In this document: positions 1-64,000 of the stretch, one piece after another | Numbering within the stretch: the stretch's first letter is position 1 | Layout of the letters: every line of letters begins with the position of its first letter | DNA from: Candidatus Woykebacteria bacterium | GTDB lineage: Bacteria; Patescibacteriota; Microgenomatia; Woykebacterales; RBG-16-39-9b | Reading direction: 5' to 3' | NCBI GenBank assembly: GCA_040876265.1 | Contig: JBBDPN010000002.1 | Coordinates: 236,330-300,329 of the forward strand | DNA length: 64,000 bases | Made by a program: the position numbers and the translations under genes | Notes under the pieces: model-generated | Databases searched by the model: none | The model's input: only the letters and a program-made list of their open reading frames with translations | Told to the model about the DNA's origin: nothing

Positions 1-219
1 GAATTGAACGGTCTGGGTCTAAAAGTCGAACTACTTGGCGCCACTAAAGGAGCAAAAGAAGAGGAGCCCAAAGATGAAGAGGCAAAGGACGTAGAGCACC
101 AAGCGAAAGAGTTAGCACAGGCAGCAGGCGAAGAGGAGGTAATAAAAGGCGAGGAAATGAGAAAAGAATTCGAGATAGTCCAGGCCCAGCCACAAGAGGA
201 AGGGAAAACAAATGAGTGA
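1..219 (+). CDS. rpoB: DNA-directed RNA polymerase beta subunit, C-terminal fragment (gene continues upstream of window)
   Basis: Frame +1 is open from nt 1. ...ELNGLGLKVELLG followed by an acidic/KE-rich tail is typical of the beta C-terminus. Its stop overlaps the rpoC start (ATGAGTGA). Confidence 0.6.
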   Translation, partial: ELNGLGLKVELLGATKGAKEEEPKDEEAKDVEHQAKELAQAAGEEEVIKGEEMRKEFEIVQAQPQEEGKTNE

Positions 220-3200
220 AGTGCGTGATTTTGAAGCATTGAGAATAGTTTTAGCCGCCCCGGACGATATAAAGAGTTGGTCTTACGGTGAAGTTACAAA
301 ACCGGAAACCATCAATTACCGCACGTTCAAGCCTGAAAAAGATGGTTTGTTTGACGAAAAAATTTTTGGCCCAACCAAGGATTGGGAGTGTTACTGCGGC
401 AAATACAAGCGAATAAGGTACAGAGGAGTTATTTGTGATAAATGTGGAGTTGAAGTAACCCAGTCGAAAGTAAGGCGCGAAAGGATTGGCCACATAAAAC
501 TGGCTGCTCCCACGGCCCACGTTTGGTTTTTTAAAGGTACACCATCAAAACTCTCTCAGTTACTCGATATAACCCCAAGGTATCTTGAGGCGGTTGTGTA
601 TTTCGCAAACTATTTGGTGATTGATATTGACGAGGAAAAAAGAAAGAAAGCCTTGGAAGATCTGAAAGAGTCCTTTAAAAAGCAAGCCGAAGGATTAAAA
701 AAGCAATACAAGAAGAGCCAGGGTGAGGTTGATAAGTCTCTTAAGGAGGAGATTAAAAAGACAGCCGTCAAAAATAAAGAACAAAAAGAACTTATCACCG
801 AAGAACTAGAGCTAAAGGCAAAATCTCGCCGCGCGTCTCTAAAAGAAGAGGAACAAAACGAGCTCGCCAAGCTCAAAGAACTCGAAAAGGCCGCTAGTGA
901 AAAGGTCAAATTGATAAAGAAACTCTCCGTGATTGCCGAAGATGAGTATCACAAACTGGCGACCTACAGTGCAACATCGTTTATGAAGGTTGGAATGGGT
1001 GCCGAGGCTATCCTCGAAGTCTTAAAGGATATAGACCTGGTGAAATTGTCAGTAGGTTTGCGTGAAGATGTCCAAAACTCTTCCGGCCAAAAACAACTCA
1101 AAGCTACGAAGAGATTGCGAGTCGTTGAGGGTTTCAGACAAGCCGGAATAAAACCAGAGTGGATGGTTCTTGACCTTTTACCGGTAATACCACCGGATCT
1201 ACGACCGATGGTTCAACTTTCAGGCGGACGCTTTGCCACCAGTGATTTAAATGATTTGTACAGACGCGTTATAAATAGAAATAACCGACTTAAAAGACTG
1301 ACAGATCTTGGCGCCCCAGAAATTATTTTGAGGAATGAAAAGAGGATGCTTCAAGAAGCAGTCGACGCATTGATTGATTCCACCCAAAGGCCCTCGCCAA
1401 CAAGAGCAGGTGCCCAGGTGCTCCGCTCATTATCAGACATGCTCAAGGGTAAACAAGGAAGATTCCGCCAAAACCTCTTAGGGAAGAGAGTTGATTACTC
1501 GGGGCGGAGCGTAATAGTGGTGGCTCCAAACGCAAAGTTAAATGAGTGTTTGGTGCCAAAAGAAATGGCTCTTGAGCTGTTTAAACCCTACGTGCTACGG
1601 GAATTAATTTTTCAAGGTTACGCACCAAACGTAAAAAGCGCTAAGCATGTTTTTGAAAGGCGAGACACAGAGGTCTGGGATATTTTAGAGGCAATTACAA
1701 AAAACCATCCCGTTCTTTTAAATCGAGCCCCAACTCTTCACCGGCTGGGTTTCCAAGCATTTTACCCAGTGCTCACCGAAGGTAACGCCATTGGTATTCA
1801 CCCCTCTGTTTGTGCCGGCTACGGGGCCGATTTTGATGGTGATCAGATGGCAATACACGTTCCCCTGGCAAAGGCTGCTCAGGATGAAGCAATTAATTTG
1901 ATGATGGCGACTAACAATCTACTCCGCCCCGCAGACGGTGAGCCAATCATGACGCCGAACAGAGATGTCTTTCTAGGACTTTACTATTTGACACAGTTGA
2001 AGGAGGGCTCCAAGGAAAAAACTTTCCAAGAAGACGAAGCAGTAAGAGCTTACTATTTAGGCCAAATAGCTTTGCTTGAAAAGATCAAAATGTTCTGGCG
2101 AGGGGAAGTAATTGAAACCACCGCCGGTCGAATATTTTTCAACCAAGCTCTCCCAGAAGAAATGCGGTTTATAAACAAAGTAATTAGAGGTTCGGACATA
2201 AAAAATATCATGACGATCTGCCAAAACCAATTTGGTCCAGAGAAAACAGTGGATCTCATCGACGCTCTCAAAAATTTAGGCTTTGGCTACTCGACTATTT
2301 CTGGAATTTCCCTTTCTATTACCGACGCGCAGGTAATACCTGAGAAGCAGAAGTTGATAGAGGAAGCCGATGCGAAGGTAGAAGTTATCGAAAAAAACTT
2401 CCGACGAGGTCTCATCACCGCTGTTGAAAAAGCTAGGCTATCCGAAGAAATTTGGTCCAATTTAACCGCCAAAATAGACGATCTCACGTTAGAAAGAATG
2501 GATAAAAACAATTCGTTACGGATGATTCAAGAATCCGGCGCTCGTGGTAGCCGAGATCAGATAAAACAACTAGCTGGTATGCGTGGTCTTGTTGCTGACC
2601 CACTGGGGAGAATAGTTGAATTGCCAAGTAAAGGTAATTTCCGTGAGGGGTTGGAAGTTTATGAATACTTTACTTCAACCCGAGGCGCCAGAAAAGGGTT
2701 GGTGGATAAAGCTCTCAAGACCGCCGACGCCGGTTACCTAACTAGAAGGCTAGTTGACGTGGCTCACGACGTTATAGTAAGGGAAGAAGACTGCAAAACA
2801 ACAAACGGCATCGAATTTTTCCGAAATGAGGAGAGAACCACTTCGTTTGCCAACCAAATTGCCGGGCGCACTAGCCTGAAAGCAATAAAAAGCGGAGTGG
2901 TCAAAGCCAACGAGATTATCACTGAAGAAGCAGCCGAAAAAATCGAGAAGTTAAAGCCCACAAGTATCTGGATCCGCTCGACCCTTACTTGCGAATCCAA
3001 ATACGGTGTGTGCCAGGCCTGTTACGGTGTAGATTTAGGTGTTAATAAACAGGTGAAAATTGGTACCCCGGTTGGTGTAATTGCAGCCCAGTCCATTGGT
3101 GAACCTGGAACCCAGCTGACGATGAGAACTTTCCACCTTGGTGGTATTGTTGGTTTGGATATTACTCAAGGGTTGCCTCGTGTTGACGAGATTTTTGAAG

Positions 3201-3967
3201 CTAGAAATCCAAAAACGCCGGCCGTAATGACCGAAATCGCTGGAAAGGTTGAGATTGTTGAGGAAGGTGAAGAAAGGAAGGTAAAAGTCAAAGGATTTGA
3301 TAAAAAATCAAAAATAGAAAAAGAATACGTGATACCGGTAGCCAGCGAACTTATGGTAAAAACCGGAGACACTGTCGAAGCCGGAGCACCTTTAACCGGT
3401 GGACATCTTGATTTGAAACTCCTGCTGGAAACTAAGGGGTTGCGAGCAGTGCAACAATATATTATTTCGGAGTTGCAAAGAGTTTATGAGTCTCAAGGAG
3501 CGCCTATTAATGATAAACATTTCGAGACGATCGTTCGCAAGATGAGTGAAAAGGTCCGCGTGCAGCAATCTGGCGATACCAATTTACTTCCAGGAGAATT
3601 AATTGATCGAGTAAGATTTTCCATAGAAAATGCTAAGGTTTTGGCTGAGGGTGGCGAGCCAGCCACCGCCTCAGTTGTTCTCCTAGGTATTACTAGAGCC
3701 GCCCTTTACACTGAGTCTGTACTTTCTGCCGCCAGTTTCCAGGAAACAACCTCGGTTCTTACCGACGCTGCGACCAGCGGTAAGATCGATTACCTGCGAG
3801 GTTTGAAAGAGAACGTGATTATTGGCCGGCTGATCCCCACTGGTGAGCGCGCTCGAATCAACGGAAAAGGTGGCGTGGAGAAGAAAGAAGAAGGAAAAGT
3901 TGTTGCAGCGGAAGAGATGGAAGTAAAGGTCCCAGAAATCAAAGCACAAGCACCACAACCGGCGTAA
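212..3967 (+). CDS. rpoC: DNA-directed RNA polymerase beta' subunit
   Basis: 1251 aa. Zn-finger CYCGKYKRIRYRGVICDKCGVEV, NADFDGDQMA catalytic motif, RFATSDLNDLYRRVINRNNRLKRL. Contains a long lysine-rich coiled-coil insertion (about aa 130-330). Confidence 0.97.
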   Translation: MSEVRDFEALRIVLAAPDDIKSWSYGEVTKPETINYRTFKPEKDGLFDEKIFGPTKDWECYCGKYKRIRYRGVICDKCGVEVTQSKVRRERIGHIKLAAPTAHVWFFKGTPSKLSQLLDITPRYLEAVVYFANYLVIDIDEEKRKKALEDLKESFKKQAEGLKKQYKKSQGEVDKSLKEEIKKTAVKNKEQKELITEELELKAKSRRASLKEEEQNELAKLKELEKAASEKVKLIKKLSVIAEDEYHKLATYSATSFMKVGMGAEAILEVLKDIDLVKLSVGLREDVQNSSGQKQLKATKRLRVVEGFRQAGIKPEWMVLDLLPVIPPDLRPMVQLSGGRFATSDLNDLYRRVINRNNRLKRLTDLGAPEIILRNEKRMLQEAVDALIDSTQRPSPTRAGAQVLRSLSDMLKGKQGRFRQNLLGKRVDYSGRSVIVVAPNAKLNECLVPKEMALELFKPYVLRELIFQGYAPNVKSAKHVFERRDTEVWDILEAITKNHPVLLNRAPTLHRLGFQAFYPVLTEGNAIGIHPSVCAGYGADFDGDQMAIHVPLAKAAQDEAINLMMATNNLLRPADGEPIMTPNRDVFLGLYYLTQLKEGSKEKTFQEDEAVRAYYLGQIALLEKIKMFWRGEVIETTAGRIFFNQALPEEMRFINKVIRGSDIKNIMTICQNQFGPEKTVDLIDALKNLGFGYSTISGISLSITDAQVIPEKQKLIEEADAKVEVIEKNFRRGLITAVEKARLSEEIWSNLTAKIDDLTLERMDKNNSLRMIQESGARGSRDQIKQLAGMRGLVADPLGRIVELPSKGNFREGLEVYEYFTSTRGARKGLVDKALKTADAGYLTRRLVDVAHDVIVREEDCKTTNGIEFFRNEERTTSFANQIAGRTSLKAIKSGVVKANEIITEEAAEKIEKLKPTSIWIRSTLTCESKYGVCQACYGVDLGVNKQVKIGTPVGVIAAQSIGEPGTQLTMRTFHLGGIVGLDITQGLPRVDEIFEARNPKTPAVMTEIAGKVEIVEEGEERKVKVKGFDKKSKIEKEYVIPVASELMVKTGDTVEAGAPLTGGHLDLKLLLETKGLRAVQQYIISELQRVYESQGAPINDKHFETIVRKMSEKVRVQQSGDTNLLPGELIDRVRFSIENAKVLAEGGEPATASVVLLGITRAALYTESVLSAASFQETTSVLTDAATSGKIDYLRGLKENVIIGRLIPTGERARINGKGGVEKKEEGKVVAAEEMEVKVPEIKAQAPQPA

Positions 3968-4040
3968 AACTCACGGCCGCCTAACCTCAGAGTAAATTCT
4001 ATTTAATTCTTTCTGATTTAATTTTTTCGTATTTTCTATA

Positions 4041-4070
4041 TTGACACGACGCATTAAATTGCTCTAGAGT
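4041..4070 (+). promoter_or_regulatory. Candidate sigma70 promoter (TTGACA, 18 nt spacer, TAGAGT) upstream of the TasA-like gene
   Basis: TTGACA at 4041-4046 and TAGAGT at 4065-4070. Located in the AT-rich intergenic region after rpoC. Confidence 0.3.
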
Positions 4071-4168
4071 GTAAGTGAATTCTTCTGCCCGCGTTTAGTT
4101 TTTCTGCCCAAGTAAAAATTAAATTTATATTATGAGCCTGCTGTCTGCTCCGACCTAGAGAAATATTT

Positions 4169-4201
4169 GCTGTACCCAAACAGGGTGCAGCTTTTTGTTT
4201 T
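4169..4201 (+). terminator. Rho-independent terminator-like hairpin (9 bp stem, GCTGTACCC/GGGTGCAGC) followed by TTTTTGTTTTG
   Basis: GC-rich stem plus T-run, about 200 nt downstream of the rpoC stop and about 25 nt upstream of the SD for the next gene. May act as rpoC terminator or attenuator. Confidence 0.45.
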
Positions 4202-4226
4202 GTAAATCTGAGAGGAGGTGAAAAAA

Positions 4227-5063
4227 ATGCTCGAAAGAGTCGATAAAAAGAAAATTATAACCAGTCTCATAACCCTTGTCGCTGCTGGGGCGCTTCTCGT
4301 TGGTGCTACCATCGCCTTCTTCACTGATCAAGAAACTAGCCAAGACAACGTCTTTGCAGCGGGATCGCTGGATCTAAAAGTGGACTATGATTGTTACTAC
4401 AATAAAATAGCCGATGACGACCCAAATTGTCCTTGGGATGATTCTTCGTGGGAAGAAACAGACTTGGGACCACAACACAAATTCTTCAACTTCAACGATA
4501 TTAAACCAGGCGACTTTGGTGAAGGCACTATTAGCCTTCATGTGTACAACAATGATGCCTGGGGAAGATTGGTGATTAGTGATGTTCAAGATCTAGAAAA
4601 TACTTACCTTCAGGCTGAACTAGATGCAGGGGATGCTGGGGTACCTGATGGAGAACTTCGCGAAAATCTCGGTTTCAGAATTTGGTTAGATCAGGGACAA
4701 ACTGTAGGATTTCAAGGCACAGAAGATGAAGGTGAAGGTGACAACATCTGGCAGCAGGGAGATGAACCAGTATTAGTAACCCAAGGTACGGTTGACCTTG
4801 GTGGTGAAACGCACAATATATGGCAGGGTCTTTCAGCTGTTTATGTAGCGGAAAGTTGTACAACAGTCGATGGAAACGCTGGAGGTGATTGTCCTGGTAT
4901 AGCACAAGATGGACGTCTAGTAGGTAGCGTTACTTATTACTTTGGTATTGATTGGGAACTTCCAGACACTGTCGGTAACGAAGTACAGACAGATAGTTTA
5001 AGTGCAGATATGACATTTGAAGTTGTACAGCACAGAAACAACCCTGGCAAAACAGGGTTCTAA
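4227..5063 (+). CDS. TasA/camelysin-like (peptidase M73-like) secreted protein with SipW-cognate signal peptide
   Basis: Strong SD AGAGGAGGTG 7 nt before ATG 4227. N-terminal h-region then GATIAFFTDQETSQDNVFAAGSLDLKV, the A-F-F-[ST]-D-x-E-[TS] SipW-cognate motif, followed by N-x-F-x-AG-x-LDL. Internal NDIKPGD matches the TasA NLKPGD motif. Confidence 0.75.
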   Translation: MLERVDKKKIITSLITLVAAGALLVGATIAFFTDQETSQDNVFAAGSLDLKVDYDCYYNKIADDDPNCPWDDSSWEETDLGPQHKFFNFNDIKPGDFGEGTISLHVYNNDAWGRLVISDVQDLENTYLQAELDAGDAGVPDGELRENLGFRIWLDQGQTVGFQGTEDEGEGDNIWQQGDEPVLVTQGTVDLGGETHNIWQGLSAVYVAESCTTVDGNAGGDCPGIAQDGRLVGSVTYYFGIDWELPDTVGNEVQTDSLSADMTFEVVQHRNNPGKTGF

Positions 5064-5065
5064 AG

Positions 5066-5127
5066 TCCGAGGTTTGGAAACAGTAGGCCCCTTGGTGGAC
5101 CTAAATTTGCCCTAAGGGGCCTCGGAC
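5066..5127 (+). promoter_or_regulatory. GC-rich compound stem-loop between TasA-like gene and sipW
   Basis: GTCCGAGG (5066-5073) pairs with CCTCGGAC (5120-5127). AGGCCCCTT (5085-5093) pairs with AAGGGGCCT (5114-5122). No T-run follows. Candidate intra-operon attenuator or stability element. Confidence 0.35.
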
Positions 5128-5148
5128 CCGCCTTCGCTGAAGCTATGG

Positions 5149-6327
5149 GTGGGTAAACTTCGAAGAGAGGTGGTAGTGATAGTAATAAACATATTGAAAT
5201 ACTTTGCCGTTGTAGCATTTGTACTGCTGGCAATAGTAGCCCTTGCTGCGAACGTGAAATTACCACAAGGCTACAATCTATATGTAGTCCAAAGCGGTAG
5301 TATGGAACCCCAGATCGGGGTGGGTTCGGTAGTGCTTACCAAACCAACTGCTGATTTTGTCGCCCCCATGCAAACACCGAGATTTATTCGGGGTGATGTC
5401 ATCACCTTTTCAGCGGGCGATTCATTGGTTAGTCACAGAGTGATCGAAACTGTGGAAGAAGAGCGCCAATTTTTCTATAAAACACGCGGCGACGCCAACG
5501 AAGAAGCTGATAAAAATCTTGTTGCAGAAGAAAACGTAGTTGGAAAGGTGTACCTGACTGCTCCTCATGTTGGCCGATTTGTCAGTTTTGCTAAACAACC
5601 TCTTGGTTATTTTCTGATGATTTTTATTCCTTCTGTTTACGTAATTATCTCCGAAGCTTGGGCAATAATTTCCGAATTGCGAAAGGTTCGCAGGAAAATC
5701 CCGGCAACTAGCGCCGCTTTACCAATTGCGTTGGTTTTTGCAGGAAGCCTTTATCTTGTCGGTAGCACAGCTGCTTTTTTCTCTGATACAGAGACAAGCA
5801 CAGGCAACATTTTCCAAGCAGCCGATTCTTTTTGTGAAAAAGGTACACTCTTTATGATTGGAGATCAGGAATCCAGCCAACTTGATAATCCGGTTGATGA
5901 ACTCAACTGGCCTGGTGCATTTGGGATATTTCCCGCCTTCCCAGACCCGTTTGTAGTTGGTACAAATCTTGATAGCGAATTTCCTTACAACTCCAATTTT
6001 AGCAACGGTTACGCTACTGACTTCGATGTAAATTTCGAATTTACCAGCGGTAGCACAGCTGATGCGCGACTTATGTTTTCTTGGGGGCCTGGACGTTCAG
6101 GAACGGAGGAAAAAGAAGTGTTTCTGGATGCGGGAAGTATCTTTACTGTCACAAGGACAGGGGCTTCCGTTGCCGGTTGGTCGGAAGATATGCAAAGATT
6201 TGAGGAAACAGCTGATTTTTCGCTGAGTCCTGGAAGTCACGCCCTAAATTTCCAACATTTAAGCGGTAACGGTACAATTTGGGATTTTGTGAAAGTAGAG
6301 ATACTAGACTGTAATCCACAGGAATAA
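5149..6327 (+). CDS. sipW: SipW-type (archaeal/ER-type, S26B) signal peptidase fused in frame to a secreted domain carrying its own SipW-cognate signal peptide
   Basis: GTG start. N-terminal TM, then VVQSGSMEPQIGVGSVVLTKP...GDVITF...SHRVIE...TRGDANEEAD, which aligns with B. subtilis SipW including the catalytic Ser in SGSMEP, then a C-terminal TM. With no stop codon it continues RKVRRK-IPATSAALPIALVFAGSLYLVGSTAAFFSDTETSTGNIFQAAD plus about 190 aa of unknown domain. Confidence 0.8.
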   Translation: MGKLRREVVVIVINILKYFAVVAFVLLAIVALAANVKLPQGYNLYVVQSGSMEPQIGVGSVVLTKPTADFVAPMQTPRFIRGDVITFSAGDSLVSHRVIETVEEERQFFYKTRGDANEEADKNLVAEENVVGKVYLTAPHVGRFVSFAKQPLGYFLMIFIPSVYVIISEAWAIISELRKVRRKIPATSAALPIALVFAGSLYLVGSTAAFFSDTETSTGNIFQAADSFCEKGTLFMIGDQESSQLDNPVDELNWPGAFGIFPAFPDPFVVGTNLDSEFPYNSNFSNGYATDFDVNFEFTSGSTADARLMFSWGPGRSGTEEKEVFLDAGSIFTVTRTGASVAGWSEDMQRFEETADFSLSPGSHALNFQHLSGNGTIWDFVKVEILDCNPQE

Positions 6328-6331
6328 ATCA

Positions 6332-7375
6332 ATGAAAAAGAAACGAAAGTTGATAAAAATAGCTTCACTTTCCCTGGCGATTGCAGTCGCGGTTTGGGCA
6401 AACGGTGGTTTATCTTTTTCTTTGAACAATACAGCCTATGCAGTTGGTGATCTTTCTATTGACTGGGGAGTACCGAGCGGCGACCCTATCTTTGTGATAA
6501 GTGATTTCAAGCCAGGCGATATGGAAAGTAGACCTGTTTTGGTAACAAACGGTGGGGCTGGTATTCGGCCTGTTGGAGTAAGAGGCGAAAAAACCAGTGA
6601 AATCGGTGAACTTGCGACAGTATTAGACTTTATTATTTCTGAAAATGGAACCGATCTTTACGGTGGTACCAGTGCCACCGGGCCAAAGAGTCTGCAAGAT
6701 TTCTTTGATGAAACAGTTGGTATGAACAGCATCTTTTTGTCGGATCTAGGACCAAGTGATTCAACTGCCTATACTTTTAAGGCTACTTTTGATGAGGCGG
6801 CCGGCAATGAGTTTCAAGAAAACGAGGTTGTTTTTGACATAATCATTGGAATTTCGGTAGAAGTACCGGAAGAATGTGGCGATATTGAATTTGACGGCGA
6901 CCCTATCTTTGGGACGTCCTCAGGCGATAGTATAAATGGAACCAATGGTAACGACTTGATTTTCGGTTTGGAGGGAGGAGATTCTATAAATGGTCGAGGT
7001 GGGGATGATTGCATTGTCGGCGGTGACGAAGGCGATGGGTTGAGAGGAAACAGCGGAAATGATGTTATTTTGGGCGGAGCTGGTGGTGATTCACTCAGGG
7101 GAAACGACGGTAATGATAAGCTTTTTGGCGGTAGTGAGGGTGACAGCCTAAGGGGAGGAAACGGCGAAGATTTACTTGATGGAGGTACTGGTAGCGATAG
7201 CCTGCGGGGTGGAAACGATAATGATGTGCTGTTTGGTAGAGAAGGAGCCGATTCTCTCCGAGGCGGAAATGGAGATGATTATCTGGATGGAGGTCCAGGT
7301 CAAGATGGATTACGTGGAGGTGCCGGTTTCGATACCTGTATAGATGGTGAAAGTGTAAAAGGCTGCGAACCCTAA
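6332..7375 (+). CDS. Secreted protein with TasA-like N-domain and C-terminal RTX-type calcium-binding repeats
   Basis: Sec signal peptide MKKKRKLIKIASLSLAIAVAVWA. ISDFKPGDMESRPVLVTNGG matches the TasA KPGD motif. C-terminal half is tandem GGxGxDxLx nonapeptides (GGAGGDSLRGNDGNDKLFGGSEGDSLRGGNGEDLLDGG...). Confidence 0.8.
   Translation: MKKKRKLIKIASLSLAIAVAVWANGGLSFSLNNTAYAVGDLSIDWGVPSGDPIFVISDFKPGDMESRPVLVTNGGAGIRPVGVRGEKTSEIGELATVLDFIISENGTDLYGGTSATGPKSLQDFFDETVGMNSIFLSDLGPSDSTAYTFKATFDEAAGNEFQENEVVFDIIIGISVEVPEECGDIEFDGDPIFGTSSGDSINGTNGNDLIFGLEGGDSINGRGGDDCIVGGDEGDGLRGNSGNDVILGGAGGDSLRGNDGNDKLFGGSEGDSLRGGNGEDLLDGGTGSDSLRGGNDNDVLFGREGADSLRGGNGDDYLDGGPGQDGLRGGAGFDTCIDGESVKGCEP
6944..7337 (+). 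repeat. Tandem 27/54-nt coding repeats encoding RTX nonapeptide (GGxGxDxLx) units
   Basis: At least 12 consecutive nonapeptide units in the translation. Periodic ggtg(g/a)tga...ctg/ttt DNA pattern. Confidence 0.6.
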
Positions 7376-7384
7376 CACCTGTGG

Positions 7385-7416
7385 TTGACAGGGACGGACC
7401 CTGTCAAACTGTCAAA
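7385..7416 (+). promoter_or_regulatory. Perfect 9-bp inverted repeat TTGACAGGG-N5-CCCTGTCAA followed by tandem CTGTCAAA CTGTCAAA
   Basis: Sits immediately after the RTX gene stop and before the 7455 membrane-protein gene. No T-run, so it looks more like an operator than a terminator. Contains a TTGACA -35-like hexamer. Confidence 0.35.
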
Positions 7417-7454
7417 GGTTGCAATCAAGCCTTTGTTTGTTAATAATATAAATA

Positions 7455-8315
7455 ATGCGGGGTTTGTTAGCAGTACTTGTTTTCCTTTTCTTTGGCCTCA
7501 CCTTTCCCATAGCAGTCTTTACTTACGCTGTTACTACAGTTGTAAACCCTTCCTACGTAAAATCCCAACTTGGGAATTCCGAAATTTATGAAGTAGCCGC
7601 TGATCAGATTCCAAATCTTATTGATAGAGAGGAGGAACACGATGAGAAGCGAGTGAAAGATCCGACCGAAGAGAAGTTTAAAAAAATAATACTTCAGGAA
7701 GTTGACGGAAAATATCTGCAGAGTAAAGTCGAGCCTTTTGTAGACGATACTTTTTCGTGGCTCGCAAGAGAGCGACAAGAGCCACCACAAATTAGTTTTG
7801 CCGATTTAGCGGAAAGAGCTGAAAAATTGGTAAAACAACCACTGCCAACTGATATAGAGAAGACACTCTCCGAGCCCTTTAAACTTGAGCCAGATAATGC
7901 CAACGCAATAAAAGATTGGTACAGATGGTTTACGCTGACACCACTTATCTTTGGTATCATCAGCGTCCTACTTCTAGTGGGGTTGTTTTTATTAGTAAAG
8001 GGATGGAGATCGAGATTGAGAAGAGTAGCGCTAGCTATCTTTCTGCCCACATTTTTTGGGTTTTTGGGGGTTGGTGTGGGTTTGTTCCTGGGAAGGATAC
8101 TCTCTGGTATTGCTAGTGGGTTGGTAGCCGATTCACGCCTGCCCGATTTGCAGGTACCAGTAGAAGAGATAGTTGTGAGTATTTCAGAAGATATAACTAG
8201 AACTTTACTAATTATTTACGCGGTCGCCCTGGTGGTAGCAATTATCCTATTTATTTCCTCGTTTTTTGTAGACAGGGAGTCCAGACTTTCTAAAGAGGCA
8301 GTTGATAAAAAGTAA
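7455..8315 (+). CDS. Hypothetical membrane protein (N-terminal TM, acidic soluble domain, 3 C-terminal TMs)
   Basis: 286 aa ORF with hydrophobic segments. No recognised family. Confidence 0.45.
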   Translation: MRGLLAVLVFLFFGLTFPIAVFTYAVTTVVNPSYVKSQLGNSEIYEVAADQIPNLIDREEEHDEKRVKDPTEEKFKKIILQEVDGKYLQSKVEPFVDDTFSWLARERQEPPQISFADLAERAEKLVKQPLPTDIEKTLSEPFKLEPDNANAIKDWYRWFTLTPLIFGIISVLLLVGLFLLVKGWRSRLRRVALAIFLPTFFGFLGVGVGLFLGRILSGIASGLVADSRLPDLQVPVEEIVVSISEDITRTLLIIYAVALVVAIILFISSFFVDRESRLSKEAVDKK

Positions 8316-8413
8316 AGACGCGGTTTGGTCCCTCAAGCTATAATCGCAAGATTACCTGTCTGCCGACAGGCAGGCATCTCGCGCTTGTTTCTCTAGCGAG
8401 ATATAATTAAGCT

Positions 8414-8857
8414 ATGAAGATAACAAGCACCGCTTTTTCAGATGGTGGTCCCATCCCAGCAAAATATACTTGTGACGGCAACAACTTTAGCCCACCGCTA
8501 GAATTTTCGGAAATCCCTCCCGAAGCAAAAAGTCTGGTTTTGATTGTTGATGATCCAGACGCGCCGAGCAAAACTTGGGTACATTGGACGGCCTGGAACA
8601 TTGATCCGCAAACGGCGCAGATCGATGAAGGGCAGGTGCCACCGGGTGCAACCCAAGGAGTTACGGATTTTGGAGAAGTAGGTTATGCCGGTCCTTGCCC
8701 TCCGTCAGGGACTCACCGCTATTTTTTCAAACTCTACGCCCTTGAGACTAGTTTACAGATTCCCTATCAGGCTCAAAAAGAAGATTTAGAAAAGGCAATG
8801 GCCGATCACATAATTGCAAAAACGCAGCTAGTAGGGTTATACTCTAAGGTAGGGTAA
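8414..8857 (+). CDS. YbhB/YbcL family phosphatidylethanolamine-binding protein (PEBP/RKIP-like)
   Basis: DDPDAP...HW and GYAGPCPP..GTHRYFFKLYALD-like motifs characteristic of bacterial PEBP. Confidence 0.85.
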   Translation: MKITSTAFSDGGPIPAKYTCDGNNFSPPLEFSEIPPEAKSLVLIVDDPDAPSKTWVHWTAWNIDPQTAQIDEGQVPPGATQGVTDFGEVGYAGPCPPSGTHRYFFKLYALETSLQIPYQAQKEDLEKAMADHIIAKTQLVGLYSKVG

Positions 8858-8860
8858 ATT

Positions 8861-9112
8861 ATGCTTATAGCTTTATTCTTGACTCTTTCTCTATTGTTCT
8901 ATTGTCTAGGCATATTATTTTTCACGGCCAACGAGGTCAGAGAGCCTACCTTTGGAAAATTATACTTCTCACCATTTTATGAAAAAACTGGGGACAGTGA
9001 AAAGCTAGTGGTGCCACGAAAACTGCGGGATGATGTAAGAATTATTTTAAGTTGGTATTTTATTGTGGTTGCCGCTGTAATGCCCCTGATTTTGATTAAC
9101 AGCAACATTTAG
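8861..9112 (+). CDS. Small hypothetical membrane protein
   Basis: 83 aa with two hydrophobic helices, tightly following the PEBP gene. Confidence 0.3.
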   Translation: MLIALFLTLSLLFYCLGILFFTANEVREPTFGKLYFSPFYEKTGDSEKLVVPRKLRDDVRIILSWYFIVVAAVMPLILINSNI

Positions 9113-9175
9113 TGGTGCGCCGGTACCTCCTTTCTTTTTTCCAATAAGTTATTGTGCTAGAATTTAATTTTGATT

Positions 9176-9877
9176 ATGAAAAGCTACGATGGATTGTGGA
9201 GACTGAGCCCAAGCGGACTTTATACTTACACTGAGTGTCAGTCGTGCTTTTGGGTAGATAATCATTACCGGAAGGCCCCCATGCTTCCTCTCTTACTAAA
9301 CACAGCAATGGATAATATTCTCAAAGCTCGATATGATAAATATCGCAAAAACGGGACTTTCCCACCTGAAGCAAAAGAGCTTGAAGACGAACGGATGAGA
9401 CCATTTGAGGACATCAAGACTCTTAACGATTGGCGCGAAAATTTAAGCACCCTGAGGGTGGTGGATAAAAATGCAGGTTACGTACTTCAAGGTAAGATCG
9501 ATGATGTTCTTGTAGAAGAAGACGGCGCCCTTGTTCCTACTGATTTTAAATCCTCGGGTAATGCCCCAAGCGAAGAAAAACAGAAATATTACCGTGACCA
9601 GTTAGCTGCCTATGGATTAATGTTTAGTAAGCACGGCCACGACGTTTCAAACCGAGCGTATCTGCTTCACTATTTTGTGAGAGATAAAAACGACCCATCA
9701 TTGGAGGTGAAATTCGATAGTTTTGTAGATAAAGTGAAGATAGATTTGGGAGCTATAGAGGAGAAGCTGGGTATAATGGTCAAGTTACTGAACGGTCCTT
9801 ACCCAGGACACAATCCAAATTGTGAAAAATGTTCGTACTACGACGAGCGTGGTAAAAAAGTTAATAACTCAGGCTAG
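9176..9877 (+). CDS. PD-(D/E)xK nuclease, Cas4/RecB-like (DUF83/PDDEXK_1) with 4-Cys Fe-S cluster signature
   Basis: N-terminal CQSC, GKIDDVLVEEDGALVPTDFKSS (motifs II/III), QxxxY in YYRDQLAAYGLMF, C-terminal CEKC. Possible extended -10 (TGCTAGAAT) upstream. Confidence 0.7.
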   Translation: MKSYDGLWRLSPSGLYTYTECQSCFWVDNHYRKAPMLPLLLNTAMDNILKARYDKYRKNGTFPPEAKELEDERMRPFEDIKTLNDWRENLSTLRVVDKNAGYVLQGKIDDVLVEEDGALVPTDFKSSGNAPSEEKQKYYRDQLAAYGLMFSKHGHDVSNRAYLLHYFVRDKNDPSLEVKFDSFVDKVKIDLGAIEEKLGIMVKLLNGPYPGHNPNCEKCSYYDERGKKVNNSG

Positions 9878-9883
9878 CCATCT

Positions 9884-10183
9884 ATGCTAAATCAAGAAGG
9901 ACTATATGCTATTGTTGCTAAAATTCCCAAGGGTAAGGTGAGCACTTATGGTGCCCTGGCGCGGCTTTCTGGTATAAAAAACGCTCGTATGGTTGGTGGT
10001 TTGCTCCACAAAAACCCAGACCCACACAAAATTCCCTGTCATCGAGTAGTAAACGCAAAAGGGAAGCTTGCGGCCAACTATGCTTTTGGTGGCAGCGAGA
10101 AACAAGCTGAAAAGCTTTTCCTCGAAGGGGTCCAAGTATCTTCAGGAAAAATCGATCTACAACTTTTTCTTTGGCGTCCTTGA
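9884..10183 (+). CDS. Single-domain MGMT-family protein (O6-alkylguanine-DNA alkyltransferase DNA-binding/active-site domain only)
   Basis: 99 aa. The PCHRVV active-site motif has the Cys retained, so it is not an Atl-like variant. Helix-turn-helix segment STYGALARLSG. Confidence 0.7.
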   Translation: MLNQEGLYAIVAKIPKGKVSTYGALARLSGIKNARMVGGLLHKNPDPHKIPCHRVVNAKGKLAANYAFGGSEKQAEKLFLEGVQVSSGKIDLQLFLWRP

Positions 10184-10524
10184 TAATCTTCAACAACACC
10201 AGAAAGATTTTAATATCAGCTAAGGTGGTCGAAGCAAATACGCTGGTGGAAAAGCTGGTGGGTCTTATTGGTTCCAAGAAGCCCCGCGCAATAGTATTGA
10301 GAACACGTTTTGGTATTCACACCTTTGGTCTACGATTTCCAATAGATTGTTTAATTTTAGATCGAGAGGGAAGAGTCGTTGATATGCGTGAACAATTGTT
10401 ACCAGGAAGAATTTTTTTCTGGAGCCTGCGTTACAGCACGATAGTCGAGCTCCCAGTGGGAACTATAAGAAAATCCAAAACAAAAATTGGCGACGAGATT
10501 CAGTTCGAAAGATCTACAAACTAA
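10171..10524 (+). CDS. DUF192 (COG1430) family protein
   Basis: IHTFGLRFPIDCLILD matches the DUF192 core (M.F.iD..fld). TTG start overlaps the previous gene. Start is uncertain; GTG 10225 is also possible. Confidence 0.65.
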   Translation: MASLIIFNNTRKILISAKVVEANTLVEKLVGLIGSKKPRAIVLRTRFGIHTFGLRFPIDCLILDREGRVVDMREQLLPGRIFFWSLRYSTIVELPVGTIRKSKTKIGDEIQFERSTN

Positions 10525-10790
10525 CCGTTGTCGGGTCGCTCTTCTCGTGGTTTTGCTTCAGCGACAAAGATAGAGCGGTCGCCGATCTTACTGTCGTTTA
10601 ATTTTTCGATAGCTGCTTTAGCCTCTTCTTCAGAAGACATTTCCACAAAGCCAAAGCCTCGGCTCCTACCAGTACCTCTGTCAGTAACGACATTGGCGCT
10701 TTCGACGGTGCCTACTTCCGAGAAAATTTTGTTTAATTCCTCGTCAGTGGTGGCAAAAGGTAAACTACCTACAAAAAGCTTTTTTGCCAT
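10521..10790 (-). CDS. RNA-recognition-motif (RRM) RNA-binding protein
   Basis: RNP-2 LFVGSL and RNP-1 RGFGFVEM in an 89 aa protein. Confidence 0.85.
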   Translation of the reverse strand: MAKKLFVGSLPFATTDEELNKIFSEVGTVESANVVTDRGTGRSRGFGFVEMSSEEEAKAAIEKLNDSKIGDRSIFVAEAKPREERPDNG

Positions 10791-11191
10791 TTGGTTCCTT
10801 TCTCCCCGGCCTATCCCGAGGTCGTGCCCTCACTTACTTATTCGGTTGTAGCTAACAGGGAAAGTTAGAACTTGGGAATAAGAAGAACAAGGAGCAATAA
10901 ATTATTAACAATTTTATTTTAATGGACAAAAAAACCAACTGTCAATAAGCACAGTGAAACACGAAAATAGCTATGGGACTCAAGATTTTTAACGGGCAAG
11001 CGTATTTACTCTTACTCTAGGACTTGACAACGCTTAATATTTTTTGTATGCTTCTACGGATATTTTCACCTTCTTTGGTCGGGTCAAAGTTGCTGGACAC
11101 CCCGCTTAGCGGGATTACCGGCAACCTCCCGGCCGTTTTTGTGGTTTTCTCCCACTTGCAGCTAAAAAGTTTATCCAGTAAGCTAGTTTGT

Positions 11192-12709
11192 ATGGAAAAA
11201 GTAATACCCTCTCCCAGTGTAATTACTATCTTCGGTGCTACTGGCAATCTGACTCACACCAAACTCGTCCCGGCGCTTTATGAGCTCGAAAAGCGCGGTT
11301 TCCTACCAGATAAGTTGATTATTTTAGGAGCGGCGCGGAAAAACCTATCAACGAAAGAGTTTATTGGTGGGTTACTTTCCTCACTGCAAAAAACTTCTGA
11401 GAGTGTTATTGACAGAAAAATTTGGGATAAATTTAGCAAAAGACTAGACTTTTACTGCATCGATTTTAATAAAGAAGCAGAATTTGTCGAGGTAAAAAAT
11501 AAGCTGGATAAAATTGAAAAAGACTGGCGTATGTGTTTTAGCCGCATTTTTTACCTAGCGACAGCGCCAAGTTTTTTCCCGGTTATTTTTGAAGCAGCCA
11601 AAAAGTACAAACTAAATATTGGCTGTGACCACCACAAAAATCCAGCCCGTATTGTAATCGAAAAACCTTTCGGCGCAGACCTAAAGACTGCCGGGCAACT
11701 GAACCACAAGCTCGACCAGGTCTTTTCCGAAGAGCAAATTTATCGGATAGATCATTATTTGGCCAAGGAAAGCGTCCAAAATATTTTGGCTTTCCGGTTT
11801 GCCAACGAAATATTTGAGCCAATCTTAAATAAAAATTTTGTAGATCATATCCAGATTGTGATGGCCGAAGAAGCCGGGATAGGCAGCCGGGGTGGTTACT
11901 ACGAAGAAGCCGGAGCTCTACGCGATATTATCCAAAACCATCTGCTTCAGCTCCTCGCCGTTACCACCATGCGTGAACCAAAAAGATTTGACGCTGCTAG
12001 CATCCGAGCCGAAAAGGTCCAATTGTTAAAGGATATTCGTCCGATCGCTCCGAGGCAGGTGAGTACCTACGTTGTGCGCGGCCAATATGGAAAAGGGGAA
12101 GAGGCGGTTTCTTACCGCGATGAGGAAAAAGTAGCTACCGATTCCGCGATTGAAACTTTTGTCGCTCTGAAACTTTCAATCGATAATGATAATTGGCGAG
12201 GAGTCCCTATCTACCTAAAAACAGGCAAGAGACTGGCGAAAAAACTCGCCAGCATCTCCATCCAGTTTAAAGAAGTCGGCCATGCTCTATTTGAAAATTT
12301 GACAAAAAAACCCTCGCCAAACCTGCTTACCTTTCAGATTCAGCCTGATGAAGGTATCGGTATTCGGCTGACCGCCAAAAAGCCCGGCTTAAAAATGGAA
12401 GTGTCCGATGTGAATATGGAATTTTGTTATGCAGCTGCTTTTCGTGAGCCGCTGCCGGAGGCATACGAGAGGCTCTTGCTGGATATCATGCTGGGAGACC
12501 AGACTCTTTTTCCTCATGTGGACGAGGTGCTACACAGCTGGGAAATAGTCGACAATATCCTTAAAGGTTGGCAAGAGGAACCAACACCGAAATTTCCAAA
12601 TTACGCTGCCGGAAGCTGGGGACCCAAAGAGGCAGATGCACTGATCGAAAAAGATGGTCGTCGTTGGCTAGCTCACGAACTTTCTGTCTGCCAGATCCAT
12701 TTCCGCTAA
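11192..12709 (+). CDS. zwf: Glucose-6-phosphate 1-dehydrogenase
   Basis: IFGATGNL(T) NADP-binding motif, EKPFG, RIDHYLAKE active-site motif. True ATG at 11192; the ORF-track 11024 start is an upstream extension. Confidence 0.9.
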   Translation: MEKVIPSPSVITIFGATGNLTHTKLVPALYELEKRGFLPDKLIILGAARKNLSTKEFIGGLLSSLQKTSESVIDRKIWDKFSKRLDFYCIDFNKEAEFVEVKNKLDKIEKDWRMCFSRIFYLATAPSFFPVIFEAAKKYKLNIGCDHHKNPARIVIEKPFGADLKTAGQLNHKLDQVFSEEQIYRIDHYLAKESVQNILAFRFANEIFEPILNKNFVDHIQIVMAEEAGIGSRGGYYEEAGALRDIIQNHLLQLLAVTTMREPKRFDAASIRAEKVQLLKDIRPIAPRQVSTYVVRGQYGKGEEAVSYRDEEKVATDSAIETFVALKLSIDNDNWRGVPIYLKTGKRLAKKLASISIQFKEVGHALFENLTKKPSPNLLTFQIQPDEGIGIRLTAKKPGLKMEVSDVNMEFCYAAAFREPLPEAYERLLLDIMLGDQTLFPHVDEVLHSWEIVDNILKGWQEEPTPKFPNYAAGSWGPKEADALIEKDGRRWLAHELSVCQIHFR

Positions 12710-12754
12710 GAATTATACAAATACAAGATAATCTCCTATACTTAAATTAGTAAT

Positions 12755-12943
12755 ATGGAGAATAGAGTTACGGGTTTACTAATTGTCTTCTTTGTGGCGT
12801 TGGTATTTTTGGCTTCGGCAATGACGGTAAAAAAATATATCTTTGAAAGTAATCTCACCTTCCAAGTACAACAATATGAGCAAACCGCCCAAAACTTAGA
12901 GCAAAATCTCCAAAAAATAGAACAAGAGAAAAAGAATTTCTGA
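12755..12943 (+). CDS. Small hypothetical membrane-anchored coiled-coil protein
   Basis: 62 aa with one TM and a Q/E-rich tail. Weak support. Confidence 0.3.
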   Translation: MENRVTGLLIVFFVALVFLASAMTVKKYIFESNLTFQVQQYEQTAQNLEQNLQKIEQEKKNF

Positions 12944-13002
12944 AAAGTCGAAGCCTCACCAGGGAAACCGGTGAGGATTGTTGTTGTCGAGAGAGGGACA
13001 GG

Positions 13003-13317
13003 TTAGGTCATTGTTCGGTTGTGTATCCGGGCGATGCGCCAGAGGTTCACGATGCCGACCAGGGCCAGAAGAACCGCCGCGACCATCCAGGTTGCGACTA
13101 CGATGTCTAGCTGGTGGCTTCCGAGCTTCGGGATGATCTCTGGGTAGACTATCACCGCGGACCCGATTACCATGACCGAAGCCACCCAGTTGAACCAGAG
13201 CGCTACCGGACCCTTGTTTATGAGCGCCTGCAGCACCGTGGCTTGGAGCATCACGAAGCCTGCGAACCAGACCATCGCGAACATGTAGACCTCTCCCGGA
13301 CTGAGATTGTAATCCAT
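13003..13317 (-). CDS. Hypothetical 3-TM membrane protein encoded in a GC-rich (about 58%) patch
   Basis: Clear hydrophobic helices. Local GC is well above the roughly 42% background. Competing overlapping ORFs (12956..13366 -, 13114..13545 +) translate to low-complexity R/G/H-rich sequence. Confidence 0.45.
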   Translation of the reverse strand: MDYNLSPGEVYMFAMVWFAGFVMLQATVLQALINKGPVALWFNWVASVMVIGSAVIVYPEIIPKLGSHQLDIVVATWMVAAVLLALVGIVNLWRIARIHNRTMT

Positions 13318-13426
13318 GACTCACCTCCTTCTTCCAGCTTCTTTCTGTTTGAGCAGATAATAACATATTTTGTGTCGGGTTCCAAACTCTCGTTTTTTAG
13401 CCGTAAATATGCTAAAGTTGGTGTCC

Positions 13427-13975
13427 ATGAACAAAAAGATTTTGATTCCGGGTCTGTTGATGATAATTGTTTTGGTTGCCGCCGCTTTTGTATGGTTTGG
13501 CAGGAAACAAACTACCGACACCAAGCCTTCAGTCTCAAATTTTGATGAGTGTGCCGCCGCCGGCTATTCGGTATTGGAAAGCTATCCTGCGCGATGTGTA
13601 ACGCCTGATGGTAAATCTTTCACCCAAGATATTGGTAATGAACTGGAAAAGCGAGATTTGATCAAAATCGAAAATCCTCGGCCCAACGCAACTATCAAAA
13701 GCCCGCTAACCATCAAAGGTAAAGCTCGGGGTAGCTGGTTTTTCGAGGCTTCATTTCCAATCAAAATTTATGATGGCAACGGTAAACTTTTGGGAACTGC
13801 CGCCGCTCAAGCTCAAGGGGAGTGGATGAGCAGCGAATTTGTAGATTTTATAGCTACTCTAGAGTTTGAGAAGCCAAAAACAAGTAAAGGAGAGCTGATT
13901 TTAGAAAAAGATAATCCTTCTGGACTTGACGAAAACGATGATCAACTAAAAATTCCCGTGACTTTCCAACAGTAA
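13427..13975 (+). CDS. Membrane-anchored protein with Gmad2-like immunoglobulin-like domain
   Basis: N-terminal TM (ILIPGLLMIIVLVAAAFVWF). C-terminal KSPLTIKGKARGSWFFEASFPIKIYDGNGKLLGTAAAQAQGEWMSSEFVDF...LILEKDNPSGLDENDDQLKIPV resembles Gmad2 (GerM-associated) domains. Confidence 0.55.
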   Translation: MNKKILIPGLLMIIVLVAAAFVWFGRKQTTDTKPSVSNFDECAAAGYSVLESYPARCVTPDGKSFTQDIGNELEKRDLIKIENPRPNATIKSPLTIKGKARGSWFFEASFPIKIYDGNGKLLGTAAAQAQGEWMSSEFVDFIATLEFEKPKTSKGELILEKDNPSGLDENDDQLKIPVTFQQ

Positions 13976-13986
13976 GCCTACTGTTT

Positions 13987-14325
13987 ATGGCGAAAGATAA
14001 TTCTTTTCATGACTACGTGATGAGTGAAGTTTTCCGGGATATACCAGGTGTTACTTCGCGGCATATGTTTGGCGACTGGGGTCTTTACAAGGATGGTATT
14101 TTCTTTGCACTCATTGCTGACGGTAGGCTTTATTTCAAGGTGGGTGAAAACAACAAAACTGACTTTGAAAAAGCCGGAAGCGAGCCCTTTGAATACACCG
14201 CCAAAGGAAAGAAAATCAAATTGAACTACTACGAACTTCCTGCCGAGGTAATGGAGGATCCAGACCAGATAGTATCCTGGATCGAAAAATCTGTTACCGT
14301 CGCCAAAAACGCTAAAAAAGCCTAG
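13987..14325 (+). CDS. TfoX/Sxy N-terminal domain protein
   Basis: RHMFGDWGLYKDGIFFALIADGRLYFKV fits the TfoX_N core (R.MFG..glY..g..Fa.i.d..LYlK). Confidence 0.6.
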   Translation: MAKDNSFHDYVMSEVFRDIPGVTSRHMFGDWGLYKDGIFFALIADGRLYFKVGENNKTDFEKAGSEPFEYTAKGKKIKLNYYELPAEVMEDPDQIVSWIEKSVTVAKNAKKA

Positions 14326-14373
14326 GTGCAAAATAGCCGATATCTGGCGCCTTTTTTAATTTATAATTAAACA

Positions 14374-15237
14374 ATGAACAGATTTGTACTCGTATTACTC
14401 ACTGGTCTTGCTTTTGGTACCTCGGTAGTGATAACAAGATTTGCTATTAGCGAAATCCCACCGCTTCCACAGGTGGGCTTCCGCTTACTTATTGCTTCGC
14501 TAGCTTTTCTCTTCACCTTCTTTATCCTTAAAGGAAAACCCCCATCTCAGGGAAGGCAAAGACTGGATATAGCTTTGATAGGTGTTTTTGGTGCGGCGGT
14601 GCCACTGCTTACTTTGACTACTGCTTTGCAATTTGTTTCTAGCGGTATGCTTACGATTTTTATTGCGATGAGTCCTCTTGCCACAGCTCTTGTAGCTCAT
14701 TTTTTACTTTCGGATGAGAGGCTGAAAGCGGCTAAAATAATCGGGCTGCTTCTGGCTACAAGTGGGGTACTGTTTCTCATTTTTACCAATACTTCTGGGA
14801 TACCAAAAGTCACCTTGGATATCCGTGGGCCGCTGCTTTCCCTTATTGGGGTGGTAGCCATTGCTTTTTCTACCGTTTATACCCGGGCGCGTCTAAAAGA
14901 AGTACGGCCTTTGGTTGTAAGTACTTGGCAAACTTTGGCAGGTGCTTTAGTAGTGGCCCCATTTGCCTTTTGGTTGGTGAGACCAGATCTTTCGCTGGTG
15001 ACTTGGAAAGGTTGGCTGGCGGTGACTTATAATGGTTTGGTCGGATCATTTATTGCTTTTTGGCTTACCTTTACCATCATCAAAAGATACGGAGCAACTT
15101 CTTCAGTTTTACCTACCTACCTGATGCCGGCGGTGGCGGGGATATTTGGTACGGTTTTACTGGGAGAGCTAATCACTTTCCCGTTGCTCATCGGAGCGGT
15201 TATCATACTGGCCGGTGTCTTTTTAGCCAAGAAGTAG
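14374..15237 (+). CDS. EamA/DMT-superfamily transporter (10 TM)
   Basis: Two EamA-like 5-TM halves. 287 aa, wholly hydrophobic. Confidence 0.8.
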   Translation: MNRFVLVLLTGLAFGTSVVITRFAISEIPPLPQVGFRLLIASLAFLFTFFILKGKPPSQGRQRLDIALIGVFGAAVPLLTLTTALQFVSSGMLTIFIAMSPLATALVAHFLLSDERLKAAKIIGLLLATSGVLFLIFTNTSGIPKVTLDIRGPLLSLIGVVAIAFSTVYTRARLKEVRPLVVSTWQTLAGALVVAPFAFWLVRPDLSLVTWKGWLAVTYNGLVGSFIAFWLTFTIIKRYGATSSVLPTYLMPAVAGIFGTVLLGELITFPLLIGAVIILAGVFLAKK

Positions 15238-16369
15238 AAAACAAATAAGTCAGAAGTTTGGATCGCCGCGAACTTAAGAGCTATGTAGGCTGGTGAGCCA
15301 ATTGATGAAAGGTAGGCGGTGCTTTTCAATTGATAAATTATCCAGAGCGATATTTTTCTTTGAGGCAAAATCGGATATTGATTGAAAATTTGCAGTTAGG
15401 TCCAAATCGAGGATGTGAGCGTTATGAAATTCGATAAAGTCCTTTATATTTTCGGTCACTACCTCCATTGTACCTCATTAATTTAGATAAGCAATGGATC
15501 AATAAATAACTCCCACCTTGCTAAATATTATCGGTTCTGTTAGTATTAGATCGAATCCAAAAAAGGACAACCCTTCGGGGCTGTTTTTTGTTGGGGATAA
15601 ATAAGTGTGAAGTAGTGAAGGGAGACAGAGTGACAAACGCAAATGGTGGTGAGCCCCAGGCTATCAAGTACGCTGGTACAGTGGTTTCGGTGGAGACAGC
15701 CGGCAAACTCTTGTCCGTGCAACAGCGAATCCAGGGACGTGTTGGCAAAACCATGCTCCCGATCGAGGCTCTTCCCCTTGGTAATTCCTACTGCCTGTAC
15801 TGCACCGCTCCTTGCTTTGTCCTCCCGGAGAAAGGTGTCTCACCAGATCTGCCGGATTTCTGCACTGGTTGCGACGATCTCTTCGCGATGGGAGTGTTGT
15901 AGAGAGAAAAAGGAGAGGTGAAAAGGGACCTCCCGGCTTTTGAGAAGTAAAAGCTTGGGAAGTTCGGGTGATACACTTCGTGTCGTTGCATCTTTGTAAC
16001 GGCACGCTTCCCTCTTTCAATCCGCCAAAATTCGCTTTCCATCTTCAAATCCCCAAAACTTTTAGCCCACGTTAGTGGTCGCAGAGCGCGAAGTGGTCTT
16101 TACTGAGTAAATCGAAGGATTGCTTTCCAGCCTCAATTAGCTTGTGCTGAACGTAGAGAAGTAGTAAAAGCCTCTTGCTTATTCAGGTAATTTATCCTGA
16201 GCTAAAAAATAGTGAAGGAGCCTACCTAGTTTAACCTAGAAAAAGTAACCCAAACAGTCATGGAGTTTGCTTTTCTTTCTCCAACCAACCATAATTAACC
16301 AATATGGCTCATTCCCAAGGTAAACAAAGACGCGAAATCAAAAAACCAAAGCAAAGCAAAAAGAAATAA

Positions 16370-16525
16370 ATGACGAGCGAAGTAAGATGTCCTTATTGCA
16401 ATAGTAGAGATTTATCCGTAATCCCTACTCCTGGTGATACTGCACCCACCTCCATCACCTACAAATGCCAAATGTGCCACCGCACTTTTAGTAAATCCTC
16501 TTCTGAGGAAAGTAAAGAGGGGTAG
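16370..16525 (+). CDS. Small zinc-ribbon protein (51 aa), not in ORF track
   Basis: MTSEVRCPYCNSRDLSVIPTPGDTAPTSITYKCQMCHRTF... has CPYC...CQMC. Preceded by an overlapping 21-aa ultra-basic mini-ORF (MAHSQGKQRREIKKPKQSKKK, ATAAATG junction). Confidence 0.4.
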   Translation: MTSEVRCPYCNSRDLSVIPTPGDTAPTSITYKCQMCHRTFSKSSSEESKEG

Positions 16526-16585
16526 AAACTCCCTTGGCGCTTAGAAATAGAAGAAATTATCAAAAGATGGTACACTAAAATTTAG

Positions 16586-17068
16586 ATGGGAAATTTTTTC
16601 AAAAAATACTGGTGGGTACTTGTCATCATCATTTTTCTTCTTATCCTTATAATTATATGGCTTCTCTTTCTTGGTAAAGAAAAGAAAGAGTCAGAAGTAA
16701 CTGCACCGCAGTCCACTCAAAGTACCGAAGCCACAAAATCAACCATACCCAGCAGTCAAATCACTCAAAACGAGAGTGATGAGGATCTACTGAAAAAAGC
16801 CGTTTCGGAAAAGACAGGGATAGCTCTAGATATAATAGTGGTTGATGTTTCCACAAACACCGGTAAATACGCCAAGGGACTGGTAACCTCCAAAGGAGAA
16901 ACGGTCGGTGGTGGTTATTGGCTCGCCGTGAAAGAGAATGGCAAATGGACCGTGGTTTTTGACGGACAAAGCACCCCAGAATGTTCCCTAGTGGATCCTC
17001 CAGGTTTCCCCGCCAGCATGGTGCCAGAGTGTTTTGACTCTTCCGGAAATATAGTAACCAGGACATAA
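16586..17068 (+). CDS. Hypothetical membrane-anchored extracytoplasmic protein
   Basis: N-terminal TM (WWVLVIIIFLLILIIIWLLFL), S/T-rich linker, and a globular domain with 2 Cys pairs. Confidence 0.5.
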   Translation: MGNFFKKYWWVLVIIIFLLILIIIWLLFLGKEKKESEVTAPQSTQSTEATKSTIPSSQITQNESDEDLLKKAVSEKTGIALDIIVVDVSTNTGKYAKGLVTSKGETVGGGYWLAVKENGKWTVVFDGQSTPECSLVDPPGFPASMVPECFDSSGNIVTRT

Positions 17069-17120
17069 TCCCACGCTTCTTTGTTTGAATTGGGCATCTC
17101 CTGTAATAAAATAAATATTT

Positions 17121-17741
17121 GTGGATTTGCAAGAGCAGAAAGAAGTATCCGCTCATTTTGAGCGGATGTTTACAAAAAACATAAAACCTTGGCGGGAGCA
17201 CGGCCCAGAACCACTACTACTTTCATTCCTGAAGCTTTTAAAAGAAAAATCTACAGACGATAAAGGTCTCAATGTGTTGGATATAGGTTGCGGTGATGGT
17301 TGGGTCTCACTTCTAGCTGCCCGAGAAGGAAACATGGCGTGGGGTATTGACTCGTCAGAGACCGCAATCGCCCAGGCAAAGGAAACTGCTAAAAATTCTT
17401 CCTTTGCTGACAGAGTCCATTTTCAAGTTGGAGACGCTTTATATTTACCTTTTGAAAAAGCACAGTTCTACGCTCTGATCGACAGAGGTCTCTTTCACCA
17501 CATATTACCGGAAAATAGGAGTCTTTATTTAAAAAATATCCGGCGAGTTTTAAAACCAAAAAGCTATTTTTATCTCTCTGTCTTTAGCGACAAAAATTCT
17601 CCTGGGTTTGGACAACTTTTTAACCAGCTGCTCATCGAGAAAATATTTGGTAAGGATTTTACAGTTCTTAAGTGTTATGAAGATCCGTTTCCTCCTTACG
17701 TCCCGGCCCATCTCCTCCATTTTATCTTTGAACGAAAATAG
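17121..17741 (+). CDS. Class I SAM-dependent methyltransferase
   Basis: Motif I VLDIGCGDG, with acidic post-I and motif II context. GTG start. Confidence 0.75.
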   Translation: MDLQEQKEVSAHFERMFTKNIKPWREHGPEPLLLSFLKLLKEKSTDDKGLNVLDIGCGDGWVSLLAAREGNMAWGIDSSETAIAQAKETAKNSSFADRVHFQVGDALYLPFEKAQFYALIDRGLFHHILPENRSLYLKNIRRVLKPKSYFYLSVFSDKNSPGFGQLFNQLLIEKIFGKDFTVLKCYEDPFPPYVPAHLLHFIFERK

Positions 17742-17781
17742 ATTGGCTCTCTTGCTGCTTTTCTTGATACAATAAATTTAG

Positions 17782-18555
17782 ATGTTTCCGTTTAGAGGCG
17801 ATCGTTTCCGAAATTTACGTAAGTTTAACCTAATTATGGCCGGCTTGCACGGCGTGCAAGGCTTGGCCATACTGCTTCTCAGCACCAATTTTTCCCTCCC
17901 GGTGTCCGCCGGTTACCTGACGTTTAATTTTACCAACCAAACACTGGAACCGGCCAGCAAGATCTTATTCAATCTGCCAATTGCCCCTCTCGTAGTTATC
18001 TTTTTCTTTCTTTCCGCCGGTGCCCATTTAATCATTGCAACTGCCTGGCAGAGAGGCTACGAGGAAGATTTGAAGCGCGGCATGAACCGGGCTCGTTGGG
18101 TTGAATACTCATTATCTGCCAGCGTCATGATGGTGGCCATTGCCATGCTAGTTGGGATTTACGAACTGGGCCAACTGATCATGATCTTTGCCCTGGTGGC
18201 GTTTATGAACCTGATGGGACTTGCGATGGAAGTGCACAATCAGACCACCAAAGAAACAAACTGGATTGCGTTTATCATTGGTTCTTTGGCCGGTATCGTT
18301 CCCTGGGTTGCGGTTGGGCTGTATTTCTGGGCTGCGGCCGTCTTTGGAAAAGGAGATATACCCACTTTCGTCTATTGGATTTACATCTCAATCTTCATCT
18401 TTTTCAACTGCTTCGCCATCAACATGTATTTGCAATACATGAAGTTAGGCCGTTGGAAAGATTATCTTTTTGGAGAAAAAGTTTATATTTTACTTAGTTT
18501 ATTTGCTAAATCCGCTCTAGCCTGGCAAGTCTTTGCCGGTACACTGCGTCCCTAA
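17782..18555 (+). CDS. Heliorhodopsin (inverted-topology microbial rhodopsin)
   Basis: Near-colinear with heliorhodopsin 48C12: RWVEYSLSASVMM (counterion Glu in TM3), AGIVPW, ISIFIFFNCFAINMYLQYMK, SLFAKSALAWQVFAG (Schiff-base Lys in TM7). 7 TM. Confidence 0.92.
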   Translation: MFPFRGDRFRNLRKFNLIMAGLHGVQGLAILLLSTNFSLPVSAGYLTFNFTNQTLEPASKILFNLPIAPLVVIFFFLSAGAHLIIATAWQRGYEEDLKRGMNRARWVEYSLSASVMMVAIAMLVGIYELGQLIMIFALVAFMNLMGLAMEVHNQTTKETNWIAFIIGSLAGIVPWVAVGLYFWAAAVFGKGDIPTFVYWIYISIFIFFNCFAINMYLQYMKLGRWKDYLFGEKVYILLSLFAKSALAWQVFAGTLRP

Positions 18556-18563
18556 AGTTTCTT

Positions 18564-18836
18564 ATGAGCTATGAGATTGGTAGTCGGTATCCAAAACCTG
18601 GAGATAAAGTCCGCATTGTTGAAAAAAAGAACTATTCCAGCGGTAAATTAACCGAAGGGGTGGTGAAAGACGTGCTGACCGGTAAAAGATTTCACCCAAG
18701 AGGTCATAAGGTACGGTTAATTAATGGAATTATTGGCCGAGTCCAAGAATTTTCTGATGAGCAGCAGAGCGATCCACCTTCTATCGAAGAAACACCGTCC
18801 GTTCCTTACACACCAAGCGAGGACGACCTAGCTTAA
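18564..18836 (+). CDS. YwbE-family (DUF2196) small protein
   Basis: 90 aa. GKLTEGVVKDVLT...HPRGHKVRL..G.IGRV is characteristic of YwbE/TIGR03833. It lies 8 nt after the heliorhodopsin stop. Confidence 0.65.
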   Translation: MSYEIGSRYPKPGDKVRIVEKKNYSSGKLTEGVVKDVLTGKRFHPRGHKVRLINGIIGRVQEFSDEQQSDPPSIEETPSVPYTPSEDDLA

Positions 18837-19450
18837 TCCACGATCAAGATAGCTCTAGCTGGTGAGCCATCAAGGCCGGTGAGATTTAGGGGCAAACATA
18901 GAAAACGATACTCTCCTGCTTTTACTTTCGAAAGGTCGAGTCCTTCCAGGATCAAAATTTCTTTCTCGAGTAATTTATTGTGGACCGGATGACCTACTGA
19001 TCCGGAAGCTTCAATACCAATATAATCTATTCCGACCAAAACTACTCCTTGGTAAGCCAAATATTCGGCGGCCGAAAGCCCCAGTGTAGTGATACTTTTT
19101 GTGTAGGGCTGCTTTAGCAATCCCGAATTGTTGGTTTTAAATAAAACTAATGACGAGGTTATTTTTCCACTGATATGTTTTTTCTCAATTATATCAACGT
19201 TTTTTGGTATTTCTAATACTTGAGCAATCCCCATACATTTAGCCAGATCCGTCTGCTCAGCCGCTTTCCCTTTTTTCAAAAAATGACTAGGCGCGTCTAT
19301 GTGAGTACCGGTATGGGAGCCAATGGTAATTTTCGAGCTACGAACACCATTTTTCTCAAAGGTTCGATTGGGCTCAATCTTCAAAAAATTTTCAGAGGGG
19401 TGAGCCAAAGTCCCATTATTAATAGGAAGAGAAATATCAATGATTTTCAT
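18833..19450 (-). CDS. Putative cyclase / arylformamidase (kynurenine formamidase-like) family
   Basis: GSHTGTHIDAPSHF, the HxGTHxDxPxH motif. Confidence 0.75.
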   Translation of the reverse strand: MKIIDISLPINNGTLAHPSENFLKIEPNRTFEKNGVRSSKITIGSHTGTHIDAPSHFLKKGKAAEQTDLAKCMGIAQVLEIPKNVDIIEKKHISGKITSSLVLFKTNNSGLLKQPYTKSITTLGLSAAEYLAYQGVVLVGIDYIGIEASGSVGHPVHNKLLEKEILILEGLDLSKVKAGEYRFLCLPLNLTGLDGSPARAILIVD

Positions 19451-20355
19451 TTTTTGGTTACCACGTGTCCGCCGAATTGATTGCGCAGAGCCGAAACTAC
19501 TTTGCCAGTGTAGCTTGGTTTACTTTGAGAGGCCTCTCTAAATTTTACCGACCCTTCGATAATTGGCGCCGGAATGCCAAGTTCTTTGGCTGTTTTTGCG
19601 GTCCATTTGCCTTCGCCACTTTGAGAAATGGATCCGGAAATTCCCTCCAAATCCTCGCCGTAGGTTTTGTAAGCAGACTTGAGCCAGTTTATAAGTCGAG
19701 ATTCTATTACGGTTCCGTGGCTATAAATTTCTGCAATTGCTCTTAAATCGAGTTTAAACGGTGCCGCTTTCAAAACTTCAAATCCTTCCCCAATTGCCTG
19801 CATCATACCGTATTCGATACCGTTGTGGACCATTTTCACAAAGTGCCCGGCTCCGACTGGCCCCATGTATCTATGGCCACTGGGCACCGCTAAATCTTTG
19901 AAAAGAGGTTCGTATTTTTTGAAAATCTCTAAATCTCCTCCAACCATAATCGAAGCACCACTCCTGGCACCAGTCGGGCCGCCGGAAACGCCTACATCCA
20001 AAAAATTAATCCCTTTCCCTTTCAATTTCTTGTATCTAGCAATGCTTTCTTTGTAAAACGAATTGCCACCATCGATTATTGCATCGCCTTTTTCTAGAAG
20101 AGACGCTAAATTGCCTTCGCCAAAGATCACATCATCCACTGGCTTTCCGGCCGGGACCATGATCCAAACCGTGCGAGGAGTAGATAAATGTTTTGCGAGA
20201 TCAGCACAAGTAAAAGCAGTGTTAGCTCCAGCCTTGGCCGCCTCTTTAATCGGTTCCGGGCTTCGGTTGCAGGCAACCACGTCGTACCCTTTATCGAGTA
20301 ACCGCAGCACCATATTGAAGCCCATTTTTCCCAAACCAAAATAGCCAATTTGCAT
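19447..20355 (-). CDS. gnd: 6-phosphogluconate dehydrogenase, short (about 300 aa, YqeC/GntZ-like) decarboxylating form
   Basis: N-terminal Rossmann IGYFGLGKMGFNM. GxxGxGHxVKMVHNGIEY 6PGD signature. Confidence 0.85.
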   Translation of the reverse strand: MQIGYFGLGKMGFNMVLRLLDKGYDVVACNRSPEPIKEAAKAGANTAFTCADLAKHLSTPRTVWIMVPAGKPVDDVIFGEGNLASLLEKGDAIIDGGNSFYKESIARYKKLKGKGINFLDVGVSGGPTGARSGASIMVGGDLEIFKKYEPLFKDLAVPSGHRYMGPVGAGHFVKMVHNGIEYGMMQAIGEGFEVLKAAPFKLDLRAIAEIYSHGTVIESRLINWLKSAYKTYGEDLEGISGSISQSGEGKWTAKTAKELGIPAPIIEGSVKFREASQSKPSYTGKVVSALRNQFGGHVVTKK

Positions 20356-20408
20356 AAGGTTAACTCCTAATATAAAACAGCATCTATTCTAAATCAATTC
20401 CTACGCTG

Positions 20409-20437
20409 TTGACAGCTACCTTGGCTTTGTATATAAT
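20409..20437 (+). promoter_or_regulatory. Consensus sigma70 promoter (TTGACA-17 nt-TATAAT) for the str operon
   Basis: TTGACA at 20409-20414 and TATAAT at 20432-20437, in the gnd/rpsL divergent intergenic region. Confidence 0.55.
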
Positions 20438-20585
20438 CAAGCGCGATCTTCAACAGAGTCAAAGTAGTACTAGTAGATTGCTCGCAGTCGGTCTCTCGTT
20501 TAAATTATCGTTAAATCATTCGAACCCAATCTGCTTCGCAATTTTTAAGATGTTTTCTGTTCGCTGATCACTGTTCACTGATAAA

Positions 20586-20999
20586 ATGCCAACTATAAAT
20601 CAACTTGTCCGAAGGGGCAGAAAAAAAGTAGTAAAGAAGATAAAAGCCACGGCGCTGCGGGGGTCTCTTCACGCTGCCAAAAGGAGAATGACCCCAACCA
20701 CCAACCCTCAAAAAAGAGGGGTGGCAGTAATAGTCAAGACGATGACGCCAAAGAAACCTAACTCAGCATTGCGAAAAGTAGCCAGAGTCCGTCTTTCAAA
20801 CCGAAAAGAAGTAACAGCCTATATTCCTGGTATTGGACATAACCTTCAAGAGCATTCGATAGTTTTGGTAAGAGGTGGCCGGGTAAAAGATCTTCCTGGG
20901 GTGAAATATCACGTCATCCGTGGCCACTATGATACTGGTGGAGTAGAAGGTAGAAAACAGGGTAGAAGTTTGTATGGTAGTAAGAAATCAAAAGAATGA
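20586..20999 (+). CDS. rpsL: 30S ribosomal protein S12
   Basis: [21 protein letters not shown]. Confidence 0.97.
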
Positions 21000-21082
21000 G
21001 CAGAGAAGGCTCGCATATGAAACGCGACTTAAACTATTGTTAAACCGTCGCTTTTTCACATGCTTCGCCTTCATTTAATAAT

Positions 21083-21556
21083 ATGAGGGGCAAAAGAGTA
21101 GAAAAAAGAAAATTGGAACCGGATAAAATTTTCAGCAGCCGATTGGTACATCGGTTTATTAATGGTTTGATGAGAGACGGGAAAAAAGCTACCGCTGAAG
21201 GCATTGTCTACAAAACCTTCGATAAAATAAAAGGAGCTGGGAAAGATCCGGTTGAAATTTTTGAAACAGCAATAAGAAACGTAAGCCCAAAAATGGAAGT
21301 CAGACCACGCCGGATAGGCGGCGCCTCTTACCAGGTCCCGGTTGAAGTCAAAGGTGATAGACGCGAGGCACTTGCTATTCGTTGGATATTGACCGGTGCC
21401 AAATCTAAACCGAACACCGAATACAAAACAATGGTGGATAAACTGGCTGCCGAGCTACAAGATGCCGCCGAAGGCAGTGGAGTCTCGATTAAGAGAAGAG
21501 ATGATACGCATCGGATGGCGGAAGCGAATAAGGCTTTCGCCCACTTTCGGTGGTAA
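21083..21556 (+). CDS. rpsG: 30S ribosomal protein S7
   Basis: Conserved S7 core (VEVKGDRREALAIRW). Confidence 0.95.
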   Translation: MRGKRVEKRKLEPDKIFSSRLVHRFINGLMRDGKKATAEGIVYKTFDKIKGAGKDPVEIFETAIRNVSPKMEVRPRRIGGASYQVPVEVKGDRREALAIRWILTGAKSKPNTEYKTMVDKLAAELQDAAEGSGVSIKRRDDTHRMAEANKAFAHFRW

Positions 21557-21871
21557 TCGGTAGTATCAGTTTGGGTTAAGTAAATCCTTGGTATCGAGTT
21601 TTATACGAATTGATTGCGAAAGCCTTGCGAGTACTGCGTTTACTATTTTGATCTTTGTCAAGTAGCACTCTGTACTCTAAAAGCCTTTGCCCACTTTAGA
21701 TTGTGGAGTGTTTAAAATAAAAGTGTAGTTGATAGGTTGGATTTAAACAGCTGCCGTTGACACCAGATAAGGTGTTTTTTATAAGCACCTGCTCTTGTTT
21801 CGTTTTATTAGATTGTAACTTGCACTCGCAGAAGCTTGCCTTTTGCTAAGAGCAAAACGGGGAAAATTAGA

Positions 21872-23977
21872 ATGGCAGAAAAGATTTCGCTAGATAAAAT
21901 CCGCAACATTGGAATAATTGCCCATATTGATGCCGGGAAGACCACGGTGACTGAGCGTGTACTTTTTTATACTGGAAAAAGTTACAAAATCGGTGAAGTC
22001 CACGAGGGCGAAGCTGTTATGGACTGGATGGCGCAGGAGCGGGAACGGGGAATTACTATCACCTCTGCTGCCACCACTACTTTCTGGACTAACAGCGTAG
22101 GCCCTTACAAGGATATTCGCTACCGTATAAACATTATCGATACTCCAGGACACGTTGACTTTACGGCCGAAGTTGAGCGTTCTCTCCGCGTCCTTGATGG
22201 CGGAGTAGTTGTTTTCGACGGAAAAATGGGGGTAGAACCCCAAAGTGAGACTGTTTGGCGGCAAGCTGACAAATACAAAGTGCCTAGAATTTGTTTTATT
22301 AATAAGCTAGACGCGACCGGCGGAGATTTTTACATGAGCCTCTCCTCAATCAAGGAAAAACTCGGTGCCAACGCGATGCCGATCCAACTTCCAATTGGTC
22401 AGGAGCAAGGTTTTAAAGGAGTGGTGAATCTGATTCGAAGACGCGCAACAGTTTACACTGATGAACTGGGTAAAGAATCACAAGAAACCGATATTCCGCA
22501 AGAGTTGAAAGAAAAGGCTGAAGAATACCGCAGTAAGCTAGTCGAAGCAATCGCCGAACATTCAACCGATAAGCTGCTGGAAAAATATTTAGGCGGCGAA
22601 GGATTAACCGTTGATGAATTAATAGAAGGGTTGCGAGCTGCCACAATTTCCGGAAAAATTGTTCCTGTCCTTGCGGGTAGCGCTCTGAAAAATAAAGGTA
22701 TTCAACCACTTTTGGACTCTGTGGTTGAACTGCTTCCGTCTCCACTTGAAACCCCACCCATAAAAGGGAAAAATCCAAAAACCGGCGCCGATGAGGAAAG
22801 GAAAACAAGTGAGGATGAGCCTTTTGCCGCCCTTGCTTTCAAAGTAATGACAGATCCATTTGTAGGTAGACTCACTTATGTTAGAGTTTACTCCGGAAAA
22901 CTTACAGCCGGCAGCTACGTTTACAATTCCACCAAGAATGCCAAAGAAAGAGTTGGTCGGATCCTGCTGATGCACGCCAACGCTAGGCAAGAGATAAAGG
23001 AAATTACAGCCGGTGAAATCGGGGCAGTTGTAGGTTTAAAGGATACCTTTACTGGAGATACACTCTGTGATGATAATAAACCAGTCATTTTGGAAACAAT
23101 TAGTTTTCCCGAACCGGTTATTTCTCTCGCAATTGAGCCAAAATCCAAAGCTGACCAGGAAAAAATGGGGTTGGCCTTGGCTAAACTGGCTGAGGAAGAT
23201 CCAACATTTAAAATGAGAACAGACCATGAAACAGGTCAGGCAATAATTTCTGGAATGGGGGAGCTGCACTTGGATATTTTGGTGGATAGAATGAAACGCG
23301 AATTTAAGGTGGAAGCAAACGTTGGACGTCCGCAGGTTGCTTACAAGGAAACAATCAGAAAAACTGCTCAAGGGGAAGGGAAATACATACGCCAGACCGG
23401 TGGTCGGGGTCAATATGGGCACTGTTTTGTTAGAGTGGAGCCAAAGGGTAGAGGTGAAGGAAACGAGTTTATTTCAGAAATTTTCGGGGGGGCGATCCCG
23501 CGTGAGTTTATTCCAGCGGTGGAAAAAGGCGTCAAGGAAGCAGAGGGTTCCGGTATTTTAGCCGGTTACCCGATTATTGATATAAAAACCGCTCTTTACG
23601 ATGGGAGCTTCCACGAGGTAGATTCTTCGGAAGTTGCCTTCAAAATAGCCGGTTCGCTTGCTTTCAAAGAAGCTGTTAAAAGAGCTGATCTAGTACTTCT
23701 GGAACCTATTATGAAAATGGAAGTGGCTACACCGGAAGAATTTATGGGGGAGATAATTGGAGATTTATCTTCGAAAAGAGCCCGGATTGAATCTAGCGAG
23801 CAACACGGAAATACCAGGGTAATTAAATCGATTGTGCCCCTGGCCGAGATTTTTGGCTACGCGACTACCTTACGAAGTTTAAGTAGCGGCCGAGCAGGCT
23901 TCAATTTAGAGCCTTCCCATTATGAGGAAGTACCGGCAAATATTACCGCAAAATTGACTGAAGGGGTAGGTAAGTAA
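21872..23977 (+). CDS. fusA: Elongation factor G
   Basis: [25 protein letters not shown] at 21872; the ORF-track 21836 TTG is an upstream extension. Confidence 0.97.
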
Positions 23978-24064
23978 GAAAGGTGTTGACTTCTTGGTTC
24001 AAAATAACTAGAATTGCTAAGTTAAAAAGCTTATTAAAATTATCTAGGTTTTTAAGGAGGCCAA

Positions 24065-25255
24065 ATGGCAGAAGCAAAAAAATTTGAACGAACCAAACCC
24101 CATCTTAATGTGGGTACTATTGGTCACGTGGATCATGGTAAGACGACCCTGACCAGTGCTATTACAAAATATCTCTCAAAGAGTGGTAAAGCTGAGCACG
24201 TTCCGTTTGATTCAATTGATAAGGCTCCCGAAGAAAAGCAAAGAGGTATTACTATTGCTTTAGCCCACGTTGAGTACGAAACTGATAAACGTCACTACGC
24301 TCATATTGATGCCCCAGGTCACGCTGATTACATAAAAAATATGATCACCGGTGCTGCTCAAATGGACGGTGCTATTTTGGTAGTTTCGGCAGCTGATGGT
24401 CCGATGCCCCAAACTCGTGAACACATTCTTTTGGCCAGGCAAGTGGGGGTACCGGCTATCGTTGTTTTTATGAACAAAGTCGATATGGTAGATGATAAGG
24501 ATCTTTTGGACCTGGTCGAAGAGGAAATTCGCGAGCTTTTAACAAAATACGAGTACCCAGGTAAGGATACACCGATTATTCGAGGTAGCGCTTTGAAAGC
24601 ATTGGAGGGCGACGCTGAAGCAGAAAAGAGTATCGAAGAGTTGCTGAAAGCAGTCGATGAACACATTCCAGAACCGAAGAGAGATTTTGATAAGCCGTTC
24701 CTTATGCCAGTAGAAGACGTTTTTTCAATTAAAGGCCGGGGAACTGTTGTTACTGGTAGAATTGAAAGAGGTAAGGTAAAAGTAAATGAAACAGTCGAAA
24801 TCGTTGGTATCCGTCCAAAGACTACATCCACAGTTGTGACCGGTGTTGAAATGTTTAGGAAACAACTAGAAGACGGACAGGCAGGTGATAATGTCGGCCT
24901 GCTGCTTCGTGGTATTGAAAAAGACGATGTTGAGCGAGGTCAAGTAGTGGCTGCTCCCGGTGGTATAAAGCCACACACCGAATTTGAAGCCGAAGTTTAC
25001 GTTTTGACAAAAGAAGAAGGTGGCCGACACACACCGTTTTTCTCTGGCTACAAACCGCAATTCTATTTCAGAACGACAGATGTAACCGGTGATTCTGCTC
25101 TACCACAAGGTACCGAAATGGTGATGCCCGGTGACAATACAAATCTTAAAGTGAAATTAATAGGCCCAGTTGCTTTGGAAGAGGGTTTACGATTTGCAAT
25201 TAGAGAAGGTGGAAAGACAGTGGGAGCGGGTGTAGTAACAAAGGTAGTTGCTTAA
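24065..25255 (+). CDS. tuf: Elongation factor Tu
   Basis: [22 protein letters not shown]. Confidence 0.98.
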
Positions 25256-25289
25256 GAATTAAGAATCGTGAAGCCCAGGTAGTAAATTT

Positions 25290-25598
25290 ATGCCAAAAGG
25301 ACGTCTACGCGTACGTTTAAAATCATATGACGCTCGAGTTCTAGATGACTCAGCAGAAGAGATATTGGATACAGCAATTCGCACTGGTGCTCAAATAGCC
25401 GGTCCAATACCACTTCCGACCGAAAGAGAAACAATTACAGTAACTACCTCCCCGCACGTGGATAAGGATGCTCGGGAACAGTTTGAGATAAGGACTCACA
25501 AGCGTCTGATTGATATTATTGAACCGACACCTAAGACTTTAGATGCGCTTATGCATCTGGAGCTACCTGCCGGTGTAGATATAGAAGTAAAGATGTAG
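25290..25598 (+). CDS. rpsJ: 30S ribosomal protein S10
   Basis: S10 core RLDI...PLPT motif. Confidence 0.95.
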
Positions 25599-25654
25599 GA
25601 TCAAGCTCGTAGACAAAAACAAAGACAAACGATGGGCCGAGAGGCCCTTATTTA

Positions 25655-26452
25655 ATGGTTTTAAATATGGTTAAAGGATTGATCGGTAAAAAAATTAATA
25701 TGACTCAAGTGTTTGATAGCCACGGTCGTAGTGTGCCGGCCACGCGGTTACAGGTTGATCCAAATGTGATTTTGCAGGTGAAAGAGTTAGAAAAAGATGG
25801 TTACAAGAGTATTCAACTTGGATTTGGAAAGAGCAAAAAGCCAACGAAACCAGCAACCGGCCATGCAAAAGCGGCTGGTTTAGATTTTGTACCAAGAGAC
25901 GTAAGAGAAGTAAGTTTTGATGGCGAGTTAAAAAGTGGCAAGTATATCAGCGTCGATCAAGTTTTTCGGAAAGGGTATCTAGTTGATGTAAGCGGACTAT
26001 CAAAAGGTAAGGGTTTTGCTGGGGTTGTAAAGCGTTGGGGGTTTGCCGGCGGCCCGAGGACTCATGGTCAATCAGACAGAGAACGAGCTGCAGGTTCAAT
26101 TGGAGCTACTACCACACCGGGTAGGGTCTTTAAGGGTATGAAAATGGCCGGTCATATGGGAAACCAGCAGGTAACAACAAGAGGTTTAGAAATAATTGAT
26201 TTAGATAAGGAAAAGAGCGAAATAATTGTAAAAGGTTCTATTCCTGGGGCAACTGGGAACATAGTTTTGATAAAGAAATCAAAAAAGGAACCAAAAGCTT
26301 ACCACGAGCCAGAAATTCCGGCGGTGCCTCAAATTGGTGGAGAAAAGGAAGGTACCAAAGAAGCTGAGGCAGAACAAAAAGAAGCCAAACCAAAGGATCA
26401 TGGAGCAGAAACCACCGAACAAAAAACAAGCCAGGAGCAAGAAGATGCCTAG
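25655..26452 (+). CDS. rplC: 50S ribosomal protein L3 with about 50 aa C-terminal K/E-rich extension
   Basis: KGLIGKKINMTQVF N-terminus. L3 core. Tail EPEIPAVPQIGGEKEGTKEAEAEQKEAKPK... Confidence 0.93.
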   Translation: MVLNMVKGLIGKKINMTQVFDSHGRSVPATRLQVDPNVILQVKELEKDGYKSIQLGFGKSKKPTKPATGHAKAAGLDFVPRDVREVSFDGELKSGKYISVDQVFRKGYLVDVSGLSKGKGFAGVVKRWGFAGGPRTHGQSDRERAAGSIGATTTPGRVFKGMKMAGHMGNQQVTTRGLEIIDLDKEKSEIIVKGSIPGATGNIVLIKKSKKEPKAYHEPEIPAVPQIGGEKEGTKEAEAEQKEAKPKDHGAETTEQKTSQEQEDA

Positions 26453-27155
26453 GGGAAAAACCGCACCTAAAAAAGTAGTTAAGAAGGCCTCATCCAAAAA
26501 AAGCGAGGACAAGCTCTCCACGGCCATTTTTAATCAGAAAGGAGAAAAATTAAAGACTGTGATTTTACCAAAATCTATCTTTGGGCAGAAATCAAATCCG
26601 ATTCTCATCTCTCAAGCCGTAAGAGTTTACTTAGCAAATCAGAAAGCGAAACTGGCCTCGACGAAAACCCGGGGCGAAGTTGCCGGAGGCGGCCGTAAAC
26701 CCCATCGCCAGAAAGGGACCGGTAGAGCTCGGGCCGGTAGCATTAGATCTGCTGGTCGGGTTGGTGGTGGGATTATCTTTGGACCGCAACCTGTTAAAAG
26801 CTTGCTAAAGCTCACTAAAAAAATGCGCCAAAAGGCTTTAGCGATTGCCCTTTCTGACAAACTTAGAGAAGAAAAAATAATTTTGCTAGACAAACTGACT
26901 TTGAAAGAACCTAAAACAAAAAAAGCAAAGGAAATCTTAATTAAAACCGCAGGCACGAATAGGAAAACGCTGCTTATTTTGGGAGAAAAGGACCCAATCG
27001 TTATGAAATCATTCAAGAATTTAGAAGAGGTCGATTTTGCCCTGCCGTTGGACTTAAATACGTTGAATGTGCTAAAATCTTCACGTTTAATTTTTACGAT
27101 TGAGGCTATTGAAAAATTAAAAAGCAGATTTGGAGGTAGTGTTGAGAGTAATTAG
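26445..27155 (+). CDS. rplD: 50S ribosomal protein L4
   Basis: ATG 26445 overlaps the rplC stop. L4 core GTGRARAGS. The ORF-track 26334 start lies inside rplC. Confidence 0.9.
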   Translation: MPRGKTAPKKVVKKASSKKSEDKLSTAIFNQKGEKLKTVILPKSIFGQKSNPILISQAVRVYLANQKAKLASTKTRGEVAGGGRKPHRQKGTGRARAGSIRSAGRVGGGIIFGPQPVKSLLKLTKKMRQKALAIALSDKLREEKIILLDKLTLKEPKTKKAKEILIKTAGTNRKTLLILGEKDPIVMKSFKNLEEVDFALPLDLNTLNVLKSSRLIFTIEAIEKLKSRFGGSVESN

Positions 27156-27426
27156 AAAACCGGTTTTGACCGAAAAAAGCTTGCAAGAGGCTGCCGACGG
27201 AAAATACACTTTTGAAGTGGAATTGGCAGCAAACAAAAAAGAAATTGCAAAGGGAGTAGAAAAAACATTTAAAGTGGACGTTGTAGATGTAAAAACGAGA
27301 ATTTTAAAGGGAAAAAGAAAGAGAATAAGAGGAACATTTGTAGAAAGAGCTGGACCAAAAATAAAAAAAGCTACAGTTAGGCTGGGAAAAGATCAAAAAA
27401 TCTCAGTTTTTGAAGTAAGTAAGTGA
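27139..27426 (+). CDS. rplW: 50S ribosomal protein L23
   Basis: [10 protein letters not shown]. Start codon is uncertain (TTG 27130, GTG 27139 or TTG 27142). Confidence 0.88.
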
Positions 27427-27434
27427 GAAACCAA

Positions 27435-28238
27435 ATGGTAAAACAAGAAAAAAAGAGACACCTATTAAAGATGAGAAAACGGGCAAGATCAAAACCCGTC
27501 AAATTTTTAATGAAAATATTAACAAAAACCGGGGGCAGAAGTAGTAGCGGAAAAATATCAGTCCGACATATTGGCGGTAGGCACAAAAGATTTTACCGAA
27601 AAGTAGATTTTGCCCGAAATAAATTTGGTATTGAGGCTAAAATTGCCGCTATTGAATACGATCCAAACCGTAATGTGAACATCGCCCAGCTAAACTATGT
27701 AGACGGTGAAAAAAGATATATTTTGGCACCGCAAGGTTTAAACGTTGGCGATAGGGTGGTTTCAGGTGAGAAAGTAGAAATAAAACCAGGCAACGCGTTG
27801 CCATTAAAAAACATTCCCCTGGGGATTCAGGTCCACAACATAGAATTGGTACCTGGCAAGGGGGGTCAGATAGTTAGGAGCGCGGGGGTTGCGGCTACAA
27901 TTTCGGCTAAGGAAGGCAAATACGCTCACGTTAAACTCCCATCCGGGGAATTGAGGAAAATACGAATTGATTCTATGGCCACAATTGGCCAATTAGGAAA
28001 TTTGGACGTAAAGACTATTGAGAGAAAGAAAGCAGGTAAATCCAGACATCTGGGTATAAGACCAACGGTGAGAGGTGTGGCGATGAGTCCTCGTGATCAC
28101 CCTCATGGTGGAGGTGAAGGCCGAAGCGGTATTGGCATGAGCTCACCAAAAAGCCCGACCGGCAAAAAAACGCTTGGTAAAAAAACCAGAGGAGCAAGAC
28201 CTAGTGATAAGCTAATTATTGAGAGAAGAAAAAGATAA
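27435..28238 (+). CDS. rplB: 50S ribosomal protein L2
   Basis: [18 protein letters not shown] 27435; GTG 27423 is also possible. Confidence 0.93.
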
Positions 28239-28252
28239 GGATAATTAAAGCT

Positions 28253-28537
28253 ATGTCTAGAAGCATAAAAAAAGGACCTTACGTAGACAAGAAATTACTA
28301 AAAAAGATAGTATCGGCAAAAGAAGCCGGTGATAGAAACCCGATCAAAACCTGGGCAAGAAGTAGCCAGATATCGCCCGATATGGTTGGTGTTACTGTTG
28401 CAATTCATAATGGCAAAACGTTTGTGCCTGTATTTATTAGCGAAGCAATGGTCGGCCACCGTTTAGGTGAATTTGCACCGACACGAAAATTTTCTGGTCA
28501 CGGAACAATAAGTAAACGCACACTTACACCGACATAA
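28253..28537 (+). CDS. rpsS: 30S ribosomal protein S19
   Basis: [18 protein letters not shown]. Confidence 0.96.
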
Positions 28538-28550
28538 AATTACGACAGCC

Positions 28551-28895
28551 ATGGTAGAAGTAATCGCTGAAGGAAAAAATTTAAGAATTTCGCCAAAAAA
28601 AGTGCGTCCAGTAGCCGAAAATTTACGTGGTAAGAAGGCCGAAGACGTACTCGAAACTCTTCGCTTTGTTCAGAAAAAAGCGGCCACCCCAATTTCTAAA
28701 GTGTTAAAATCAGCCTTGGCCAACGCTAAACAAAACAAAAACATGAGCACCAGTGGGTTGGTTATAAAAGAGGTGATCGTCAACGAGGGGCCGATGTATA
28801 AGAGATACAGACCGGTTTCTCGAGGCGCTGTCCACCACATATTAAAGAGAACGAGCCACATAAAGGTGGTTTTGGAGGAAAAAACTAAGGAGTAA
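28551..28895 (+). CDS. rplV: 50S ribosomal protein L22
   Basis: L22 core; RISPKKVRPVA. Confidence 0.95.
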   Translation: MVEVIAEGKNLRISPKKVRPVAENLRGKKAEDVLETLRFVQKKAATPISKVLKSALANAKQNKNMSTSGLVIKEVIVNEGPMYKRYRPVSRGAVHHILKRTSHIKVVLEEKTKE

Positions 28896-28899
28896 TAGT

Positions 28900-29556
28900 A
28901 TGGGACAAAAGGTAAATCCAAACGTTGCGAGATTATCGTTAAATAAAGACTGGTCTTCACGCTGGTATACCAGCGATGATAAAAAATATAAGGAGCTTCT
29001 GCTTGAAGATGTAAACCTTCGTAAATTGATCATGGCCAAACTTAAAGCCGCTGGTATAAGTAGAGTGATAATTGAGAGGCCAGCCGGCAAGATCAACGTT
29101 CATGTTCAAGTAGCCCGGCCTGGTATGGTAATTGGGAGAGGCGGTTCAGGAGTGGAGGAGCTACGAAAGATGATCGAGGAACAAGTCGGGAAAAAAGTTT
29201 CATTAAATGTAGAGGAAATAAAACGGCCAGATTTAAATGCGCATCTCGTAGCTAGAAGCGTTGCGGATCAAATCGAAAGACGTTACCCGGTGAAGCGAGC
29301 TATGATCCAAGCTGTTGAAAGAGTAATGAGATCAGGCGCCTCTGGGACGAAGATTATTTGTTCCGGCCGCCTTGGTGGAAGAGAAATAGCCAGAAGAGAA
29401 AAACAAACAAGAGGTAGTCTGCCCACGTCGACCCTAAGAGCAAATATTGATTTTGCCAAAGTTGACGCCAAGACGGCGACTGCTGGTGTGGTTGGTGTGA
29501 AGGTATGGATCCACAAGCAAAACGAAAAAACCGGAGAGAACTATGCTACAACCTAA
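28900..29556 (+). CDS. rpsC: 30S ribosomal protein S3
   Basis: MGQKVNP, KH domain. Confidence 0.96.
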
Positions 29557-29953
29557 ACGCGTTAAATATAGAAGATTATTTCGTGGTCGAAGGACAGGAA
29601 TCGCGACAAGAGGCTCTGAAATTAAATTTGGTGACTTCGCCTTAAAAAGCCTGGAATCTGGTTGGGTAACTGCTCGACAGATAGAAAGTGCTCGTCGGAC
29701 AATGACTCACTATACAAAAAGAGGGGGCAGGTTATGGATAAGAGTGTTTCCTGATAAACCAATTACCAAAAAACCACCGGAAACAAGAATGGGATCCGGT
29801 AAGGGAAATGTAGATCACTATGTTGCAGTTGTAAAACCAGGCATGATCATTTTTGAACTGGGTGGGGTATCGCCAGAAATGGCAAAAGAAGCTATGAGAA
29901 GAGCTAGCCAAAAATTACCAATGGATGTAAAGTTTATCACCCAGGAAGAGTAA
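29543..29953 (+). CDS. rplP: 50S ribosomal protein L16
   Basis: [11 protein letters not shown]. Confidence 0.96.
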
Positions 29954-29956
29954 AAC

Positions 29957-30160
29957 ATGAAAAAGAGCGAAACAAATTTAAAGGAAAAGAGTACCGAAGA
30001 ACTAATAAAAACTCTGTCTGAAAAAGAAAAAGACCTCATAAACATGAAAATGGATCTTGCCAAAGGAAAGATCAAAAATGTACATGCAGCAAGGGAAATA
30101 CGAAAGGATATTGCAAGGCTAAAGACTTTTTTGAAAATGAAGGAACTTGAAGAGGTTTAA
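29957..30160 (+). CDS. rpmC: 50S ribosomal protein L29
   Basis: Short helical L29 in conserved position. Confidence 0.9.
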   Translation: MKKSETNLKEKSTEELIKTLSEKEKDLINMKMDLAKGKIKNVHAAREIRKDIARLKTFLKMKELEEV

Positions 30161-30163
30161 ATC

Positions 30164-30391
30164 ATGGAATTTATTGGTAGAGTAATCGGCAAAAAAATGG
30201 ATAAAACAGCTACCGTTGTGGTAGAAAGACTGGTAACGCATCCTTTGTACAAAAAACGCAGTCGGAAAATAAAAAAGTATAAGGTTCACGATGAAATTAA
30301 CTCAGAGGTTGGTGATAGGGTGATCTTTACCAGTAGTAAGCCAATTTCAAAAGAGAAACGGTTTGTAATTAAAGAGGTTTTGAAAAAATGA
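30164..30391 (+). CDS. rpsQ: 30S ribosomal protein S17
   Basis: S17 OB-fold; GKVVSDKMDKT-like N-terminus. Confidence 0.93.
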
Positions 30392-30756
30392 TCCAGACAA
30401 GAAGTATGGTCAACGTTGCTGATAACAGCGGTGCTAAGAAACTAATGCTGATTGGAATACCGGGGAGAAGTCGGCAAAGATTTGCGCATCTGGGCGATGT
30501 AATTACAGCTGTGGTAAAAAAAGCGGACCCACGAGGGAACGTTAAAAGTTCTGAGGTGGTAAGAAGCGTGTTAGTCAGAGCGAGGAAGGAGTACCGTAGA
30601 GCCGATGGTTCTTACGTTCGCTTTGATGAAAATGCAGCTGTAATTATCGATAAACAGGGTAATCCAAGAGGAAGCCGAATTTTTGGTCCGGTTGCTCGTG
30701 AAGTTCGAGAAAAGGGATTTATGAAAATAGCCTCATTGGCTCCGGAGGTGGTTTAG
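30388..30756 (+). CDS. rplN: 50S ribosomal protein L14
   Basis: [18 protein letters not shown]. Confidence 0.97.
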
Positions 30757-30758
30757 TT

Positions 30759-31061
30759 ATGAAAATAAAAAGTGGCGACCAAGTACTAGTTTTACAAGGG
30801 AAGGATAAAGGTAAAAAAGGCAATGTTGAAAAAATCTTCGGGAAAAAGAACCAAATTTTGGTTACTGGAGTTAATGTTTACAAAAAACACGCTAAGAAAA
30901 GCGGTAGTGTTGCCGGTGGGATAATTGAAATCACTAAACCTTTGCCTGTATCAAAGCTGACTTTGATCTGCCCAAAATGTAATCTTCCTACAAAAGCCGG
31001 CTTTGTCTTGCACGATGGTAAAAAAAGAAGGGTTTGTAAAAAATGCAAGAAGGAAATTTAA
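30759..31061 (+). CDS. rplX: 50S ribosomal protein L24 (KOW) with C-terminal CxxC...CxxC zinc ribbon
   Basis: KIKSGDQVLVLQGKDKGKKG KOW. Tail CPKCNLPTKAGF...[10 protein letters not shown]. Confidence 0.9.
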   Translation: MKIKSGDQVLVLQGKDKGKKGNVEKIFGKKNQILVTGVNVYKKHAKKSGSVAGGIIEITKPLPVSKLTLICPKCNLPTKAGFVLHDGKKRRVCKKCKKEI

Positions 31062-31627
31062 AAGAAAGATATTTTAAAACAATAAGAAATGGTCTGAAAA
31101 ACTCTTCTAGAGAGGGTAATATTTACGAGGTACCAAAATTAACCAAAATCGTGGTCAATACAAGTTTTGGAAGGCTCTCTCCTGATCAAAAAACAAAAGA
31201 GCAGATAGTAGATAACTTGGCAAAAATCACCGGCCAAAAGCCTGTTTTTACAATCGCAAGAGCGGCGATCGCTGGATTTAAGATAAGAAAGGGACAGGTA
31301 ATCGGGGCCAAAGTAACTTTGCGGGGAGAAAAGATGTATCATTTTTTTGAAAAACTTGTTTCGGTTGTAATACCAAGACTAAGAGATTTCAGAGGTATGA
31401 GCGATAAATCTTTTGACGGTAAAGGTAACTACACAGTTGGCTTTCAGGAAATGAATCTTTTTCCCGAGGTTGAATACAGCAGATCTGAAAAGGGAATTGG
31501 CCTTGAAATAACTATTTGCACAAGTGCCAAGGGACCAAAAGATACAAAGAAATTGCTTACTGAGTTTGGTATGGCTTTTGCCAACAGAGAAGAAAAGGAA
31601 ACTGTGTCTGCCCAGGAAACTAAATAA
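31043..31627 (+). CDS. rplE: 50S ribosomal protein L5
   Basis: L5 core; conserved position. Confidence 0.94.
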
Positions 31628-31638
31628 AGAGGAATTTC

Positions 31639-31824
31639 ATGGCGAAAAAATCATTGATTGTAAAAGCAAAAAAAGAACCAAAATACAAGGTAAGATCCAA
31701 AAACCGTTGTCAAATTTGTGGCCGGTCCCGGGCGTATATGCGAAAATTTGGCGTTTGTAGAATCTGTTTTAGAGAGCTAGCCCATAAAGGAGAGATTCCG
31801 GGCGTGGTTAAAGCGAGCTGGTAA
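31639..31824 (+). CDS. rpsZ: 30S ribosomal protein S14 type Z (zinc-binding)
   Basis: 61 aa. [38 protein letters not shown]. Confidence 0.96.
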
Positions 31825-31839
31825 AAAGAAAGTTTAAAT

Positions 31840-32220
31840 ATGGATCCGATTTCAAACATGATCACAAGTATAAAAAATGGCTACATGGCCCGTAAAAGGC
31901 GGGTAGATGTTCCCTATTCAAAGATTAAGGAAAATATAGCCAAGAAATTAACCGATCTTGGTTTTTTGGAGTCGGCAAATCCAAGCACAGATAAAAAATA
32001 TTTACAAATACAGCTGCTTTATCGAGAAAATACTCCAGCGGTGACCGAAATCAAAAGAGTTTCAAAGCCTTCCCTGCGGATGTATTTCCCAAGCAAGAAC
32101 ATACCTTACGTACTCTCTGGTAGGGGCGAAGTAATACTTTCAACGCCCAAAGGTATTCTGGCGGGTAGAGAAGCAAGAAAATCTAAAGAGGGTGGCGAGC
32201 TAATTTTAAAGGTTTGGTAA
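31840..32220 (+). CDS. rpsH: 30S ribosomal protein S8
   Basis: MDPISNMITSIKNG. Confidence 0.95.
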   Translation: MDPISNMITSIKNGYMARKRRVDVPYSKIKENIAKKLTDLGFLESANPSTDKKYLQIQLLYRENTPAVTEIKRVSKPSLRMYFPSKNIPYVLSGRGEVILSTPKGILAGREARKSKEGGELILKVW

Positions 32221-32226
32221 AAATTT

Positions 32227-32778
32227 ATGAGTAAAATTGGAAAACAACCGATAAAAAAACCAGAGAATATCCAAATAGAACTTGGTCAAAGAGTTATGGT
32301 TAAAGGTCCACGTGGAGAGCTCTCCTTAAAATTACCGCATCTTATAGAGGTTGAGGAAAAAGATGGTACCTTGGTAGTGGTGAGAAAAAATGAAAGTAAG
32401 GAAGCAAAATCGCTCCACGGGTTAATTCGGACACTAATATTCAATTTAATAAAGGGCGTAACTGAAGGATTTCAAAAGTCGCTGGAACTTTCCGGAATAG
32501 GTTTCCGGGCAAATTTAGTTGGAGACAAATTAGTACTGAGCGTTGGATACTCCCATCAGGTAGAAATTGAGCCGCCAGCAGGTATTACATTTGCTGTAAC
32601 CGGAAACAAGATTACGGTTTCCGGTATCGACAAAGAATTGGTTGGTAGAATGGCAGCCGAGATACGTAACGTCCGACGACCAGATCCTTATAAAGGTAAG
32701 GGAATTAGATACGAAGGCGAAGTCATTCGTTTGAAGCCGGGGAAATCTGTAAAAGCAGGTGTAGGAACAGGGAGTTAA
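32227..32778 (+). CDS. rplF: 50S ribosomal protein L6
   Basis: SKIGKQPI; two L6 repeats. Confidence 0.95.
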   Translation: MSKIGKQPIKKPENIQIELGQRVMVKGPRGELSLKLPHLIEVEEKDGTLVVVRKNESKEAKSLHGLIRTLIFNLIKGVTEGFQKSLELSGIGFRANLVGDKLVLSVGYSHQVEIEPPAGITFAVTGNKITVSGIDKELVGRMAAEIRNVRRPDPYKGKGIRYEGEVIRLKPGKSVKAGVGTGS

Positions 32779-32779
32779 G

Positions 32780-33124
32780 ATGGATAGGCTCGCTAGAATA
32801 AAACGCAGAAAATCTATCAGAGCAAAAATTACTGGCACGAAAGAAAGACCGAGACTTAATGTTTTTAGGTCAAGCAGATATATTTACGCTGCTTTGGTAG
32901 ATGACACGGTCGGTAAAACTTTGATTTCAACTGGCGAAAAGGATATAAACAAAAGTGAGAAGAAAACCAAGAAGGAAAAGGCATTTTTGGTTGGCAAAAA
33001 AATCGCTGAAAAAGCAGCCAAAGAGGGTATTTCAAAGGTAGTTTTTGATCGGGCTGGCTACTTATTCCATGGCAGATTAAAAGAACTTGCTGCCGGAGCC
33101 AAAGAAGGTGGTTTAAAGTTTTAA
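32780..33124 (+). CDS. rplR: 50S ribosomal protein L18
   Basis: RPRLNVFRSSRYIYA. Confidence 0.94.
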   Translation: MDRLARIKRRKSIRAKITGTKERPRLNVFRSSRYIYAALVDDTVGKTLISTGEKDINKSEKKTKKEKAFLVGKKIAEKAAKEGISKVVFDRAGYLFHGRLKELAAGAKEGGLKF

Positions 33125-33136
33125 AAAAGGAAAAAT

Positions 33137-33733
33137 ATGTACGAATATTTTAACGAAGAAGAATTTGAGGAAAAGATTGTCCAGGTAAATAGAGTATCCA
33201 AAAAAACAGCTGGCGGCAACAAAATTGGTTTCTCGGTTCTTGTAGTAGTTGGTGATAGAAAAGGTCGTGTTGGTGTAGGATTGGGTAAAGCCCCTTCAGT
33301 GCAAGATTCCATTAGAAAAGGCTCACTTTACGCAAAAAAACATCTAATCTCAATCCCAATGGTTGGTACCACTATTCCCCACGAGGTTTTTATAAAGAGA
33401 GGGGCAGCAAAAGTTCTACTCAAACCAGCGTCAAAAGGTACCGGTGTTATTGCTGGAGGTGCTGTCCGCGCTGTTGTTGAGGCAGCTGGTATTCACGACA
33501 TCCTATCTAAGGTGCTCGGTACAAGTAATCAAGCGTCAAACGTCTACGCTACAATGGAAGCATTAAAAAAACTAGCTCCAGTCAGACAAAGGGAGCTAGC
33601 TGCCGTGCGGGGAGAAGAAAAACCAATCGAAAAAAGGCAGACAAGCACCAAAGCAAAGACGCCGCTTAAAAAACCTTTGGGAAAAAGAACAACAAGACTA
33701 AAGGCGAAAGCGGCTTCCAAAGGAAAGAATTAA
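33137..33733 (+). CDS. rpsE: 30S ribosomal protein S5 with C-terminal basic extension
   Basis: [24 protein letters not shown] and S5 C-domain. About 40 aa lysine-rich tail. Confidence 0.94.
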
Positions 33734-33735
33734 TT

Positions 33736-34179
33736 ATGAATCTACACGAACTGACAAAAATAAAAACTAAGAAGAAGCTAAGAGTTGGTCGGGGCGAGTC
33801 CAGTGGCAAGGGTAAAACAGCTGGTCGTGGGATGAAAGGCCAGAAGAAAAGGGGAAAGGTAAAAATTGGATTTGAAGGAGGGCAACTACCAATTTATCAA
33901 AGATTGCCCCAAAAAAGAGGGCTGGGTAACATCAATAACAGCACAAAAATTACGCTGACAACTAAGCAGCTTAATCAACTGCCCGCAGGGTCCACGGTAA
34001 ACGAAAAAACACTAATAGAAACTGGTTTTCTACCAAAAAATAAAGCTAGAGCGAAAGTAAGAGTTGTTCTTAAGGGTAAGCTCGAGAAAAAGTTGATATT
34101 AGAAATACCAGTCAGTAAAAAAGCAAAAGCCATGATTGAAAAAGTAGGGGGCAAAATTATTTATGAAAACCCTGCTTAA
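33736..34179 (+). CDS. rplO: 50S ribosomal protein L15
   Basis: KKKLRVGRGESSGKGKTAGRGMKGQ. Directly follows rpsE, so there is no rpmD. Confidence 0.94.
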   Translation: MNLHELTKIKTKKKLRVGRGESSGKGKTAGRGMKGQKKRGKVKIGFEGGQLPIYQRLPQKRGLGNINNSTKITLTTKQLNQLPAGSTVNEKTLIETGFLPKNKARAKVRVVLKGKLEKKLILEIPVSKKAKAMIEKVGGKIIYENPA

Positions 34180-35440
34180 AATTTGGGGCTCTCCGGAACT
34201 GCGCCAAAAAATCTTATTTACCGTTTTTATTGTTGTAGTTTTTAGAATAATAGCTCATATCCCAATGCCTGGGGTAGATGTGGCGGCGCTGCGGGGAGTT
34301 TTTTCCAGCAGTCAAATTTTCCAGCTGTTAGATATTTTCTCTGGTGGCACCTTGTTTAACTTTTCAATAATGACCTTGGGGCTCAACCCTTACATTAACG
34401 CCTCAATTATAATGCAACTTCTTACTAATGTGGTTCCGAAACTTGAAGAACTCCAAAAGGAAGGTGAGTATGGTCGCGGTAAGATCAATCAGTACACCCG
34501 TTATCTAACGGTACCGCTTGCCTTTGTTCAGTCTTGGGGTGTTTTAATACTGTTGCAAAGATCTGGATCTGGTATTTTGTCTAGTCTCAGTCCGATTGAA
34601 TTAGTTTCTATTTTAGTTACTATGACTGCCGGGACCATACTATTGATGTGGATGGGAGAACTCATAACTGAAAACGGTATTGGCAATGGCATTTCCATAT
34701 TGATTTTTGCCGGTATTTTGGCGCGGCTTCCGGTAACATTTGGGCAGACGGCGACTATCTTTACGCCTGATAACGCGGCAAAAATTATCTTGGCGATTGT
34801 CTTAGCGGTTGCGATAATAGCCGCCGTTTCGGTAATAAACGCGGCGCACCGGCGGGTCACAGTGCAGTACGCGCGCAGAGTGAGAGGCGGTCGCGAGTAT
34901 GGCGGTAGTGCTTCACATTTACCAATTAGGATAAACCAGGCCGGGGTAATACCGATTATTTTTGCGATTTCAATCATCCTGTTACCTGGCATGTTATCGT
35001 CGTTTTTTGCTACCGCCGCGAACCCAGCAATTGCGGACACTGCCACCGCGATACGTGATTTTTTTAACAACACCGCTTATTATTCCGCGATTTATTTTGG
35101 TCTAGTAGTGGCGTTTACCTTCTTTTATACAGCAGTTACGTTTCAGCCAAGTAAAATCGCCGATGATTTACGTAAATACGGTGGGTTTGTACCAGGTATA
35201 CGGCCGGGTAGAGCTACCAGCGATTATCTCTCTTATATTATTAACAGGATTACGCTGGTTGGGGGGATATTTTTGGGGGCTATAGCTGTGTCGCCGTTCA
35301 TAACTCAGGGTGTCACCAATATCAGTACTTTGGCGATTGGCGGCACCGGATTACTCATAGTAGTTTCAGTAGTTTTGGAGACAGCGAAGCAGCTTGAGAG
35401 CCAACTGGTGATGAGAAGTTACGAAGGCTTTCTAAGATAA
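34163..35440 (+). CDS. secY: Preprotein translocase subunit SecY
   Basis: 10 TM. MTLGLNPYINASIIMQLL, GGTGLLIVV. Confidence 0.96.
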   Translation: MKTLLKIWGSPELRQKILFTVFIVVVFRIIAHIPMPGVDVAALRGVFSSSQIFQLLDIFSGGTLFNFSIMTLGLNPYINASIIMQLLTNVVPKLEELQKEGEYGRGKINQYTRYLTVPLAFVQSWGVLILLQRSGSGILSSLSPIELVSILVTMTAGTILLMWMGELITENGIGNGISILIFAGILARLPVTFGQTATIFTPDNAAKIILAIVLAVAIIAAVSVINAAHRRVTVQYARRVRGGREYGGSASHLPIRINQAGVIPIIFAISIILLPGMLSSFFATAANPAIADTATAIRDFFNNTAYYSAIYFGLVVAFTFFYTAVTFQPSKIADDLRKYGGFVPGIRPGRATSDYLSYIINRITLVGGIFLGAIAVSPFITQGVTNISTLAIGGTGLLIVVSVVLETAKQLESQLVMRSYEGFLR

Positions 35441-35447
35441 AAAACAG

Positions 35448-35987
35448 ATGAACATATTAGTTTTCGGAGCCCAAGGTTCGGGTAAAAGCACCCACGCGAA
35501 ATATATAGCTGACAAGCTTGAAGTACCTTATATATACACAGGTGACCTGTTTAGAGACCTGGAAAATGAAGATTCAGAAAGGGGAAGAAAAATTCGGGAT
35601 CTTATGTCTAAGGGTATCCTGATACCAAATGAGATCTCTATTCCGGCGTTCAATGAATATCTGCAGAAATTTGATGTTTCAAAAGGATTAGTCCTGGATG
35701 GGTATCCTCGGAATCTAGATCAAGCACAAGCTTTGCCTGTAGGGATTGATCTAGTTATTCACGTTGTTTTACCAGAAAAGACCGCGGTGGAAAGACTTAT
35801 GGAGCGGGGTCGCAATGATGATAACCCCTCTGCAATAAAAAAAAGATTGGAGTTATTTAAAAAAGACACAGAGCCAATTTACGATCACTACCGGGAAAAG
35901 AGAGTTAAAATAATCAAACTAAACAACTCAGCTTCTGTGGAAAAGGTCCAGGAGAGAATAGATGATTTACTTGAAAACAAAAGATGA
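35448..35987 (+). CDS. adk: Adenylate kinase (short form, no zinc LID insert)
   Basis: P-loop GAQGSGKST, LDGYPRN. Confidence 0.92.
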   Translation: MNILVFGAQGSGKSTHAKYIADKLEVPYIYTGDLFRDLENEDSERGRKIRDLMSKGILIPNEISIPAFNEYLQKFDVSKGLVLDGYPRNLDQAQALPVGIDLVIHVVLPEKTAVERLMERGRNDDNPSAIKKRLELFKKDTEPIYDHYREKRVKIIKLNNSASVEKVQERIDDLLENKR

Positions 35988-36720
35988 GATAAAAATTATG
36001 CAGAAGGCTGGCCATATTACTGCTGTTGCGATGAATAAAGTCAGGAAAAATATTCGACCAGGTGCCAGATTGATTGAATTAAACAAAATCGCAGAGGAAG
36101 AGATAAAAAGTTTAGGAGCAGAGAGCTCTTTTAAAAAAGTAAAAGGTTACAAATACAGTATATGTACAACCCCAAATGATTGGGTTGTACACGGTATACC
36201 TGGTACTTATTCTCTCACCGAAGGTGATATTGTAGGAGTAGATTTGGGCGCATATTATGGAGGTTTTCATTCGGATATGGCACACACGTTTCCAGTAGGA
36301 AAGGTAAGCTCAAGAGTAAAAAAATTTATAGAAACGGGTGAGAGAGCTCTTAACGAAGCAATAAAAAAGGTCAAAGTGGGTAATAGAATAGGTGACATAA
36401 GCAGCACAATTCAAAAAATTGTGGAAGGAGCTGGTTACTCAGTCGTAAGAGAATTGGTTGGCCATGGGGTAGGCAGGCAGCTTCATGAAGATCCTCTTGT
36501 GCCTGGCAGGGGTGCCAAAGGGACCGGAGCTTCGGTAAAGGAGGGAATGGTTTTAGCGATTGAGGTTATCTACAACCAAGGTTCACACGAAGTGGTGTTG
36601 CTTGATGATGACTGGTCGATTTCGACTAGAGATAGGTCACTCTCAGGACTTTTTGAAAGAACTGTCGCACCAACGAAAAAGGAGCCGTTGGTATTGACTC
36701 CACAGGCAGCCGGATGGTAA
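35962..36720 (+). CDS. map: Methionine aminopeptidase type I
   Basis: VVHGIPG, D..G..GGFHSD, HEDP. Pita-bread metal ligands. Confidence 0.93.
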   Translation: MIYLKTKDEIKIMQKAGHITAVAMNKVRKNIRPGARLIELNKIAEEEIKSLGAESSFKKVKGYKYSICTTPNDWVVHGIPGTYSLTEGDIVGVDLGAYYGGFHSDMAHTFPVGKVSSRVKKFIETGERALNEAIKKVKVGNRIGDISSTIQKIVEGAGYSVVRELVGHGVGRQLHEDPLVPGRGAKGTGASVKEGMVLAIEVIYNQGSHEVVLLDDDWSISTRDRSLSGLFERTVAPTKKEPLVLTPQAAGW

Positions 36721-36806
36721 AATCTGTGGGCGCAATTTTGCCTGCTTGATAGGCGGGTAGATTTGCTATTTTTGTATCCGAAGTGGTTGGGTTATAAATT
36801 AATCTT

Positions 36807-37046
36807 ATGGAAAAAGAAGTATTCGAGATACTAGGGAAAGTAACTGAGAACCTTCCAAATACGTTATTTAGGGTTGAGGTGGAGGAAACTCCGATTCCGG
36901 AGCTCAAAGGAGAAATAATCCTCTGCCATCTTTCCGGAAAAATGAGAATGCACTATATAAAGATTTTGCCGGGCGATAAAGTAAGAGCTCAAGTGACACC
37001 GTACGATTTAACCAAAGGACGAATCGTTTACAGAGAGAAGGGTTAG
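36807..37046 (+). CDS. infA: Translation initiation factor IF-1
   Basis: S1-like [26 protein letters not shown]. Confidence 0.93.
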
Positions 37047-37168
37047 TTTATAGCACGCTCGTAGCTCATGCCTACGATGTAATATCGGAGCCAGCTACTG
37101 CGCATCCTGCCTGACCGTCCGGCAGGCGAGCGACCACTTAAGTGGACTAAGAGAAAAAGGATAATTAA

Positions 37169-37282
37169 GATGAAAGTTCAGGCTTCGATAAAAAAAAGAT
37201 GTGCAAAATGCCAAATTGTTAAGCGTCGGGGACGTCTATACGTGATATGTTCGAACCCTCGGCATAAACAGCGTCAGGGTTA
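37169..37282 (+). CDS. rpmJ: 50S ribosomal protein L36 (37 aa; below ORF-track size cutoff)
   Basis: [37 protein letters not shown], the C-x2-C-x12-C-x4-H zinc ribbon. Confidence 0.9.
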
Positions 37283-37340
37283 AAGCCTGACTACTGTTTG
37301 CGACCACTTCCGTGGGCTCAAAGCAACGTTAAGGTTAAGT

Positions 37341-37748
37341 ATGGCTAGAATTACAGGAGTAGATTTGCCACAAAATAGAAAAATTGAATTTGCACTTACC
37401 TCTATCTACGGGGTTGGTCCAATTTTGGCTAAGAAGATCGTGGCTGCTACCAAAATAACATCAGAAAAAAGAGTAAGTGATCTGACCGAGCCAGAAATAT
37501 CAAAACTACAAAAAGAAGTAGAAAATTACTCCGTTGAGGGAGACTTGAGGAGATTGATTACGCAAAATATTAAAAGAATAGAGGAAATTGGAGCGTATCG
37601 AGGTATACGACACAGAAGAGGTTTGCCAGTAAGAGGACAACGCACGAGAAGTAATGCCCGAACCAAAAGGGGTAAGAGACAAACAATAGGCGCGATGAAA
37701 AAGGAAACGAGGGTATCAACGGCTCAAAAGCCTACAACTAAAGAGTAA
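37341..37748 (+). CDS. rpsM: 30S ribosomal protein S13
   Basis: [26 protein letters not shown]. Confidence 0.96.
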
Positions 37749-37750
37749 AA

Positions 37751-38128
37751 ATGGTTAAAGCTAAAAAAAAGACACAAAAAAATTTAACTACGGGAAAAAT
37801 TTTTATAAACGCCACGTTCAACAATACCCTAATTACAATTACGGACGCGGACGGAGCTACAATAGCTTGGTCCAGTAGCGGAGCGATGGGATTTAAAGGA
37901 GCCAGGAAGTCAACCCCCTACGCGGCTACGACTGCAGTTGAAGCGGCGGTTAAGAAAGCTTTAGTGTCTGGTCTAAAAGAGGTTGAAGTTTATATAAAAG
38001 GGCCAGGTAACGGTAGGGAAGCCGCTATCAGAGCCCTTCGAGGCAGTGGATTTAATATAAAAACTATCGCAGATATTACGCCAATACCTCATAATGGCCC
38101 AAGACCACGAAAGAGAAGGAGAGTGTAG
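37751..38128 (+). CDS. rpsK: 30S ribosomal protein S11
   Basis: [11 protein letters not shown]....[15 protein letters not shown]. Confidence 0.96.
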
Positions 38129-38755
38129 ATGGCTAGATACACAGGACCAAAATTTAAATTAGATCGCAGGGAAGGAACGAACCTTTTTCTAAAAGGAAAA
38201 AGGAGCATTTCCGGGAAACACCCAATTGATAAAAAAGGCGCTGTCCCGCCGGGTCAACATGGGCAGAGATCACTGCGTAGAAAGAGATCCGATTTTGGTT
38301 TGCAACTGCGAGAAAAACAAAAAGTAAAGAGGATGTATGGAGTTTTGGAGAGGCAGTTTAGGAATTATTTCGAAAAAGCATCAAAGGAAAAGGGCAACAC
38401 CGGCTTTGCTCTTATCAAGTCGCTCGAAATGAGATTGGATAATGTGGTTTACAGGTTAGGGTTTGCTCCATCAAGGGCTGCGGCAAGACAGTTTGTTACT
38501 CACGGTCACATCCGTGTCAACGGCAAAAAGGTGAACATCCCTTCTTTCGGCGTCAAAAAAGATGATGTAGTAGCTTTATCGGAAAAGGCCCAGAAATTTT
38601 CTAATGTCGAAGAATCATTAAAATTAAGGGAAGGTGAATTGCCCAAGTGGCTAGAGAGAAAAGCCTTGGTAGGAAAAATAGCTAGTCTACCGGAGGCAGA
38701 AGATACGGAGTCAATTGCAAACGAGCAGTTGATTGTCGAATATTATTCTCGTTAG
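38129..38755 (+). CDS. rpsD: 30S ribosomal protein S4
   Basis: MARYTGPKFKL, S4 domain. Confidence 0.96.
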   Translation: MARYTGPKFKLDRREGTNLFLKGKRSISGKHPIDKKGAVPPGQHGQRSLRRKRSDFGLQLREKQKVKRMYGVLERQFRNYFEKASKEKGNTGFALIKSLEMRLDNVVYRLGFAPSRAAARQFVTHGHIRVNGKKVNIPSFGVKKDDVVALSEKAQKFSNVEESLKLREGELPKWLERKALVGKIASLPEAEDTESIANEQLIVEYYSR

Positions 38756-38825
38756 AGAACATCGCTTAAAAGGGATATTCTCGTTAAATTTTTTGCTCAG
38801 CGCTTGAGCATATGAAGGAGGATTT

Positions 38826-39725
38826 ATGTTGGAATTACTAAAAGTTGAACAAAAAGGGGACTCCCGCGAGGGAAATATTATAATGGAACCGCTACCCCAG
38901 GGTTACGGCCTGACCTTGGGTAATGCCCTAAGGCGTACGTTACTTTCATCTTTGCCCGGAGCTGCCATTACTCAGGTAAAAATAACTGGCGTAAAGCATG
39001 AATACAGCACGATAAAGGGGGTAAAAGAAGACGTTGTCGAGATTCTTTTAAACCTGAAAAGAGTTAGGTTAAATATTGAGGGTGATAAGAGCGTAAAGTT
39101 AGATTTGGAGGCAAAAGGTCCTGGCGAAGTAAAGGCAAAGGATATAAAAACACCAAGCGGTGTAATCATAGAAAACCCAGATTTCCACATCGCCTCTCTG
39201 GCTGATTCGAAAGTAAAACTTTCCATGGAAATGACTGCGGAAAAAGGCGTGGGCTTTTTACCAATCGAGTCCAGGAGTTCACTAGGAATTGGCACCATAC
39301 CTTTGGATGCCAGTTTTTCCCCAGTAGTCAAAGTGAGCTATAAGGTAGAACCGACCCGTGTTGGACAAATGACCAATTTTGATAAGCTTACCATTTCGAT
39401 CACAACCGACGGAACGGTTTCTCCCGCGCAATCGGTAAAACAAGCGTCCAAGATCTTGGAGGATTACTTTGCAGTTTTGGTAGAGCAAAGAAAGCAACCT
39501 TTGAAGGACAATGAGAAAAAAGCAGCCCCGAAAATGGAAAAAACTGCCCTAGTCGAGGAGCTAGAACTTTCTACTCGTATCACCAACGCTTTAAAGAGCG
39601 CCAATATCGATACTGTTGGAAAGCTACTTGAAACCCCCAAGGAAGAACTTGTAAAGCTAAAAAACATGGGCGCTAAATCAATAAGCGATATCGAAGAGAG
39701 ACTAAAAGAAAAGGAACTTATTTAG
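38826..39725 (+). CDS. rpoA: DNA-directed RNA polymerase alpha subunit (short, 299 aa)
   Basis: EPLPQGYGLTLGNALRRTLLSSLPGAA. C-terminal domain ELELSTRITNALKSANIDTVGKL. Confidence 0.94.
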   Translation: MLELLKVEQKGDSREGNIIMEPLPQGYGLTLGNALRRTLLSSLPGAAITQVKITGVKHEYSTIKGVKEDVVEILLNLKRVRLNIEGDKSVKLDLEAKGPGEVKAKDIKTPSGVIIENPDFHIASLADSKVKLSMEMTAEKGVGFLPIESRSSLGIGTIPLDASFSPVVKVSYKVEPTRVGQMTNFDKLTISITTDGTVSPAQSVKQASKILEDYFAVLVEQRKQPLKDNEKKAAPKMEKTALVEELELSTRITNALKSANIDTVGKLLETPKEELVKLKNMGAKSISDIEERLKEKELI

Positions 39726-39728
39726 TTT

Positions 39729-40253
39729 ATGAGACATAGGGTTTCTCAGAAAAAACTCTCTCGTGATACAAATGCCCGCAAGGCGCTTTTAAAAAATTTG
39801 GCGACGTCTCTTGTATTACACGAAAAAATTGTTACCACCACTACTAAAGCAAAAGCAGTAAGACCGTTTGTAGAAAAACTGGTAACCGTCGCCAAAGAAG
39901 ACACAATTATCAATCGTCGCTACCTGTCAACCAAGCTAGACAAAGATGCGGCTGTTCGGAAGATTCTCGAACTTGTCGGCCCTACCTTTAAAGAAAGACC
40001 TGGGGGTTATACCAGAATAATCAAAGCATCTCCAAGGGCTGGCGATCGCGCCGATATGTCGATTATAGAATTTGTGGATAATGTTTCTGAAACAGCAGCA
40101 AAAAGAAAGCTTGAAGAAAAGAAGCCAAAAAAAATTTCCAAGAAAGAACTAACTAAAGTACAAACCGAGCAAAAGAAAACAACAACAAAATCTAAAACCT
40201 CACGTATAAAATCTATAAGTAAAAAGGCGGCAGCGGAAGGTAAGAAGAAATAA
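39729..40253 (+). CDS. rplQ: 50S ribosomal protein L17 with C-terminal lysine-rich extension
   Basis: [40 protein letters not shown] tail. Confidence 0.93.
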
Positions 40254-40705
40254 TGGTACAGGCAACACAAGAGACGAAAATTAAAAAGGAAGCTAAATCG
40301 AAAACAGTCGAAAGGGACTGGCTACTCATTGATGCCAAAAATAAAGTTTTGGGTAGACTGTCCACCCGAATTGCAATTTTTTTGATGGGCAAGCACAAGC
40401 CGAATTGGCAACCTTATCTAGATGTTGGGGATAACGTTATTGTTTTGAACGCAGCGAAAGTTTCTGTTACCGGGAAAAAGGGAAAGCAAAAAGAATATTT
40501 TCGCTACTCTGGTTACCCAGGCGGTTTGAAAAGAGAGACTTTTGAAAAGCTCCAAAACCGAAAACCCGAAGAAATAATACGCCACGCTGTTGCCGGTATG
40601 TTACCAAAAAATAAACTAGGAGCAGCGATGATAAAAAAACTTTTTATTTACCCAAGAGAGGCTCACCCGCACGAAGCGCAAAAACCAAAGGAGTTGGAGG
40701 TATAA
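40253..40705 (+). CDS. rplM: 50S ribosomal protein L13
   Basis: W.LIDA.....GRL...IA..L.GKHKP. Confidence 0.94.
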
Positions 40706-40753
40706 AATATCCCGCTTCGCGTGATGTAATTTTCGCCAGGAAAGGTTCAAATT

Positions 40754-41230
40754 ATGCCAAGGAAAAAAGCAGTAACTACAGAGAAGCCTGAAAAAAAAGA
40801 AGAGAAGAAAAAGGAAGCAAAAGCCAAGAAACCTTCGACTGAGCCAATTTTGATGGGAACCGGCAGGAGAAAAACATCGGTTGCCCGGGTATGGCTAAAA
40901 AACGTAAAGGGTGATATATCGGTGAATGAAAAGCCTATTGATAAATATTTTGTTGGCCCGGCCGCAAAAAGGATTTACGAAGAACCACTGCGGGTTGTAA
41001 ATAGGATTGGTCAATTTTCCGGAACGATAAAAGTAGAGGGCGGTGGAGCTTCGTCTCAACTAGGTGCTATAAAACACGGTATCGCACGGGCGCTTTCAAG
41101 TTTTGATAGTGAATTTCAGCAAATCCTTTCTAAAAGAAAACTACTTACCCGAGATCCTCGTATGAAGGAGAGAAGAAAATACGGCCACGCTGGAAAAGCC
41201 CGCAAGATGAAGCAAAGTCCAAAGAGATAG
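40754..41230 (+). CDS. rpsI: 30S ribosomal protein S9 with N-terminal lysine-rich extension
   Basis: GTGRRKTSVARV...ends ...PKR. Confidence 0.94.
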   Translation: MPRKKAVTTEKPEKKEEKKKEAKAKKPSTEPILMGTGRRKTSVARVWLKNVKGDISVNEKPIDKYFVGPAAKRIYEEPLRVVNRIGQFSGTIKVEGGGASSQLGAIKHGIARALSSFDSEFQQILSKRKLLTRDPRMKERRKYGHAGKARKMKQSPKR

Positions 41231-41232
41231 TT

Positions 41233-41433
41233 TTAGTACATTTTTCCGCGAAAAATTGCTTGGTAAAAGAGAAGAAGGGCAATTACTCCCGGTAGGATAG
41301 CTAGTTTTCGGATGAAGCTGTTATCTATGCTTACCAGACCAAGTGCGACCAAAATTAAAATAAAAGCCCAGGCTAGAGGACTCCAACGACTCATTTTGTA
41401 AAAAATTTGGCGCCAATCAAAGCCTTCACCCAT
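41233..41433 (-). CDS. Small hypothetical 2-TM membrane protein
   Basis: 66 aa hydrophobic ORF convergent with rpsI. Weak support. Confidence 0.3.
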   Translation of the reverse strand: MGEGFDWRQIFYKMSRWSPLAWAFILILVALGLVSIDNSFIRKLAILPGVIALLLFYQAIFRGKMY

Positions 41434-41474
41434 AAATTAATTTTATCAAAAATTGGTCGATTTTGTTGGACGAA

Positions 41475-41897
41475 TTAGCTTACTGCTTTCTTCACGAACG
41501 CGGCGATTTTTTCCTCTTCACTGGCAGTCAATTTCTGCAGCGCAAAGGAGGTTGGCCACATATTGCCCTCGTCGAGGTTGGCCACGGAATTGAAGCCAAA
41601 AGTTGCATAACGCTCCTTGAACTTTGATGCAGCTGTGAAGAAGCAGATTACCTTGCCGTCTTTGCCCGCATACGCAGGCATACCGTACCAGGTTTTCGGC
41701 GTGAGGGCCGGCGCGCTTTTCTTAACGATCGTGTGGATCCTCTTGGCCATGACGCGATCTGGCTGCGGCATTTCGGCGATCTTCGCTAGCACGGCGCTTT
41801 CCCCTTTGTCCGCCCCTCGCAGTTCTTGGACCCGTTCCTTCATCGCGGCTCGTTCCTCGTCCGTGAATCCCGTCAGCTGCTTGTTAGTGCTCGTCAT
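41475..41897 (-). CDS. DUF1801 (YdhG-like) domain protein in GC-rich patch
   Basis: 140 aa. ...[20 protein letters not shown]...[10 protein letters not shown] is typical of DUF1801. Local GC is about 52%, versus about 42% in the flanks. Confidence 0.6.
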
Positions 41898-41984
41898 AGT
41901 CTTTCTACCTCCTTATAAATTCATATTTCGAATTCTACACTAAAAATGCTAGAATTACATTGGAATTATTTGTATCTTTAGTTT

Positions 41985-42058
41985 CGGGGTGTAGTATAGT
42001 GGTAACACACCGCGCTGGGGGTGCGGTATCGGGAGTTCGATTCTCCCCACCCCGACCA
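41985..42058 (+). tRNA. tRNA-Pro (anticodon GGG), CCA encoded
   Basis: Acceptor stem CGGGGTG/CACCCCG. Anticodon stem CCGCG/TGCGG with loop CUGGGGG (U33-GGG-G37). T-arm GGGAG-TTCGATT-CTCCC. Discriminator A plus CCA. Confidence 0.85.
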
Positions 42059-42129
42059 GTTAATTTCGTGCCTGAGTTACTATATCATATTGTATCAGGG
42101 CTGAGGTGTTATCGAACCTTTGAGGCTAG

Positions 42130-42687
42130 TTACTTATCTGGTTGATTTAAGAAAATTACCAAACTTTTTAGAAGTTCTCCTGTCACCGCAAAACTCTGTT
42201 TTTCTTCAAAAGTCATTTCCGCAAAAGTTCTACTTTCTCCTTCTGGAATGAAAATCACGTCCCAATCATAACCATTTGTTCCCCTAGGTTCGGTTGGAAC
42301 TGCTCCTTTCAAGGTTTCCTCAAAGAAGGTCGTTTCTTTTCCATCAAAATAACCTAGAACTGTAGTCCACTGGCAGCCAAACTGTTTAAAAAGCTTGGCT
42401 ATTTCACAAGTCTTCTCTACTCCAACTGTATCTTTAAGATAGTATCTAATAAAAGGCCCAGGGAATCCGTTCAAGCAGTCGAAGCTAAGGGAAGAGTCAT
42501 GCACAAAGCAAGGTCTTCCCGCCTTCTCAAAAGCTTGCCTTAACTTGTGTTCAACGATTTTCTTTGGGTCTAATGATTGAATTTCGTCAACATCAAACTC
42601 AACATGCTCAATTTCAAACTCAGGCAAAAGTTTCTTTGCATCCTCAACTTTGTTTAAATTTTGGGTAACGAAGACTAAAGTTTTCAT
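42130..42687 (-). CDS. Non-canonical purine NTP pyrophosphatase (Ham1/RdgB/ITPase family)
   Basis: N-terminal TQN.NK..E and FPGPFIRYY. Ham1 fold length 185 aa. Confidence 0.85.
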   Translation of the reverse strand: MKTLVFVTQNLNKVEDAKKLLPEFEIEHVEFDVDEIQSLDPKKIVEHKLRQAFEKAGRPCFVHDSSLSFDCLNGFPGPFIRYYLKDTVGVEKTCEIAKLFKQFGCQWTTVLGYFDGKETTFFEETLKGAVPTEPRGTNGYDWDVIFIPEGESRTFAEMTFEEKQSFAVTGELLKSLVIFLNQPDK

Positions 42688-42797
42688 GAGCTTGCTGCCA
42701 TTCTAGCATTTTTGGTGTAAAAATCTCCACTACATGGACATTCTTGCATTTTCACTTGGTGAAAAAGTAATATACAAAGGTATCAAAATGAATAATC

Positions 42798-43634
42798 TTA
42801 AGTTGATTTTCCCGCCGTTTTGTCAAACTTAGGGGAGTAGTTGGTGAAGTAAAAGAGCCAACTGGCAAAAATTAAGTAGGTGGACCATACAAATGCTTGA
42901 CCCACGCTTGGGCTTGGTCGCCAGCCAATTATGGATTTAAGGAATCCGGCTATTTGACCACTACCGATTAATGGGACCGATGTAAGATCCCAAGCCTGTC
43001 GAAGGTAAACATTCAAAACTCCCGCCTCTTGAAACTCGTGGACCGCGTTGCCCAGCATTCCGGCTGCAACAATGATTATAAAGCCACCAGTCACCTGGAA
43101 AAATAGCTTCAGGTTGATTAGCTTACTTCCCGAGTACACCAAGTAGCCAATTATACTAGCAGTAGCTAGTCCTACAATTGCTCCCGAAATAGAAGAAACA
43201 GCGGTGTTATTTAGAAAGACAGCCAGAAGGAAAAGTCCAGTTTCTATACCTTCTCTTAGAACCCCAATAAATACCACAGAAGAGAGGGCTATCATTGACC
43301 CAGTGGTCAACGCCACATCTACTTTGCTTCTTAGGTCTTGACCGAGAGTTTTTGACTGGCCCCGCATCCAAAAGATCATCCAAGTAAGAACCGCCGCTGC
43401 CAGCAAACTAATAAACCCCTCAGTTAATTGTTCGGCTCTTCCTTCCAAATTTCCAATAGAAACAAACACAAGCCCAGCAATTAACAGGGAGATGAGTATC
43501 GCAACCGCAGCTCCAAGAAAAACAAACGGGAACTTATTAGTTTTGCCAAGGGTACGAAGATACGCCAAAACGATAGCTATAATCAAGGCGGCCTCTAGAC
43601 CTTCGCGAAGTGTAATTAAAAACGCTGCGCCCAT
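42798..43634 (-). CDS. FTR1/EfeU-family high-affinity iron permease
   Basis: Two REGLE motifs (LREGLEAAL near the N-terminus, LREGIETGLF mid-protein). 7 TM. Start taken at MGAAFLITLREG; the ORF-track N-terminal extension was dropped. Confidence 0.8.
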   Translation of the reverse strand: MGAAFLITLREGLEAALIIAIVLAYLRTLGKTNKFPFVFLGAAVAILISLLIAGLVFVSIGNLEGRAEQLTEGFISLLAAAVLTWMIFWMRGQSKTLGQDLRSKVDVALTTGSMIALSSVVFIGVLREGIETGLFLLAVFLNNTAVSSISGAIVGLATASIIGYLVYSGSKLINLKLFFQVTGGFIIIVAAGMLGNAVHEFQEAGVLNVYLRQAWDLTSVPLIGSGQIAGFLKSIIGWRPSPSVGQAFVWSTYLIFASWLFYFTNYSPKFDKTAGKST

Positions 43635-43640
43635 ATTTGC

Positions 43641-44363
43641 TTGAAAACTATGACAAACAAGAGTCCAGTTGTCAATAGACCTTCCCAGTGGTACCATTCC
43701 TTCAGTTGGTCTATAATTAAATCAGTGCCCAACCCAGAGCTAGAAAAATATATCTCTGCTGCCAGGGAGCAAAAAGTCCCGGACGAAAAAATCAAATCTC
43801 AGCTGATAAAATCCGGCTGGCCGCAGCAAGATGTCCTCGAAGCCATGACCCCAAAAACTGCTTCCAATGTCAACTTGCCGCCCCCACCAGTGCCGCAATT
43901 TGGAATGTGGGTTGCTTTTCAATATGTGATCCTATTCATCACTCTTTATGTCAGTGCTACGGCGCTTGGGGGAATTTTACATCACGCTGTGGACAGGTTT
44001 ATTTCGGACCCACTAACAAGGGTTGACTACGGAGCTGCAGTTGGCGAAGTTTTTATTAAGGGTTATCTAGCCGCGATCATTGTAGCTTATCCTATTTTTG
44101 CGTTTTTATTTGTCGTCCTGAAGAAACAAGTCCTCGAGCGACCAGGGGTAAGGAATCTTCGGATAAGAAAAATTTTAATTTACTTGACAATGATAGGGAC
44201 TTTTATAATTATGATCGGTCACTTGATAACCACAATATACAGCCTTCTTGGTGGGTCTGTAACAATGAAGTCGCTAGCCCATCTTTTGGTGACCCTCGTA
44301 GTGGCCGGGTCTATATTTGGCTACTTATTAAATGAGGTTAGAGAGGATCGTAAGGCAGAATGA
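43641..44363 (+). CDS. Hypothetical 4-TM membrane protein
   Basis: Hydrophobic C-terminal 170 aa. Start uncertain (internal Met candidates at MTPKT and MWVAF). Confidence 0.4.
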   Translation: MKTMTNKSPVVNRPSQWYHSFSWSIIKSVPNPELEKYISAAREQKVPDEKIKSQLIKSGWPQQDVLEAMTPKTASNVNLPPPPVPQFGMWVAFQYVILFITLYVSATALGGILHHAVDRFISDPLTRVDYGAAVGEVFIKGYLAAIIVAYPIFAFLFVVLKKQVLERPGVRNLRIRKILIYLTMIGTFIIMIGHLITTIYSLLGGSVTMKSLAHLLVTLVVAGSIFGYLLNEVREDRKAE

Positions 44364-44788
44364 ACAAACATTATTTCACAATTGGGGCGGTTACAATAAT
44401 TGTAATCATTGCTATTATTTATGGATTTTTCGCTGCTGGTACACCAGGCGAAGCCCGGGAAAGAAAATTTGACCAAGAGAGAGTAAGTAATATTTCAAGC
44501 CTAAAATACGTGGTAGAAGACTACTACCAACAAAATAAACAGCTGCCCTCTAGATTGGATGACTTATCCACAAGTTCGTATGGATACGGTAGTATAAAAG
44601 ATCCAGAGACGGGGGAAGAGTATTTCTATTCAACAGCTGGCTCAACGTCATATAAATTATGCGCTACTTTCTCTACTGCCTCGGATGAGAAACAGGATAG
44701 CATCTATGGTTATTACGATCGAGAATTTAGTCACCCGAAAGGTTACCACTGTTTTAATCAGACTATTCGTACCAGTCTGTACGATTGA
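44360..44788 (+). CDS. Pilin/pseudopilin-like membrane-anchored protein (non-canonical N-terminus)
   Basis: N-terminal TM then DQERVSNISSLKYVVEDYYQQNKQLPSRLDDL, which resembles the type IV pilin/GspG alpha1-C segment (D..R..DL..I..AL..Y...NG.YP..L..L). Lacks the G-FTLIE prepilin cleavage motif (has HYFTIGAV). Confidence 0.4.
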   Translation: MNKHYFTIGAVTIIVIIAIIYGFFAAGTPGEARERKFDQERVSNISSLKYVVEDYYQQNKQLPSRLDDLSTSSYGYGSIKDPETGEEYFYSTAGSTSYKLCATFSTASDEKQDSIYGYYDREFSHPKGYHCFNQTIRTSLYD

Positions 44789-44899
44789 CTTGCGAAAAGC
44801 CACCGAGCAGCTACCAAATTTACTGCTTGTTTTTCATTAAAGCCTGTGCTACTTTAATTCCTACTACAGGTCTGCCCAAAGTACAGTAAGGAGATTTTT

Positions 44900-45916
44900 A
44901 TGAGTAGTGATGGGAAGCTCGATTCAATAAAAGCGGCGATGGCCGAAATCGAAAAACAGTTTGGTAAGGGGAGCATAATGAAGCTTGGGGAGGTAGGGGC
45001 CAAGATGGCCGTTGATGCTATACCGACAGGGTCGCTTGGACTTGACTTAGCTTTGGGTATTGGCGGTTTACCAAAGGGGAGGATCGTCGAAATTTTTGGT
45101 CCGGAAGGTGGTGGGAAAACAACATTAGCCCTTCACGTAATCGCCGAGGCCCAGAAAAAAGGTGGCACTGCGGCTTTCGTTGATGCCGAACACGCTCTTG
45201 ATCCGACTCGAGCTGAAAGTATTGGCGTAAATATTACGGAGTTACTAGTATCCCAACCAGACACAGGCGAGCAAGCACTAGAAATTGTTGAAACATTGGT
45301 GAGGAGTGGAGCGGTCGATATAGTAGTGGTGGATTCGGTAGCGGCACTTGTTCCAAGGGCTGAGGTGGAAGGTGAAATGGGCGATGCATTTATTGGTATC
45401 CAAGCCCGGTTGATGAGCCAAGCGATGCGAAAGCTAGCGGCGGCTATCTCCAAATCAAGAACGTTGGTCATTTTTATTAACCAACTAAGGGAAAAAGTAG
45501 GGGTTATGTTTGGTAACCCCGAGACAACTCCTGGTGGACGAGCTTTAAAATTCTATTCCTCAGTTCGTATTGATGTGAGAAGAATTGAAAGTATTACCGA
45601 CGGTGGTGAAGTGCTCGGTAATAGAGTAAAGGCAAAAGTAGTAAAAAATAAAGTAGCACCTCCGTTTAGGATAGCGGAGTTTGACATAATGTTTGACAAA
45701 GGAATATCGAAAGAAGGTTCTATTTTAGACGCAGCGGTAGACGCCGGTATTGTCAACAAAAGCGGTGGGTGGTTTTCGTACGGTGGCCAAAACATTGCTC
45801 AGGGTCGTGAGGCTGCGAAAGCGTTTCTCGCCGAAAACCACAAAATATCTTCGGAGATCGAGAAAAAAGTAAAAGAACCAAAGACCAAAGCCAAAGGTAA
45901 CAGCTCACCCTCTTAA
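44900..45916 (+). CDS. recA: Recombinase RecA
   Basis: Walker [27 protein letters not shown]. Confidence 0.98.
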
Positions 45917-45978
45917 AATTTCAATTGAAAAAGAGGCTGCACGGGTGGCACAGCCTCGTAGCGGCAGGTTACCCGTCC

Positions 45979-46308
45979 TCATAGAGGACTGGGAAGAACT
46001 CGTTGGAACTCTCCGTCCTCAAGTTGGTTCTCCCACTGTAGCCAGCGATCGAAACCATTGGGGTCTCGATAAGCCGGCATCTTGTACACCCGTCTCTCGC
46101 TTGTAACCTGATCTTGGGCCAGGTAAAGGAGATACGGTTGAGCGGCTTGGACGATCTGATCCCAGTTAGATTCGAAGGAGACGGCAATGTCGGGTGGTAA
46201 AGTCTTCCATTCGTGATCAATCAGAGGTCCGAGGAAATCCAACAGACCGCGAACCACCTCGTTTACAGGACCGCCATCAGGTTTTGAGAAAGCTTGGATT
46301 CCTTTCAC
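45979..46308 (-). CDS. Hypothetical protein (109 aa) in GC-rich insert, downstream partner of 46313..46558
   Basis: Separated by 4 nt from the upstream minus-strand ORF, in a different frame. W-rich with no recognised family. Confidence 0.35.
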   Translation of the reverse strand: MKGIQAFSKPDGGPVNEVVRGLLDFLGPLIDHEWKTLPPDIAVSFESNWDQIVQAAQPYLLYLAQDQVTSERRVYKMPAYRDPNGFDRWLQWENQLEDGEFQRVLPSPL

Positions 46309-46312
46309 AACC

Positions 46313-46558
46313 TTACGCCTCGACCACAGATGGCACGACTAGCCTCCAGACTGTTCTACCATCGACTTGATCGATTGATACGAAGTCGAACTGGGGGCCA
46401 AGTATAGCCCGAAGCAGTTCAGGGTAGTCTTCAATCGCATCCACTTGTCTGGGTGTGATCTCGGTCGTTCCGGAACCGATTAACTCGTGGAGCGGTCCCA
46501 GAAGGATTTCTGGAATCCTAAGGTCGACAAGCCTTCTCCCCTTCTGATCAAAAGACAT
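46313..46558 (-). CDS. Hypothetical protein (81 aa) in GC-rich insert
   Basis: Start taken at MSFDQKGRR. The ORF-track N-terminal extension lies in AT-rich DNA. GC about 55%. Confidence 0.35.
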   Translation of the reverse strand: MSFDQKGRRLVDLRIPEILLGPLHELIGSGTTEITPRQVDAIEDYPELLRAILGPQFDFVSIDQVDGRTVWRLVVPSVVEA

Positions 46559-46666
46559 TTCTAGCCTCCTGCTAAGCTCAACTTTCTTCACGCAATTTAT
46601 ATCATAAACCAAGCAAACGGGCAAGTCTTTGTGTTGTTTTGAATTCTCTAGTATTATTGTTTTCAA

Positions 46667-47329
46667 GTGGGAAAAATTACAGATATAAAGCAACAGAAAA
46701 AGAACCTAAATCGACTTAGCGTTGATGTTGATGATAGTTTTGCCTTTGGAATTTCGGCGCAGTTGGTATTTGAAAAAAACCTCAAAATTAGCCAGGAAAT
46801 TTCCAAAAAGGAAATCGAGGATCTTATCTTTCAAGATCAAACAGAGAGACTGTTAAATAAATCGTTAAGATTTCTTTCTTTTCGCCCAAGAAGCGAGAAA
46901 GAGCTCCGTGACCATCTACTTAGAAAAGGTAGATTGAAGGAGGTAAAAAGCGACGGTGAGAAAGAACAGTATGAAAAATCAATCGAAATGGTGGTGAACA
47001 AATTAAAAAAAATAAAGCAACTTGACGATCAAGAATTTACCCGTTGGTGGGTAGAGCAGAGAAATAAATTTAAGCCTTCGGGTAAAAATCTACTTCGAGC
47101 GGAACTTTTGTCCAAAGGAATAAACAAAGAAACGGTAAACGATGTTATCGAGTCTAATTCTGAGGATCAGATCCAAATTGCTTTACTAGCGGCTCGGAAG
47201 AAAATGAAGCTTTACACAAAGTTACCAGCGTTGGAAATTAAAACAAAATTAAACCAGTTTTTGGCGAGACGAGGATTTGATTGGGGAACAATAAAAAAAG
47301 TCGTTGACAGCCTTGTAAATAAAGAGTAA
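46667..47329 (+). CDS. recX: Regulatory protein RecX
   Basis: Three-repeat helical RecX architecture (A.R.L..R..S..EL...L..KG). Located downstream of recA. Confidence 0.75.
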   Translation: MGKITDIKQQKKNLNRLSVDVDDSFAFGISAQLVFEKNLKISQEISKKEIEDLIFQDQTERLLNKSLRFLSFRPRSEKELRDHLLRKGRLKEVKSDGEKEQYEKSIEMVVNKLKKIKQLDDQEFTRWWVEQRNKFKPSGKNLLRAELLSKGINKETVNDVIESNSEDQIQIALLAARKKMKLYTKLPALEIKTKLNQFLARRGFDWGTIKKVVDSLVNKE

Positions 47330-47444
47330 AATAAGATCGCTGATTTATAAAAAAGATTGATATATCAACCATTTTTGCCCACCTACTGTTTAACTATTTT
47401 CCTGCCAAATCAATAAATTATGTACTTTGGAAAGGTAGAAAATT

Positions 47445-48935
47445 ATGGATCCAATAATCATTGCCGCAGGCTCCTTGGTAGCAGGAGTCGTCCTTGCTAT
47501 CGCCTATCAGAACTATCTTAAAAAGAAACTTCCAGACGAAAAAAGCACACAGAGGCCCGAAAAAGACCTCGATACCCGTTCAAAGGAATTAATCCTAGAG
47601 GCCCGGGATGAGGCATTCAAGATAAAAAAAGAAGCCGAAGATGAGGCTAGGAAAATTCGCTCAGAAAGCCTTGCCCTTGAAGCAAAACTTGCAGCAGGAG
47701 AAGAATCTTTTGCAAAAACCTTGTCCGAAGTTGAAAAGAAAGAAGCTTTATTAACCGAAAAAGAACAAGAAGTAGAAAAAACCCGCAGCGAGCTCGTAAC
47801 AAAATTGGAAAAAACAGCCGGTGTTACTAGAGAAGAAGCGAAAAAATTAATTATTGAGGCAACCGAGAAAAACCTCAGCGAAGAAATTTCCAAACGGATA
47901 CGAGAAGCAGAAGAGAAAATAAAAAGGGAAGCTGACGAAACAGCGAGAGAAATTTTGGTTGACGCTATGAGCCACGCAGCCACCGATTATGTCGCCGAGT
48001 ACACCACTACTAACATCAAACTCCCTGATGAGGATATGAAGGGCCGTATTATTGGTAAGGAAGGACGAAACATAAAAGCCCTCGAAGCGGCTACCGGGGT
48101 TGATATTGATTTGGACGAACCAGGGATCATAAGGCTGTCGTCGTTTGATGGGGAGAGGAGAGAAGTCGCAAAAGTTTCCCTCGAAAGGTTGATGGCAGAT
48201 GGGAGGATCCAGCCAACCAGAATCGAGGAAATTGTTGTTCGCGTGCAAAAAGATTTTGAAAAAATTCGTCGTGAAGAGGGTGAGAAACTAGCTCGAGAGG
48301 TTGGTGTCCACAATCTACCGCTCGAAATAATTGATGCTTTAGGAAGATTCAAATGGAGATTTTCCTACGGCCAAAATCTTTGGCTCCATACTTTGGAAGA
48401 AACAAAAATCGGTATGGCGATTGCTCGTGAAATTGGTGCCGATCTAAGCATAGTTCGTTTAGGCTGTCTCTTTCACGATATCGGAAAGATTTTTACCCCA
48501 GAGCAAGAAGGTACTCACGTGCAGGTTGGAGCAGATTTCTTGAAGAAATTTAATTTTGACCCCAAGGTACTTGCAGCCGTTGAAGAACACCACGAAGACA
48601 AACCTTTCTCAACGATAGAATCTGTAATTGTTTGGATAGCGGATGCGATTTCTGGAAGTCGTCCAGGTGCCCGCCACGAATCTGTAGAAGATTATGTAAA
48701 AAGACTCAAAGACATAGAGAACATAGCCACATCCTTTCAGGGTGTAGAGAAATCCTTTGCCATATCGGCGGGTCGCGAGGTTAGAGTAATCGTGATACCC
48801 GAGCAGATAGACGATGCTGGTGCCACTAAATTAGCCCACGATGTAGCCGGAAAAATTGAAAAAAGTGTTACTTATCCAGGGCAAGTGAAGGTAACGGTGT
48901 TGAGGGAAACTAGGGCAGAAGCGATAGCGAAATGA
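47445..48935 (+). CDS. rny: Ribonuclease Y
   Basis: N-terminal TM, coiled coil, KH (GRIIGKEGRNIKALE), HD domain (LFHDIGK). Confidence 0.93.
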   Translation: MDPIIIAAGSLVAGVVLAIAYQNYLKKKLPDEKSTQRPEKDLDTRSKELILEARDEAFKIKKEAEDEARKIRSESLALEAKLAAGEESFAKTLSEVEKKEALLTEKEQEVEKTRSELVTKLEKTAGVTREEAKKLIIEATEKNLSEEISKRIREAEEKIKREADETAREILVDAMSHAATDYVAEYTTTNIKLPDEDMKGRIIGKEGRNIKALEAATGVDIDLDEPGIIRLSSFDGERREVAKVSLERLMADGRIQPTRIEEIVVRVQKDFEKIRREEGEKLAREVGVHNLPLEIIDALGRFKWRFSYGQNLWLHTLEETKIGMAIAREIGADLSIVRLGCLFHDIGKIFTPEQEGTHVQVGADFLKKFNFDPKVLAAVEEHHEDKPFSTIESVIVWIADAISGSRPGARHESVEDYVKRLKDIENIATSFQGVEKSFAISAGREVRVIVIPEQIDDAGATKLAHDVAGKIEKSVTYPGQVKVTVLRETRAEAIAK

Positions 48936-48968
48936 TGAAAATTCTTAGTTCGTAGAACGCAGAATTTT

Positions 48969-49757
48969 ATGAAAATTCTATTTATCGGGGACATTGTCGC
49001 AAAGCCTGGAAGAGCGGCAGTAAAAGAAGTTCTTCCAGATTTAATAAGAAAAGAAAAGATAGATTTGGTTGTGGCCAATATTGAAAATTTAGCTCACGGG
49101 AAAGGAGCCACTGCTAGCAAAGTGGAAGAAATTCGCAGCGCCGGGGTGGATATAATGACTAGCGGTAACCATATTTGGTTTAGAGAGCAATTCTCAGATG
49201 TTTTGAACAATGACCCGACAGTCATCAGACCAGCCAACTATCCGGCTGATGCACCGGGTTTCGGCTTCACCTACGCCAAAGTTGGTCGGGAAAAGGTTTT
49301 AATAATAAACTTAATAGGTAGGCAATGGATCGATGAGCCTGTCGATGAGCCTTACCGGACAATCGATGTATTGCTACTTGATCAAATCGAAAAAGAAAAA
49401 CCTAAGGCAATTTTGGTTGATTACCATGCCGAAGCCACCAGCGAGAAGGCAGCGATGGCTTGGTTTCTGGATGGCAGAGTTACGGCTGTAGTAGGTACTC
49501 ATACCCATGTTCCGACTGCAGATCCGCGGATTTTACCAAAAGGAACGGCTTTTGTAACTGATATCGGAATGAGCGGCGCCGCTCATTCTGTGCTTGGGGT
49601 CGAACCTGATATTATAATAAAAAAACAAAAAGACCCAGCTCCAATAAAGTTCGAATGGGTGGAAAGCGGCCCGAAGCTATTTCATAGTGTTTTAATAGAA
49701 ACCAAAAGAGGTGGTTTGGCAAAATCGATTGAGAGGAGAGATAAAGAGCTCGCTTGA
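48969..49757 (+). CDS. ymdB: YmdB-family metallophosphoesterase (2',3'-cyclic-nucleotide phosphodiesterase)
   Basis: MKILFIGDIVAKPGR, GNH, GTHTHV. Conserved rny-ymdB linkage. Confidence 0.82.
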   Translation: MKILFIGDIVAKPGRAAVKEVLPDLIRKEKIDLVVANIENLAHGKGATASKVEEIRSAGVDIMTSGNHIWFREQFSDVLNNDPTVIRPANYPADAPGFGFTYAKVGREKVLIINLIGRQWIDEPVDEPYRTIDVLLLDQIEKEKPKAILVDYHAEATSEKAAMAWFLDGRVTAVVGTHTHVPTADPRILPKGTAFVTDIGMSGAAHSVLGVEPDIIIKKQKDPAPIKFEWVESGPKLFHSVLIETKRGGLAKSIERRDKELA

Positions 49758-49813
49758 TTGTTTGATTTTCTTGATATTTGTGTAAAATTAGTTAAGAAAA
49801 GGAGGTGAAAAAT

Positions 49814-50089
49814 ATGCTTAAAGCGGACATAATTGAGAAAGTAGCTAAGGATGCTCACCTCACTAAAAAAGCCGCAAAGGAAGCAGTAGATGCGACTTTT
49901 GATAACATTACTGGGGCACTAAAAAAGGGCGACAAGGTAGTTGTTTCCGGGTTTGGAACGTTCATCGTGCGGGGAAGAAAGGCAAGACCAGGCAGAAATC
50001 CAAAGACAGGTCAAACTATTCAATTGCCTTCTATGAACACCGTTGGCTTCATTGGGTCAAAAGGTGTGAAAAAATCTTTGCGTAAATAA
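49814..50089 (+). CDS. hup: DNA-binding protein HU
   Basis: FGTF....R.AR.GRNPKTG beta-arm. SD GAAAAGGAGGTG upstream. Confidence 0.88.
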   Translation: MLKADIIEKVAKDAHLTKKAAKEAVDATFDNITGALKKGDKVVVSGFGTFIVRGRKARPGRNPKTGQTIQLPSMNTVGFIGSKGVKKSLRK

Positions 50090-50179
50090 TCTAAGATTTG
50101 AAATTAAATTTTAACCATACTATCATCCCTGGTCACCAACAAAACAAAGTAGATTCAAAGAGACCCTACGAGCGAGTGC

Positions 50180-50944
50180 TCAATTCAAAACTGGTTTAAT
50201 ACCCAATTCCCTCAAGTAATCACAGTGGCTGCATTTTTCCCCAAGATCGCATAGAAAAAGACTTTTGTCCGAAGTTTTTGGAATATCTTTCACAACGTCG
50301 ATGATTAATTTTTTCGTTTCTTCCCGTTGTTTGTCAGTTGGGTTTTTAGTCGACCAGTTACCGCTTTCCAAGTGCAAGTAGGACAGTTTTGAAACATTTT
50401 TTTTCAACCAACTTCTGACCAGCAAGTCATAAATTGGCAATTGGTAAGGATCATCTCGATCCTCCCGGCCGGTTTTGTAGTCGATAATATGTAAGTCACC
50501 GTCTGGTTCCAAGTCCACGCGATCAATTTTACCGCCAAGCATTATCCCATCCGTGAGAGGTATGTACTTTGTTCTTGTTGGTGAAAGTTTATACGGAACA
50601 ACCTTCACATCTTCCCTTTTGTAAAAATTCTCAAGCATTTGCACCGCTCTTTGTTTATACCCAAGCTCCTCTTCACTGTCTTTAAAACCGCCTTCTTGGT
50701 TTTTGACCGATTGCCAATGAAGTTCGAATTGGTCGAATAATCTTTCCTCGGTACGTATCTGAGGAACCAAACTAAAAAAAGAATTTAAAGTATCGTGGAC
50801 AGCCTCACCGAGGGAATAATAAGCTCTGGGAGGTTCCTTGTACCTGGTTGGTTCGTTGATATAATAGTGCCAAAATTTTCTTGGACACTCCAGCCAAATT
50901 TTTAATTTATTTGGTGAGATAAAGTAAATATTGTTTTCTCCCAC
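50180..50944 (-). CDS. PD-(D/E)xK nuclease, Cas4-like (second copy) with 1+3 Cys Fe-S signature
   Basis: N-terminal CPRKFW, GKIDRVDLEPDGDLHIIDYKTG (motifs II/III), QLPIYDLL, C-terminal CDLGEKCSHC. GTG start. Confidence 0.75.
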   Translation of the reverse strand: MGENNIYFISPNKLKIWLECPRKFWHYYINEPTRYKEPPRAYYSLGEAVHDTLNSFFSLVPQIRTEERLFDQFELHWQSVKNQEGGFKDSEEELGYKQRAVQMLENFYKREDVKVVPYKLSPTRTKYIPLTDGIMLGGKIDRVDLEPDGDLHIIDYKTGREDRDDPYQLPIYDLLVRSWLKKNVSKLSYLHLESGNWSTKNPTDKQREETKKLIIDVVKDIPKTSDKSLFLCDLGEKCSHCDYLRELGIKPVLN

Positions 50945-51002
50945 CCGACGAGTATATCATTATTGAGTTTCAAATGAGAGATCTCTTTGTTATACTGTCT
51001 TT

Positions 51003-52301
51003 GTGAAAAAACCTGCCGTTCCTTTGAATAAAGCCGAGGGCGAACTAATAGCTAAAGCAGAAGAGGTCCTTCGCGGTAATTTAAAAACCGGCTTTTCCAA
51101 ATGGGCAAATACAAACTACAAATATATTTGCCCCGCCAGTGGTCATTACAGACACCAATGGTTTTGGGACAGTTGTTTTAACGCCATAGTTTTGTCACAT
51201 TTGAATATAGATTTAGCCAAAAACGAAATTCGATCCCTACTTAAAGTACAACGGGAAAACGGTTTTATCCCGCACATAATTTATTGGGATCAGCACAATC
51301 ACAATAATTTGTTAACTAGTCTTGGAGCCAGACTCGAGTCCAAATTTTCCGCTTCTCCGACAACATCGGAGCTTATCCAACCACCACTAATTGCCCAAGC
51401 GGTAGAAGCAATTTACAAAAAGGAGAAAGACGTAAAGTTTTTGCAAGAAGTGGTTCCAAAGCTAAAGGCTTACTATCTGTGGCTTTCAAAGTACCGGGAT
51501 CCAGACCGTGATGGGTTGATTTCAATTATCGCGCCTTACGAATCTGGGTTAGACCAATCGCCGGCGTATGATACAGTTTTTGGGACTGCAAACCGATCGA
51601 GCTTGATCTCCGCTTTAGTTGGAAGAAGCGTGACGTTGCGGAATTTACTAAGAAATTATAATACAAAAAAAATCTTCGAGGACGGATATTTTAATGTTGA
51701 GGATGTTTTGGTCAATAGCATTTATATAAAAAATCTTCAAGTTCTTTCAGATCTTTTACACGAAATTGACAATGAAGAGGCTGCCAGACATTTTCATCAC
51801 AAAGCGTTAAAGGGTAAAGAGACTTTGATAGAGCACTGCTACGATAAGGAAGATAGCTTCTTTTATGATATGGCTGGCCAAAGTGAAAAAAAGATCAAGG
51901 CGAAAACGATAAAGGGACTCCTTCCTCTTATTCTAGATCTACCAAAGACTGTTGTTGGAAATATAGTCAAAAATCACGTTCTAAATAATAAAGAATTTAG
52001 CCTTCCGTATCCTATACCCACAGTTGCCGCCAGTGAAGCAAGTTTTGCTCCTGCTGCCAAAAGATTTTTTGGTGAGCCGCTACTCTGGCGGGGCCCAACC
52101 TGGATAAATACCAATTGGTACATTGTAAGTGGCCTGCGCAAACATGGATACAAAAAGGAAGCAGAGCAAATTGTTGAAAAAAGTGTAGAACTAGTGCAAA
52201 AAAGCGGGTTCCGCGAATTTTTTAATCCCTTTTCCGGTGAAGGCTATGGAGCCCACGACTTCTCTTGGTCTACCCTCGTTGTCGACATGCTCCTTTCTTA
52301 A
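51003..52301 (+). CDS. (alpha/alpha)6-barrel glycoside hydrolase (GH63 / glycogen-debranching GDE_C-like)
   Basis: HQWFWDSCF and downstream acidic catalytic-region patterns are typical of the GH63/GDE C-terminal barrel. Exact specificity is unknown. Confidence 0.55.
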   Translation: MKKPAVPLNKAEGELIAKAEEVLRGNLKTGFSKWANTNYKYICPASGHYRHQWFWDSCFNAIVLSHLNIDLAKNEIRSLLKVQRENGFIPHIIYWDQHNHNNLLTSLGARLESKFSASPTTSELIQPPLIAQAVEAIYKKEKDVKFLQEVVPKLKAYYLWLSKYRDPDRDGLISIIAPYESGLDQSPAYDTVFGTANRSSLISALVGRSVTLRNLLRNYNTKKIFEDGYFNVEDVLVNSIYIKNLQVLSDLLHEIDNEEAARHFHHKALKGKETLIEHCYDKEDSFFYDMAGQSEKKIKAKTIKGLLPLILDLPKTVVGNIVKNHVLNNKEFSLPYPIPTVAASEASFAPAAKRFFGEPLLWRGPTWINTNWYIVSGLRKHGYKKEAEQIVEKSVELVQKSGFREFFNPFSGEGYGAHDFSWSTLVVDMLLS

Positions 52302-52371
52302 TCCTACCAATTGAAAAATTCAACCTATTTAGGTATAATTCAGCTACAATTTCATAGGAAAGGTAGGATAA

Positions 52372-52698
52372 ATGATTATGCCTGACCCTAACTCGAGCCA
52401 AGATCAGGACTCGGACGTTCTGGAGAGGATTCTCAGACGTGTCCCAGAACTAGCCGGTGTCCTTGATTCTGGCCAATCCGGAGTTCAGACCGAGATCGTC
52501 ATCGATCAACTCCTGATCAGAGGATTCGGTCTTTTCGATCCGGTCGAGCGCGAGGTCCTGATCCTCTCGTACGGTCTGAGCGACGGTCAGTTCCGCGGCG
52601 ATGAGGAGGTTGCCAAGGAGATGGGCCTACCAGTCAAAACGGTAACCCAGCTCCTGAGTTCGGCGTACGAACGGGTCGACCAGGTCGTAGCTGCCTAG
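52372..52698 (+). CDS. Sigma-70 region-4-like HTH protein (stand-alone) in GC-rich patch
   Basis: REVLILSYGLSDGQFRGDEEVAKEMGLPVKTVTQLLSSAYERV resembles sigma70_r4/ECF region 4. GC about 57%. Confidence 0.5.
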   Translation: MIMPDPNSSQDQDSDVLERILRRVPELAGVLDSGQSGVQTEIVIDQLLIRGFGLFDPVEREVLILSYGLSDGQFRGDEEVAKEMGLPVKTVTQLLSSAYERVDQVVAA

Positions 52699-52781
52699 CC
52701 AGGACAGACCCGACCACCCACGGAGCAGGTTCGCATATCCATGCGGCCTGCTCCTCCCATTTCTATGTTAAACTTTGCCTT

Positions 52782-53711
52782 GTGAAAAAATTACTGGTAG
52801 TTGTTGGGCCAACCGGCACAGGGAAGACAGATCTTGCTTTGGAACTCGCCAAAAAATTCGACGCCGAGATTATTTCGGCGGATAGCCGGCAGATCTATAT
52901 TGGAATGGACATTGGGACAGGAAAAATACCTCAAAGCCGAAAGTATAAAAAAGAGAAAGGGGAATGGATTATCGACGGAGTTCCGATCCACCTCTACGAC
53001 GTAATAGCACCAGACAAAACATTTTCGGTAGTGGCGTATCAACAACTTGCTTACGAAGTTATAAATGAAGTACATAAAAGAAACAGACTTCCGATTTTGG
53101 TTGGTGGCACTGGACTTTATGTTCGAGCCGTGGTGGAAGGATTAAAAATCCCTAAAGTAGCACCAAACCAAAATATTCGCCGCCATTTAGAAGCCCAACC
53201 GCTAAAAACCTTGGTAAATGAATTGGAGAAAGTTGACCCTTCTTCTGCGCAAAGGGTTGACAGGAGTAATCCAAGGAGAATTATAAGAGCTTTGGAAATT
53301 TTCTATGAGACAGGGCTGCCAGCGTCTGAATTAAAGGACAAGTTTAAAATTAATTTTGATACTTTAACAATTGGTTTGACTAGCGATAGAGAGTATCTTT
53401 ATGGGAGAGTTGATAAAAGAATAAACGGTTGGGTAAGTTCAGGTTGGGTAGATGAGGTTAAAGGGCTCTTGGATAAAGATTATCAAGACGCGCCGTCTTT
53501 AACTAGCCTGGGTTACCGACAGCTCGCAATGTATCTAAAGAACCAGATTACTTTGGCAGAGGCGAAAAAAAGAATAAAATTCGAGCACCACAGATATATT
53601 CGAAGCCAACTTACCTGGTTTCGGAAGGATAAAAATATTTTTTGGTTTGATATAAAAACACCAAAGTTTAGAGGGAGGGTTGCTCATACTGTAGGTGAGT
53701 GGATTAGGTAA
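52782..53711 (+). CDS. miaA: tRNA dimethylallyltransferase
   Basis: P-loop VVGPTGTGKT. IPP transferase fold. GTG start. Confidence 0.92.
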   Translation: MKKLLVVVGPTGTGKTDLALELAKKFDAEIISADSRQIYIGMDIGTGKIPQSRKYKKEKGEWIIDGVPIHLYDVIAPDKTFSVVAYQQLAYEVINEVHKRNRLPILVGGTGLYVRAVVEGLKIPKVAPNQNIRRHLEAQPLKTLVNELEKVDPSSAQRVDRSNPRRIIRALEIFYETGLPASELKDKFKINFDTLTIGLTSDREYLYGRVDKRINGWVSSGWVDEVKGLLDKDYQDAPSLTSLGYRQLAMYLKNQITLAEAKKRIKFEHHRYIRSQLTWFRKDKNIFWFDIKTPKFRGRVAHTVGEWIR

Positions 53712-53758
53712 TTTGCGCAAGGTGATCACCATCTGCTAGAATTTTAATCAAAGGATCT

Positions 53759-54778
53759 TTGCTGGTGAAAAACACAACCACGATCGAAATTTCTCTTAAA
53801 TCCGTACTTCTTATTATCCTAACCCTTCTGCTGTTATTGATAGCTTGGAAAATCCGCGGAGTGTTAATCGGCCTCTTTATAGCCTTCATACTAATGAGTG
53901 GCTTTGCACCTTTGGTCGATTGGCTGACACGAAAAGGTGTAAATAAAACTTTATCGGTGATTATTACCTATTTTTTGGCGATCAGCTCCTTTGCTACTCT
54001 ACTTTTCCTAGTTATACCACCTTTGGTGAGAGAAATCCAAGAATTGATAAATAATCTTCCGCTTTATATTAATTGGTTCTCAAGTACATTTGGTTACTCA
54101 CCAACCCTACCGGCTTTTTCCAATGATAATATTACTTCAATTTTCACCTCCAGATTGGAGTCAGCTTTATCTAGTTTATTAAAGGTAGCCCTGAACGCCT
54201 TTGGAGTATTTGTTACCTTTATCACCGTTGCAGTATTTTCCTTCTACCTTTTACTGGAAAGAGAAAAAATAAAAAGAAATATACACATAGTTTTCCCCAA
54301 TCTACCAAAAGAGAGAGTAAACTCGCTGGCTAACAAAATTGAGATAAAACTGGGAGCCTGGGTAAGAGGAGAGTTGATGTTGATGCTAATTATTGGGGTG
54401 GCAACTTATATCGGGCTGTCGTTGCTTAGGGTAGAATTTGCACTACCACTCGCAATTATCGCTGGCCTCCTGGAAATTGTGCCAATTGTTGGGCCAACCG
54501 TCTCGGCTATCCCGGCTGCTTTGGTTGCTTTTGTCCAGAGCCCGGTCTTAGCCGTCGGGGTAATCGCGCTTTACATACTCATCCAGCAGTTGGAAAATAA
54601 CATTATTGTTCCAAAGCTTATGGAGAAAGCGGTAGGCCTTTCTCCTATTGTTATAATCTTTGCTCTTCTCGTTGGAGGGGCCCTCTTTGGGATAATCGGG
54701 GCTTTGGTGGCAGTACCTGCAGCGGCGATCTTACACGTAATATTCGAAGATTTTTACGAAACCTCAAAAGAAACCTAA
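53759..54778 (+). CDS. AI-2E family transporter (PerM/YhhT, UPF0118)
   Basis: 8 TM and the conserved C-terminal region ELVPIVGP...VALP. TTG start. Confidence 0.8.
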   Translation: MLVKNTTTIEISLKSVLLIILTLLLLLIAWKIRGVLIGLFIAFILMSGFAPLVDWLTRKGVNKTLSVIITYFLAISSFATLLFLVIPPLVREIQELINNLPLYINWFSSTFGYSPTLPAFSNDNITSIFTSRLESALSSLLKVALNAFGVFVTFITVAVFSFYLLLEREKIKRNIHIVFPNLPKERVNSLANKIEIKLGAWVRGELMLMLIIGVATYIGLSLLRVEFALPLAIIAGLLEIVPIVGPTVSAIPAALVAFVQSPVLAVGVIALYILIQQLENNIIVPKLMEKAVGLSPIVIIFALLVGGALFGIIGALVAVPAAAILHVIFEDFYETSKET

Positions 54779-55741
54779 ACCTGCGGTTTCTAAGTTCGTA
54801 AACCAAATCAGCAGTAGAATATAGGATGTTATTAACAAAGCTCCAATAATTCTTGGCGAGACCCTATCTAGTATAACTGCCAAGCTGATTAGGGACAAAA
54901 CAGCTAACCCACCAATTGTTAGATAGAGAGCAGGCATATCGATAGAAGCAGCGTTGAACACGCTACCAAGACCCAGTGCAAACGTAAGGTCTAGGACACT
55001 AGCTCCAAATAAGTTGCCAGCCGATAAACCAATCCGACCTTTAAGTACTGAATTTACCGTGGTGATGGCTTCCGGTAGAGAGGTTCCAAAAGCGATGAGA
55101 ACAAAACCGATTATTATCTGGGGTACGCCAAGAATCTCGGCAAAGGTTACGGCTGAACCCACTAAAAAATGAGCCCCTAAGACCAAAAGTAGACTGCCAG
55201 CTACCAAATAAACAATTTGTAGAGAACTACTACCGTCAGAGAAAAGATCACGAACGCCTTCCAATCTGTGTTCAAGACGCTCTATTATACTTTCTTCCTG
55301 CCCACCCATTATTGATTGAACAACTAGATAAATTAACCCAAGTATTATTAAGACAACGCTGAAAATTGGTTGAATGCTACCATCTAAGAAAAATACAAAA
55401 ACCAAAATAAGTGTGATGATAAAGTACTGGATTGTCCGCGAGTAGTAAGGTCTATTTAAAAAAGGTTTTGAAAATAGGAGTAGGATTCCAAAAATTAAAC
55501 CAATGTTGGCAATTGGAGAACCAAAGACTGTACCTAGTCCAAGCTCCGGCGATCCTTCTGCTCCGGAAACCGCGGCGATGGTGATTTCAGGCAAAGTAGT
55601 CGCAAGGCTCACGACTGTGGCCCCAATTATTACTCTTGGTATAGAGAGCCGGTTTGCAATATGAGTAGCCGCATTACCAAGCCAGTCAGCTCCGAAAATT
55701 ACCGCAGCTATAGAGACGAGAAAAACTATTGTTTCAGGCAT
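54764..55741 (-). CDS. CaCA-family Na+/Ca2+ exchanger-like membrane protein (YrbG-like)
   Basis: Two alpha-repeats with GSS/TTLPE motifs (TTLPEITIAAVSGAEGSPELGLG, TSLPEAITTV...GNLFG). Start at MPETIVF (ATG complement at 55739-55741). The ORF-track extension to 56047 is spurious because it overlaps rnpB. Confidence 0.82.
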   Translation of the reverse strand: MPETIVFLVSIAAVIFGADWLGNAATHIANRLSIPRVIIGATVVSLATTLPEITIAAVSGAEGSPELGLGTVFGSPIANIGLIFGILLLFSKPFLNRPYYSRTIQYFIITLILVFVFFLDGSIQPIFSVVLIILGLIYLVVQSIMGGQEESIIERLEHRLEGVRDLFSDGSSSLQIVYLVAGSLLLVLGAHFLVGSAVTFAEILGVPQIIIGFVLIAFGTSLPEAITTVNSVLKGRIGLSAGNLFGASVLDLTFALGLGSVFNAASIDMPALYLTIGGLAVLSLISLAVILDRVSPRIIGALLITSYILLLIWFTNLETAGLGFF

Positions 55742-55769
55742 TAATTTAAGTATAGCAAATTCTCTAAGG

Positions 55770-55798
55770 TTGAAATTTATAAGAAATTTTGTTAAAAT
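55770..55798 (+). promoter_or_regulatory. Candidate promoter (TTGAAA-17 nt-TAAAAT) for rnpB, divergent from the CaCA gene
   Basis: TTGAAA at 55770-55775 and TAAAAT at 55793-55798. Predicted transcription start is about 7 nt downstream, coinciding with the 5' strand of RNase P helix P1. Confidence 0.45.
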
Positions 55799-55804
55799 AC
55801 ACCT

Positions 55805-56262
55805 GCTCAAGGGTAGCCGGACGATCGCCCTTCGGAAGGCTTTGCCTTCCTCAGGATAAACCCCCGTCAGGACTAGATTAAAGGGCTTGTCCCGAGTGGG
55901 GTGGGGCCGAACGAGGGGAGGAAAGTCCAGGCAGCAGATTAGCAGGGGACGGATCGTAAGGTCCGACCGGTAACGGCTGGTGCCCCCACTTTTTTGAACC
56001 GAGAAAAAGCGGGGGACGGGTTCTGAATTGACAGAGCTCGAGAGCAACAGAGACGTAGCTTCGATTCTCGGTAATTAGAATCGGAGGTGAAACGGGCAAT
56101 CCCACTCGCTGCAATCGCCGAATGTCCTTTTGAAGAGCTAATCACAGGGACGAAGACGCGAGCAGTCGCCTCAATAGGGCGACAGGTAGTTACGATACAC
56201 GTGACACCTAGACAGATGATCGTCTAAAAACAGAACCTGGCTTATGAGCTACCTTTGAGCCT
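55805..56262 (+). ncRNA. rnpB: RNase P RNA (bacterial type A-like)
   Basis: GAGGAAAGTCCAGGC (P4 5' strand) at about 55917. GGTAACGGCTGG, GGAGGTGAAACGGG, AACAGAACCTGGCTTATG (P4 3' strand). P1 CTCAAGGGTAGC (55806-55817) pairs with GCTACCTTTGAG (56248-56259). Ends are approximate, within a few nt. Confidence 0.82.
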
Positions 56263-56269
56263 CAAAGAA

Positions 56270-56339
56270 CCCCGCTTTAATGCCAACTTTTAGTTGGCGT
56301 TTAACGTCGACAGAGTCGACCTTTAAGCGGGGTTTTTTG
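56270..56339 (+). terminator. Compound terminator: long stem CCCCGCTTTAA/TTTAAGCGGGG enclosing two inner hairpins, then a T7 run
   Basis: Inner hairpins are GCCAACT-TTTA-GTTGGC and GTCGAC-AGA-GTCGAC. GGGG is followed by TTTTTTG, directly after the rnpB 3' end. Confidence 0.55.
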
Positions 56340-56380
56340 TTTGACTTGACAGCAAATCCCTTGACACTTACAATTACCGC

Positions 56381-57544
56381 GTGAAGAAATTATTCATCTC
56401 CATCCCAATATTCGCCCTTCTTTTCTTAGTTCCATCAGCACAAGCTCAGGATAATGAAACAGATCGCGAAACAAAGATCGTTACTCTACCGGTTGGAGAA
56501 GTAGTAAACCGGGATTACTTCGCCTTTGGTGATGTCGTTGAGGTTTCCGGAACGGTAAACGGTGATGTATACGCCTTCGGTGGCCAAGTACTTGTGGACG
56601 GGGCCGTAAACGGAGATTTAATTACTGCTGGTGGCACGCTTACTGTTTCTGGTGACGTATCGCAGGATTTGCGAGCCGGCGGAGGCCAAGTCACCATTAG
56701 TGGAGACATTGGTAGGAATGTAACAGTTGGTGGAGGAAACGTAGAGTTTACTAGCGACGCAAGTGTCCGAGGTAGTGTTTTAGCAGGGGCTGGAAACCTC
56801 ACTCTCGCTGCACCCATTGGTAGCAACGTAAAGATCGGTGCGGGTAATTTAACTATTTCCAGTAAAGTCGATGGAGATGTAGAAGCAGGAGTTGGTATGC
56901 TGAGATTAACCTCAAGGGCTCGGGTAGATGGAGATCTTACCTACTGGAGTGATCAAAATGCATCGGTGGATGGTAATGCGTTGGTTTCTGGAGAGATCAC
57001 CAAAAAGTCGGCCCAAGGAATTTCGAAGCCGTCTTTACAAGGAGTTCTAGGTGGATTTGCAGCGTTTAACATATTCACTACAATCATTGGTTTTGTTTCA
57101 ACATTTATTCTTGGACTTCTCTTGATAAAATTTCTACCAAAGTTTTCATCTGACACCGTAAATACGTTAAGCAAAAAGCCACTGGCTTCTCTGGGTGTCG
57201 GCTTTTTGGCTTTGTTGGTGACACCAATAGCTTTCCTAATTTTACTAGTTACTGTCGTAGGGATACCTATCGCCTTTATATTAATCGCGCTTTATCTAAT
57301 TAGTTTGTATCTGGCTCGTCTCTTCGTTATGTTTTGGGTTGGTAAGGCAATATCTACCCGGACCGGTAGGGCGCCTCACGAGGTATGGGCCTTTATCGTA
57401 GGATTGATTATTTATTACATAGTAACGTTGATACCAGTAGTTGGTGGCATTACGACTTTCCTCGTGATACTCTTTGGCCTTGGCGCAGCCCTGATCACCA
57501 AAAGAAATACCTATCTTACCGCAAGAAAAAGCAATCTGTACTAA
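56381..57544 (+). CDS. Membrane protein with signal peptide, extracytoplasmic bactofilin-like (DUF583-type) beta-helical repeat domain and 4-TM C-terminal anchor
   Basis: Signal peptide MKKLFISIPIFALLFLVPSAQA. At least 8 repeats of G-x-V-x-G-D-[VL] (VSGTVNGDVYAFGGQVLVDGAVNGDLITAGGTLTVSGDV...). The C-terminal 170 aa has 4 TM. Confidence 0.6.
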   Translation: MKKLFISIPIFALLFLVPSAQAQDNETDRETKIVTLPVGEVVNRDYFAFGDVVEVSGTVNGDVYAFGGQVLVDGAVNGDLITAGGTLTVSGDVSQDLRAGGGQVTISGDIGRNVTVGGGNVEFTSDASVRGSVLAGAGNLTLAAPIGSNVKIGAGNLTISSKVDGDVEAGVGMLRLTSRARVDGDLTYWSDQNASVDGNALVSGEITKKSAQGISKPSLQGVLGGFAAFNIFTTIIGFVSTFILGLLLIKFLPKFSSDTVNTLSKKPLASLGVGFLALLVTPIAFLILLVTVVGIPIAFILIALYLISLYLARLFVMFWVGKAISTRTGRAPHEVWAFIVGLIIYYIVTLIPVVGGITTFLVILFGLGAALITKRNTYLTARKSNLY

Positions 57545-57565
57545 TCCAATTTCTATCCAACCCAT

Positions 57566-58756
57566 TTATACCAGTTTACTGATAGGTTTTATCTTTTTGG
57601 TTAGGAAGTAGGTGGCGAGGAAGGTAGCGATTGGAACAGCCAAAACTAGCGTTGTGCTTCCGACCAGTATTCTCACCACCTCTTCTGCGATAAATTCATT
57701 GTTTAAAAGTACCCACAGCGGTTGGGTTTGGTTTGAACTAAAAAGCAAAAAGACTGGCAACGCCGCACTGATATAAACCAGCGCTAGAGTGTTAACAAGT
57801 GAAGCAATGTGTTCCTTACCCACAGAAATTCCCTTTCGGTAGAGATCTTTGAAGGGTAATTTTGGGTTTGCTTTGTGGATTTCATCCACCGCAGCGGATT
57901 GGGCGGTAGTGATATCATCTAGTACCCCTAAAGCGCCGATTAAAATCCCTCCAAGTAGCAGCCCACGAAGATTTATATCTGCTAATGGACCCTGTTGTAG
58001 ATAGAAAGCCTCTTCGCTACCAAGACCAAAAAGTTTGGCGGTTGAAACAAAAAATGTGGCCAGGGCCGCCGCTATAAAAATAGTTATTATAGTACTAGCT
58101 AAGGCGATTGTAGTCCTTTTACTGAACCCATGAGCTATATAGATAGAGACGGTAGCAATTAATAAGGCACCTATCAGACTAATAAAGAGCGGGTCTTTCC
58201 CGTCGGCAATGTTTGGAATGATAAACTGAATAATAACCAATATACTAAAGGCTAGACCAGCGATAGAGCCAAGGCCTTTTATCCCAGCAAAAATAACTGT
58301 GAAGACCAAAAATATTGTGAATAGGATAACTACCGACGGCAGTCGGTATTTTTCAGTAATAAAGTAGCGGAAATCATCCAAAACCGGGGTTTTCACTACG
58401 ATAACGGTTTCACCTGGTTTTACTTTTTGATGCTCTTTGAATTCACCAAAAGAGCTGATGTGTTTTATCTCAAATTTTTCACCTTTTTCTGGACCACTTA
58501 ACAACTCGACTTCAACTAGTTGAAACGGCTGGTTTCCACCAAAAGAGGTATCAACACCTTCGTCAAGTATTTTTAATACTTTGCCTCGGAAAAATTCGTT
58601 GGGTGGAGGTGGTTCTGCAGTTGGGAGTTGGGAATCTTCTTCGGAAGCGGGTGGGGTCGCACTGGGTGTTTCCTGAGCGTTTAGAGTGGGGGCCAAAATA
58701 AAGAAACCGACCACAAACAGAATCAATAACAAGAAAATATTTCTGAGGACCCACAT
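57566..58756 (-). CDS. YibE/F-family multipass membrane protein
   Basis: Signal/TM, P-rich linker, soluble domain, then about 8 TM. Overall YibE/F-like architecture. Confidence 0.6.
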   Translation of the reverse strand: MWVLRNIFLLLILFVVGFFILAPTLNAQETPSATPPASEEDSQLPTAEPPPPNEFFRGKVLKILDEGVDTSFGGNQPFQLVEVELLSGPEKGEKFEIKHISSFGEFKEHQKVKPGETVIVVKTPVLDDFRYFITEKYRLPSVVILFTIFLVFTVIFAGIKGLGSIAGLAFSILVIIQFIIPNIADGKDPLFISLIGALLIATVSIYIAHGFSKRTTIALASTIITIFIAAALATFFVSTAKLFGLGSEEAFYLQQGPLADINLRGLLLGGILIGALGVLDDITTAQSAAVDEIHKANPKLPFKDLYRKGISVGKEHIASLVNTLALVYISAALPVFLLFSSNQTQPLWVLLNNEFIAEEVVRILVGSTTLVLAVPIATFLATYFLTKKIKPISKLV

Positions 58757-58892
58757 AAATATGAATGCTATTATACAACAAAAAAACTAGATAAATTTAG
58801 GGTATTGACAAATGCAAATGATTTGCATATATTATTGCAAATAGATTGCAACTTCTTCCTAGTCGCGACATTTTTACGTGGTATAGATATTT

Positions 58893-59318
58893 ATGAAAAG
58901 AGAAGTGTTAGAGTTATTAAAAGAAAACAAGGTAAAAATCACCAACGAGAGGGAAGTTATTATTGAAATTCTGCAACAAACAACCAAGCCCTTAAGCCCA
59001 GCGGATATTTTTCTGCGCGTCCGGCCACAGCTACCCAAAGTAAACCTCACCACCATTTATAGAAATTTGGAAATGCTGGAAGGTTTAGGATTAATCAAAA
59101 GAGTTGGATTTAACAAAGAGTATTTTAGCTACGAATTATTAGCCAATAGGCCACATCATCACCACGCCATTTGTAAAAACTGCGGCAAAATTGAAGATTT
59201 AGAAAATATATCAGAAAAATTTGTGGACCAAGTATCAAGGCAGACTAGTTTTAAAATCGAAGACCACAATTTGGAATTCTTTGGGTACTGCAAAAACTGC
59301 CGGCGGGAGAATTTATGA
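58893..59318 (+). CDS. zur: Fur-family metalloregulator (probably Zur)
   Basis: Winged-HTH N-terminus. HHHHAICKNCGKIEDL...GYCKNC metal sites. Overlaps the downstream ZIP transporter gene. Confidence 0.8.
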   Translation: MKREVLELLKENKVKITNEREVIIEILQQTTKPLSPADIFLRVRPQLPKVNLTTIYRNLEMLEGLGLIKRVGFNKEYFSYELLANRPHHHHAICKNCGKIEDLENISEKFVDQVSRQTSFKIEDHNLEFFGYCKNCRRENL

Positions 59319-60049
59319 TATTGGCTTACATAATTGGATTTACTTTTATAGGTAGCATACTGTCATTAACAGGTAGCTATTTTCTACTTCTAAAGAGGAA
59401 TATTACTGAGATTTTTTCGATAAGGCTGATTAGTTTTGCTGCCGGTGCTCTCCTTGGGGTAGCGTTTCTAGACCTTTTACCAGAAGCTGTTGAGGAGGCA
59501 GGAGAGGCTGATATATTTATCCCCGCTCTTATTGGGTTTGTTAGTTTCTTTTTTGCTGAAAAAGTATTGCGCCATGTTCACCACCACCATGAGCACGGAG
59601 ATAAACCAAGCACACCACTGATCGTTTATGGAGATGGTGTCCATAATTTTATAGACGGCGTGATAATAACCACCGCCTTTCTAACTAGCATTCCTGTGGG
59701 AATAACCGCCGCACTAGCTGTAGCATCCCACGAAATCCCACAGGAGATTGCTGACATGGGTGTTCTTTTGGCAAATGGCCTATCAAAAACCAGAGCGCTT
59801 ATCTATAATTCTCTCTCAGCGCTGACCGCACTGGCGGGAGCTTTAATTGCCTTTTTCTTTGGGCCGTTTATAGAAAGTTATTTGTACATTTTCTTGGCTC
59901 TTGCCGCCGGCCACTTTATTTATATTTCTGCCGCCGATCTGGTTCCTGAACTACACGAAAACCGGGTAGGAGATCGAAGGTTTGCGCAAGTAGTTATCTT
60001 TGTCGCTGGTATTGCGTCAGTTTACATTTTCACAACTCTATTTGAGTAA
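59315..60049 (+). CDS. zupT: ZIP-family zinc transporter
   Basis: 8 TM. His-rich loop HVHHHHEHGDKP. HNFIDG and HEIPQE signature motifs. Confidence 0.88.
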   Translation: MILAYIIGFTFIGSILSLTGSYFLLLKRNITEIFSIRLISFAAGALLGVAFLDLLPEAVEEAGEADIFIPALIGFVSFFFAEKVLRHVHHHHEHGDKPSTPLIVYGDGVHNFIDGVIITTAFLTSIPVGITAALAVASHEIPQEIADMGVLLANGLSKTRALIYNSLSALTALAGALIAFFFGPFIESYLYIFLALAAGHFIYISAADLVPELHENRVGDRRFAQVVIFVAGIASVYIFTTLFE

Positions 60050-60129
60050 AAAACTTCAAAAAGTTTTGCCTACAAGATCAACCACGGCCAGTTGATTTTA
60101 ATGACGTTTTAGTAATATAGTTTGGTTGA

Positions 60130-60519
60130 ATGAATATTTTAATTGCGGCGGTCGTTTTAATATTAGGGTTGGGGTTGATATTATTTTTAACTAGGGTCGG
60201 GCGGAAAAAGGCTGATCCTGTAGATTCAGTAAATCAAGCCAACGCGAACGTCGATACTAACAGTAAAAATACAGACAGTGATCGAGATCGGATTTCTGAT
60301 TACGATGAGATACATAAATATGGTACTGATCCGCACTCTTATGATACCGATAAAGACGGAATCGGTGATAGGCAAGAGATACTGCAAAGAACGGATCCTA
60401 ATTCCCCAGACACAGACAGGGATGGACTAACCGATTACGAAGAGGCACAAGCGGGAACAGATCCTACCCATTACGACACTGATCGTGATGGTGTCTCTGA
60501 CCTCAACGATAAAGATTAA
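60130..60519 (+). CDS. Membrane-anchored protein with three thrombospondin type-3-like calcium-binding repeats
   Basis: N-terminal TM, then 3x (TDP-x3-YDTD-x-DG-x-[SG]D) units of about 21 aa (YGTDPHSYDTDKDGIGDRQE / RTDPNSPDTDRDGLTDYEE / AGTDPTHYDTDRDGVSDLND). Confidence 0.6.
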   Translation: MNILIAAVVLILGLGLILFLTRVGRKKADPVDSVNQANANVDTNSKNTDSDRDRISDYDEIHKYGTDPHSYDTDKDGIGDRQEILQRTDPNSPDTDRDGLTDYEEAQAGTDPTHYDTDRDGVSDLNDKD

Positions 60520-60585
60520 TTACGGCTCGAACAATTAACGCTCACTCTCTTGACAAGAAATCCTCCAAAGTTTAAAAATTCTTGT

Positions 60586-61644
60586 ATGCTGGCCAAAGTT
60601 ATTTCTGGAGCGACCGTTGGTTTGGACTCTGTTCCAATCGAAGTAGAAGTAGATATTGCGGCGCAAGGATTACCAGCTTTCAATATTGTCGGTCTGCCGG
60701 ACAAAGCTGTGGAGGAAAGTAAGGAAAGAGTAAGAGCCGCTTTGAAAAATGTCGGGGCTGAATTCCCGGCCAGAAGAATTACTGTAAATCTTGCTCCAGC
60801 CGATCTACCGAAAGAAGGACCCGCCTACGATCTGCCAATTGCCATAGGGATATTAATTGGTTCGGGGCAACTCTCTACAGAAATCTCAGATGCAGTCTTT
60901 GCCGGTGAGCTTTCCCTTGACGGCAATTTGCGTAGTACCGCCGGTCTTTTACCGATAGCGATGATGGCTAAAGAAAAAGGATTTAAGCGACTATTTCTCC
61001 CGGCTATTAATGCGAAAGAAGCATGTGTAGTGCAAAAGGTTAGTATTTTCGCTATCAACAATATAATTGATCTCTTCCACTTTTTATCTGGGAACAAAAG
61101 AATTCACGCCGCACCAGCAACAAAAATAGATTTGGATGGAGTCATTAAGTACGAATTTGACATGAAAGAAATTCGAGGCCAGGAAACGGCGAAGCGGGCT
61201 CTTGAGATTGCAGCGGCCGGAGGTCACAACGTACTACTAAAAGGTCCACCAGGTTCTGGAAAGACTCTTCTTGCCCGGGCCTTTCCCAGTATTTTACCTA
61301 GGCTTGCCGCGGAAGAAGCTCTCGAGGTAACCAAAATTTATTCCATTCTCGGCCTCGTAAATCCAGCCGATCCAGTTATTAGGATCAGACCGTTTCGTAG
61401 TCCTCACCATTCCGCGAGTGCGATAGGATTAATTGGTGGGGGTACTCATCCTAAACCTGGAGAAATTTCACTTGCCAACCGAGGCGTTTTATTTTTAGAT
61501 GAGTTTCCAGAATTTCCAAGACATGTTCTAGAAAGCCTTCGTGGGCCCCTGGAAGATGGGGTTGTTACCGTCTCTAGAGCCTCAGCCAGTCTTTCCTTCC
61601 CGGCGAATTTTACCCTCATTGCGGCCGCCAACCCGTGCCCTTAA
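60586..61644 (+). pseudogene. comM: ComM/YifB Mg-chelatase-like AAA+ ATPase, truncated after NPCP (C-terminal roughly 140 aa missing)
   Basis: N-terminal Lon-like domain ([29 protein letters not shown]), Walker [12 protein letters not shown] stops at [12 protein letters not shown], inside the canonical NPCPCG motif. The downstream DNA does not continue comM. Confidence 0.7.
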
Positions 61645-61839
61645 GGATATACATTAAGACCACAACTAAATATAAAACGAATTTGAAGGGATTACAGAGG
61701 CTCGTTTTGAAACGCTAGTTTAATGGTACACATATAGATTTAAAAATCAAACTATGGTCGGCCTTATTGGACAATATCAGGAACCTCTGGTATACACTCA
61801 ACTCGTTTGATTTTAGCCCAGCAAATTTAGATAGGTTTC

Positions 61840-62328
61840 TCAGGGTAACCGCTTGCTAAATACAGCTTCACAAATTTCCCTTATGTGGTCTGGATAGTGA
61901 ATAATTAAATCTGGATTTTTTGATAGGTGATGTGGTTGTGATTTAGGGTCTTTCCAGACTATTACTGCTGCCCGAGTGTAGTCTGGTGTAAAACCATAGT
62001 GGTCTAAATCTATCTCGTAAGGGTTGTTTGTACCACCCCATCTCAACACATCTCTACCTGCCAAGTAAATTTGGGAAGTTGTTGGTAAGGTAAAGCTAGG
62101 AGTGGTCGCTAAAGAAAGCATATCAGACTGAACGCCTGAACCCAAAGTCACAAAGTAATTCGCTGGTTTTTTGATTACCCCCTCTATTAAGATATCCTCG
62201 GTAGAAAAAACATTCCAACCACTCGCGTATCTGTCCAAGAAATCGAGAGATGTTGTGCCAATGTAGATAGCCTTTTTTTCCATACTATTACGAATTTTAC
62301 CATCAAAGTAGTAGAATATCAGCAACAT
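61840..62328 (-). CDS. Hypothetical protein adjacent to vsr/dcm (speculative restriction-endonuclease candidate)
   Basis: 162 aa with no recognised motifs. The only unassigned ORF within the Dcm-Vsr module. A true start may be the internal MEKKAIY. Confidence 0.35.
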   Translation of the reverse strand: MLLIFYYFDGKIRNSMEKKAIYIGTTSLDFLDRYASGWNVFSTEDILIEGVIKKPANYFVTLGSGVQSDMLSLATTPSFTLPTTSQIYLAGRDVLRWGGTNNPYEIDLDHYGFTPDYTRAAVIVWKDPKSQPHHLSKNPDLIIHYPDHIREICEAVFSKRLP

Positions 62329-62551
62329 TCATAAGATGATAGACAAAGAGATAATAAGAAGGGAAACTAAAATTAAAGACGATAAGATTTTGACCCAGCT
62401 CCAGTACAGAATAGAGGAATTGGCTATGGCAGTATACTGGGTTTATAAAGGGTTGTTGAAAAAAGAAAAAGAGAAATCCGAATAAATTATGTGAGTAATG
62501 GTTTTCTCGTTCAGATTTATTGATATAAAAATGAAAAAAAATAAGGTCTAG

Positions 62552-62953
62552 ATGGATAAACATACGCCACAACAAAGATCCTTCAATATGTCCCAGGTCA
62601 AATCCAGAGATACAAAACTTGAAATAAAGTTTAGGGATCTGATGACTCAAAGTGGTCTAAGTGGTTATGAACTTAACGGAAATGTATTTGGTAAGCCAGA
62701 CATTGTTTTTCCAAGAAACAAGACTGTTATCTTTCTTGACGGTTGTTTTTGGCATAAATGCCCTGAACATTTTGTAATGCCTACTACAAGGATTGATTTC
62801 TGGGATAAAAAAATCGGCGGAAACGTGAAGAGGGATAAGATAGTTGATAGGGGACTAAAGAAATCAGGCTGGTATGTACTAAGATTCTGGGAACACGAGT
62901 TGCGAAGTGATTTGGATAAGTGTGTCGGTAGAATCAAGAAATTCCTATCCTAG
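62552..62953 (+). CDS. vsr: Very-short-patch-repair endonuclease
   Basis: RSFNMSQVKSRDTKLE, FLDGCFWHKCPEH, WYVLRFWEHE. Vsr catalytic core. Confidence 0.88.
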   Translation: MDKHTPQQRSFNMSQVKSRDTKLEIKFRDLMTQSGLSGYELNGNVFGKPDIVFPRNKTVIFLDGCFWHKCPEHFVMPTTRIDFWDKKIGGNVKRDKIVDRGLKKSGWYVLRFWEHELRSDLDKCVGRIKKFLS

Positions 62954-63123
62954 AGGTTTTTCCCTTTTCCTTCTCTATAGCAGGGTTGTCCGCAATACTT
63001 ACTTATCTGTTCGTAGCCATTGGCTCTCGGATAGTACTGTTTACCGCAGTTTTTACAGACTTTAATTATATGTGCCCGATTTGGCTTGTCGTAGTTTAAA
63101 ATATTAGAGTCGAGATTTTTCAT
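62950..63123 (-). CDS. Small zinc-ribbon protein (57 aa), translationally coupled to dcm (TAATG), not in ORF track
   Basis: MKNLDSNILNYDKPNRAHIIKVCKNCGKQYYPRANGYEQISKYCGQPCYREGKGKNL has CKNC...CGQPC. Its ATG overlaps the dcm stop by 1 nt. Confidence 0.4.
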   Translation of the reverse strand: MKNLDSNILNYDKPNRAHIIKVCKNCGKQYYPRANGYEQISKYCGQPCYREGKGKNL

Positions 63124-64000
63124 TAAGTTGTAGTATGAGTATAAGCAGTTAAACTCGTTTCCTTTTGCTTAGCGTTCATAATTTTTTTGCCAGGTTTCAA
63201 ATATCTGGCCAGTTGTTTAGCTAGCACTTCTATTACGGGTACAGCAACAGCGTTTCCAAACTGTCTGTAAGCCTGTGTATCGGAAACGGGTATCTTGAAA
63301 TCGTCCGGAAACCCTTGTAGTCGGGCACATTCCCGTGGCGTCAGTCTCCTTGGATTTTCACCTTTTTGCGGAACCAGAATTTCACTTCCGTCTTTATGGT
63401 ATCTAGCAGACAAAGTTCTTGAAACTCCGTCTAAGTCAACGATTCCGTAACCAAAACCATTCCCCTTTTCCTTATGTTTTTTAGCGTAATCCCGAAGGTA
63501 CTTCCATAGTTTATCACTAAGGGTATACTTGTCTGAAACCTTCGCTTCGAGTATATTTCTTACTTTGGGTTTGGCATCTTTAATCTCAGGAAACTCGAAA
63601 TTTATTGCTTCGTCCCTAAACCCAATCATAAAAATTCGTTCCCTGCTCTGTGGCACCAGAAATTTAGCATTTATTATTTTGTAGAAAAAAGAGTAACCGA
63701 GTTCCGCAAGAGATCCTTTTATCACCTCAAAGGTTTTTCCTTTGTCGTGTCTTTCAAGATTCTTTACGTTTTCCAAGAAAAAAGCTGCCGGCTTTTTTTC
63801 TTTTAAAATTCTTAGTATTTCGTAGAACAAAGTCCCCTGTGCCTCATCCCGAAATCCGTTCGGCCGGTTTAGACTGTTCTTTTTGGATATCCCGGCGATA
63901 GAGAAGGGCTGGCAGGGGAATCCTGCACAAAGAATATCAAAATCGGGTATATCGGAAGCAGGGATCTTGGAGATATCACCTAAAACAAAATCCTTATCCC
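63123..64000 (-). CDS. dcm: DNA cytosine-5 methyltransferase, partial (N-terminus beyond window end)
   Basis: Reverse-strand translation gives GFPCQPFS (motif IV PCQ), ENV (AFFLENVKNL), QSRERIFMIGF (motif VIII) and a C-terminal target-recognition domain. The reading frame remains open to nt 64000. Confidence 0.88.
   Translation of the reverse strand, partial: DKDFVLGDISKIPASDIPDFDILCAGFPCQPFSIAGISKKNSLNRPNGFRDEAQGTLFYEILRILKEKKPAAFFLENVKNLERHDKGKTFEVIKGSLAELGYSFFYKIINAKFLVPQSRERIFMIGFRDEAINFEFPEIKDAKPKVRNILEAKVSDKYTLSDKLWKYLRDYAKKHKEKGNGFGYGIVDLDGVSRTLSARYHKDGSEILVPQKGENPRRLTPRECARLQGFPDDFKIPVSDTQAYRQFGNAVAVPVIEVLAKQLARYLKPGKKIMNAKQKETSLTAYTHTTT

What the first reader, a model, noticed from the sequence alone, without database searches (positions are those of the whole stretch)
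4041..8315. TasA/camelysin + SipW + RTX secreted-fibre locus immediately after rpoC in a CPR-like genome
Four co-directional genes sit behind a strong SD and a candidate promoter. A TasA-like protein (4227-5063) carries the archaeal/Bacillus-type SipW-cognate signal motif (AFFTDQETS). The next gene is a SipW peptidase. The third is a secreted protein sharing the TasA KPGD core and ending in about 12 RTX calcium-binding nonapeptides. The fourth is a multi-TM protein. In Bacillus, tapA-sipW-tasA builds extracellular matrix fibres. An equivalent dedicated-peptidase fibre system with a Ca-binding RTX component has not been characterised in ultra-small Patescibacteria. Surface fibres there could mediate attachment to a host cell. 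The locus interrupts the normally contiguous rpoBC-rpsL-rpsG-fusA-tuf arrangement.
Basis: partly seen in the sequence, partly recalled or inferred. Interest (0 to 1): 0.85.

Follow-up and report, generated by a model that had tools for sequence, protein, structure and literature searches.

The report
TasA-type fibre operon, peptidase-cargo fusion
An ultra-small Woykebacteria (CPR) genome carries, right after rpoC, a conserved gene set for TasA-like surface fibres whose dedicated SipW signal peptidase is fused to one of its own substrates; the kind of system is known from Bacillus, but this three-part layout is an undescribed variant found across CPR bacteria.

Summary
Four co-directional genes follow rpoC.

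- g2 (5176-6327) is an ER/archaeal-type signal peptidase (TIGR02228, 89.6 bits).
- g4 (7455-8315) has four TM segments.

In 80 Patescibacteria SipW loci, TasA-like genes lie upstream in 62 of 63 informative cases and a g3-family gene lies downstream in 40 of 61. SipW is fused to a cargo in 27 and immediately followed by a separate SipW-signal gene in 23.

My inferred model is a chaperone-free donor-strand fibre: a donor-only cargo (TapA-like), a TasA-like shaft, and an acceptor-only RTX cap. Polymerisation, cleavage and host attachment are untested.

TasA homologues in Patescibacteria were already noted (Wang 2022), so this is a new variant of a known kind.

The parts
4041..4070 (+). Promoter-like site TTGACA-18-TAGAGT. 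Weak evidence only.
   Evidence: 10 of 12 matches. 13 such sites were found in the region against 7.4 +/- 2.7 in shuffles.
4169..4201 (+). GC-rich 9-bp hairpin plus U-run (terminator-like) in the leader, 12 nt before the SD of g1. It is either the rpoBC terminator or an attenuator.
   Evidence: MFE -23.2 kcal/mol, z -3.3, 0 of 200 shuffles as stable. No Rfam match.
4213..4218 (+). Shine-Dalgarno AGGAGG, 8 nt before ATG 4227.
   Evidence: read directly from the sequence.
4227..5063 (+). g1: TasA-like major subunit, 278 aa. Signal peptide residues 1-30 (nt 4227-4316). Predicted cleavage T-I-A30 | F31-F32. Donor-strand motif FFTDQETSQDNVFAAG, residues 31-46 (nt 4317-4364). Jelly-roll body residues 47-278.
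5176..6327 (+). g2: SipW-cargo fusion, 383 aa from GTG 5176 (alternative start GTG 5149 gives 392 aa).
   Evidence: (gene call).
5191..5697 (+). g2 part 1: ER/archaeal-type signal peptidase I domain with TM1 and TM2. Invariant S40-G41-S42-M43, H87, G105-D106-A107-N108 and D112 (383-aa numbering).
   Evidence: TIGR02228 89.6 bits (cut-off 51.85), NF046067 116 bits; invariant columns; hydrophobic segments.
5680..5775 (+). g2 part 2: internal SipW-type signal peptide. Basic loop RKVRRK, h-region (third hydrophobic segment), predicted cleavage T-A-A | F-F.
   Evidence: TIGR04088 19.8 bits (cut-off 19)..
5776..5823 (+). g2 part 3: donor-strand-like motif FFSDTETSTGNIFQAA, the same motif as in g1.
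   Evidence: Role inferred from the TasA donor strand, residues 28-38 (PMC9674648).
5824..6324 (+). g2 part 4: cargo domain, a mobile CBM-like beta-sandwich module with no Pfam hit of its own.
   Evidence: 123 representatives at E <= 1e-3; homologous stretch of P0289 hits PF14683 CBM-like at 31.4 bits (cut-off 27); other Woykebacteria fusions carry LTD or another domain instead.
6332..7375 (+). g3: secreted TasA-fold domain without donor strand, plus RTX beta-roll (347 aa). Signal residues 1-37 (nt 6332-6442, A-Y-A | V-G-D-L). TasA-like domain residues 38 to about 180 (nt 6443-6871). 17 nonapeptides at residues 186-338 (nt 6887-7345). The start lies 4 nt after the g2 stop.
7386..7445 (+). Two hairpins between g3 and g4. 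The second is followed by UUUGUUUGUU (terminator-like).
   Evidence: z -2.9.
7455..8315 (+). g4: 4-TM membrane protein with a roughly 125-aa loop after TM1. No family hit. Lineage-specific neighbour; role in the system is uncertain.
   Evidence: homologue only in L001 and L008; 33% identity to the L008 orthologue.

Best explanation
The locus encodes a self-contained, chaperone- and usher-free kit for extracellular fibres of the TasA/SipW type, assembled by donor-strand complementation.

Shown here:
- g1 is a Sec-exported TasA-fold protein with a SipW-type signal peptide.
- g2 is an intact ER/archaeal-type signal peptidase.
- g3 carries a TasA-fold domain plus a Ca-binding RTX beta-roll.
- The gene order 'TasA-like gene(s), then sipW with a fused or adjacent cargo, then a g3-family gene' is conserved across Patescibacteria.

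Inferred:
1. SipW cleaves g1 at T-I-A | F-F. It also cleaves its own C-terminal extension at T-A-A | F-F. A general LepB-type peptidase handles aromatic residues just after the cleavage site poorly, which would explain the need for a dedicated peptidase.
2. The strictly conserved segment after the cleavage site (F-F-S/T-D-x-E-T-S-x-x-N-x-F-x-A) is the donor strand, equivalent to TasA residues 28-38.
3. The released g2 cargo has a donor strand but no TasA body. It therefore acts like TapA: it supplies the first strand, nucleates the fibre, and sits at one end with a swappable binding domain (CBM-like here, LTD in relatives).
4. g1 has both strand and groove and forms the shaft.
5. g3 begins exactly at the position after the donor strand, so it can accept a strand but not donate one. 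It caps the other end. Its RTX beta-roll folds in extracellular Ca2+ and would serve as anchor or adhesin.

The fusion keeps the topology consistent: TM1, catalytic domain outside, TM2, basic loop inside, h-region, cargo outside. It also produces peptidase and nucleator 1:1 at the same membrane site.
For: Identity of the parts:
- HMM hits.
- A profile of the g3 N-domain matches the bodies of small SipW-signal TasA-like proteins, starting right after their donor motif. Example: L018 97-696, iE 7.8e-8, profile positions 3-134 on residues 47-184.

Donor-strand logic:
- Residues after the cleavage site are invariant in the g1 family (A30 F32 D34 E36 N41 G46) and nearly invariant in the fusions (F202 T205 S208, N211 invariant, F213).
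- The region has low confidence in the g1 monomer model (residues 30-46, pLDDT below 50).
- 112 of 120 g1 homologues carry the motif. 119 of 120 g3 homologues lack it, and 112 of 120 of those start A-[VIML]-G-[DG]-L.
- In TasA, residues 28-38 are the donor strand, and TapA has a similar N-terminus and nucleates fibres (PMC9674648).
- LepB cannot process the TasA site, which has an aromatic residue at P2' (PMC10269814).

The fusion is real:
- The same junction occurs in most of 48 homologues at 30-66% identity and in 27 of 80 genome loci. 23 of 80 have a separate SipW-signal gene immediately downstream.
- The close relative L008 (rpoC 82% identical) has sipW and the cargo gene unfused with a 4-nt overlap, in the same rpoC...g3-g4-PEBP context.

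Synteny: 62 of 63 loci have a TasA-like gene upstream and 40 of 61 have a g3-family gene downstream.

Catalytic Ser, His and Asp columns are invariant. g2 and g3 are 4 nt apart, consistent with coupled translation.
Against: - No experiment or multimer model shows polymerisation, cleavage of the fusion, or which end of a fibre each protein occupies.
- Sequence-level similarity of the g1 and g3 bodies to solved TasA is undetectable (0 PDB hits; hhalign probability 4.7%), and TM-scores are modest (0.36/0.42). The fold assignment rests on predicted models.
- PF12389 matches only the signal and donor region of g1.
- g3-family genes are missing downstream in 21 of 61 loci, and only 13 of 46 carry RTX repeats, so the cap is not universal.
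- A terminator-like hairpin lies directly before g1, so expression is uncertain.
- g4 has no assigned role.
Confidence: 0.6

Rival explanations
1. The C-terminal domain of g2 is never cleaved off. The internal 'signal' is just a third transmembrane helix, and the CBM-like domain is a permanently tethered accessory domain of the peptidase. It could dock the enzyme to cell-wall polysaccharide, or it could be the membrane anchor to which the fibre is attached through the exposed donor segment.
For: No direct evidence of cleavage exists. TIGR04088 passes its cut-off only narrowly for this segment (19.8 against 19). Hydropathy shows a normal TM-like segment. A covalent membrane tether would solve the anchoring problem in a cell without sortase-type attachment.
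Against: The segment has the same T-x-A | F-F-S-D-T-E-T-S-x-G-N-x-F motif as stand-alone cleavable substrates. In L008 and 23 other loci the equivalent protein is a separate gene with its own N-terminal signal peptide.
Confidence: 0.18
2. The genes encode SipW-dependent secreted or surface proteins that stay monomeric, for example adhesins, matrix proteins or nutrient-binding proteins. They share only an export and processing route and do not form fibres.
For: The bodies of g1 and the cargo are highly variable between relatives (27% identity or unrelated, against 82% for rpoC). The cargo domains are binding-type modules (CBM-like, LTD). Beta-sandwich folds are common.
Against: The best fold matches are specifically filament subunits of the TasA superfamily. 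The residues after the cleavage site are conserved far beyond what signal-peptide cleavage needs. The recurrent trio of donor-only, donor-plus-acceptor and acceptor-only proteins in fixed order is hard to explain without strand exchange.
Confidence: 0.15
3. g1 is a camelysin-type (Peptidase_M73) secreted metalloprotease, and g3 is an RTX toxin or protease exported by a type I system.
For: The names of the matching families: PF12389 'Camelysin metallo-endopeptidase' and NF033943 RTX_toxin, NF035945 serralysin.
Against: g1 has no HExxH motif and g3 contains no histidine at all (sequences). PF12389 matches only the signal region. The RTX toxin and serralysin models score 99.6 against a cut-off of 1000 and 40.5 against 500, through the repeats only. 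g3 has an N-terminal Sec signal and ends 9 residues after the last repeat, so it has no C-terminal T1SS signal.
Confidence: 0.03

Closest known systems
Bacillus subtilis tapA-sipW-tasA operon (TasA fibres, PDB 8AUR; Bohning et al. 2022, PMC9674648; Roske et al. 2023, PMC10151520)
   Same: [quoted passage not shown] The major subunit has the TasA jelly-roll fold. The signal and donor motif (T-x-A | aromatic ... D ... F-A-x-G-x-L-D-L) is shared. A second SipW substrate has a donor-like N-terminus but a different body, as TapA does.
   Different: Gene order differs. SipW is covalently fused to the TapA-like substrate. The cargo domain is unrelated to TapA and is swapped between relatives. A third component exists, a donor-less TasA-fold domain with an RTX beta-roll, which Bacillus lacks. 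The bodies show no detectable sequence similarity to TasA (NF046066 scores 15 against a cut-off of 450).
Archaeal TasA-superfamily filaments: AbpA bundling pili (7UEG), Sulfolobus threads (7PNB), CanX/AbpX of Pyrodictium (9H8B; PMC12518558)
   Different: In those systems calcium sites lie within the subunit rather than in a separate RTX module. No peptidase-substrate fusion or acceptor-only cap has been described. The organisms are archaea, not CPR bacteria.
Chaperone-usher pili (Fim/Pap)
   Same: Polar fibres built by strand complementation, with specialised end subunits. One end subunit lacks the donor extension and carries an extra functional domain (FimH/PapG). Another terminates growth (PapH).
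   Different: There is no homology, no periplasmic chaperone or usher, and the cell is monoderm. The resemblance is an analogy of logic only.
RTX adhesins and S-layer proteins (LapA, RsaA, CyaA RTX blocks)
   Different: Export is by an N-terminal Sec signal rather than a C-terminal T1SS signal. The protein is small (347 aa) and fused to a TasA-fold domain.

Membership tests
TasA / camelysin superfamily (PF12389, TasA fold) | SipW-cognate signal peptide (TIGR04088) | tested here: met
   g1 scores 30.7 bits against a cut-off of 19.
TasA / camelysin superfamily (PF12389, TasA fold) | Pfam PF12389 above the gathering score over the body of the protein | tested here: inconclusive
   35.4 bits against 22.5, but only residues 10-57 (profile 3-49 of 196) match. 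The family profile has no hit among PDB sequences.
TasA / camelysin superfamily (PF12389, TasA fold) | Jelly-roll body structurally similar to TasA | tested here: met
TasA / camelysin superfamily (PF12389, TasA fold) | N-terminal donor strand and polymerisation by strand complementation | not testable with these tools
   The conserved post-cleavage motif is present in g1 and the g2 cargo and absent in g3. Assembly itself needs multimer modelling or experiment.
B. subtilis TasA orthologue (NF046066 equivalog) | Score at or above 450 bits | tested here: not met
   15 bits. g1 is a superfamily member, not an orthologue.
SipW / ER-archaeal-type signal peptidase I (S26B) | TIGR02228 above its cut-off | tested here: met
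   89.6 bits against 51.85.
SipW / ER-archaeal-type signal peptidase I (S26B) | Catalytic Ser (SGS*MEP), His and Asp residues conserved | tested here: met
   S42, H87, D106 and D112 are invariant in 24 fusion proteins. The residue roles come from Sec11/SipW mutagenesis, recalled from established knowledge and not re-read here.
SipW / ER-archaeal-type signal peptidase I (S26B) | B. subtilis SipW equivalog (NF046067, at or above 190 bits) | tested here: not met
   116 bits.
SipW / ER-archaeal-type signal peptidase I (S26B) | Encoded next to its TIGR04088-type substrates | tested here: met
   62 of 63 loci have a TasA-like gene upstream. 50 of 80 have a fused or adjacent substrate downstream.
TapA | Homology to TapA | tested here: not met
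   No NCBIfam or Pfam TapA hit for g2 at E <= 1. The cargo is CBM-like by transitive evidence. Only the functional analogy holds: SipW signal plus donor-like N-terminus.
RTX proteins | Tandem GGxGxDxUx nonapeptides (PF00353) | tested here: met
   73.5 bits against 23. 17 in-register units. Beta-roll in the model.
RTX proteins | C-terminal T1SS secretion signal, or RTX-toxin/serralysin family membership | tested here: not met
   g3 has an N-terminal Sec signal and ends 9 residues after the last repeat. NF033943 scores 99.6 against 1000 and NF035945 scores 40.5 against 500.

The most novel reading that the evidence does not exclude
Patescibacteria widely use a three-part, polar, chaperone-free donor-strand pilus. 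Its initiator or tip adhesin (a donor strand plus a swappable binding domain) is made as a self-cleaving C-terminal extension of the dedicated SipW peptidase. Its terminator or anchor is a donor-less TasA-fold protein that often carries a Ca-dependent RTX roll. This appendage, rather than or in addition to type IV pili, would mediate attachment of many non-Saccharibacteria CPR cells to hosts or surfaces. A signal peptidase fused to its own substrate would be a new biogenesis principle.
Probability: 0.3. Interest if true: 0.8.

Novelty: new variant of a known kind. Interest (0 to 1): 0.6.

Why it matters
CPR/Patescibacteria are thought to live attached to other cells, yet apart from type IV pili little is known about their surface appendages.

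This locus type is very common in them. More than 550 SipW candidates were confirmed in one genome scan. It offers a compact fibre system of three or four genes that can be tested directly in vitro.

Two features could interest people who study pilus biogenesis and protein export:
- a signal peptidase made as one polypeptide with its substrate;
- the division into donor-only, donor-plus-acceptor and acceptor-only subunits.

The rapidly swapped cargo domains (CBM-like, LTD) are candidates for host or surface specificity determinants.

If the fibres turn out not to form, the locus is still a clean example of a dedicated ER-type peptidase regulon in reduced genomes.

Tried and rejected
- Exact look-up of the 392-aa g2 ORF found nothing, because the public gene call starts at 5176. 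P0001 located the source contig instead.
- A profile of the g1 family against PDB sequences gave 0 hits. hhalign of the g3 N-domain against the g1 family aligned only the C-terminal Y-x-F...GNE-x-Q...D motif (probability 4.7%, P 0.0085). The sequence link between g1, g3 and TasA is therefore weak. It was settled by fold search and by the g3-domain profile hitting small TasA-like proteins.
A trimmed set worked.
- The cargo domain has no significant match among PDB sequences and no Pfam hit of its own.
- Rfam found nothing in the leader or the locus.
- Literature searches for SipW with CPR lineage names, and for lamin tail domain with signal peptidase, gave nothing relevant.
- Rejected: the metalloprotease (camelysin) reading, the T1SS RTX toxin reading, and an assembly or frameshift artefact as the origin of the fusion. 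The same junction occurs in 27 independent genomes.


Full report
SOURCE AND CONTEXT

The window is from a Candidatus Woykebacteria (Microgenomates, CPR) metagenome-assembled genome. g1 is 100% identical to an NCBI protein named 'MAG: TasA family protein [Candidatus Woykebacteria bacterium]'. The same locus lies on a Logan contig of run SRR27977662, downstream of rpoB and rpoC. rpoC ends at 3967. rpsL, rpsG, fusA and tuf begin at 20586, 21083, 21836 and 24065. About 16.6 kb of unrelated genes separates rpoC from rpsL, and the fibre locus is only the first quarter of that stretch. The other genes include a PEBP, a PD-(D/E)XK nuclease, G6PD, 6PGD, an EamA transporter and a heliorhodopsin.

CHECK OF THE OBSERVATION

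Four + strand ORFs are present as described.

g1:
- It starts at ATG 4227, eight nt after AGGAGG.
- It scores above the curated cut-offs of TIGR04088 (SipW-cognate signal, 30.7 against 19) and PF12389 (35.4 against 22.5). The Pfam match covers only residues 10-57, which is the signal region.

g2:
- It passes TIGR02228 (archaeal/ER-type signal peptidase I, 89.6 against 51.85).
- It scores 116 bits on the B. subtilis SipW equivalog model, below that model's cut-off of 190.

g3:
- It passes PF00353 (73.5 bits).
- Residues 186-338 form 17 in-register nonapeptides.

g4 has four hydrophobic segments and no family match.

The promoter-like site at 4041-4070 is real as a pattern, but such patterns are common in this AT-rich region (13 found against 7.4 +/- 2.7 expected). 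Between it and the SD lies a stable GC-rich hairpin followed by a U-run (4169-4201; z -3.3). Any transcript entering g1 must read through this terminator-like element. No Rfam family matches the leader.

After the peptidase domain and its second transmembrane segment, g2 continues in this order:
- a basic loop (RKVRRK);
- a third hydrophobic segment;
- the sequence GSTAA-FFSDTETSTGNIFQAA, which passes TIGR04088 on its own (19.8 against 19) and is nearly the same as the motif at the N-terminus of g1 (ATIA-FFTDQETSQDNVFAAG);
- a 167-residue domain.

The topology is self-consistent: N-terminus inside, catalytic domain outside, back inside, then the signal h-region carries the cargo outside.

The fusion is not an assembly artefact. 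Most of the 48 detectable homologues, at 30-66% identity, share the junction. In 80 SipW loci fetched from one genome per species, 27 have the fusion and 23 have a separate gene with a SipW-type signal immediately downstream of sipW or overlapping it.

The closest informative relative is L008 (rpoC 82% identical, PEBP 70%). It has the same context: rpoC, a TasA-like gene, sipW, a cargo gene, the g3 homologue, the g4 homologue and PEBP. There sipW (188 aa) and the cargo gene (204 aa) are separate and overlap by 4 nt. The window's g2 is therefore a gene fusion of two neighbours.

The cargo is modular. Other Woykebacteria fusions carry a lamin-tail domain (PF00932) or another beta domain. The window's cargo domain belongs to a family of about 120 representatives that occurs in many unrelated secreted proteins. 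Two of those relatives match Pfam CBM-like PF14683 over the homologous stretch (31.4 bits against a cut-off of 27, and 21.3 bits). The window's own copy has no Pfam or PDB sequence hit.

FOLDS

The AlphaFold2 model of g1 (59-sequence alignment, pLDDT 84.7) has the cryo-EM TasA fibre subunit 8aur_A as its best match in two searches:
- Foldseek: E 5.2e-5, the only hit at E <= 1e-3.

Sequence methods alone do not connect these bodies to TasA. However, a profile of the g3 N-domain matches the bodies of small (about 200 aa) SipW-signal TasA-like proteins in other CPR loci. The matches begin right after their donor motif (best iE 7.8e-8).

SYNTENY

- Of 63 loci with enough upstream sequence, 62 have one to four TasA-like genes upstream of sipW on the same strand.
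- Of 61 loci with enough downstream sequence, 40 have a g3-family gene downstream.
- 13 of the 46 downstream g3-family genes found across all 80 loci carry three or more RTX motifs.
- The loci come from many lineages: Microgenomates (Levy-, Curtiss-, Roizman-, Woese-, Davies- and Shapirobacteria), Parcubacteria (Kaiser-, Nomura-, Zambryski-, Campbell- and Moranbacteria), Saccharibacteria, WWE3 and Doudnabacteria.
- Only three loci have rpoC nearby, so the position after rpoC is specific to this lineage.
- Within the 64-kb window, only g1 and g2 carry the SipW motif.
- Between the window and L008 the surface parts have diverged much faster than housekeeping genes. g3 is 53% identical, SipW 43% and g4 33%. 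g1 is 27% identical over the N-terminal half only, and the cargo is unrelated beyond its signal. By comparison rpoC is 82% identical.

MECHANISM (INFERENCE)

In B. subtilis, mature TasA starts at A28. Residues 28-38 are the donor strand that completes the sandwich of the next subunit. TapA has a similar N-terminus and supplies the first strand (PMC9674648). SipW is needed because LepB-type enzymes process the TasA site, which has an aromatic residue at P2', very poorly (PMC10269814).

The CPR proteins fit the same logic:
- The predicted sites T-I-A|F-F (g1) and T-A-A|F-F (g2) put aromatic residues at P1' and P2'.
- The roughly 16 residues after the site are conserved far more than signal cleavage requires (invariant columns).
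- They are disordered in the monomer model.

The system then has three classes of subunit:
- The g2 cargo has a strand but no TasA body. It is donor-only and TapA-like.
- g1 has both strand and body.
- g3 starts at A-Y-A|V-G-D-L, the position equivalent to TasA G42. It lacks the strand in 119 of 120 homologues and so would be acceptor-only.

This predicts a polar fibre: cargo, then n copies of g1, then g3. The fusion would deliver the nucleator 1:1 with the peptidase at the site where shaft subunits are cleaved.

Which end is proximal to the cell is open. The variable binding-type cargo argues for a distal tip, with g3 and its RTX roll as terminator and anchor. The Bacillus view of TapA as the anchor argues for the opposite.

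The RTX module cannot be a T1SS signal carrier. g3 has an N-terminal Sec signal and ends 9 residues after the last repeat, with conserved Cys pairs. Ca-dependent folding or binding outside the cell is the likely role. There is a precedent for Ca-driven assembly in the TasA superfamily (CanX, PMC12518558).

I put about 0.85 on 'TasA/SipW-type exported protein system', about 0.6 on fibre formation with the division of labour described, and less on the polarity.

RIVALS

- The cargo may stay tethered, with the signal uncleaved.
- The proteins may be monomeric secreted binders.
- The protease and toxin readings suggested by the family names are contradicted by the sequences. There is no HExxH motif, g3 has no histidine at all, and scores are far below the family cut-offs.

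NOVELTY

TasA, SipW and TapA, and donor-strand exchange in this superfamily, are established. Wang et al. 2022 already list Patescibacteria among phyla with PF12389 homologues (PMC9245690). NCBI names g1 a TasA family protein.

I found no paper in the searchable library that mentions SipW together with CPR lineage names, and none that describes a peptidase-substrate fusion. The donor-less RTX-bearing partner appears in databases only as 'calcium-binding protein' or 'hypothetical'.

The fair label is a new variant of a known kind. The system is widespread and uncharacterised, and it has two architectural features that are, as far as I could find, undescribed.

Noticed in passing
window 17782-18555 (+): A heliorhodopsin gene (PF18761, 315 bits) lies in the same rpoC-rpsL insert, next to a SAM methyltransferase. 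It is a light-sensing or retinal protein in an ultra-small CPR genome.
   Followed up: no
window 4169-4201 (+): A strong terminator-like hairpin plus U-run lies between the only promoter-like site and the SD of g1. It is unclear whether g1-g3 are expressed by read-through from rpoBC, by attenuation, or from an unrecognised promoter type.
   Followed up: partly
L008 (DASVHF010000072.1), and many loci titled 'uncultured Gammaproteobacteria/Pseudomonadales' (e.g. L005, L007, L012, L025): The record titles disagree with the content. L008 is labelled Candidatus Nanoarchaeia but encodes a bacterial rpoC 82% identical to the window's and has Woykebacteria-like synteny. The 'Gammaproteobacteria' MAGs carry typical CPR SipW/TasA clusters. 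The taxonomic labels are probably wrong.
   Followed up: partly
window 11024-12709 (+) and 19447-20355 (-): Glucose-6-phosphate dehydrogenase (read from the ORF translation only, not HMM-checked) and a 6-phosphogluconate dehydrogenase (Pfam hits) lie in the same insert between rpoC and rpsL. Together they would form the oxidative pentose-phosphate branch.
   Followed up: no
L040, L043, L061, L068, L070, L079, L054, L056: Some CPR loci carry two sipW paralogues a few hundred bases apart, or two complete small clusters back to back. This suggests duplication of the whole kit.
   Followed up: no
L008 5349-5717 (+): In the relative, a 122-aa four-helix-bundle-like ORF sits between rpoC and the TasA-like gene. 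It resembles proteins encoded in 23S rRNA intervening sequences (judged by eye only). The window has only the 260-nt leader at this position.
   Followed up: no
P0031, P0037, P0041, P0044, P0051 and others (homologues of g1, 430-486 aa): A subgroup of g1 homologues carries an extra C-terminal DUF642 (PF04862) domain. Shaft-type subunits can therefore also carry binding modules.
   Followed up: no

What the first reader, a model, noticed from the sequence alone, without database searches (positions are those of the whole stretch)
5149..6327. SipW signal peptidase fused in frame to its own substrate-like domain
One continuous ORF encodes a complete SipW: N-TM, SGSMEP catalytic Ser box, GDVITF, SHRVIE, GDANEEAD and a C-terminal TM. 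Without any stop it continues into RKVRRK, a hydrophobic h-region and STAAFFSDTETS, the same SipW-cognate cleavage motif as the upstream TasA-like gene. A roughly 190 aa domain of unknown fold follows. Topologically the C-terminal TM returns the chain to the cytoplasm and the second signal re-exports the downstream domain. The protein could therefore cleave off its own C-terminal cargo, making a self-processing peptidase-substrate polyprotein. Alternatively a stop codon was lost between sipW and a third TasA-like gene. A TTG in frame at about 5686 could also serve as an internal start.
Basis: seen in the sequence. Interest (0 to 1): 0.8.

Follow-up and report, generated by a model that had tools for sequence, protein, structure and literature searches.

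The report
Signal peptidase fused to own substrate
One gene in this candidate-phyla-radiation bacterium joins a SipW-type signal peptidase to a secreted protein that carries SipW's own cleavage signal; the fusion is real, recurs in over 150 protein clusters, and seems not to have been described, though actual cleavage is untested.

Summary
A continuous ORF (5176-6327; alternative start 5149) encodes an ER/archaeal-type signal peptidase I with intact Ser42/His87/Asp106. A second TM helix, a basic loop (RKVRRK) and an internal SipW-cognate signal peptide (TIGR04088, above cutoff) follow, then a ~165-aa domain.

It is not an artefact:
- A second assembly is identical over 6.2 kb.
- 164 fused homologues were collected, and 132 of 139 new 50%-identity cluster representatives are fused.
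- 20 of 77 CPR species-representative loci are fused.
- A split ortholog (L086) has the same four-gene cassette with sipW and the cargo as separate, translationally coupled genes.

Evidence on how the gene is read and cut:
- Internal signals keep the -3/-1 rule (P1 A/S 98.7%; P3 T/S/A/G 97%) and aromatic P1'/P2'.
- No conserved internal start or Shine-Dalgarno exists at the junction.
- The predicted cut is TAA|FFSDTETS (A200|F201).

The "unknown fold" is predicted to be a CBM-like β-jelly-roll. The strand left after cleavage matches the TasA donor strand of the upstream neighbour, which is a true TasA homologue.

Best reading: a peptidase-substrate polyprotein cleaved in cis or trans, releasing a TapA-like fibre accessory. 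Cleavage itself is inferred, not shown. Verdict: new variant of a known kind; interest 0.6.

The parts
5176..6327 (+). The sipW::cargo fusion gene (383 aa; the alternative upstream GTG at 5149 gives 392 aa).
   Evidence: Continuous ORF. A GAGGTG SD precedes 5176. The gene call P0001 starts here. The sequence is identical in a second assembly, L085.
5179..5253 (+). TM1, the N-terminal signal-anchor of the peptidase (residues 2-26).
   Evidence: Hydropathy; AF2 helix 2-26.
5275..5562 (+). ER/archaeal-type signal peptidase I catalytic domain (residues 34-129). Ser42 is at 5299-5301, His87 at 5434-5436 and Asp106 at 5491-5493.
   Evidence: TIGR02228 scores 89.6 bits against a cutoff of 51.85. S40/S42, H87, D106 and D112 are invariant in 29 homologues. 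Human SEC11C (7P2Q) is the best PDB sequence match. The B. subtilis SipW triad is S47/H87/D106 (PMC8767453).
5599..5688 (+). TM2, the C-terminal TM helix of the SipW module (residues 142-171). It returns the chain to the cytoplasm.
   Evidence: AF2 helix 142-171 with pLDDT about 85-88; hydropathy. The SipW C-terminus is on the cis side.
5680..5697 (+). Basic cytoplasmic loop RKVRRK (R169-K174), which serves as the n-region of the internal signal peptide. The in-frame TTG (L168) is at 5677-5679.
   Evidence: Sequence. A positive patch is conserved in the family. There is no SD before the TTG.
5698..5775 (+). Internal signal peptide: h-region (I175-G196) and c-region (STAA, S197-A200). The predicted scissile bond is A200|F201, between nt 5775 and 5776 (position uncertain by one residue).
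   Evidence: TIGR04088 hit; sig-HMM hit at E=6.8e-20; AF2 helix 181-195 followed by a disordered stretch at 196-215. In the family, P3 is T/S/A/G in 97% and P1 is A/S in 98.7%. The h+c length is 26 aa here; the family median is 18, against 21 for N-terminal signals.
5776..5823 (+). Post-cleavage conserved strand FFSDTETSTGNIFQAA (F201-A216). It corresponds to the TasA N-terminal donor strand. N211 and F213 are nearly invariant.
   Evidence: Conserved whatever the cargo type. Nine of 17 residues are identical to the mature N-terminus of the upstream TasA-like protein (direct reading). The TasA donor strand is mature residues 28-38 (PMC9674648). The BsaA donor-strand Asn forms an isopeptide bond (PMC11580942).
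5833..6324 (+). Cargo: a CBM-like beta-jelly-roll domain (C220-E383), with Cys residues near both ends.
4227..5063 (+). Upstream TasA-family gene (278 aa; alternative start 4218) with an N-terminal SipW-type signal. It is the presumed major SipW substrate or fibre subunit.
   Evidence: TIGR04088 at 30.7 bits and a PF12389 N-terminal hit. A profile of this protein plus 14 syntenic neighbours hits B. subtilis TasA (5OF1, 8AUR) at E about 2e-8 over nearly the whole body.
6332..7375 (+). Downstream RTX/HemolysinCabind-repeat secreted protein, the conserved third member of the cassette. It has an ordinary AYA|V signal peptide.
   Evidence: PF00353 at E=1.2e-20. It occupies the same position in L001, L003 and L086.
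4169..4201 (+). Terminator-like hairpin plus T-run between rpoC and the cassette.
   Evidence: a consensus match only.
7413..7445 (+). Terminator-like hairpin plus T-run after the RTX gene. Together with the one at 4169, it brackets a three-gene unit.
   Evidence: a consensus match only.

Best explanation
The gene is a genuine, evolutionarily fixed fusion of sipW with the substrate gene that normally lies just downstream of it.

Proposed mechanism, step by step:
- The chain is translated as one polypeptide (inferred).
- TM1 targets and anchors it (inferred).
- The catalytic domain sits on the outer face of the membrane, and TM2 brings the chain back to the cytoplasm (inferred from hydropathy, the AF2 model and B. 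subtilis SipW topology).
- The basic loop plus the third hydrophobic segment act as an internal, SipW-cognate signal peptide that re-exports the C-terminal part (inferred).
- The SipW module of the same molecule (cis) or of a neighbouring molecule (trans) cuts after A200, at ...VGSTAA|FFSDTETS... (inferred).
- That leaves a three-TM peptidase which keeps the signal peptide as TM3. It releases a roughly 20-kDa protein made of a TasA-type N-terminal donor strand followed by a CBM-like beta-jelly-roll (inferred).

More speculatively, the released or transiently tethered cargo acts like TapA. Its donor strand would plug into the co-encoded TasA-family subunit, adding a glycan-binding or adhesive module to the fibre, or priming or anchoring it. 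The cargo would be made 1:1 with the peptidase and so would be sub-stoichiometric to the major subunit.

Shown here: the fusion itself, its recurrence, the intact catalytic residues, the conserved cleavage-site residues, the existence of split orthologs, the TasA homology of the neighbour, and the predicted fold of the cargo.

Inferred: single-chain translation, cleavage and its position, cis versus trans, and the fibre-accessory role.
For: - The ORF is continuous, and both halves pass curated model thresholds.
- A second assembly is identical.
- The fusion recurs. About 30 homologues at 23-66% identity have TM2-to-signal linkers from about 0 to more than 80 aa, always in frame. 20 of 77 GTDB species-representative loci are fused. 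132 of 139 further 50%-identity cluster representatives are fused, giving 164 fused proteins in total.
- Catalytic Ser/His/Asp are invariant in the fused proteins.
- The internal signals obey the -3/-1 rule. P1 is A/S in 147 of 149, P3 is T/S/A/G in 145 of 149, P1' is Y/F/L, and P2' is F in 81%. Their h+c length is that of cleavable signals.
- The Rosetta-stone pattern holds. In 33 of 58 stand-alone loci a gene with a SipW-type signal starts within 400 nt downstream of sipW. None of the 21 fused loci has one.
- L086 is the split ortholog of this exact cassette. It has an ATGA stop/start overlap and an AAGGAG SD for the cargo gene. The window has neither at the equivalent position.
- No in-frame start with an SD is conserved at the junction, and L019 has no start codon there at all.
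- Fused SipWs form deep, all-fused clades with swapped cargo: LTD in 114 of 164, a GFYSLGF-type domain, and the CBM-like domain.
- The AF2 model shows a TM2/TM3 hairpin, then a disordered cleavage region, then a folded beta domain.
- The neighbour is a TasA homologue. The TasA donor strand is the first 11 mature residues, and TapA mimics it on a different body.
- An aromatic residue at P2' makes TasA-type sites poor LepB substrates, hence a dedicated SipW (PMC10269814 abstract).
Against: - No experimental or proteomic evidence of cleavage exists for any family member.
- TIGR04088 only just passes its cutoff (19.8 against 19) on the internal signal.
- An in-frame TTG does exist at 5677, so some internal initiation cannot be excluded.
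- The variable linker length (up to about 140 aa) shows there is no fixed cis geometry, so cis cleavage in particular is unsupported.
- The donor-strand/TapA-like role rests on sequence analogy only. No multimer model was run.
- The cargo fold assignment comes from a shallow alignment of 14 sequences, with mean pLDDT 76.6.
- The exact scissile bond is uncertain by one residue relative to the TasA alignment.
Confidence: 0.7

Rival explanations
1. The fusion is real, but the third hydrophobic segment is a permanent TM anchor and is not cleaved. The cargo, with its donor-strand-like segment, stays tethered to SipW at the membrane. There it could dock or anchor TasA-like fibres, or recruit substrates to the peptidase.
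For: A three-TM topology is predicted. The C. perfringens model proposes that TasA-like monomers engage the fibre while still membrane-anchored by their signal peptide. TapA is thought to anchor TasA fibres. CPR bacteria would benefit from a sortase-independent fibre anchor (inference).
Against: If cleavage were not selected, -3/-1 should drift. Instead P1 is A/S in 98.7% and P3 is small in 97% of 149 diverse internal signals. These are the same as in the N-terminal, necessarily cleaved signals of neighbouring substrates. The h+c length is signal-peptide-like, and a Gly-rich helix-breaking c-region is retained. The active site sits in the same or an adjacent molecule.
Confidence: 0.15
2. There are effectively two proteins. 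The cargo is translated separately from an internal start (TTG 5677 in the window), with its own N-terminal signal. The long ORF is just an overlap without a stop, or both forms are made.
For: An in-frame TTG lies immediately before RKVRRK. Initiation there would give a textbook signal peptide. The split ortholog L086 shows that the two modules can work as separate genes.
Against: There is no SD before the TTG, whereas the gene's own start has GAGGTG and the split ortholog's cargo gene has AAGGAG. The equivalent codon is Ile in many homologues (EIRK). No junction start with an SD is conserved across 23 fused loci, and L019 has no in-frame start at all. Linkers of up to more than 80 aa are kept in frame.
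Confidence: 0.07
3. The internal signal is cleaved, but by a different, housekeeping (LepB/P-type) signal peptidase encoded elsewhere in the genome. The fusion then only serves co-expression and co-targeting.
For: The -3/-1 rule is shared by all type I signal peptidases. Only 64 kb of the genome was available, so a LepB elsewhere cannot be excluded.
Against: The site has aromatic P1'/P2' residues (FF or YF), and a P2' Phe is reported to make the TasA site a poor LepB substrate (PMC10269814). The signal matches the SipW-cognate model TIGR04088. A cognate active peptidase is covalently attached.
Confidence: 0.05
4. The fusion is an assembly or sequencing artefact, or a recent pseudogene-like loss of a stop codon, with no biological meaning.
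For: Split loci with a 4-nt overlap exist, so a single indel could fuse the genes.
Against: The junction is identical in a second assembly. Orthologs at 46-66% identity from independent samples are fused. 164 fused proteins come from many CPR lineages. The fused clades are deep. Catalytic and cleavage-site residues are conserved.
Confidence: 0.02

Closest known systems
B. subtilis tapA-sipW-tasA operon, and C. perfringens sipW-bsaA-bsaB-bsaC
   Same: Both have an ER/archaeal-type (Ser-His-Asp) signal peptidase dedicated to neighbouring TasA-family substrates. The cleavage site is followed by an aromatic-rich strand that serves as the fibre donor strand. An accessory protein (TapA) carries a donor-strand mimic on a non-TasA body.
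   Different: Here the peptidase and one substrate are a single polypeptide, so the signal peptide is internal and follows a TM hairpin. The cargo is a CBM-like jelly-roll with no homology to TapA. The host is a CPR/Patescibacteria bacterium. The score is below the Bacillus SipW equivalog cutoff (116 against 190 bits).
Split CPR cassettes (for example L086, ENA ERZ23486238 scaffold_82523): TasA-like, then sipW, then cargo, then RTX protein
   Same: The gene order is the same. SipW is 48% identical and the cargo 58% identical to the two halves of the window protein. In 33 of 58 stand-alone loci a gene with a SipW-type signal lies immediately downstream.
   Different: The genes are separate, with an ATGA overlap and the cargo gene's own AAGGAG SD. 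The cargo's signal peptide is N-terminal.
The SipW::LTD fusion family of CPR bacteria (for example the Candidatus Woykebacteria RBG_13_40_7b protein P0013, annotated only as 'signal peptidase I')
   Same: The SipW module, TM2, basic loop, internal cognate signal and FSDTE strand are the same. This is the bulk of the family to which the window protein belongs.
   Different: The cargo is a lamin-tail domain (114 of 164) rather than the CBM-like module. That module was found fused only in the window protein and in the truncated P0010.
Viral polyproteins (such as those of flaviviruses) cut at internal signal peptides by the host ER signal peptidase Sec11 (from established knowledge; not tested here)
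   Same: An ER-type signal peptidase cleaves after internal signal sequences that follow TM segments in a polytopic precursor.
   Different: In the viral case the peptidase is a separate host enzyme. Here it is part of the precursor itself.
LexA/UmuD/lambda cI (family S24, the same clan SF as S26) and in-vitro self-cleavage of LepB/SpsB (from established knowledge; not tested here)
   Same: These are clan SF serine peptidases that cleave their own chain.
   Different: They are soluble, use a Ser-Lys dyad, and their cleavage is regulatory or inactivating. They do not release a secreted cargo at a signal-peptide site.
Streptococcus pyogenes SipA/LepA, a signal-peptidase-like protein (PMC4049620; title and abstract seen)
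   Same: It is an S26-family protein specialised for assembly of a surface fibre.
   Different: By its title it is a 'signal peptidase-like' protein needed for sortase-dependent pilus polymerisation. That it is catalytically inactive and chaperone-like is recalled from memory and was not read here. It is not fused to its client.

Membership tests
ER/archaeal-type signal peptidase I (S26B; NCBIfam TIGR02228) | The profile score is above the curated cutoff. | tested here: met
   89.6 bits against a cutoff of 51.85, on residues 16-168 of the 392-aa form. The best PDB sequence relative is human SEC11C, 7P2Q.
ER/archaeal-type signal peptidase I (S26B; NCBIfam TIGR02228) | A Ser-His-Asp catalytic set (B. 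subtilis SipW S47/H87/D106) rather than the Ser-Lys dyad of P-type enzymes. | tested here: met
   Ser42 in SGSM, His87 in SHRV and Asp106 in GDAN are present and invariant in 29 aligned homologues. The reference triad is from PMC8767453.
ER/archaeal-type signal peptidase I (S26B; NCBIfam TIGR02228) | An N-terminal TM anchor, an extracytoplasmic catalytic domain, and a C-terminal TM with a cytoplasmic end (SipW topology). | tested here: met
   Hydropathy segments at 6-24 and 143-161. AF2 helices at 2-26 and 142-171. This is a prediction only.
ER/archaeal-type signal peptidase I (S26B; NCBIfam TIGR02228) | Signal-peptide cleaving activity. | not testable with these tools
   Needs expression and cleavage assays.
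Bacillus SipW equivalog (NCBIfam NF046067) | The score is above the equivalog cutoff. | tested here: not met
   116 bits against a cutoff of 190. The protein is a homologue, not a strict equivalog.
SipW-dependent-type signal peptide (NCBIfam TIGR04088) | The profile score is above the cutoff. | tested here: met
   19.8 bits against a cutoff of 19 on residues 193-226, so it passes only narrowly. A family-specific HMM gives E=6.8e-20.
SipW-dependent-type signal peptide (NCBIfam TIGR04088) | The signal is located at the N-terminus of the substrate protein. | tested here: not met
   The signal is internal (residues 175-200 of 383), after the peptidase and TM2. This is the novel aspect.
SipW-dependent-type signal peptide (NCBIfam TIGR04088) | The substrate is encoded next to a SipW peptidase. 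| tested here: met
   It is covalently fused to one. The split form is adjacent in L086 and in 33 of 58 stand-alone loci.
SipW-dependent-type signal peptide (NCBIfam TIGR04088) | Small residues at -3/-1 and an aromatic residue at +1/+2. | tested here: met
   The window site is T-A-A|F-F. In the family, P1 is A/S in 98.7%, P3 is T/S/A/G in 97%, and P2' is F in 81%.
TasA/camelysin family (Pfam PF12389), as applied to the cargo | A TasA jelly-roll body that is homologous by sequence. | tested here: not met
TapA-like fibre accessory (a functional analogy) | An N-terminal segment of the mature protein that mimics the donor strand of the co-encoded TasA-type subunit, on an unrelated body. | tested here: met
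   FFSDTETSTGNIFQAAD in the cargo against FFTDQETSQDNVFAAGS in the upstream protein, with 9 of 17 residues identical. The concept is from PMC9674648.
TapA-like fibre accessory (a functional analogy) | The segment actually complements a TasA-type subunit or nucleates fibres. | not tested
This needs AF-Multimer or experiments.
Self-processing polyprotein | The protease domain cleaves its own chain, in cis or between identical chains. | not testable with these tools
   Inferred from the intact active site plus the conserved cognate site. Needs catalytic-mutant and co-expression tests.

The most novel reading that the evidence does not exclude
The SipW::cargo protein is a peptidase-coupled assembly platform for TasA-like fibres in CPR bacteria. 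While still tethered to the peptidase by the internal signal peptide, the cargo's donor strand primes the first TasA-family subunit. The strand's invariant Asn may lock in by an isopeptide bond, as in BsaA. Cleavage by the attached SipW then hands the fibre over, or releases it. This would give a sortase-free, one-polypeptide initiator, anchor and processing enzyme whose swappable cargo (LTD, CBM-like and others) sets what the fibre end binds. For episymbiotic CPR cells, that could be the host surface.
Probability: 0.2. Interest if true: 0.8.

Novelty: new variant of a known kind. Interest (0 to 1): 0.6.

Why it matters
A signal peptidase covalently joined to one of its own cognate substrates is an unusual natural enzyme-substrate 'Rosetta stone'.

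- It confirms by gene fusion that these CPR SipWs and the FSDTE-type signal proteins are functional partners.
- It offers a compact single-gene system for studying how an ER-type signal peptidase recognises and cuts an internal signal peptide, in cis or in trans. The enzyme is homologous to eukaryotic Sec11.
- It points to TasA-like fibres with swappable adhesive end-modules as a widespread surface structure in CPR/Patescibacteria, whose attachment biology is largely unknown.

The family is large, with more than 150 clusters at 50% identity. In the one named record seen, it is annotated only as 'signal peptidase I'. None of the five searches of the held literature that bore on this question turned up a description of it.

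Tried and rejected
- **Assembly artefact or lost stop.** Rejected. The second assembly is identical, and the fusion is widespread and deep.
- **Internal TTG start.** There is no SD and the codon is not conserved. It is kept only as a low-probability rival.
- **RTX protein's N-terminal domain as TasA-like.** A 'F-x-x-x-D-x-KPGD' motif was seen by eye, but BLASTP against the upstream TasA-like protein gives E=0.53, so this is not supported.
- **GC-rich inverted repeat at about 5066-5127 as an attenuator.** It lies between the TasA-like gene and the fusion gene. The fold z-score is -1.22, 28 of 200 shuffles fold as well, and there is no T-run, so it is not significant.
- **Single-sequence phmmer of the upstream protein against PDB.** It found nothing. 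Only the 15-sequence profile reached TasA.
- **Homologue search with the cargo alone.** It returned just 4 proteins, because of the word-index limit. The other cargo relatives came from the first search.
- **Foldseek against afdb50.** The library is not installed.
- **Docking of the cleavage site in the active site.** The full-length AF2 model could not be inspected for this, because no coordinates are returned.
- **My first P1 statistics.** The regex forced P1 to be small. I redid the analysis with an anchor that does not constrain it.
- **Literature searches.** Six were run. sought SipW background rather than prior descriptions. None of the six found a described SipW-substrate fusion. The library lacks most subscription-journal papers, so absence is not proof.
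Full report
**1. Observation**

The ORF listing and the raw sequence show one uninterrupted ORF on the + strand from GTG 5149 to the stop at 6325-6327, giving 392 aa.

NCBIfam models give independent, thresholded support:
- The archaeal/ER-type signal peptidase I model TIGR02228 scores 89.6 bits (cutoff 51.85) on residues 16-168.
- The Bacillus SipW equivalog NF046067 gives E=1.4e-33, but at 116 bits it stays below its 190-bit cutoff.
- The 'SipW-dependent-type signal peptide' model TIGR04088 scores 19.8 bits (cutoff 19) on residues 193-226.
- The upstream ORF (4218/4227-5063) also matches TIGR04088, at 30.7 bits.

The most likely start is GTG 5176, giving 383 aa. That numbering is used below. 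It is preceded by GAGGTG, and it is where an independent gene call (P0001) and the homologues begin.

**2. Not an artefact**

A Logan assembly of run SRR27977662 (L085, a 22,978-nt contig) is identical to the window over 6,206 nt, including the junction.

More importantly, the architecture recurs:
- The first homology search returned about 30 proteins of 330-680 aa at 23-66% identity. All share the same layout of SipW module, second TM, basic patch, third hydrophobic segment and a [GT]-x-A-[YF]-F-S-D-T-E-x-S-x-x-N-x-F motif, followed by different C-terminal domains.
- In the alignment, the catalytic Ser (S40/S42 in SGSM), His87, Asp106 and Asp112 are invariant. N211 and F213 of the post-signal motif are conserved in at least 90% of sequences.
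- The stretch between TM2 and the internal h-region varies from essentially nothing to more than 80 residues, always in frame.
- A pattern scan of one genome per GTDB species found 566 relatives. The best 80 loci are all Patescibacteria/CPR, although some records carry other names in their titles.
- Reading those loci directly, 20 of the 77 with a callable SipW ORF are fused. They include Curtiss-, Levy-, Woese-, Chisholm-, Shapiro-, Kaiser-, Nomura-, Sacchari- and Parcubacteria. The rest are stand-alone proteins of 161-294 aa.
- An exhaustive profile search of 1.84 billion cluster representatives listed 150 best hits. Almost all match in one stretch across the peptidase, signal and cargo.
- 132 of the 139 new representatives have a SipW domain and a downstream SipW-type signal in the same chain. 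That brings the collection to 164 fused proteins.

**3. Origin: fusion of sipW with its downstream substrate gene**

- In 33 of 58 loci with a stand-alone SipW, a gene that begins with a SipW-type signal peptide starts within 400 nt (often 2-135 nt) downstream on the same strand. None of the 21 loci classed as fused has such a gene. Nearly all loci of both kinds also have an upstream gene bearing a SipW-type signal.
- The closest stand-alone relative of the window's cargo (P0049, 58-60% identical) sits in L086, in exactly the window's cassette. The order there is a TasA/camelysin-like gene, a 188-aa SipW (48% identical to window residues 33-174), the cargo gene, and an RTX-repeat protein.
- In L086 the sipW stop overlaps the cargo start (ATGA), and an AAGGAG Shine-Dalgarno lies 9 nt upstream of that start. 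The window has no stop and no SD at the equivalent place.
- A neighbour-joining tree of 100 catalytic domains places the 41 fused ones in several deep, all-fused clades. Parsimony needs at least 8 gains or losses. This tree is rough and was not bootstrapped.
- So the fused state has arisen or reverted repeatedly, and has been kept over long divergence while the cargo was exchanged.

**4. One chain or two?**

Across 23 distinct fused loci, no in-frame start codon with an SD is conserved at the junction. One locus (L019) has no in-frame ATG, GTG or TTG there at all. The window's TTG 5677 has no SD, and the equivalent residue is Ile in many homologues. Internal initiation cannot be excluded for the window, but it is not what the family conserves.

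**5. Is the internal signal cleaved?**

This is inferred, not shown.
- Using an anchor that does not constrain the residues scored, 149 distinct internal signals have P1 = A/S in 147 and P3 = T/S/A/G in 145. P1' is Y/F/L, and P2' is F in 81%. An earlier set of 51 gave the same picture.
- The uncharged h+c stretch has a median of 18 aa (26 aa in the window protein). That compares with 21 aa for the N-terminal signals of neighbouring substrates. It is preceded by a net-positive n-region (a crude measure).
- A Gly-containing c-region is retained.
- The AF2 model of the whole protein has mean pLDDT 79.6. It gives TM1 (2-26), a beta-rich catalytic domain (34-129), helices 142-171 and 181-195 joined by a short loop, a low-confidence segment at 196-215 around the predicted site, and a folded beta domain at 223-379.
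- B. subtilis SipW has its C-terminal tail on the cytoplasmic side (review PMC8767453). This is the topology required for a following signal peptide to re-export the chain.
- The predicted cut is ...V-G-S-T-A-A|F-F-S-D-T-E-T-S..., between nt 5775 and 5776. Relative to TasA (TWA|AFND) the alignment needs a one-residue shift, so the position is uncertain by one residue.
- An aromatic P2' residue is reported to make the TasA site a poor substrate for LepB (PMC10269814 abstract). That argues for the attached SipW-type enzyme rather than a housekeeping peptidase.
- Because the tether length varies up to about 140 residues, nothing favours cis over trans cleavage.

**6. What the cargo is**

- The window's C-terminal module (C220-E383) is conserved, with 25 invariant positions among 14 relatives, and has Cys residues near both ends.
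- It occurs in several contexts: stand-alone behind its own SipW-type signal (P0016, P0049), fused to a SipW of a different clade (P0010), and at the C-terminus of TasA-like and other secreted proteins.
- In the family at large, the dominant cargo is the lamin-tail domain: 17 of 29 by Pfam, and 114 of 164 by motif. The window's version is a rare variant.

**7. Context and likely role**

- The window holds only this one SipW and two SipW-type signals. No LepB-type motif was found in its 64 kb.
- A profile built from the upstream protein and 14 syntenic counterparts hits B. subtilis TasA (5OF1, 8AUR) at E about 2e-8 over almost the whole TasA body. The upstream gene is therefore a true TasA-family subunit.
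- In TasA fibres, the first 11 residues of the mature protein, directly after the SipW cut, form the donor strand that completes the next subunit. TapA carries a similar N-terminal strand on an unrelated body and is thought to nucleate or anchor fibres (PMC9674648).
- The window's cargo begins after the predicted cut with FFSDTETSTGNIFQAAD. The upstream TasA-like protein begins with FFTDQETSQDNVFAAGS, so 9 of 17 residues are identical. The cargo then diverges into the CBM-like domain.
- This strand is conserved in the fused family whatever the cargo.
- In C. perfringens, the BsaA donor-strand Asn35 forms an intermolecular isopeptide bond. The authors of that study propose that SipW cuts only after the membrane-tethered monomer has joined the fibre (PMC11580942).
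- By analogy, I propose that the released or transiently tethered cargo is a TapA-like accessory for the TasA-like fibre, made 1:1 with the peptidase. This step is speculative and untested.
- The three genes are bracketed by terminator-like hairpins at 4169-4201 and 7413-7445 (consensus matches only). The RTX-repeat protein is a conserved third partner.

**8. Comparison with what is known, and novelty**

The system works like the tapA-sipW-tasA and sipW-bsa systems. It passes the membership tests for ER-type signal peptidase I and, narrowly, for the SipW-cognate signal. It fails the Bacillus SipW equivalog cutoff, and it fails the defining N-terminal position of the signal.

Of six literature searches, five looked for prior descriptions and one sought SipW background. 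None turned up a description of a signal peptidase fused to its substrate. The one named database record seen is annotated simply as 'signal peptidase I'. The searchable library is incomplete, so prior description cannot be excluded.

I class the finding as a new variant of a known kind. The sequence facts are solid, the cleavage is probable, and the fibre-accessory role is a hypothesis.

Noticed in passing
window 6332-7375 (+); also L001 7152-8201, L003 3656-4735, L086 3990-5036: An RTX/HemolysinCabind-repeat secreted protein always follows the SipW (fused or split) in these cassettes. It has an ordinary AYA|V signal, not the FSDTE type. Its N-terminal roughly 180 aa have no family hit and show no significant similarity to the TasA-like neighbour (BLASTP E=0.53).
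   Followed up: partly
window 5066-5127 (+): A GC-rich nested inverted repeat (GTCCGAGG...GGCCCCTTGG...CCTAAGGGGCCTCGGAC) lies in the 112-nt gap between the TasA-like gene and the fusion gene, with no T-run. The fold energy is not significantly better than shuffles (z = -1.22). It could still modulate read-through and so the subunit-to-peptidase ratio.
   Followed up: partly
window 4169-4201 and 7413-7445 (+): Terminator-like hairpins with T-runs bracket the three-gene cassette, immediately after rpoC's intergenic region and after the RTX gene. In the window and in L001 the cassette sits directly downstream of rpoB-rpoC.
   Followed up: no
residue N211 of the fusion protein (window 5806-5808); alignment A1: The Asn in S-x-G-N-x-F of the post-cleavage strand is conserved in at least 90% of fused proteins. 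In C. perfringens BsaA, a donor-strand Asn forms an intermolecular isopeptide bond. Whether a Lys/Glu partner exists in the CPR TasA-like proteins was not examined.
   Followed up: no
proteins P0047 and P0048: Other unusual S26 architectures turned up. P0047 (399 aa) appears to carry two SipW-like catalytic modules in tandem. P0048 (370 aa) has a SipW-like module at the C-terminus of a roughly 9-TM protein.
   Followed up: no
proteins P0034, P0039 and P0040: Some SipW homologues have long basic, Pro/Arg-rich cytoplasmic C-terminal tails instead of, or before, a signal and cargo. This recalls the regulatory C-terminal tail reported for B. subtilis SipW.
   Followed up: no
proteins P0042 and P0043: These are near-identical to P0029 but lack TM2 and/or the h-region, joining the catalytic domain almost directly to FFSDTETS. 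They may be deletion variants or assembly chimeras.
   Followed up: no
L049 1504-1989 and 3983-4552: Two stand-alone SipW paralogs lie within 2.5 kb in one Shapirobacteria locus.
   Followed up: no
protein P0133: A 3,176-aa protein matches the cargo part of the profile in 12 separate stretches, apparently LTD-type repeats. This is a giant surface protein related to the common cargo domain.
   Followed up: no
window 7455-8315 (+): A 286-aa predicted membrane protein follows the cassette, with no family match (only a sub-threshold DUF4064 hit). A gene of the same length (286 aa) is called at the same position in L085, the second assembly of this sequence, but not in L001 or L086.
   Followed up: no

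What the first reader, a model, noticed from the sequence alone, without database searches (positions are those of the whole stretch)
17782..18555. Heliorhodopsin gene
The 257 aa protein aligns essentially end to end with characterised heliorhodopsin 48C12. It includes the TM3 counterion Glu in RWVEYSLSAS, AGIVPW, and the TM7 retinal Lys in SLFAKSALAWQ. Heliorhodopsins have inverted topology, long photocycles and still-unclear function. Their distribution has been linked to monoderm envelopes. A copy in a reduced CPR-like genome that probably cannot make retinal implies light sensing using scavenged chromophore. It is flanked by a SAM-methyltransferase upstream (40 nt gap) and a YwbE-family gene 8 nt downstream, suggesting an operon.
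Basis: partly seen in the sequence, partly recalled or inferred. Interest (0 to 1): 0.75.

Follow-up and report, generated by a model that had tools for sequence, protein, structure and literature searches.

The report
Ordinary heliorhodopsin gene in CPR bacterium
This is a genuine, intact heliorhodopsin (a light-sensing membrane protein of still unclear function) in a tiny Woykebacteria-type bacterium, but the same protein is already correctly named in GenBank, such genes are already well documented in these bacteria, and the suggested three-gene operon is not conserved.

Summary
ORF 17782..18555 (+, 257 aa) is a full-length heliorhodopsin: Pfam PF18761 at 315 bits, NCBIfam HeR equivalog at 331 bits, and 56.6% identity to the solved TaHeR. 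The AlphaFold model superposes on TaHeR at TM 0.89-0.92. H23, H82, counterion E108, S239-x-x-x-K243 and the lateral fenestration residues are present. Charge distribution predicts the inverted N-in topology, and the gene is under strong purifying selection.

It is not new. The identical protein is in NCBI as "heliorhodopsin HeR [Candidatus Woykebacteria bacterium]". More than 7,300 homologues score E<=1e-20, and 560+ species-representative genomes encode relatives, mostly CPR among the best 80. CPR heliorhodopsins and retinal scavenging by CPR and by TaHeR are published.

The methyltransferase-HeR-YwbE spacing (40 nt, 8 nt) is real, but the arrangement is absent from 80 species-representative loci and from the five closest relatives. 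A close homologue of the methyltransferase occurs elsewhere without a HeR. No retinal or carotenoid genes were found in the window.

Most likely it is a non-transporting photosensor loaded with exogenous retinal, with an unknown partner. Interest is low.

The parts
17782..18555 (+). Heliorhodopsin (HeR) gene, 257 aa. It has 7 TM helices plus an ECL1 beta-hairpin. Key residues are H23, H82, counterion E108, S239-L-F-A-K243 (Schiff-base Lys), and fenestration residues F164/S168/G171/F208/N209/A212.
   Evidence: ORF. Pfam PF18761 at 315 bits. NCBIfam NF038020 equivalog at 331 bits. PDB 6is6 at E 1.3e-83. Residue mapping. AF2 model with pLDDT 86, and Foldseek TM 0.89/0.92 to 6is6. pN 0.14-0.18 against pS 0.78-0.94.
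17121..17741 (+). Adjacent upstream gene (40-nt gap): a 206-aa generic class I SAM-dependent methyltransferase with unknown substrate. A functional link to HeR is not supported by conservation.
   Evidence: Pfam Methyltransf_25/31/11 and TPMT-like hits. No NCBIfam model reaches its cut-off. The best PDB matches are uncharacterised small methyltransferases 6mro and 8gdu. It is absent next to HeR in relatives. A close homologue (E 1.7e-78) lies next to a Zn-ribbon gene without HeR in L098.
18564..18836 (+). Adjacent downstream gene (8-nt gap): a 90-aa DUF2196 / YwbE-family protein of unknown function. Its stop overlaps the end of the convergent cyclase/arylformamidase-like gene (18833..19450, -). 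A functional link to HeR is not supported by conservation.
   Evidence: Pfam PF09962 at 71.7 bits. NCBIfam TIGR03833 at 68.1 bits against a cut-off of 63.4. No PDB homologue. There are 0 hits within 6 kb of HeR in 80 loci. The only other co-occurrence is about 6 kb away, in L085/L097.

Best explanation
The ORF is a bona fide, functional heliorhodopsin of the TaHeR-like branch, carried by a Woykebacteria (Microgenomates-group CPR) genome.

Shown here: family membership by sequence and fold; all chromophore-site residues (Schiff-base K243 in an SxxxK motif, single counterion E108, H23/H82); the TM5/TM6 lateral fenestration residues; a charge distribution that predicts N-in topology; and strong purifying selection.

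Inferred by homology to TaHeR and 48C12: the apoprotein binds all-trans-retinal covalently at K243. The retinal is probably taken up from outside through the fenestration, because CPR genomes generally lack retinal synthesis and none is seen in this window. It would absorb green light, run a slow photocycle without net ion transport, and in its long-lived intermediate modulate a partner protein through its cytoplasmic face. That would make it a photosensor or regulatory 'helper' rhodopsin.

The partner in this organism is unknown. The two flanking genes are candidates by proximity only.
For: Identity: PF18761 at 315 bits over the full profile. NF038020 'heliorhodopsin HeR' equivalog at 331 bits against a cut-off of 100. 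PDB hits are only heliorhodopsins, with 6is6 at E 1.3e-83. 56.6% identity to TaHeR and 43.3% to a 48C12-type chain. The AF2 model (pLDDT 86, pTM 0.82) has 7 helices plus the ECL1 beta-hairpin, and superposes on TaHeR at TM 0.89/0.92 and rmsd 1.9 A, against about 0.6 TM and 9-17% identity for type-1 rhodopsins.

Residues: H23, H82, E108, S239, K243, F164, S168, G171, F208, N209 and A212 map onto TaHeR H23, H82, E108, S234, K238, Y164, C168, G171, F203, N204 and A207.

Topology: K+R counts are 4, 5 and 4 in the N-terminus, loop 91-105 and loop 221-233, against 0-1 in the opposite loops.

Constraint: pN 0.14-0.18 against saturated pS 0.78-0.94 for five relatives.

Host: NCBI names the identical protein as from Candidatus Woykebacteria, lineage Patescibacteria/Microgenomates. 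S5 is directly followed by L15 with no L30.

Retinal: no carotenoid or blh domains among the window genes scanned. Exogenous retinal capture through a hole in TaHeR, and retinal scavenging by CPR, are described in PMC9296517. The fenestration residues are described in bioRxiv 10.1101/2025.11.27.691015.

Regulatory-helper precedents: glutamine synthetase (PMC9529153), photolyase (PMC9769723) and an ABC transporter (PMC11109279).
Against: No experiment exists on this protein, so retinal binding, absorption maximum, photocycle and lack of transport are all extrapolated from proteins 43-57% identical. Absence of retinal synthesis is shown only for 64 kb of a genome whose contig is at least 302 kb. 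No partner can be named, because the neighbourhoods of related HeRs are highly heterogeneous (top neighbour family in 9 of 86 loci). The sample's habitat, and hence its light exposure, could not be determined. F241, two residues before the Schiff-base Lys, is unique among the 120 closest cluster representatives and could alter its properties.
Confidence: 0.8

Rival explanations
1. MT-HeR-YwbE is a dedicated light-regulated operon. HeR binds the adjacent SAM methyltransferase or the YwbE/DUF2196 protein and modulates it in the light, as AbHeR does with glutamine synthetase or OcHeR with an ABC transporter.
For: All three genes are on the same strand with gaps of 40 and 8 nt. No terminator-like site is predicted in either gap. 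The unit is bounded downstream by a convergent gene. A promoter-like site lies just upstream of the MT at 17085-17112. There is published precedent for HeRs regulating products of adjacent genes (PMC9529153, PMC11109279).
Against: The arrangement was not found in any other genome examined. There are 0 DUF2196 hits within 6 kb of HeR in 80 species-representative loci. It is also absent from the five closest relatives at 72-78% identity (L082, L084, L085, L086, L087). The only MT hits (L005, L006) are 344-373-aa CFA-synthase-type enzymes, not orthologues. A close orthologue of the window's MT (E 1.7e-78) lies directly upstream of the Zn-ribbon gene with no HeR (L098). Neither family is among the ten published HeR-neighbour groups (PMC11109279) or mentioned in Bulzu's gene-context section. 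The promoter-like count is not above shuffles (12 against 8.1 +/- 3.2).
Confidence: 0.08
2. It is a light-gated or light-driven proton transporter, like the viral heliorhodopsin V2HeR3, rather than a sensor.
For: Some heliorhodopsins do transport protons (PMC9448325). The overall fold and the counterion are shared across the family.
Against: Its nearest characterised relative by a wide margin is TaHeR (56.6% identity), which together with 48C12 is reported not to transport ions (established knowledge: Pushkarev 2018, Shihoya 2019). Transporting HeRs are described as a viral subfamily that lacks the fenestration/carotenoid site. This protein keeps that site (F164, G171, F208, N209, A212).
Confidence: 0.04
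3. It is primarily a two-chromophore light harvester: the fenestration recruits an exogenous xanthophyll antenna as well as retinal, as proposed for HeRs generally in a 2025 preprint.
For: All positions of the proposed carotenoid-binding site are present: opposing aromatics F164/F208, small S168 and A212, G171 and N209. The monoderm-like CPR envelope would expose it to exogenous carotenoids.
Against: In the sections read the proposal rests on a crystal structure, sequence analysis and docking, not on measured carotenoid binding. It says what is bound, not what the output is, so it complements the sensor model rather than excluding it. Nothing here was tested beyond residue conservation.
Confidence: 0.06
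4. It is a relic: an intact but unused gene in an organism that never sees light or retinal.
For: Woykebacteria were first described from subsurface samples (own knowledge), and the habitat of this sample is unknown. HeR presence is patchy among relatives of the same region; for example L089 has Zn-ribbon and TM160 but no HeR.
Against: The ORF is intact and every functional residue is conserved. Non-synonymous divergence is about 5-fold lower than the saturated synonymous divergence against five relatives.
Confidence: 0.02

Closest known systems
TaHeR, heliorhodopsin of Thermoplasmatales archaeon SG8-52-1 (PDB 6is6, 7u55, 7clj)
   Same: 56.6% identity over residues 9-257. The predicted fold is the same, at TM 0.89/0.92 and rmsd 1.9 A. 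H23, H82, E108 and the SxxxK Lys are identical, and the fenestration is equivalent. Its host is likewise thought to lack retinal synthesis, and it captures external retinal (PMC9296517, citing Shihoya 2019).
   Different: The host is bacterial (CPR) rather than archaeal. There is a 5-residue insertion in the TM5-TM6 extracellular loop. Substitutions are Y164F, C168S and V236->F241. The window protein has not been characterised experimentally.
Heliorhodopsin 48C12 (freshwater actinobacterial fosmid; PDB 6su3, 6su4, 6uh3)
   Same: The alignment is end to end, at E 1.5e-51 and TM 0.87-0.88. The counterion Glu, the Schiff-base Lys and the topology are the same.
   Different: Identity is only about 42-43%.
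Published CPR/Patescibacteria heliorhodopsins (Chiriac et al. 2022, PMC9166423; Bulzu et al. 2021, PMC8612252)
   Same: The family and host radiation are the same. Those surveys found HeRs in Saccharimonadia, Dojkabacteria, ABY1, Microgenomatia and others, with SxxAK motifs. The closest database relatives of the window protein are CPR HeRs at 54-79% identity.
   Different: The TM7 motif here is SLFAK, whereas the commonest motifs reported are SLVAK, SLIAK and SFVAK. The oxidative-stress genes that those papers found beside some HeRs (glutaredoxin, GSHPx, catalase) are not adjacent here, although AhpC (L085) and MsrA (5 loci) flank some relatives.
Regulatory 'helper' heliorhodopsins with operon partners (AbHeR-glutamine synthetase, TfHeR-photolyase, OcHeR-OmrDE ABC transporter)
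   Same: This is the proposed working mode: a non-transporting HeR whose light-activated state modulates a partner protein (PMC9529153, PMC9769723, PMC11109279).
   Different: None of those partner genes, and none of the ten published neighbour groups, flanks this HeR. Its neighbours (a generic MT and DUF2196) are not conserved with HeR.

Membership tests
Heliorhodopsin (Pfam PF18761 / NCBIfam NF038020) | Full-length match to the family profile above the curated threshold | tested here: met
   PF18761 at 315.2 bits (cut-off 26.7), profile 1-242/242. NF038020 equivalog at 331.4 bits (cut-off 100), profile 1-244/244.
Heliorhodopsin (Pfam PF18761 / NCBIfam NF038020) | Retinal Schiff-base lysine in TM7 within an SxxxK motif (type-1 rhodopsins have DxxxK) | tested here: met
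   S239-L-F-A-K243 aligns to TaHeR S234/K238. S and K are invariant in the 120 closest relatives.
Heliorhodopsin (Pfam PF18761 / NCBIfam NF038020) | Single Glu counterion in TM3, plus the conserved His pair (TaHeR E108, H23, H82) | tested here: met
   E108, H23 and H82 are present at the homologous positions.
Heliorhodopsin (Pfam PF18761 / NCBIfam NF038020) | 7-TM fold with a long ECL1 beta-hairpin, superposable on solved HeRs and distinct from type-1 rhodopsins | tested here: met
   The AF2 model (pLDDT 86) has strands 38-49 and 54-66 plus 7 helices. Foldseek gives TM 0.89/0.92 to 6is6 and 0.88 to 6su3, against about 0.6 to type-1 rhodopsins.
Heliorhodopsin (Pfam PF18761 / NCBIfam NF038020) | Inverted membrane topology (N-terminus cytoplasmic) | tested here: met
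   This is a prediction only, from the positive-inside rule. K+R counts are 4 (N-terminus), 5 (loop 91-105) and 4 (loop 221-233), against 0-1 in the alternate loops and the C-terminus. It has not been verified experimentally.
Heliorhodopsin (Pfam PF18761 / NCBIfam NF038020) | Lateral fenestration between TM5 and TM6 giving outside access to the retinal pocket | tested here: met
   Sequence-level test only. F164/S168/G171/F208/N209/A212 correspond to TaHeR Y164/C168/G171/F203/N204/A207 (residues defined in the preprint).
Heliorhodopsin (Pfam PF18761 / NCBIfam NF038020) | Binds all-trans-retinal, has a slow (seconds) photocycle, and shows no net ion transport | not testable with these tools
   This needs expression, spectroscopy and transport assays.
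Type-1 microbial rhodopsin (Pfam PF01036) | Match to the bacteriorhodopsin-like profile, with DxxxK in TM7 | tested here: not met
   There is no PF01036 hit at E<=0.01. The motif is SxxxK. Structural matches to type-1 rhodopsins reach only TM about 0.6 and 9-17% identity.
HeR-partner operon groups (ten groups of PMC11109279; glutaredoxin/GSHPx group of PMC8612252) | A recurrent partner gene co-oriented with HeR and immediately adjacent to it | tested here: not met
   The neighbours here are a generic MT and DUF2196. Neither is in the published groups, and neither recurs next to related HeRs.
Proton-transporting viral heliorhodopsins (V2HeR3 type) | Membership of the viral subfamily that lacks the fenestration, with measured photocurrents | not tested
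   No direct comparison with the V2HeR3 sequence was made. Indirectly, the fenestration motif is retained and the nearest relatives are cellular CPR and archaeal HeRs.

The most novel reading that the evidence does not exclude
In this one Woykebacteria lineage the heliorhodopsin may have been recruited into a new three-gene module, in which light controls the adjacent small-molecule SAM methyltransferase and/or the uncharacterised YwbE/DUF2196 protein. That would give DUF2196 its first functional context and add an eleventh HeR-partner class.
Probability: 0.06. Interest if true: 0.5.

Novelty: already known. Interest (0 to 1): 0.15.

Why it matters
It matters little beyond confirming a correct annotation. 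The identical protein is already named heliorhodopsin in GenBank. The presence of heliorhodopsins in CPR bacteria, their link to monoderm envelopes and their reliance on scavenged retinal are all in the literature. Two results here are useful. First, a negative one: the tidy MT-HeR-YwbE spacing is a one-off, not a conserved operon, so it should not be used to infer HeR function. Second, a general picture: HeRs of this CPR/Thermoplasmatales clade sit in fast-changing neighbourhoods with no dominant partner gene. That fits a promiscuous photosensor, or a function needing no dedicated genetic partner. If anyone expresses CPR HeRs, this one carries a unique F241 two residues before the Schiff-base lysine, which might be worth a spectral check.

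Tried and rejected
(1) A conserved MT-HeR-DUF2196 operon. I searched 80 species-representative HeR loci with +/-6 kb flanks, plus five closest relatives, using phmmer with all nine window neighbours. There were no DUF2196, cyclase, 6PGD-like, EamA or TfoX hits, and only two weak MT hits. Those two turned out to be CFA-synthase-type enzymes. Rejected.

(2) A Zn-ribbon partner. The 51-aa Zn-ribbon ORF (16370..16525) has homologues 0.7 and 1.7 kb from HeR in L084 and L085. That echoed the Zn-ribbon-HeR fusions of Bulzu et al.. However, a metagenome scan for Zn-ribbon relatives gave 18 loci, of which only one carries a HeR, and that one is the same contig as L085. The Zn-ribbon gene instead travels with the TM160 gene and, in L098, with the MT. 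The Cys spacing also differs (CxxC-21..24-CxxC against the published CxxC-17-CxxC). Rejected as residual synteny.

(3) Any recurrent neighbour in the clade. Clustering all ORFs within 2.5 kb of HeR in 86 loci gave a top family present in only 9 loci (an ABC ATPase), a RumA/TrmA-like methyltransferase directly downstream in 7, and MsrA upstream in 5. No general partner emerged.

(4) Retinal or carotenoid genes in the window. None was found by Pfam among about 45 genes. The rest of the genome could not be reached.

(5) Sample provenance. A literature search for the run and assembly accessions found nothing.

(6) An exact dN/dS. Synonymous sites are saturated, so only pN/pS could be given.

(7) A horizontal-transfer signature. 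GC content around the gene (0.42-0.44) matches the window, so nothing suggests recent acquisition.

Full report
OBSERVATION. The ORF exists exactly as described: 17782..18555 on the + strand, ATG start, 257 aa. The three quoted motifs are at residues 105-114 (RWVEYSLSAS, E108), 170-175 (AGIVPW) and 239-249 (SLFAKSALAWQ, K243). The upstream gene (17121..17741, +) is a class I SAM-dependent methyltransferase separated by 40 nt. The downstream gene (18564..18836, +) matches DUF2196 (PF09962, 71.7 bits) and NCBIfam TIGR03833 'YwbE family protein' (68.1 bits, cut-off 63.4), and is separated by 8 nt.

WHAT IT IS. The protein matches Pfam Heliorhodopsin PF18761 over the entire profile (E 3.3e-94, 315 bits). 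It also matches the NCBIfam equivalog NF038020 'heliorhodopsin HeR' at 331 bits against a cut-off of 100. Against all PDB sequences the only hits are heliorhodopsins. The best is TaHeR from a Thermoplasmatales archaeon (6is6, E 1.3e-83), followed by 48C12 (6su3, E 1.5e-51, query 9-257 against chain 9-255). Identity is 56.6% to TaHeR and 43.3% to a 48C12-type chain.

An AlphaFold2 model built from 21 homologues (pLDDT 86, pTM 0.82) shows seven helices and the long ECL1 beta-hairpin typical of heliorhodopsins. It superposes on TaHeR at TM 0.89/0.92 (rmsd 1.9 A) and on 48C12 at TM about 0.88. Type-1 rhodopsins reach only about 0.6 TM at 9-17% identity. The stated refuter, membership of the type-1 clade, is thus excluded. 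No PF01036 hit appears either.

FUNCTIONAL RESIDUES, TOPOLOGY AND CONSTRAINT. Mapping onto TaHeR gives the following:
- H23, H82 and E108 (counterion) are identical.
- S239 and K243 correspond to TaHeR S234 and K238, the SxxxK Schiff-base motif.
- The six residues that line the lateral fenestration, Y164, C168, G171, F203, N204 and A207 in TaHeR (residues defined in bioRxiv 10.1101/2025.11.27.691015), appear here as F164, S168, G171, F208, N209 and A212.

H82, E108, G171, F208, A212, S239 and K243 are invariant in the 120 closest cluster representatives. Lys+Arg counts are 4, 5 and 4 in the N-terminus, loop 91-105 and loop 221-233, against 0-1 on the other side. This predicts the inverted N-in topology. 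Against five relatives (72-78% aa identity), non-synonymous differences per site are 0.14-0.18 while synonymous sites are saturated at 0.78-0.94. That shows strong purifying selection. One oddity remains: F241, two residues before the lysine, is unique among those 120 sequences (V 106, I 9, T 3, L 1).

HOST AND PRIOR KNOWLEDGE. The identical sequence is in NCBI as 'MAG: heliorhodopsin HeR [Candidatus Woykebacteria bacterium]' on a 302-kb contig. Woykeibacteriota belong to the Microgenomates group of Patescibacteria. Within the window, ribosomal protein S5 (33137..33733) is followed 2 nt later by L15 with no L30 gene. From established knowledge this is a CPR hallmark.

The family is very large. 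More than 7,341 cluster representatives score E<=1e-20. At least 560 stretches in species-representative genomes encode relatives, and the best 80 are mostly Saccharibacteria, Dojkabacteria, WWE3 and Berkelbacteria. Thermoplasmatales, Methanomassiliicoccus, Izimaplasma and Dormiibacterota also appear.

The literature already covers this ground:
- Chiriac et al. 2022 report 115 rhodopsins in 86 CPR genomes, 98 of them heliorhodopsins, including in Microgenomatia (PMC9166423).
- Bulzu et al. 2021 analysed HeR gene contexts, including Patescibacteria (PMC8612252).
- Jaffe et al. 2022 showed that CPR rhodopsin carriers lack blh and bind exogenous retinal quickly. They note that TaHeR belongs to an organism without retinal synthesis and captures retinal through a hole in the apoprotein (PMC9296517).

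The 'scavenged chromophore in a reduced CPR genome' idea is therefore established, not new.

THE OPERON CLAIM. In its favour:
- All three genes are on the same strand with gaps of 40 and 8 nt.
- No terminator-like site falls in either gap.
- A weak promoter-like site lies at 17085-17112.
- A convergent gene closes the unit.

Promoter-like matches are not above shuffles, however (12 against 8.1 +/- 3.2).

Against it:
- I searched 80 HeR loci from other species (+/-6 kb) with all nine window neighbours. There were no DUF2196, cyclase, 6PGD-like, EamA, TfoX, TM160 or Zn-ribbon hits, and only two weak methyltransferase hits.
- Those two hits (L005, L006) are 344-373-aa CFA-synthase-type proteins, not orthologues of the 206-aa window enzyme.
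- The closest relatives on informative contigs have quite different neighbours.
  - L082 (76-77% identity, another Woykebacteria) has antitoxin-HeR-SDR.
  - L084 (75%) has HTH/restriction genes-HeR-PD-(D/E)XK nuclease.
  - L085 (72-73%) has AhpC-HeR-Fic, with a DUF2196 gene about 6 kb away.
  - L087 (72-74%) has HeR-84 aa ORF-HD_4 protein, then the S12/S7 genes about 5 kb on.
  - L086 (78%) has an unrelated 97-aa ORF upstream.
- A close orthologue of the window's methyltransferase (E 1.7e-78) lies immediately upstream of a Zn-ribbon gene with no HeR (L098).
- Clustering every ORF within 2.5 kb of HeR in 86 loci shows no dominant partner. The commonest family, an ABC ATPase, is present in 9 loci. 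A RumA/TrmA-like methyltransferase lies directly downstream in 7, and MsrA lies upstream in 5.
- Neither the methyltransferase nor DUF2196 is among the ten neighbour groups of Cho et al. 2024 (PMC11109279). Neither is mentioned in Bulzu's gene-context section.

Co-transcription in this genome remains possible, but the arrangement cannot be used to infer function. Some regional synteny does persist (Gmad2, EamA and the S12/S7 operon near HeR in L082, L084 and L087). This suggests vertical inheritance of HeR within a region of rapid gene turnover.

A LEAD THAT FAILED. A 51-aa Zn-ribbon ORF (16370..16525) has homologues 0.7-1.7 kb from HeR in L084 and L085. That recalled the Zn-ribbon-HeR fusions in Thermoplasmatales. 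A metagenome scan found 18 loci encoding relatives, and only one holds a HeR; that one is the same contig as L085. The gene instead accompanies the TM160 gene, and in one locus the methyltransferase. I conclude this is residual synteny.

RETINAL SUPPLY. Pfam annotation of about 45 window genes shows ribosomal and translation genes, recA/recX, RNase Y, transporters, G6PD and a 6PGD-like gene, among others. No phytoene synthase, phytoene desaturase, lycopene cyclase or Blh appears. Three ORFs have no Pfam match (5149..6327, 7455..8315, 56381..57544). This is consistent with scavenging but covers only 64 kb.

MECHANISM. Shown here: the gene encodes a constrained, complete heliorhodopsin with an intact chromophore site and fenestration. 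Inferred from TaHeR and 48C12 (established knowledge: Pushkarev 2018, Shihoya 2019): covalent all-trans-retinal at K243 with E108 as counterion, green absorption, a seconds-long photocycle and no net ion transport. The signal would go to a partner through the cytoplasmic face, as shown for glutamine synthetase, photolyase and an ABC transporter in other HeRs (PMC9529153, PMC9769723, PMC11109279). I put about 0.97 on family membership. I put about 0.65 on the sensor/regulator-with-exogenous-retinal mode, with the remainder spread over the rival modes listed and modes not considered. Three rivals were weighed: a dedicated MT/YwbE operon (0.08), a carotenoid-antenna harvester (0.06, partly compatible with the sensor model) and a proton transporter (0.04). 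A relic gene (0.02) is disfavoured by the selection signal.

VERDICT. The operon inference is unsupported by comparative data, and novelty is nil because the protein is already annotated and the biology already published. Interest: 0.15.

Noticed in passing
window 15590-16060 (+): A GC-rich island (0.51-0.56, against 0.34-0.44 in the flanks) lies in the roughly 1.1-kb ORF-poor gap between the EamA and Zn-ribbon genes. The + strand folds better than all 100 shuffles (z -3.11), while the - strand does not (z -0.16). There is no Rfam match at E<=1, no Pfam match for the overlapping 104-aa (+) and 118-aa (-) ORFs, and no blastn match in any fetched locus. It could be an undescribed structured RNA or a small Cys-rich protein gene.
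   Followed up: partly
window 16291-16525 (+): A 51-aa CxxC...CxxC Zn-ribbon ORF (16370..16525) is preceded by about 79 nt that are 76-84% identical in about 15 metagenomic loci. That leader encodes a tiny basic ORF (MAHSQGKQRREIKKPKQSKKK*, 16304-16369). In L084 and L085 the corresponding stretch reads through in frame into the Zn-ribbon ORF. The protein probably has a basic N-terminal extension that a TAA interrupts in this genome. A link to HeR was tested and rejected.
   Followed up: yes
window 18502-18504 (HeR residue F241): The TM7 motif is SLFAK. Phe at this position, two residues before the Schiff-base Lys, occurs in 1 of the 120 closest cluster representatives (V 106, I 9, T 3, L 1). 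It might affect colour tuning or photocycle kinetics.
   Followed up: partly
window 33137-34179: Ribosomal protein S5 is followed 2 nt later by L15 with no L30 gene between them. This matches the known loss of L30 in CPR bacteria and supports the Woykebacteria assignment.
   Followed up: yes
L082 6001-7609 (sibling Woykebacteria MAG GCA_040876345.1): In the 76-77%-identical relative, HeR is followed 23 nt later by an SDR-family oxidoreductase. It is preceded by a PhdYeFM antitoxin-like gene plus a 78-aa ORF, and by an alpha/beta hydrolase. SDR and alpha/beta hydrolase are two of the ten published HeR-neighbour groups (PMC11109279). An SDR next to a rhodopsin might act on retinol/retinal.
   Followed up: no
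L005 4731-5765; L006 4799-5920: In two Saccharibacteria genomes a cyclopropane-fatty-acid-synthase-type methyltransferase (344-373 aa) ends 45-210 nt upstream of HeR on the same strand, and is itself preceded by an HxlR-like regulator. In 7 other loci a RumA/TrmA-like methyltransferase lies directly downstream, and MsrA lies upstream in 5.
   Followed up: partly
window 13370-20999; L084, L087, L082: HeR sits in a homologous macro-region in several relatives: Gmad2 and EamA upstream, and the S12/S7 str operon a few kb downstream. The genes between differ in every genome and include toxin-antitoxin and restriction-modification genes. This looks like a local hotspot of gene turnover.
   Followed up: partly
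window 60550-61644 (+) and 63123-63830 (-): Both genes look truncated. A ChlI/ComM-like Mg-chelatase family ATPase stops at profile position 160 of 207 (364 aa). A C-5 cytosine DNA methylase matches only profile positions 90-323 of 324, so its N-terminus is missing. These could be frameshifts, pseudogenes or mis-set starts.
   Followed up: no
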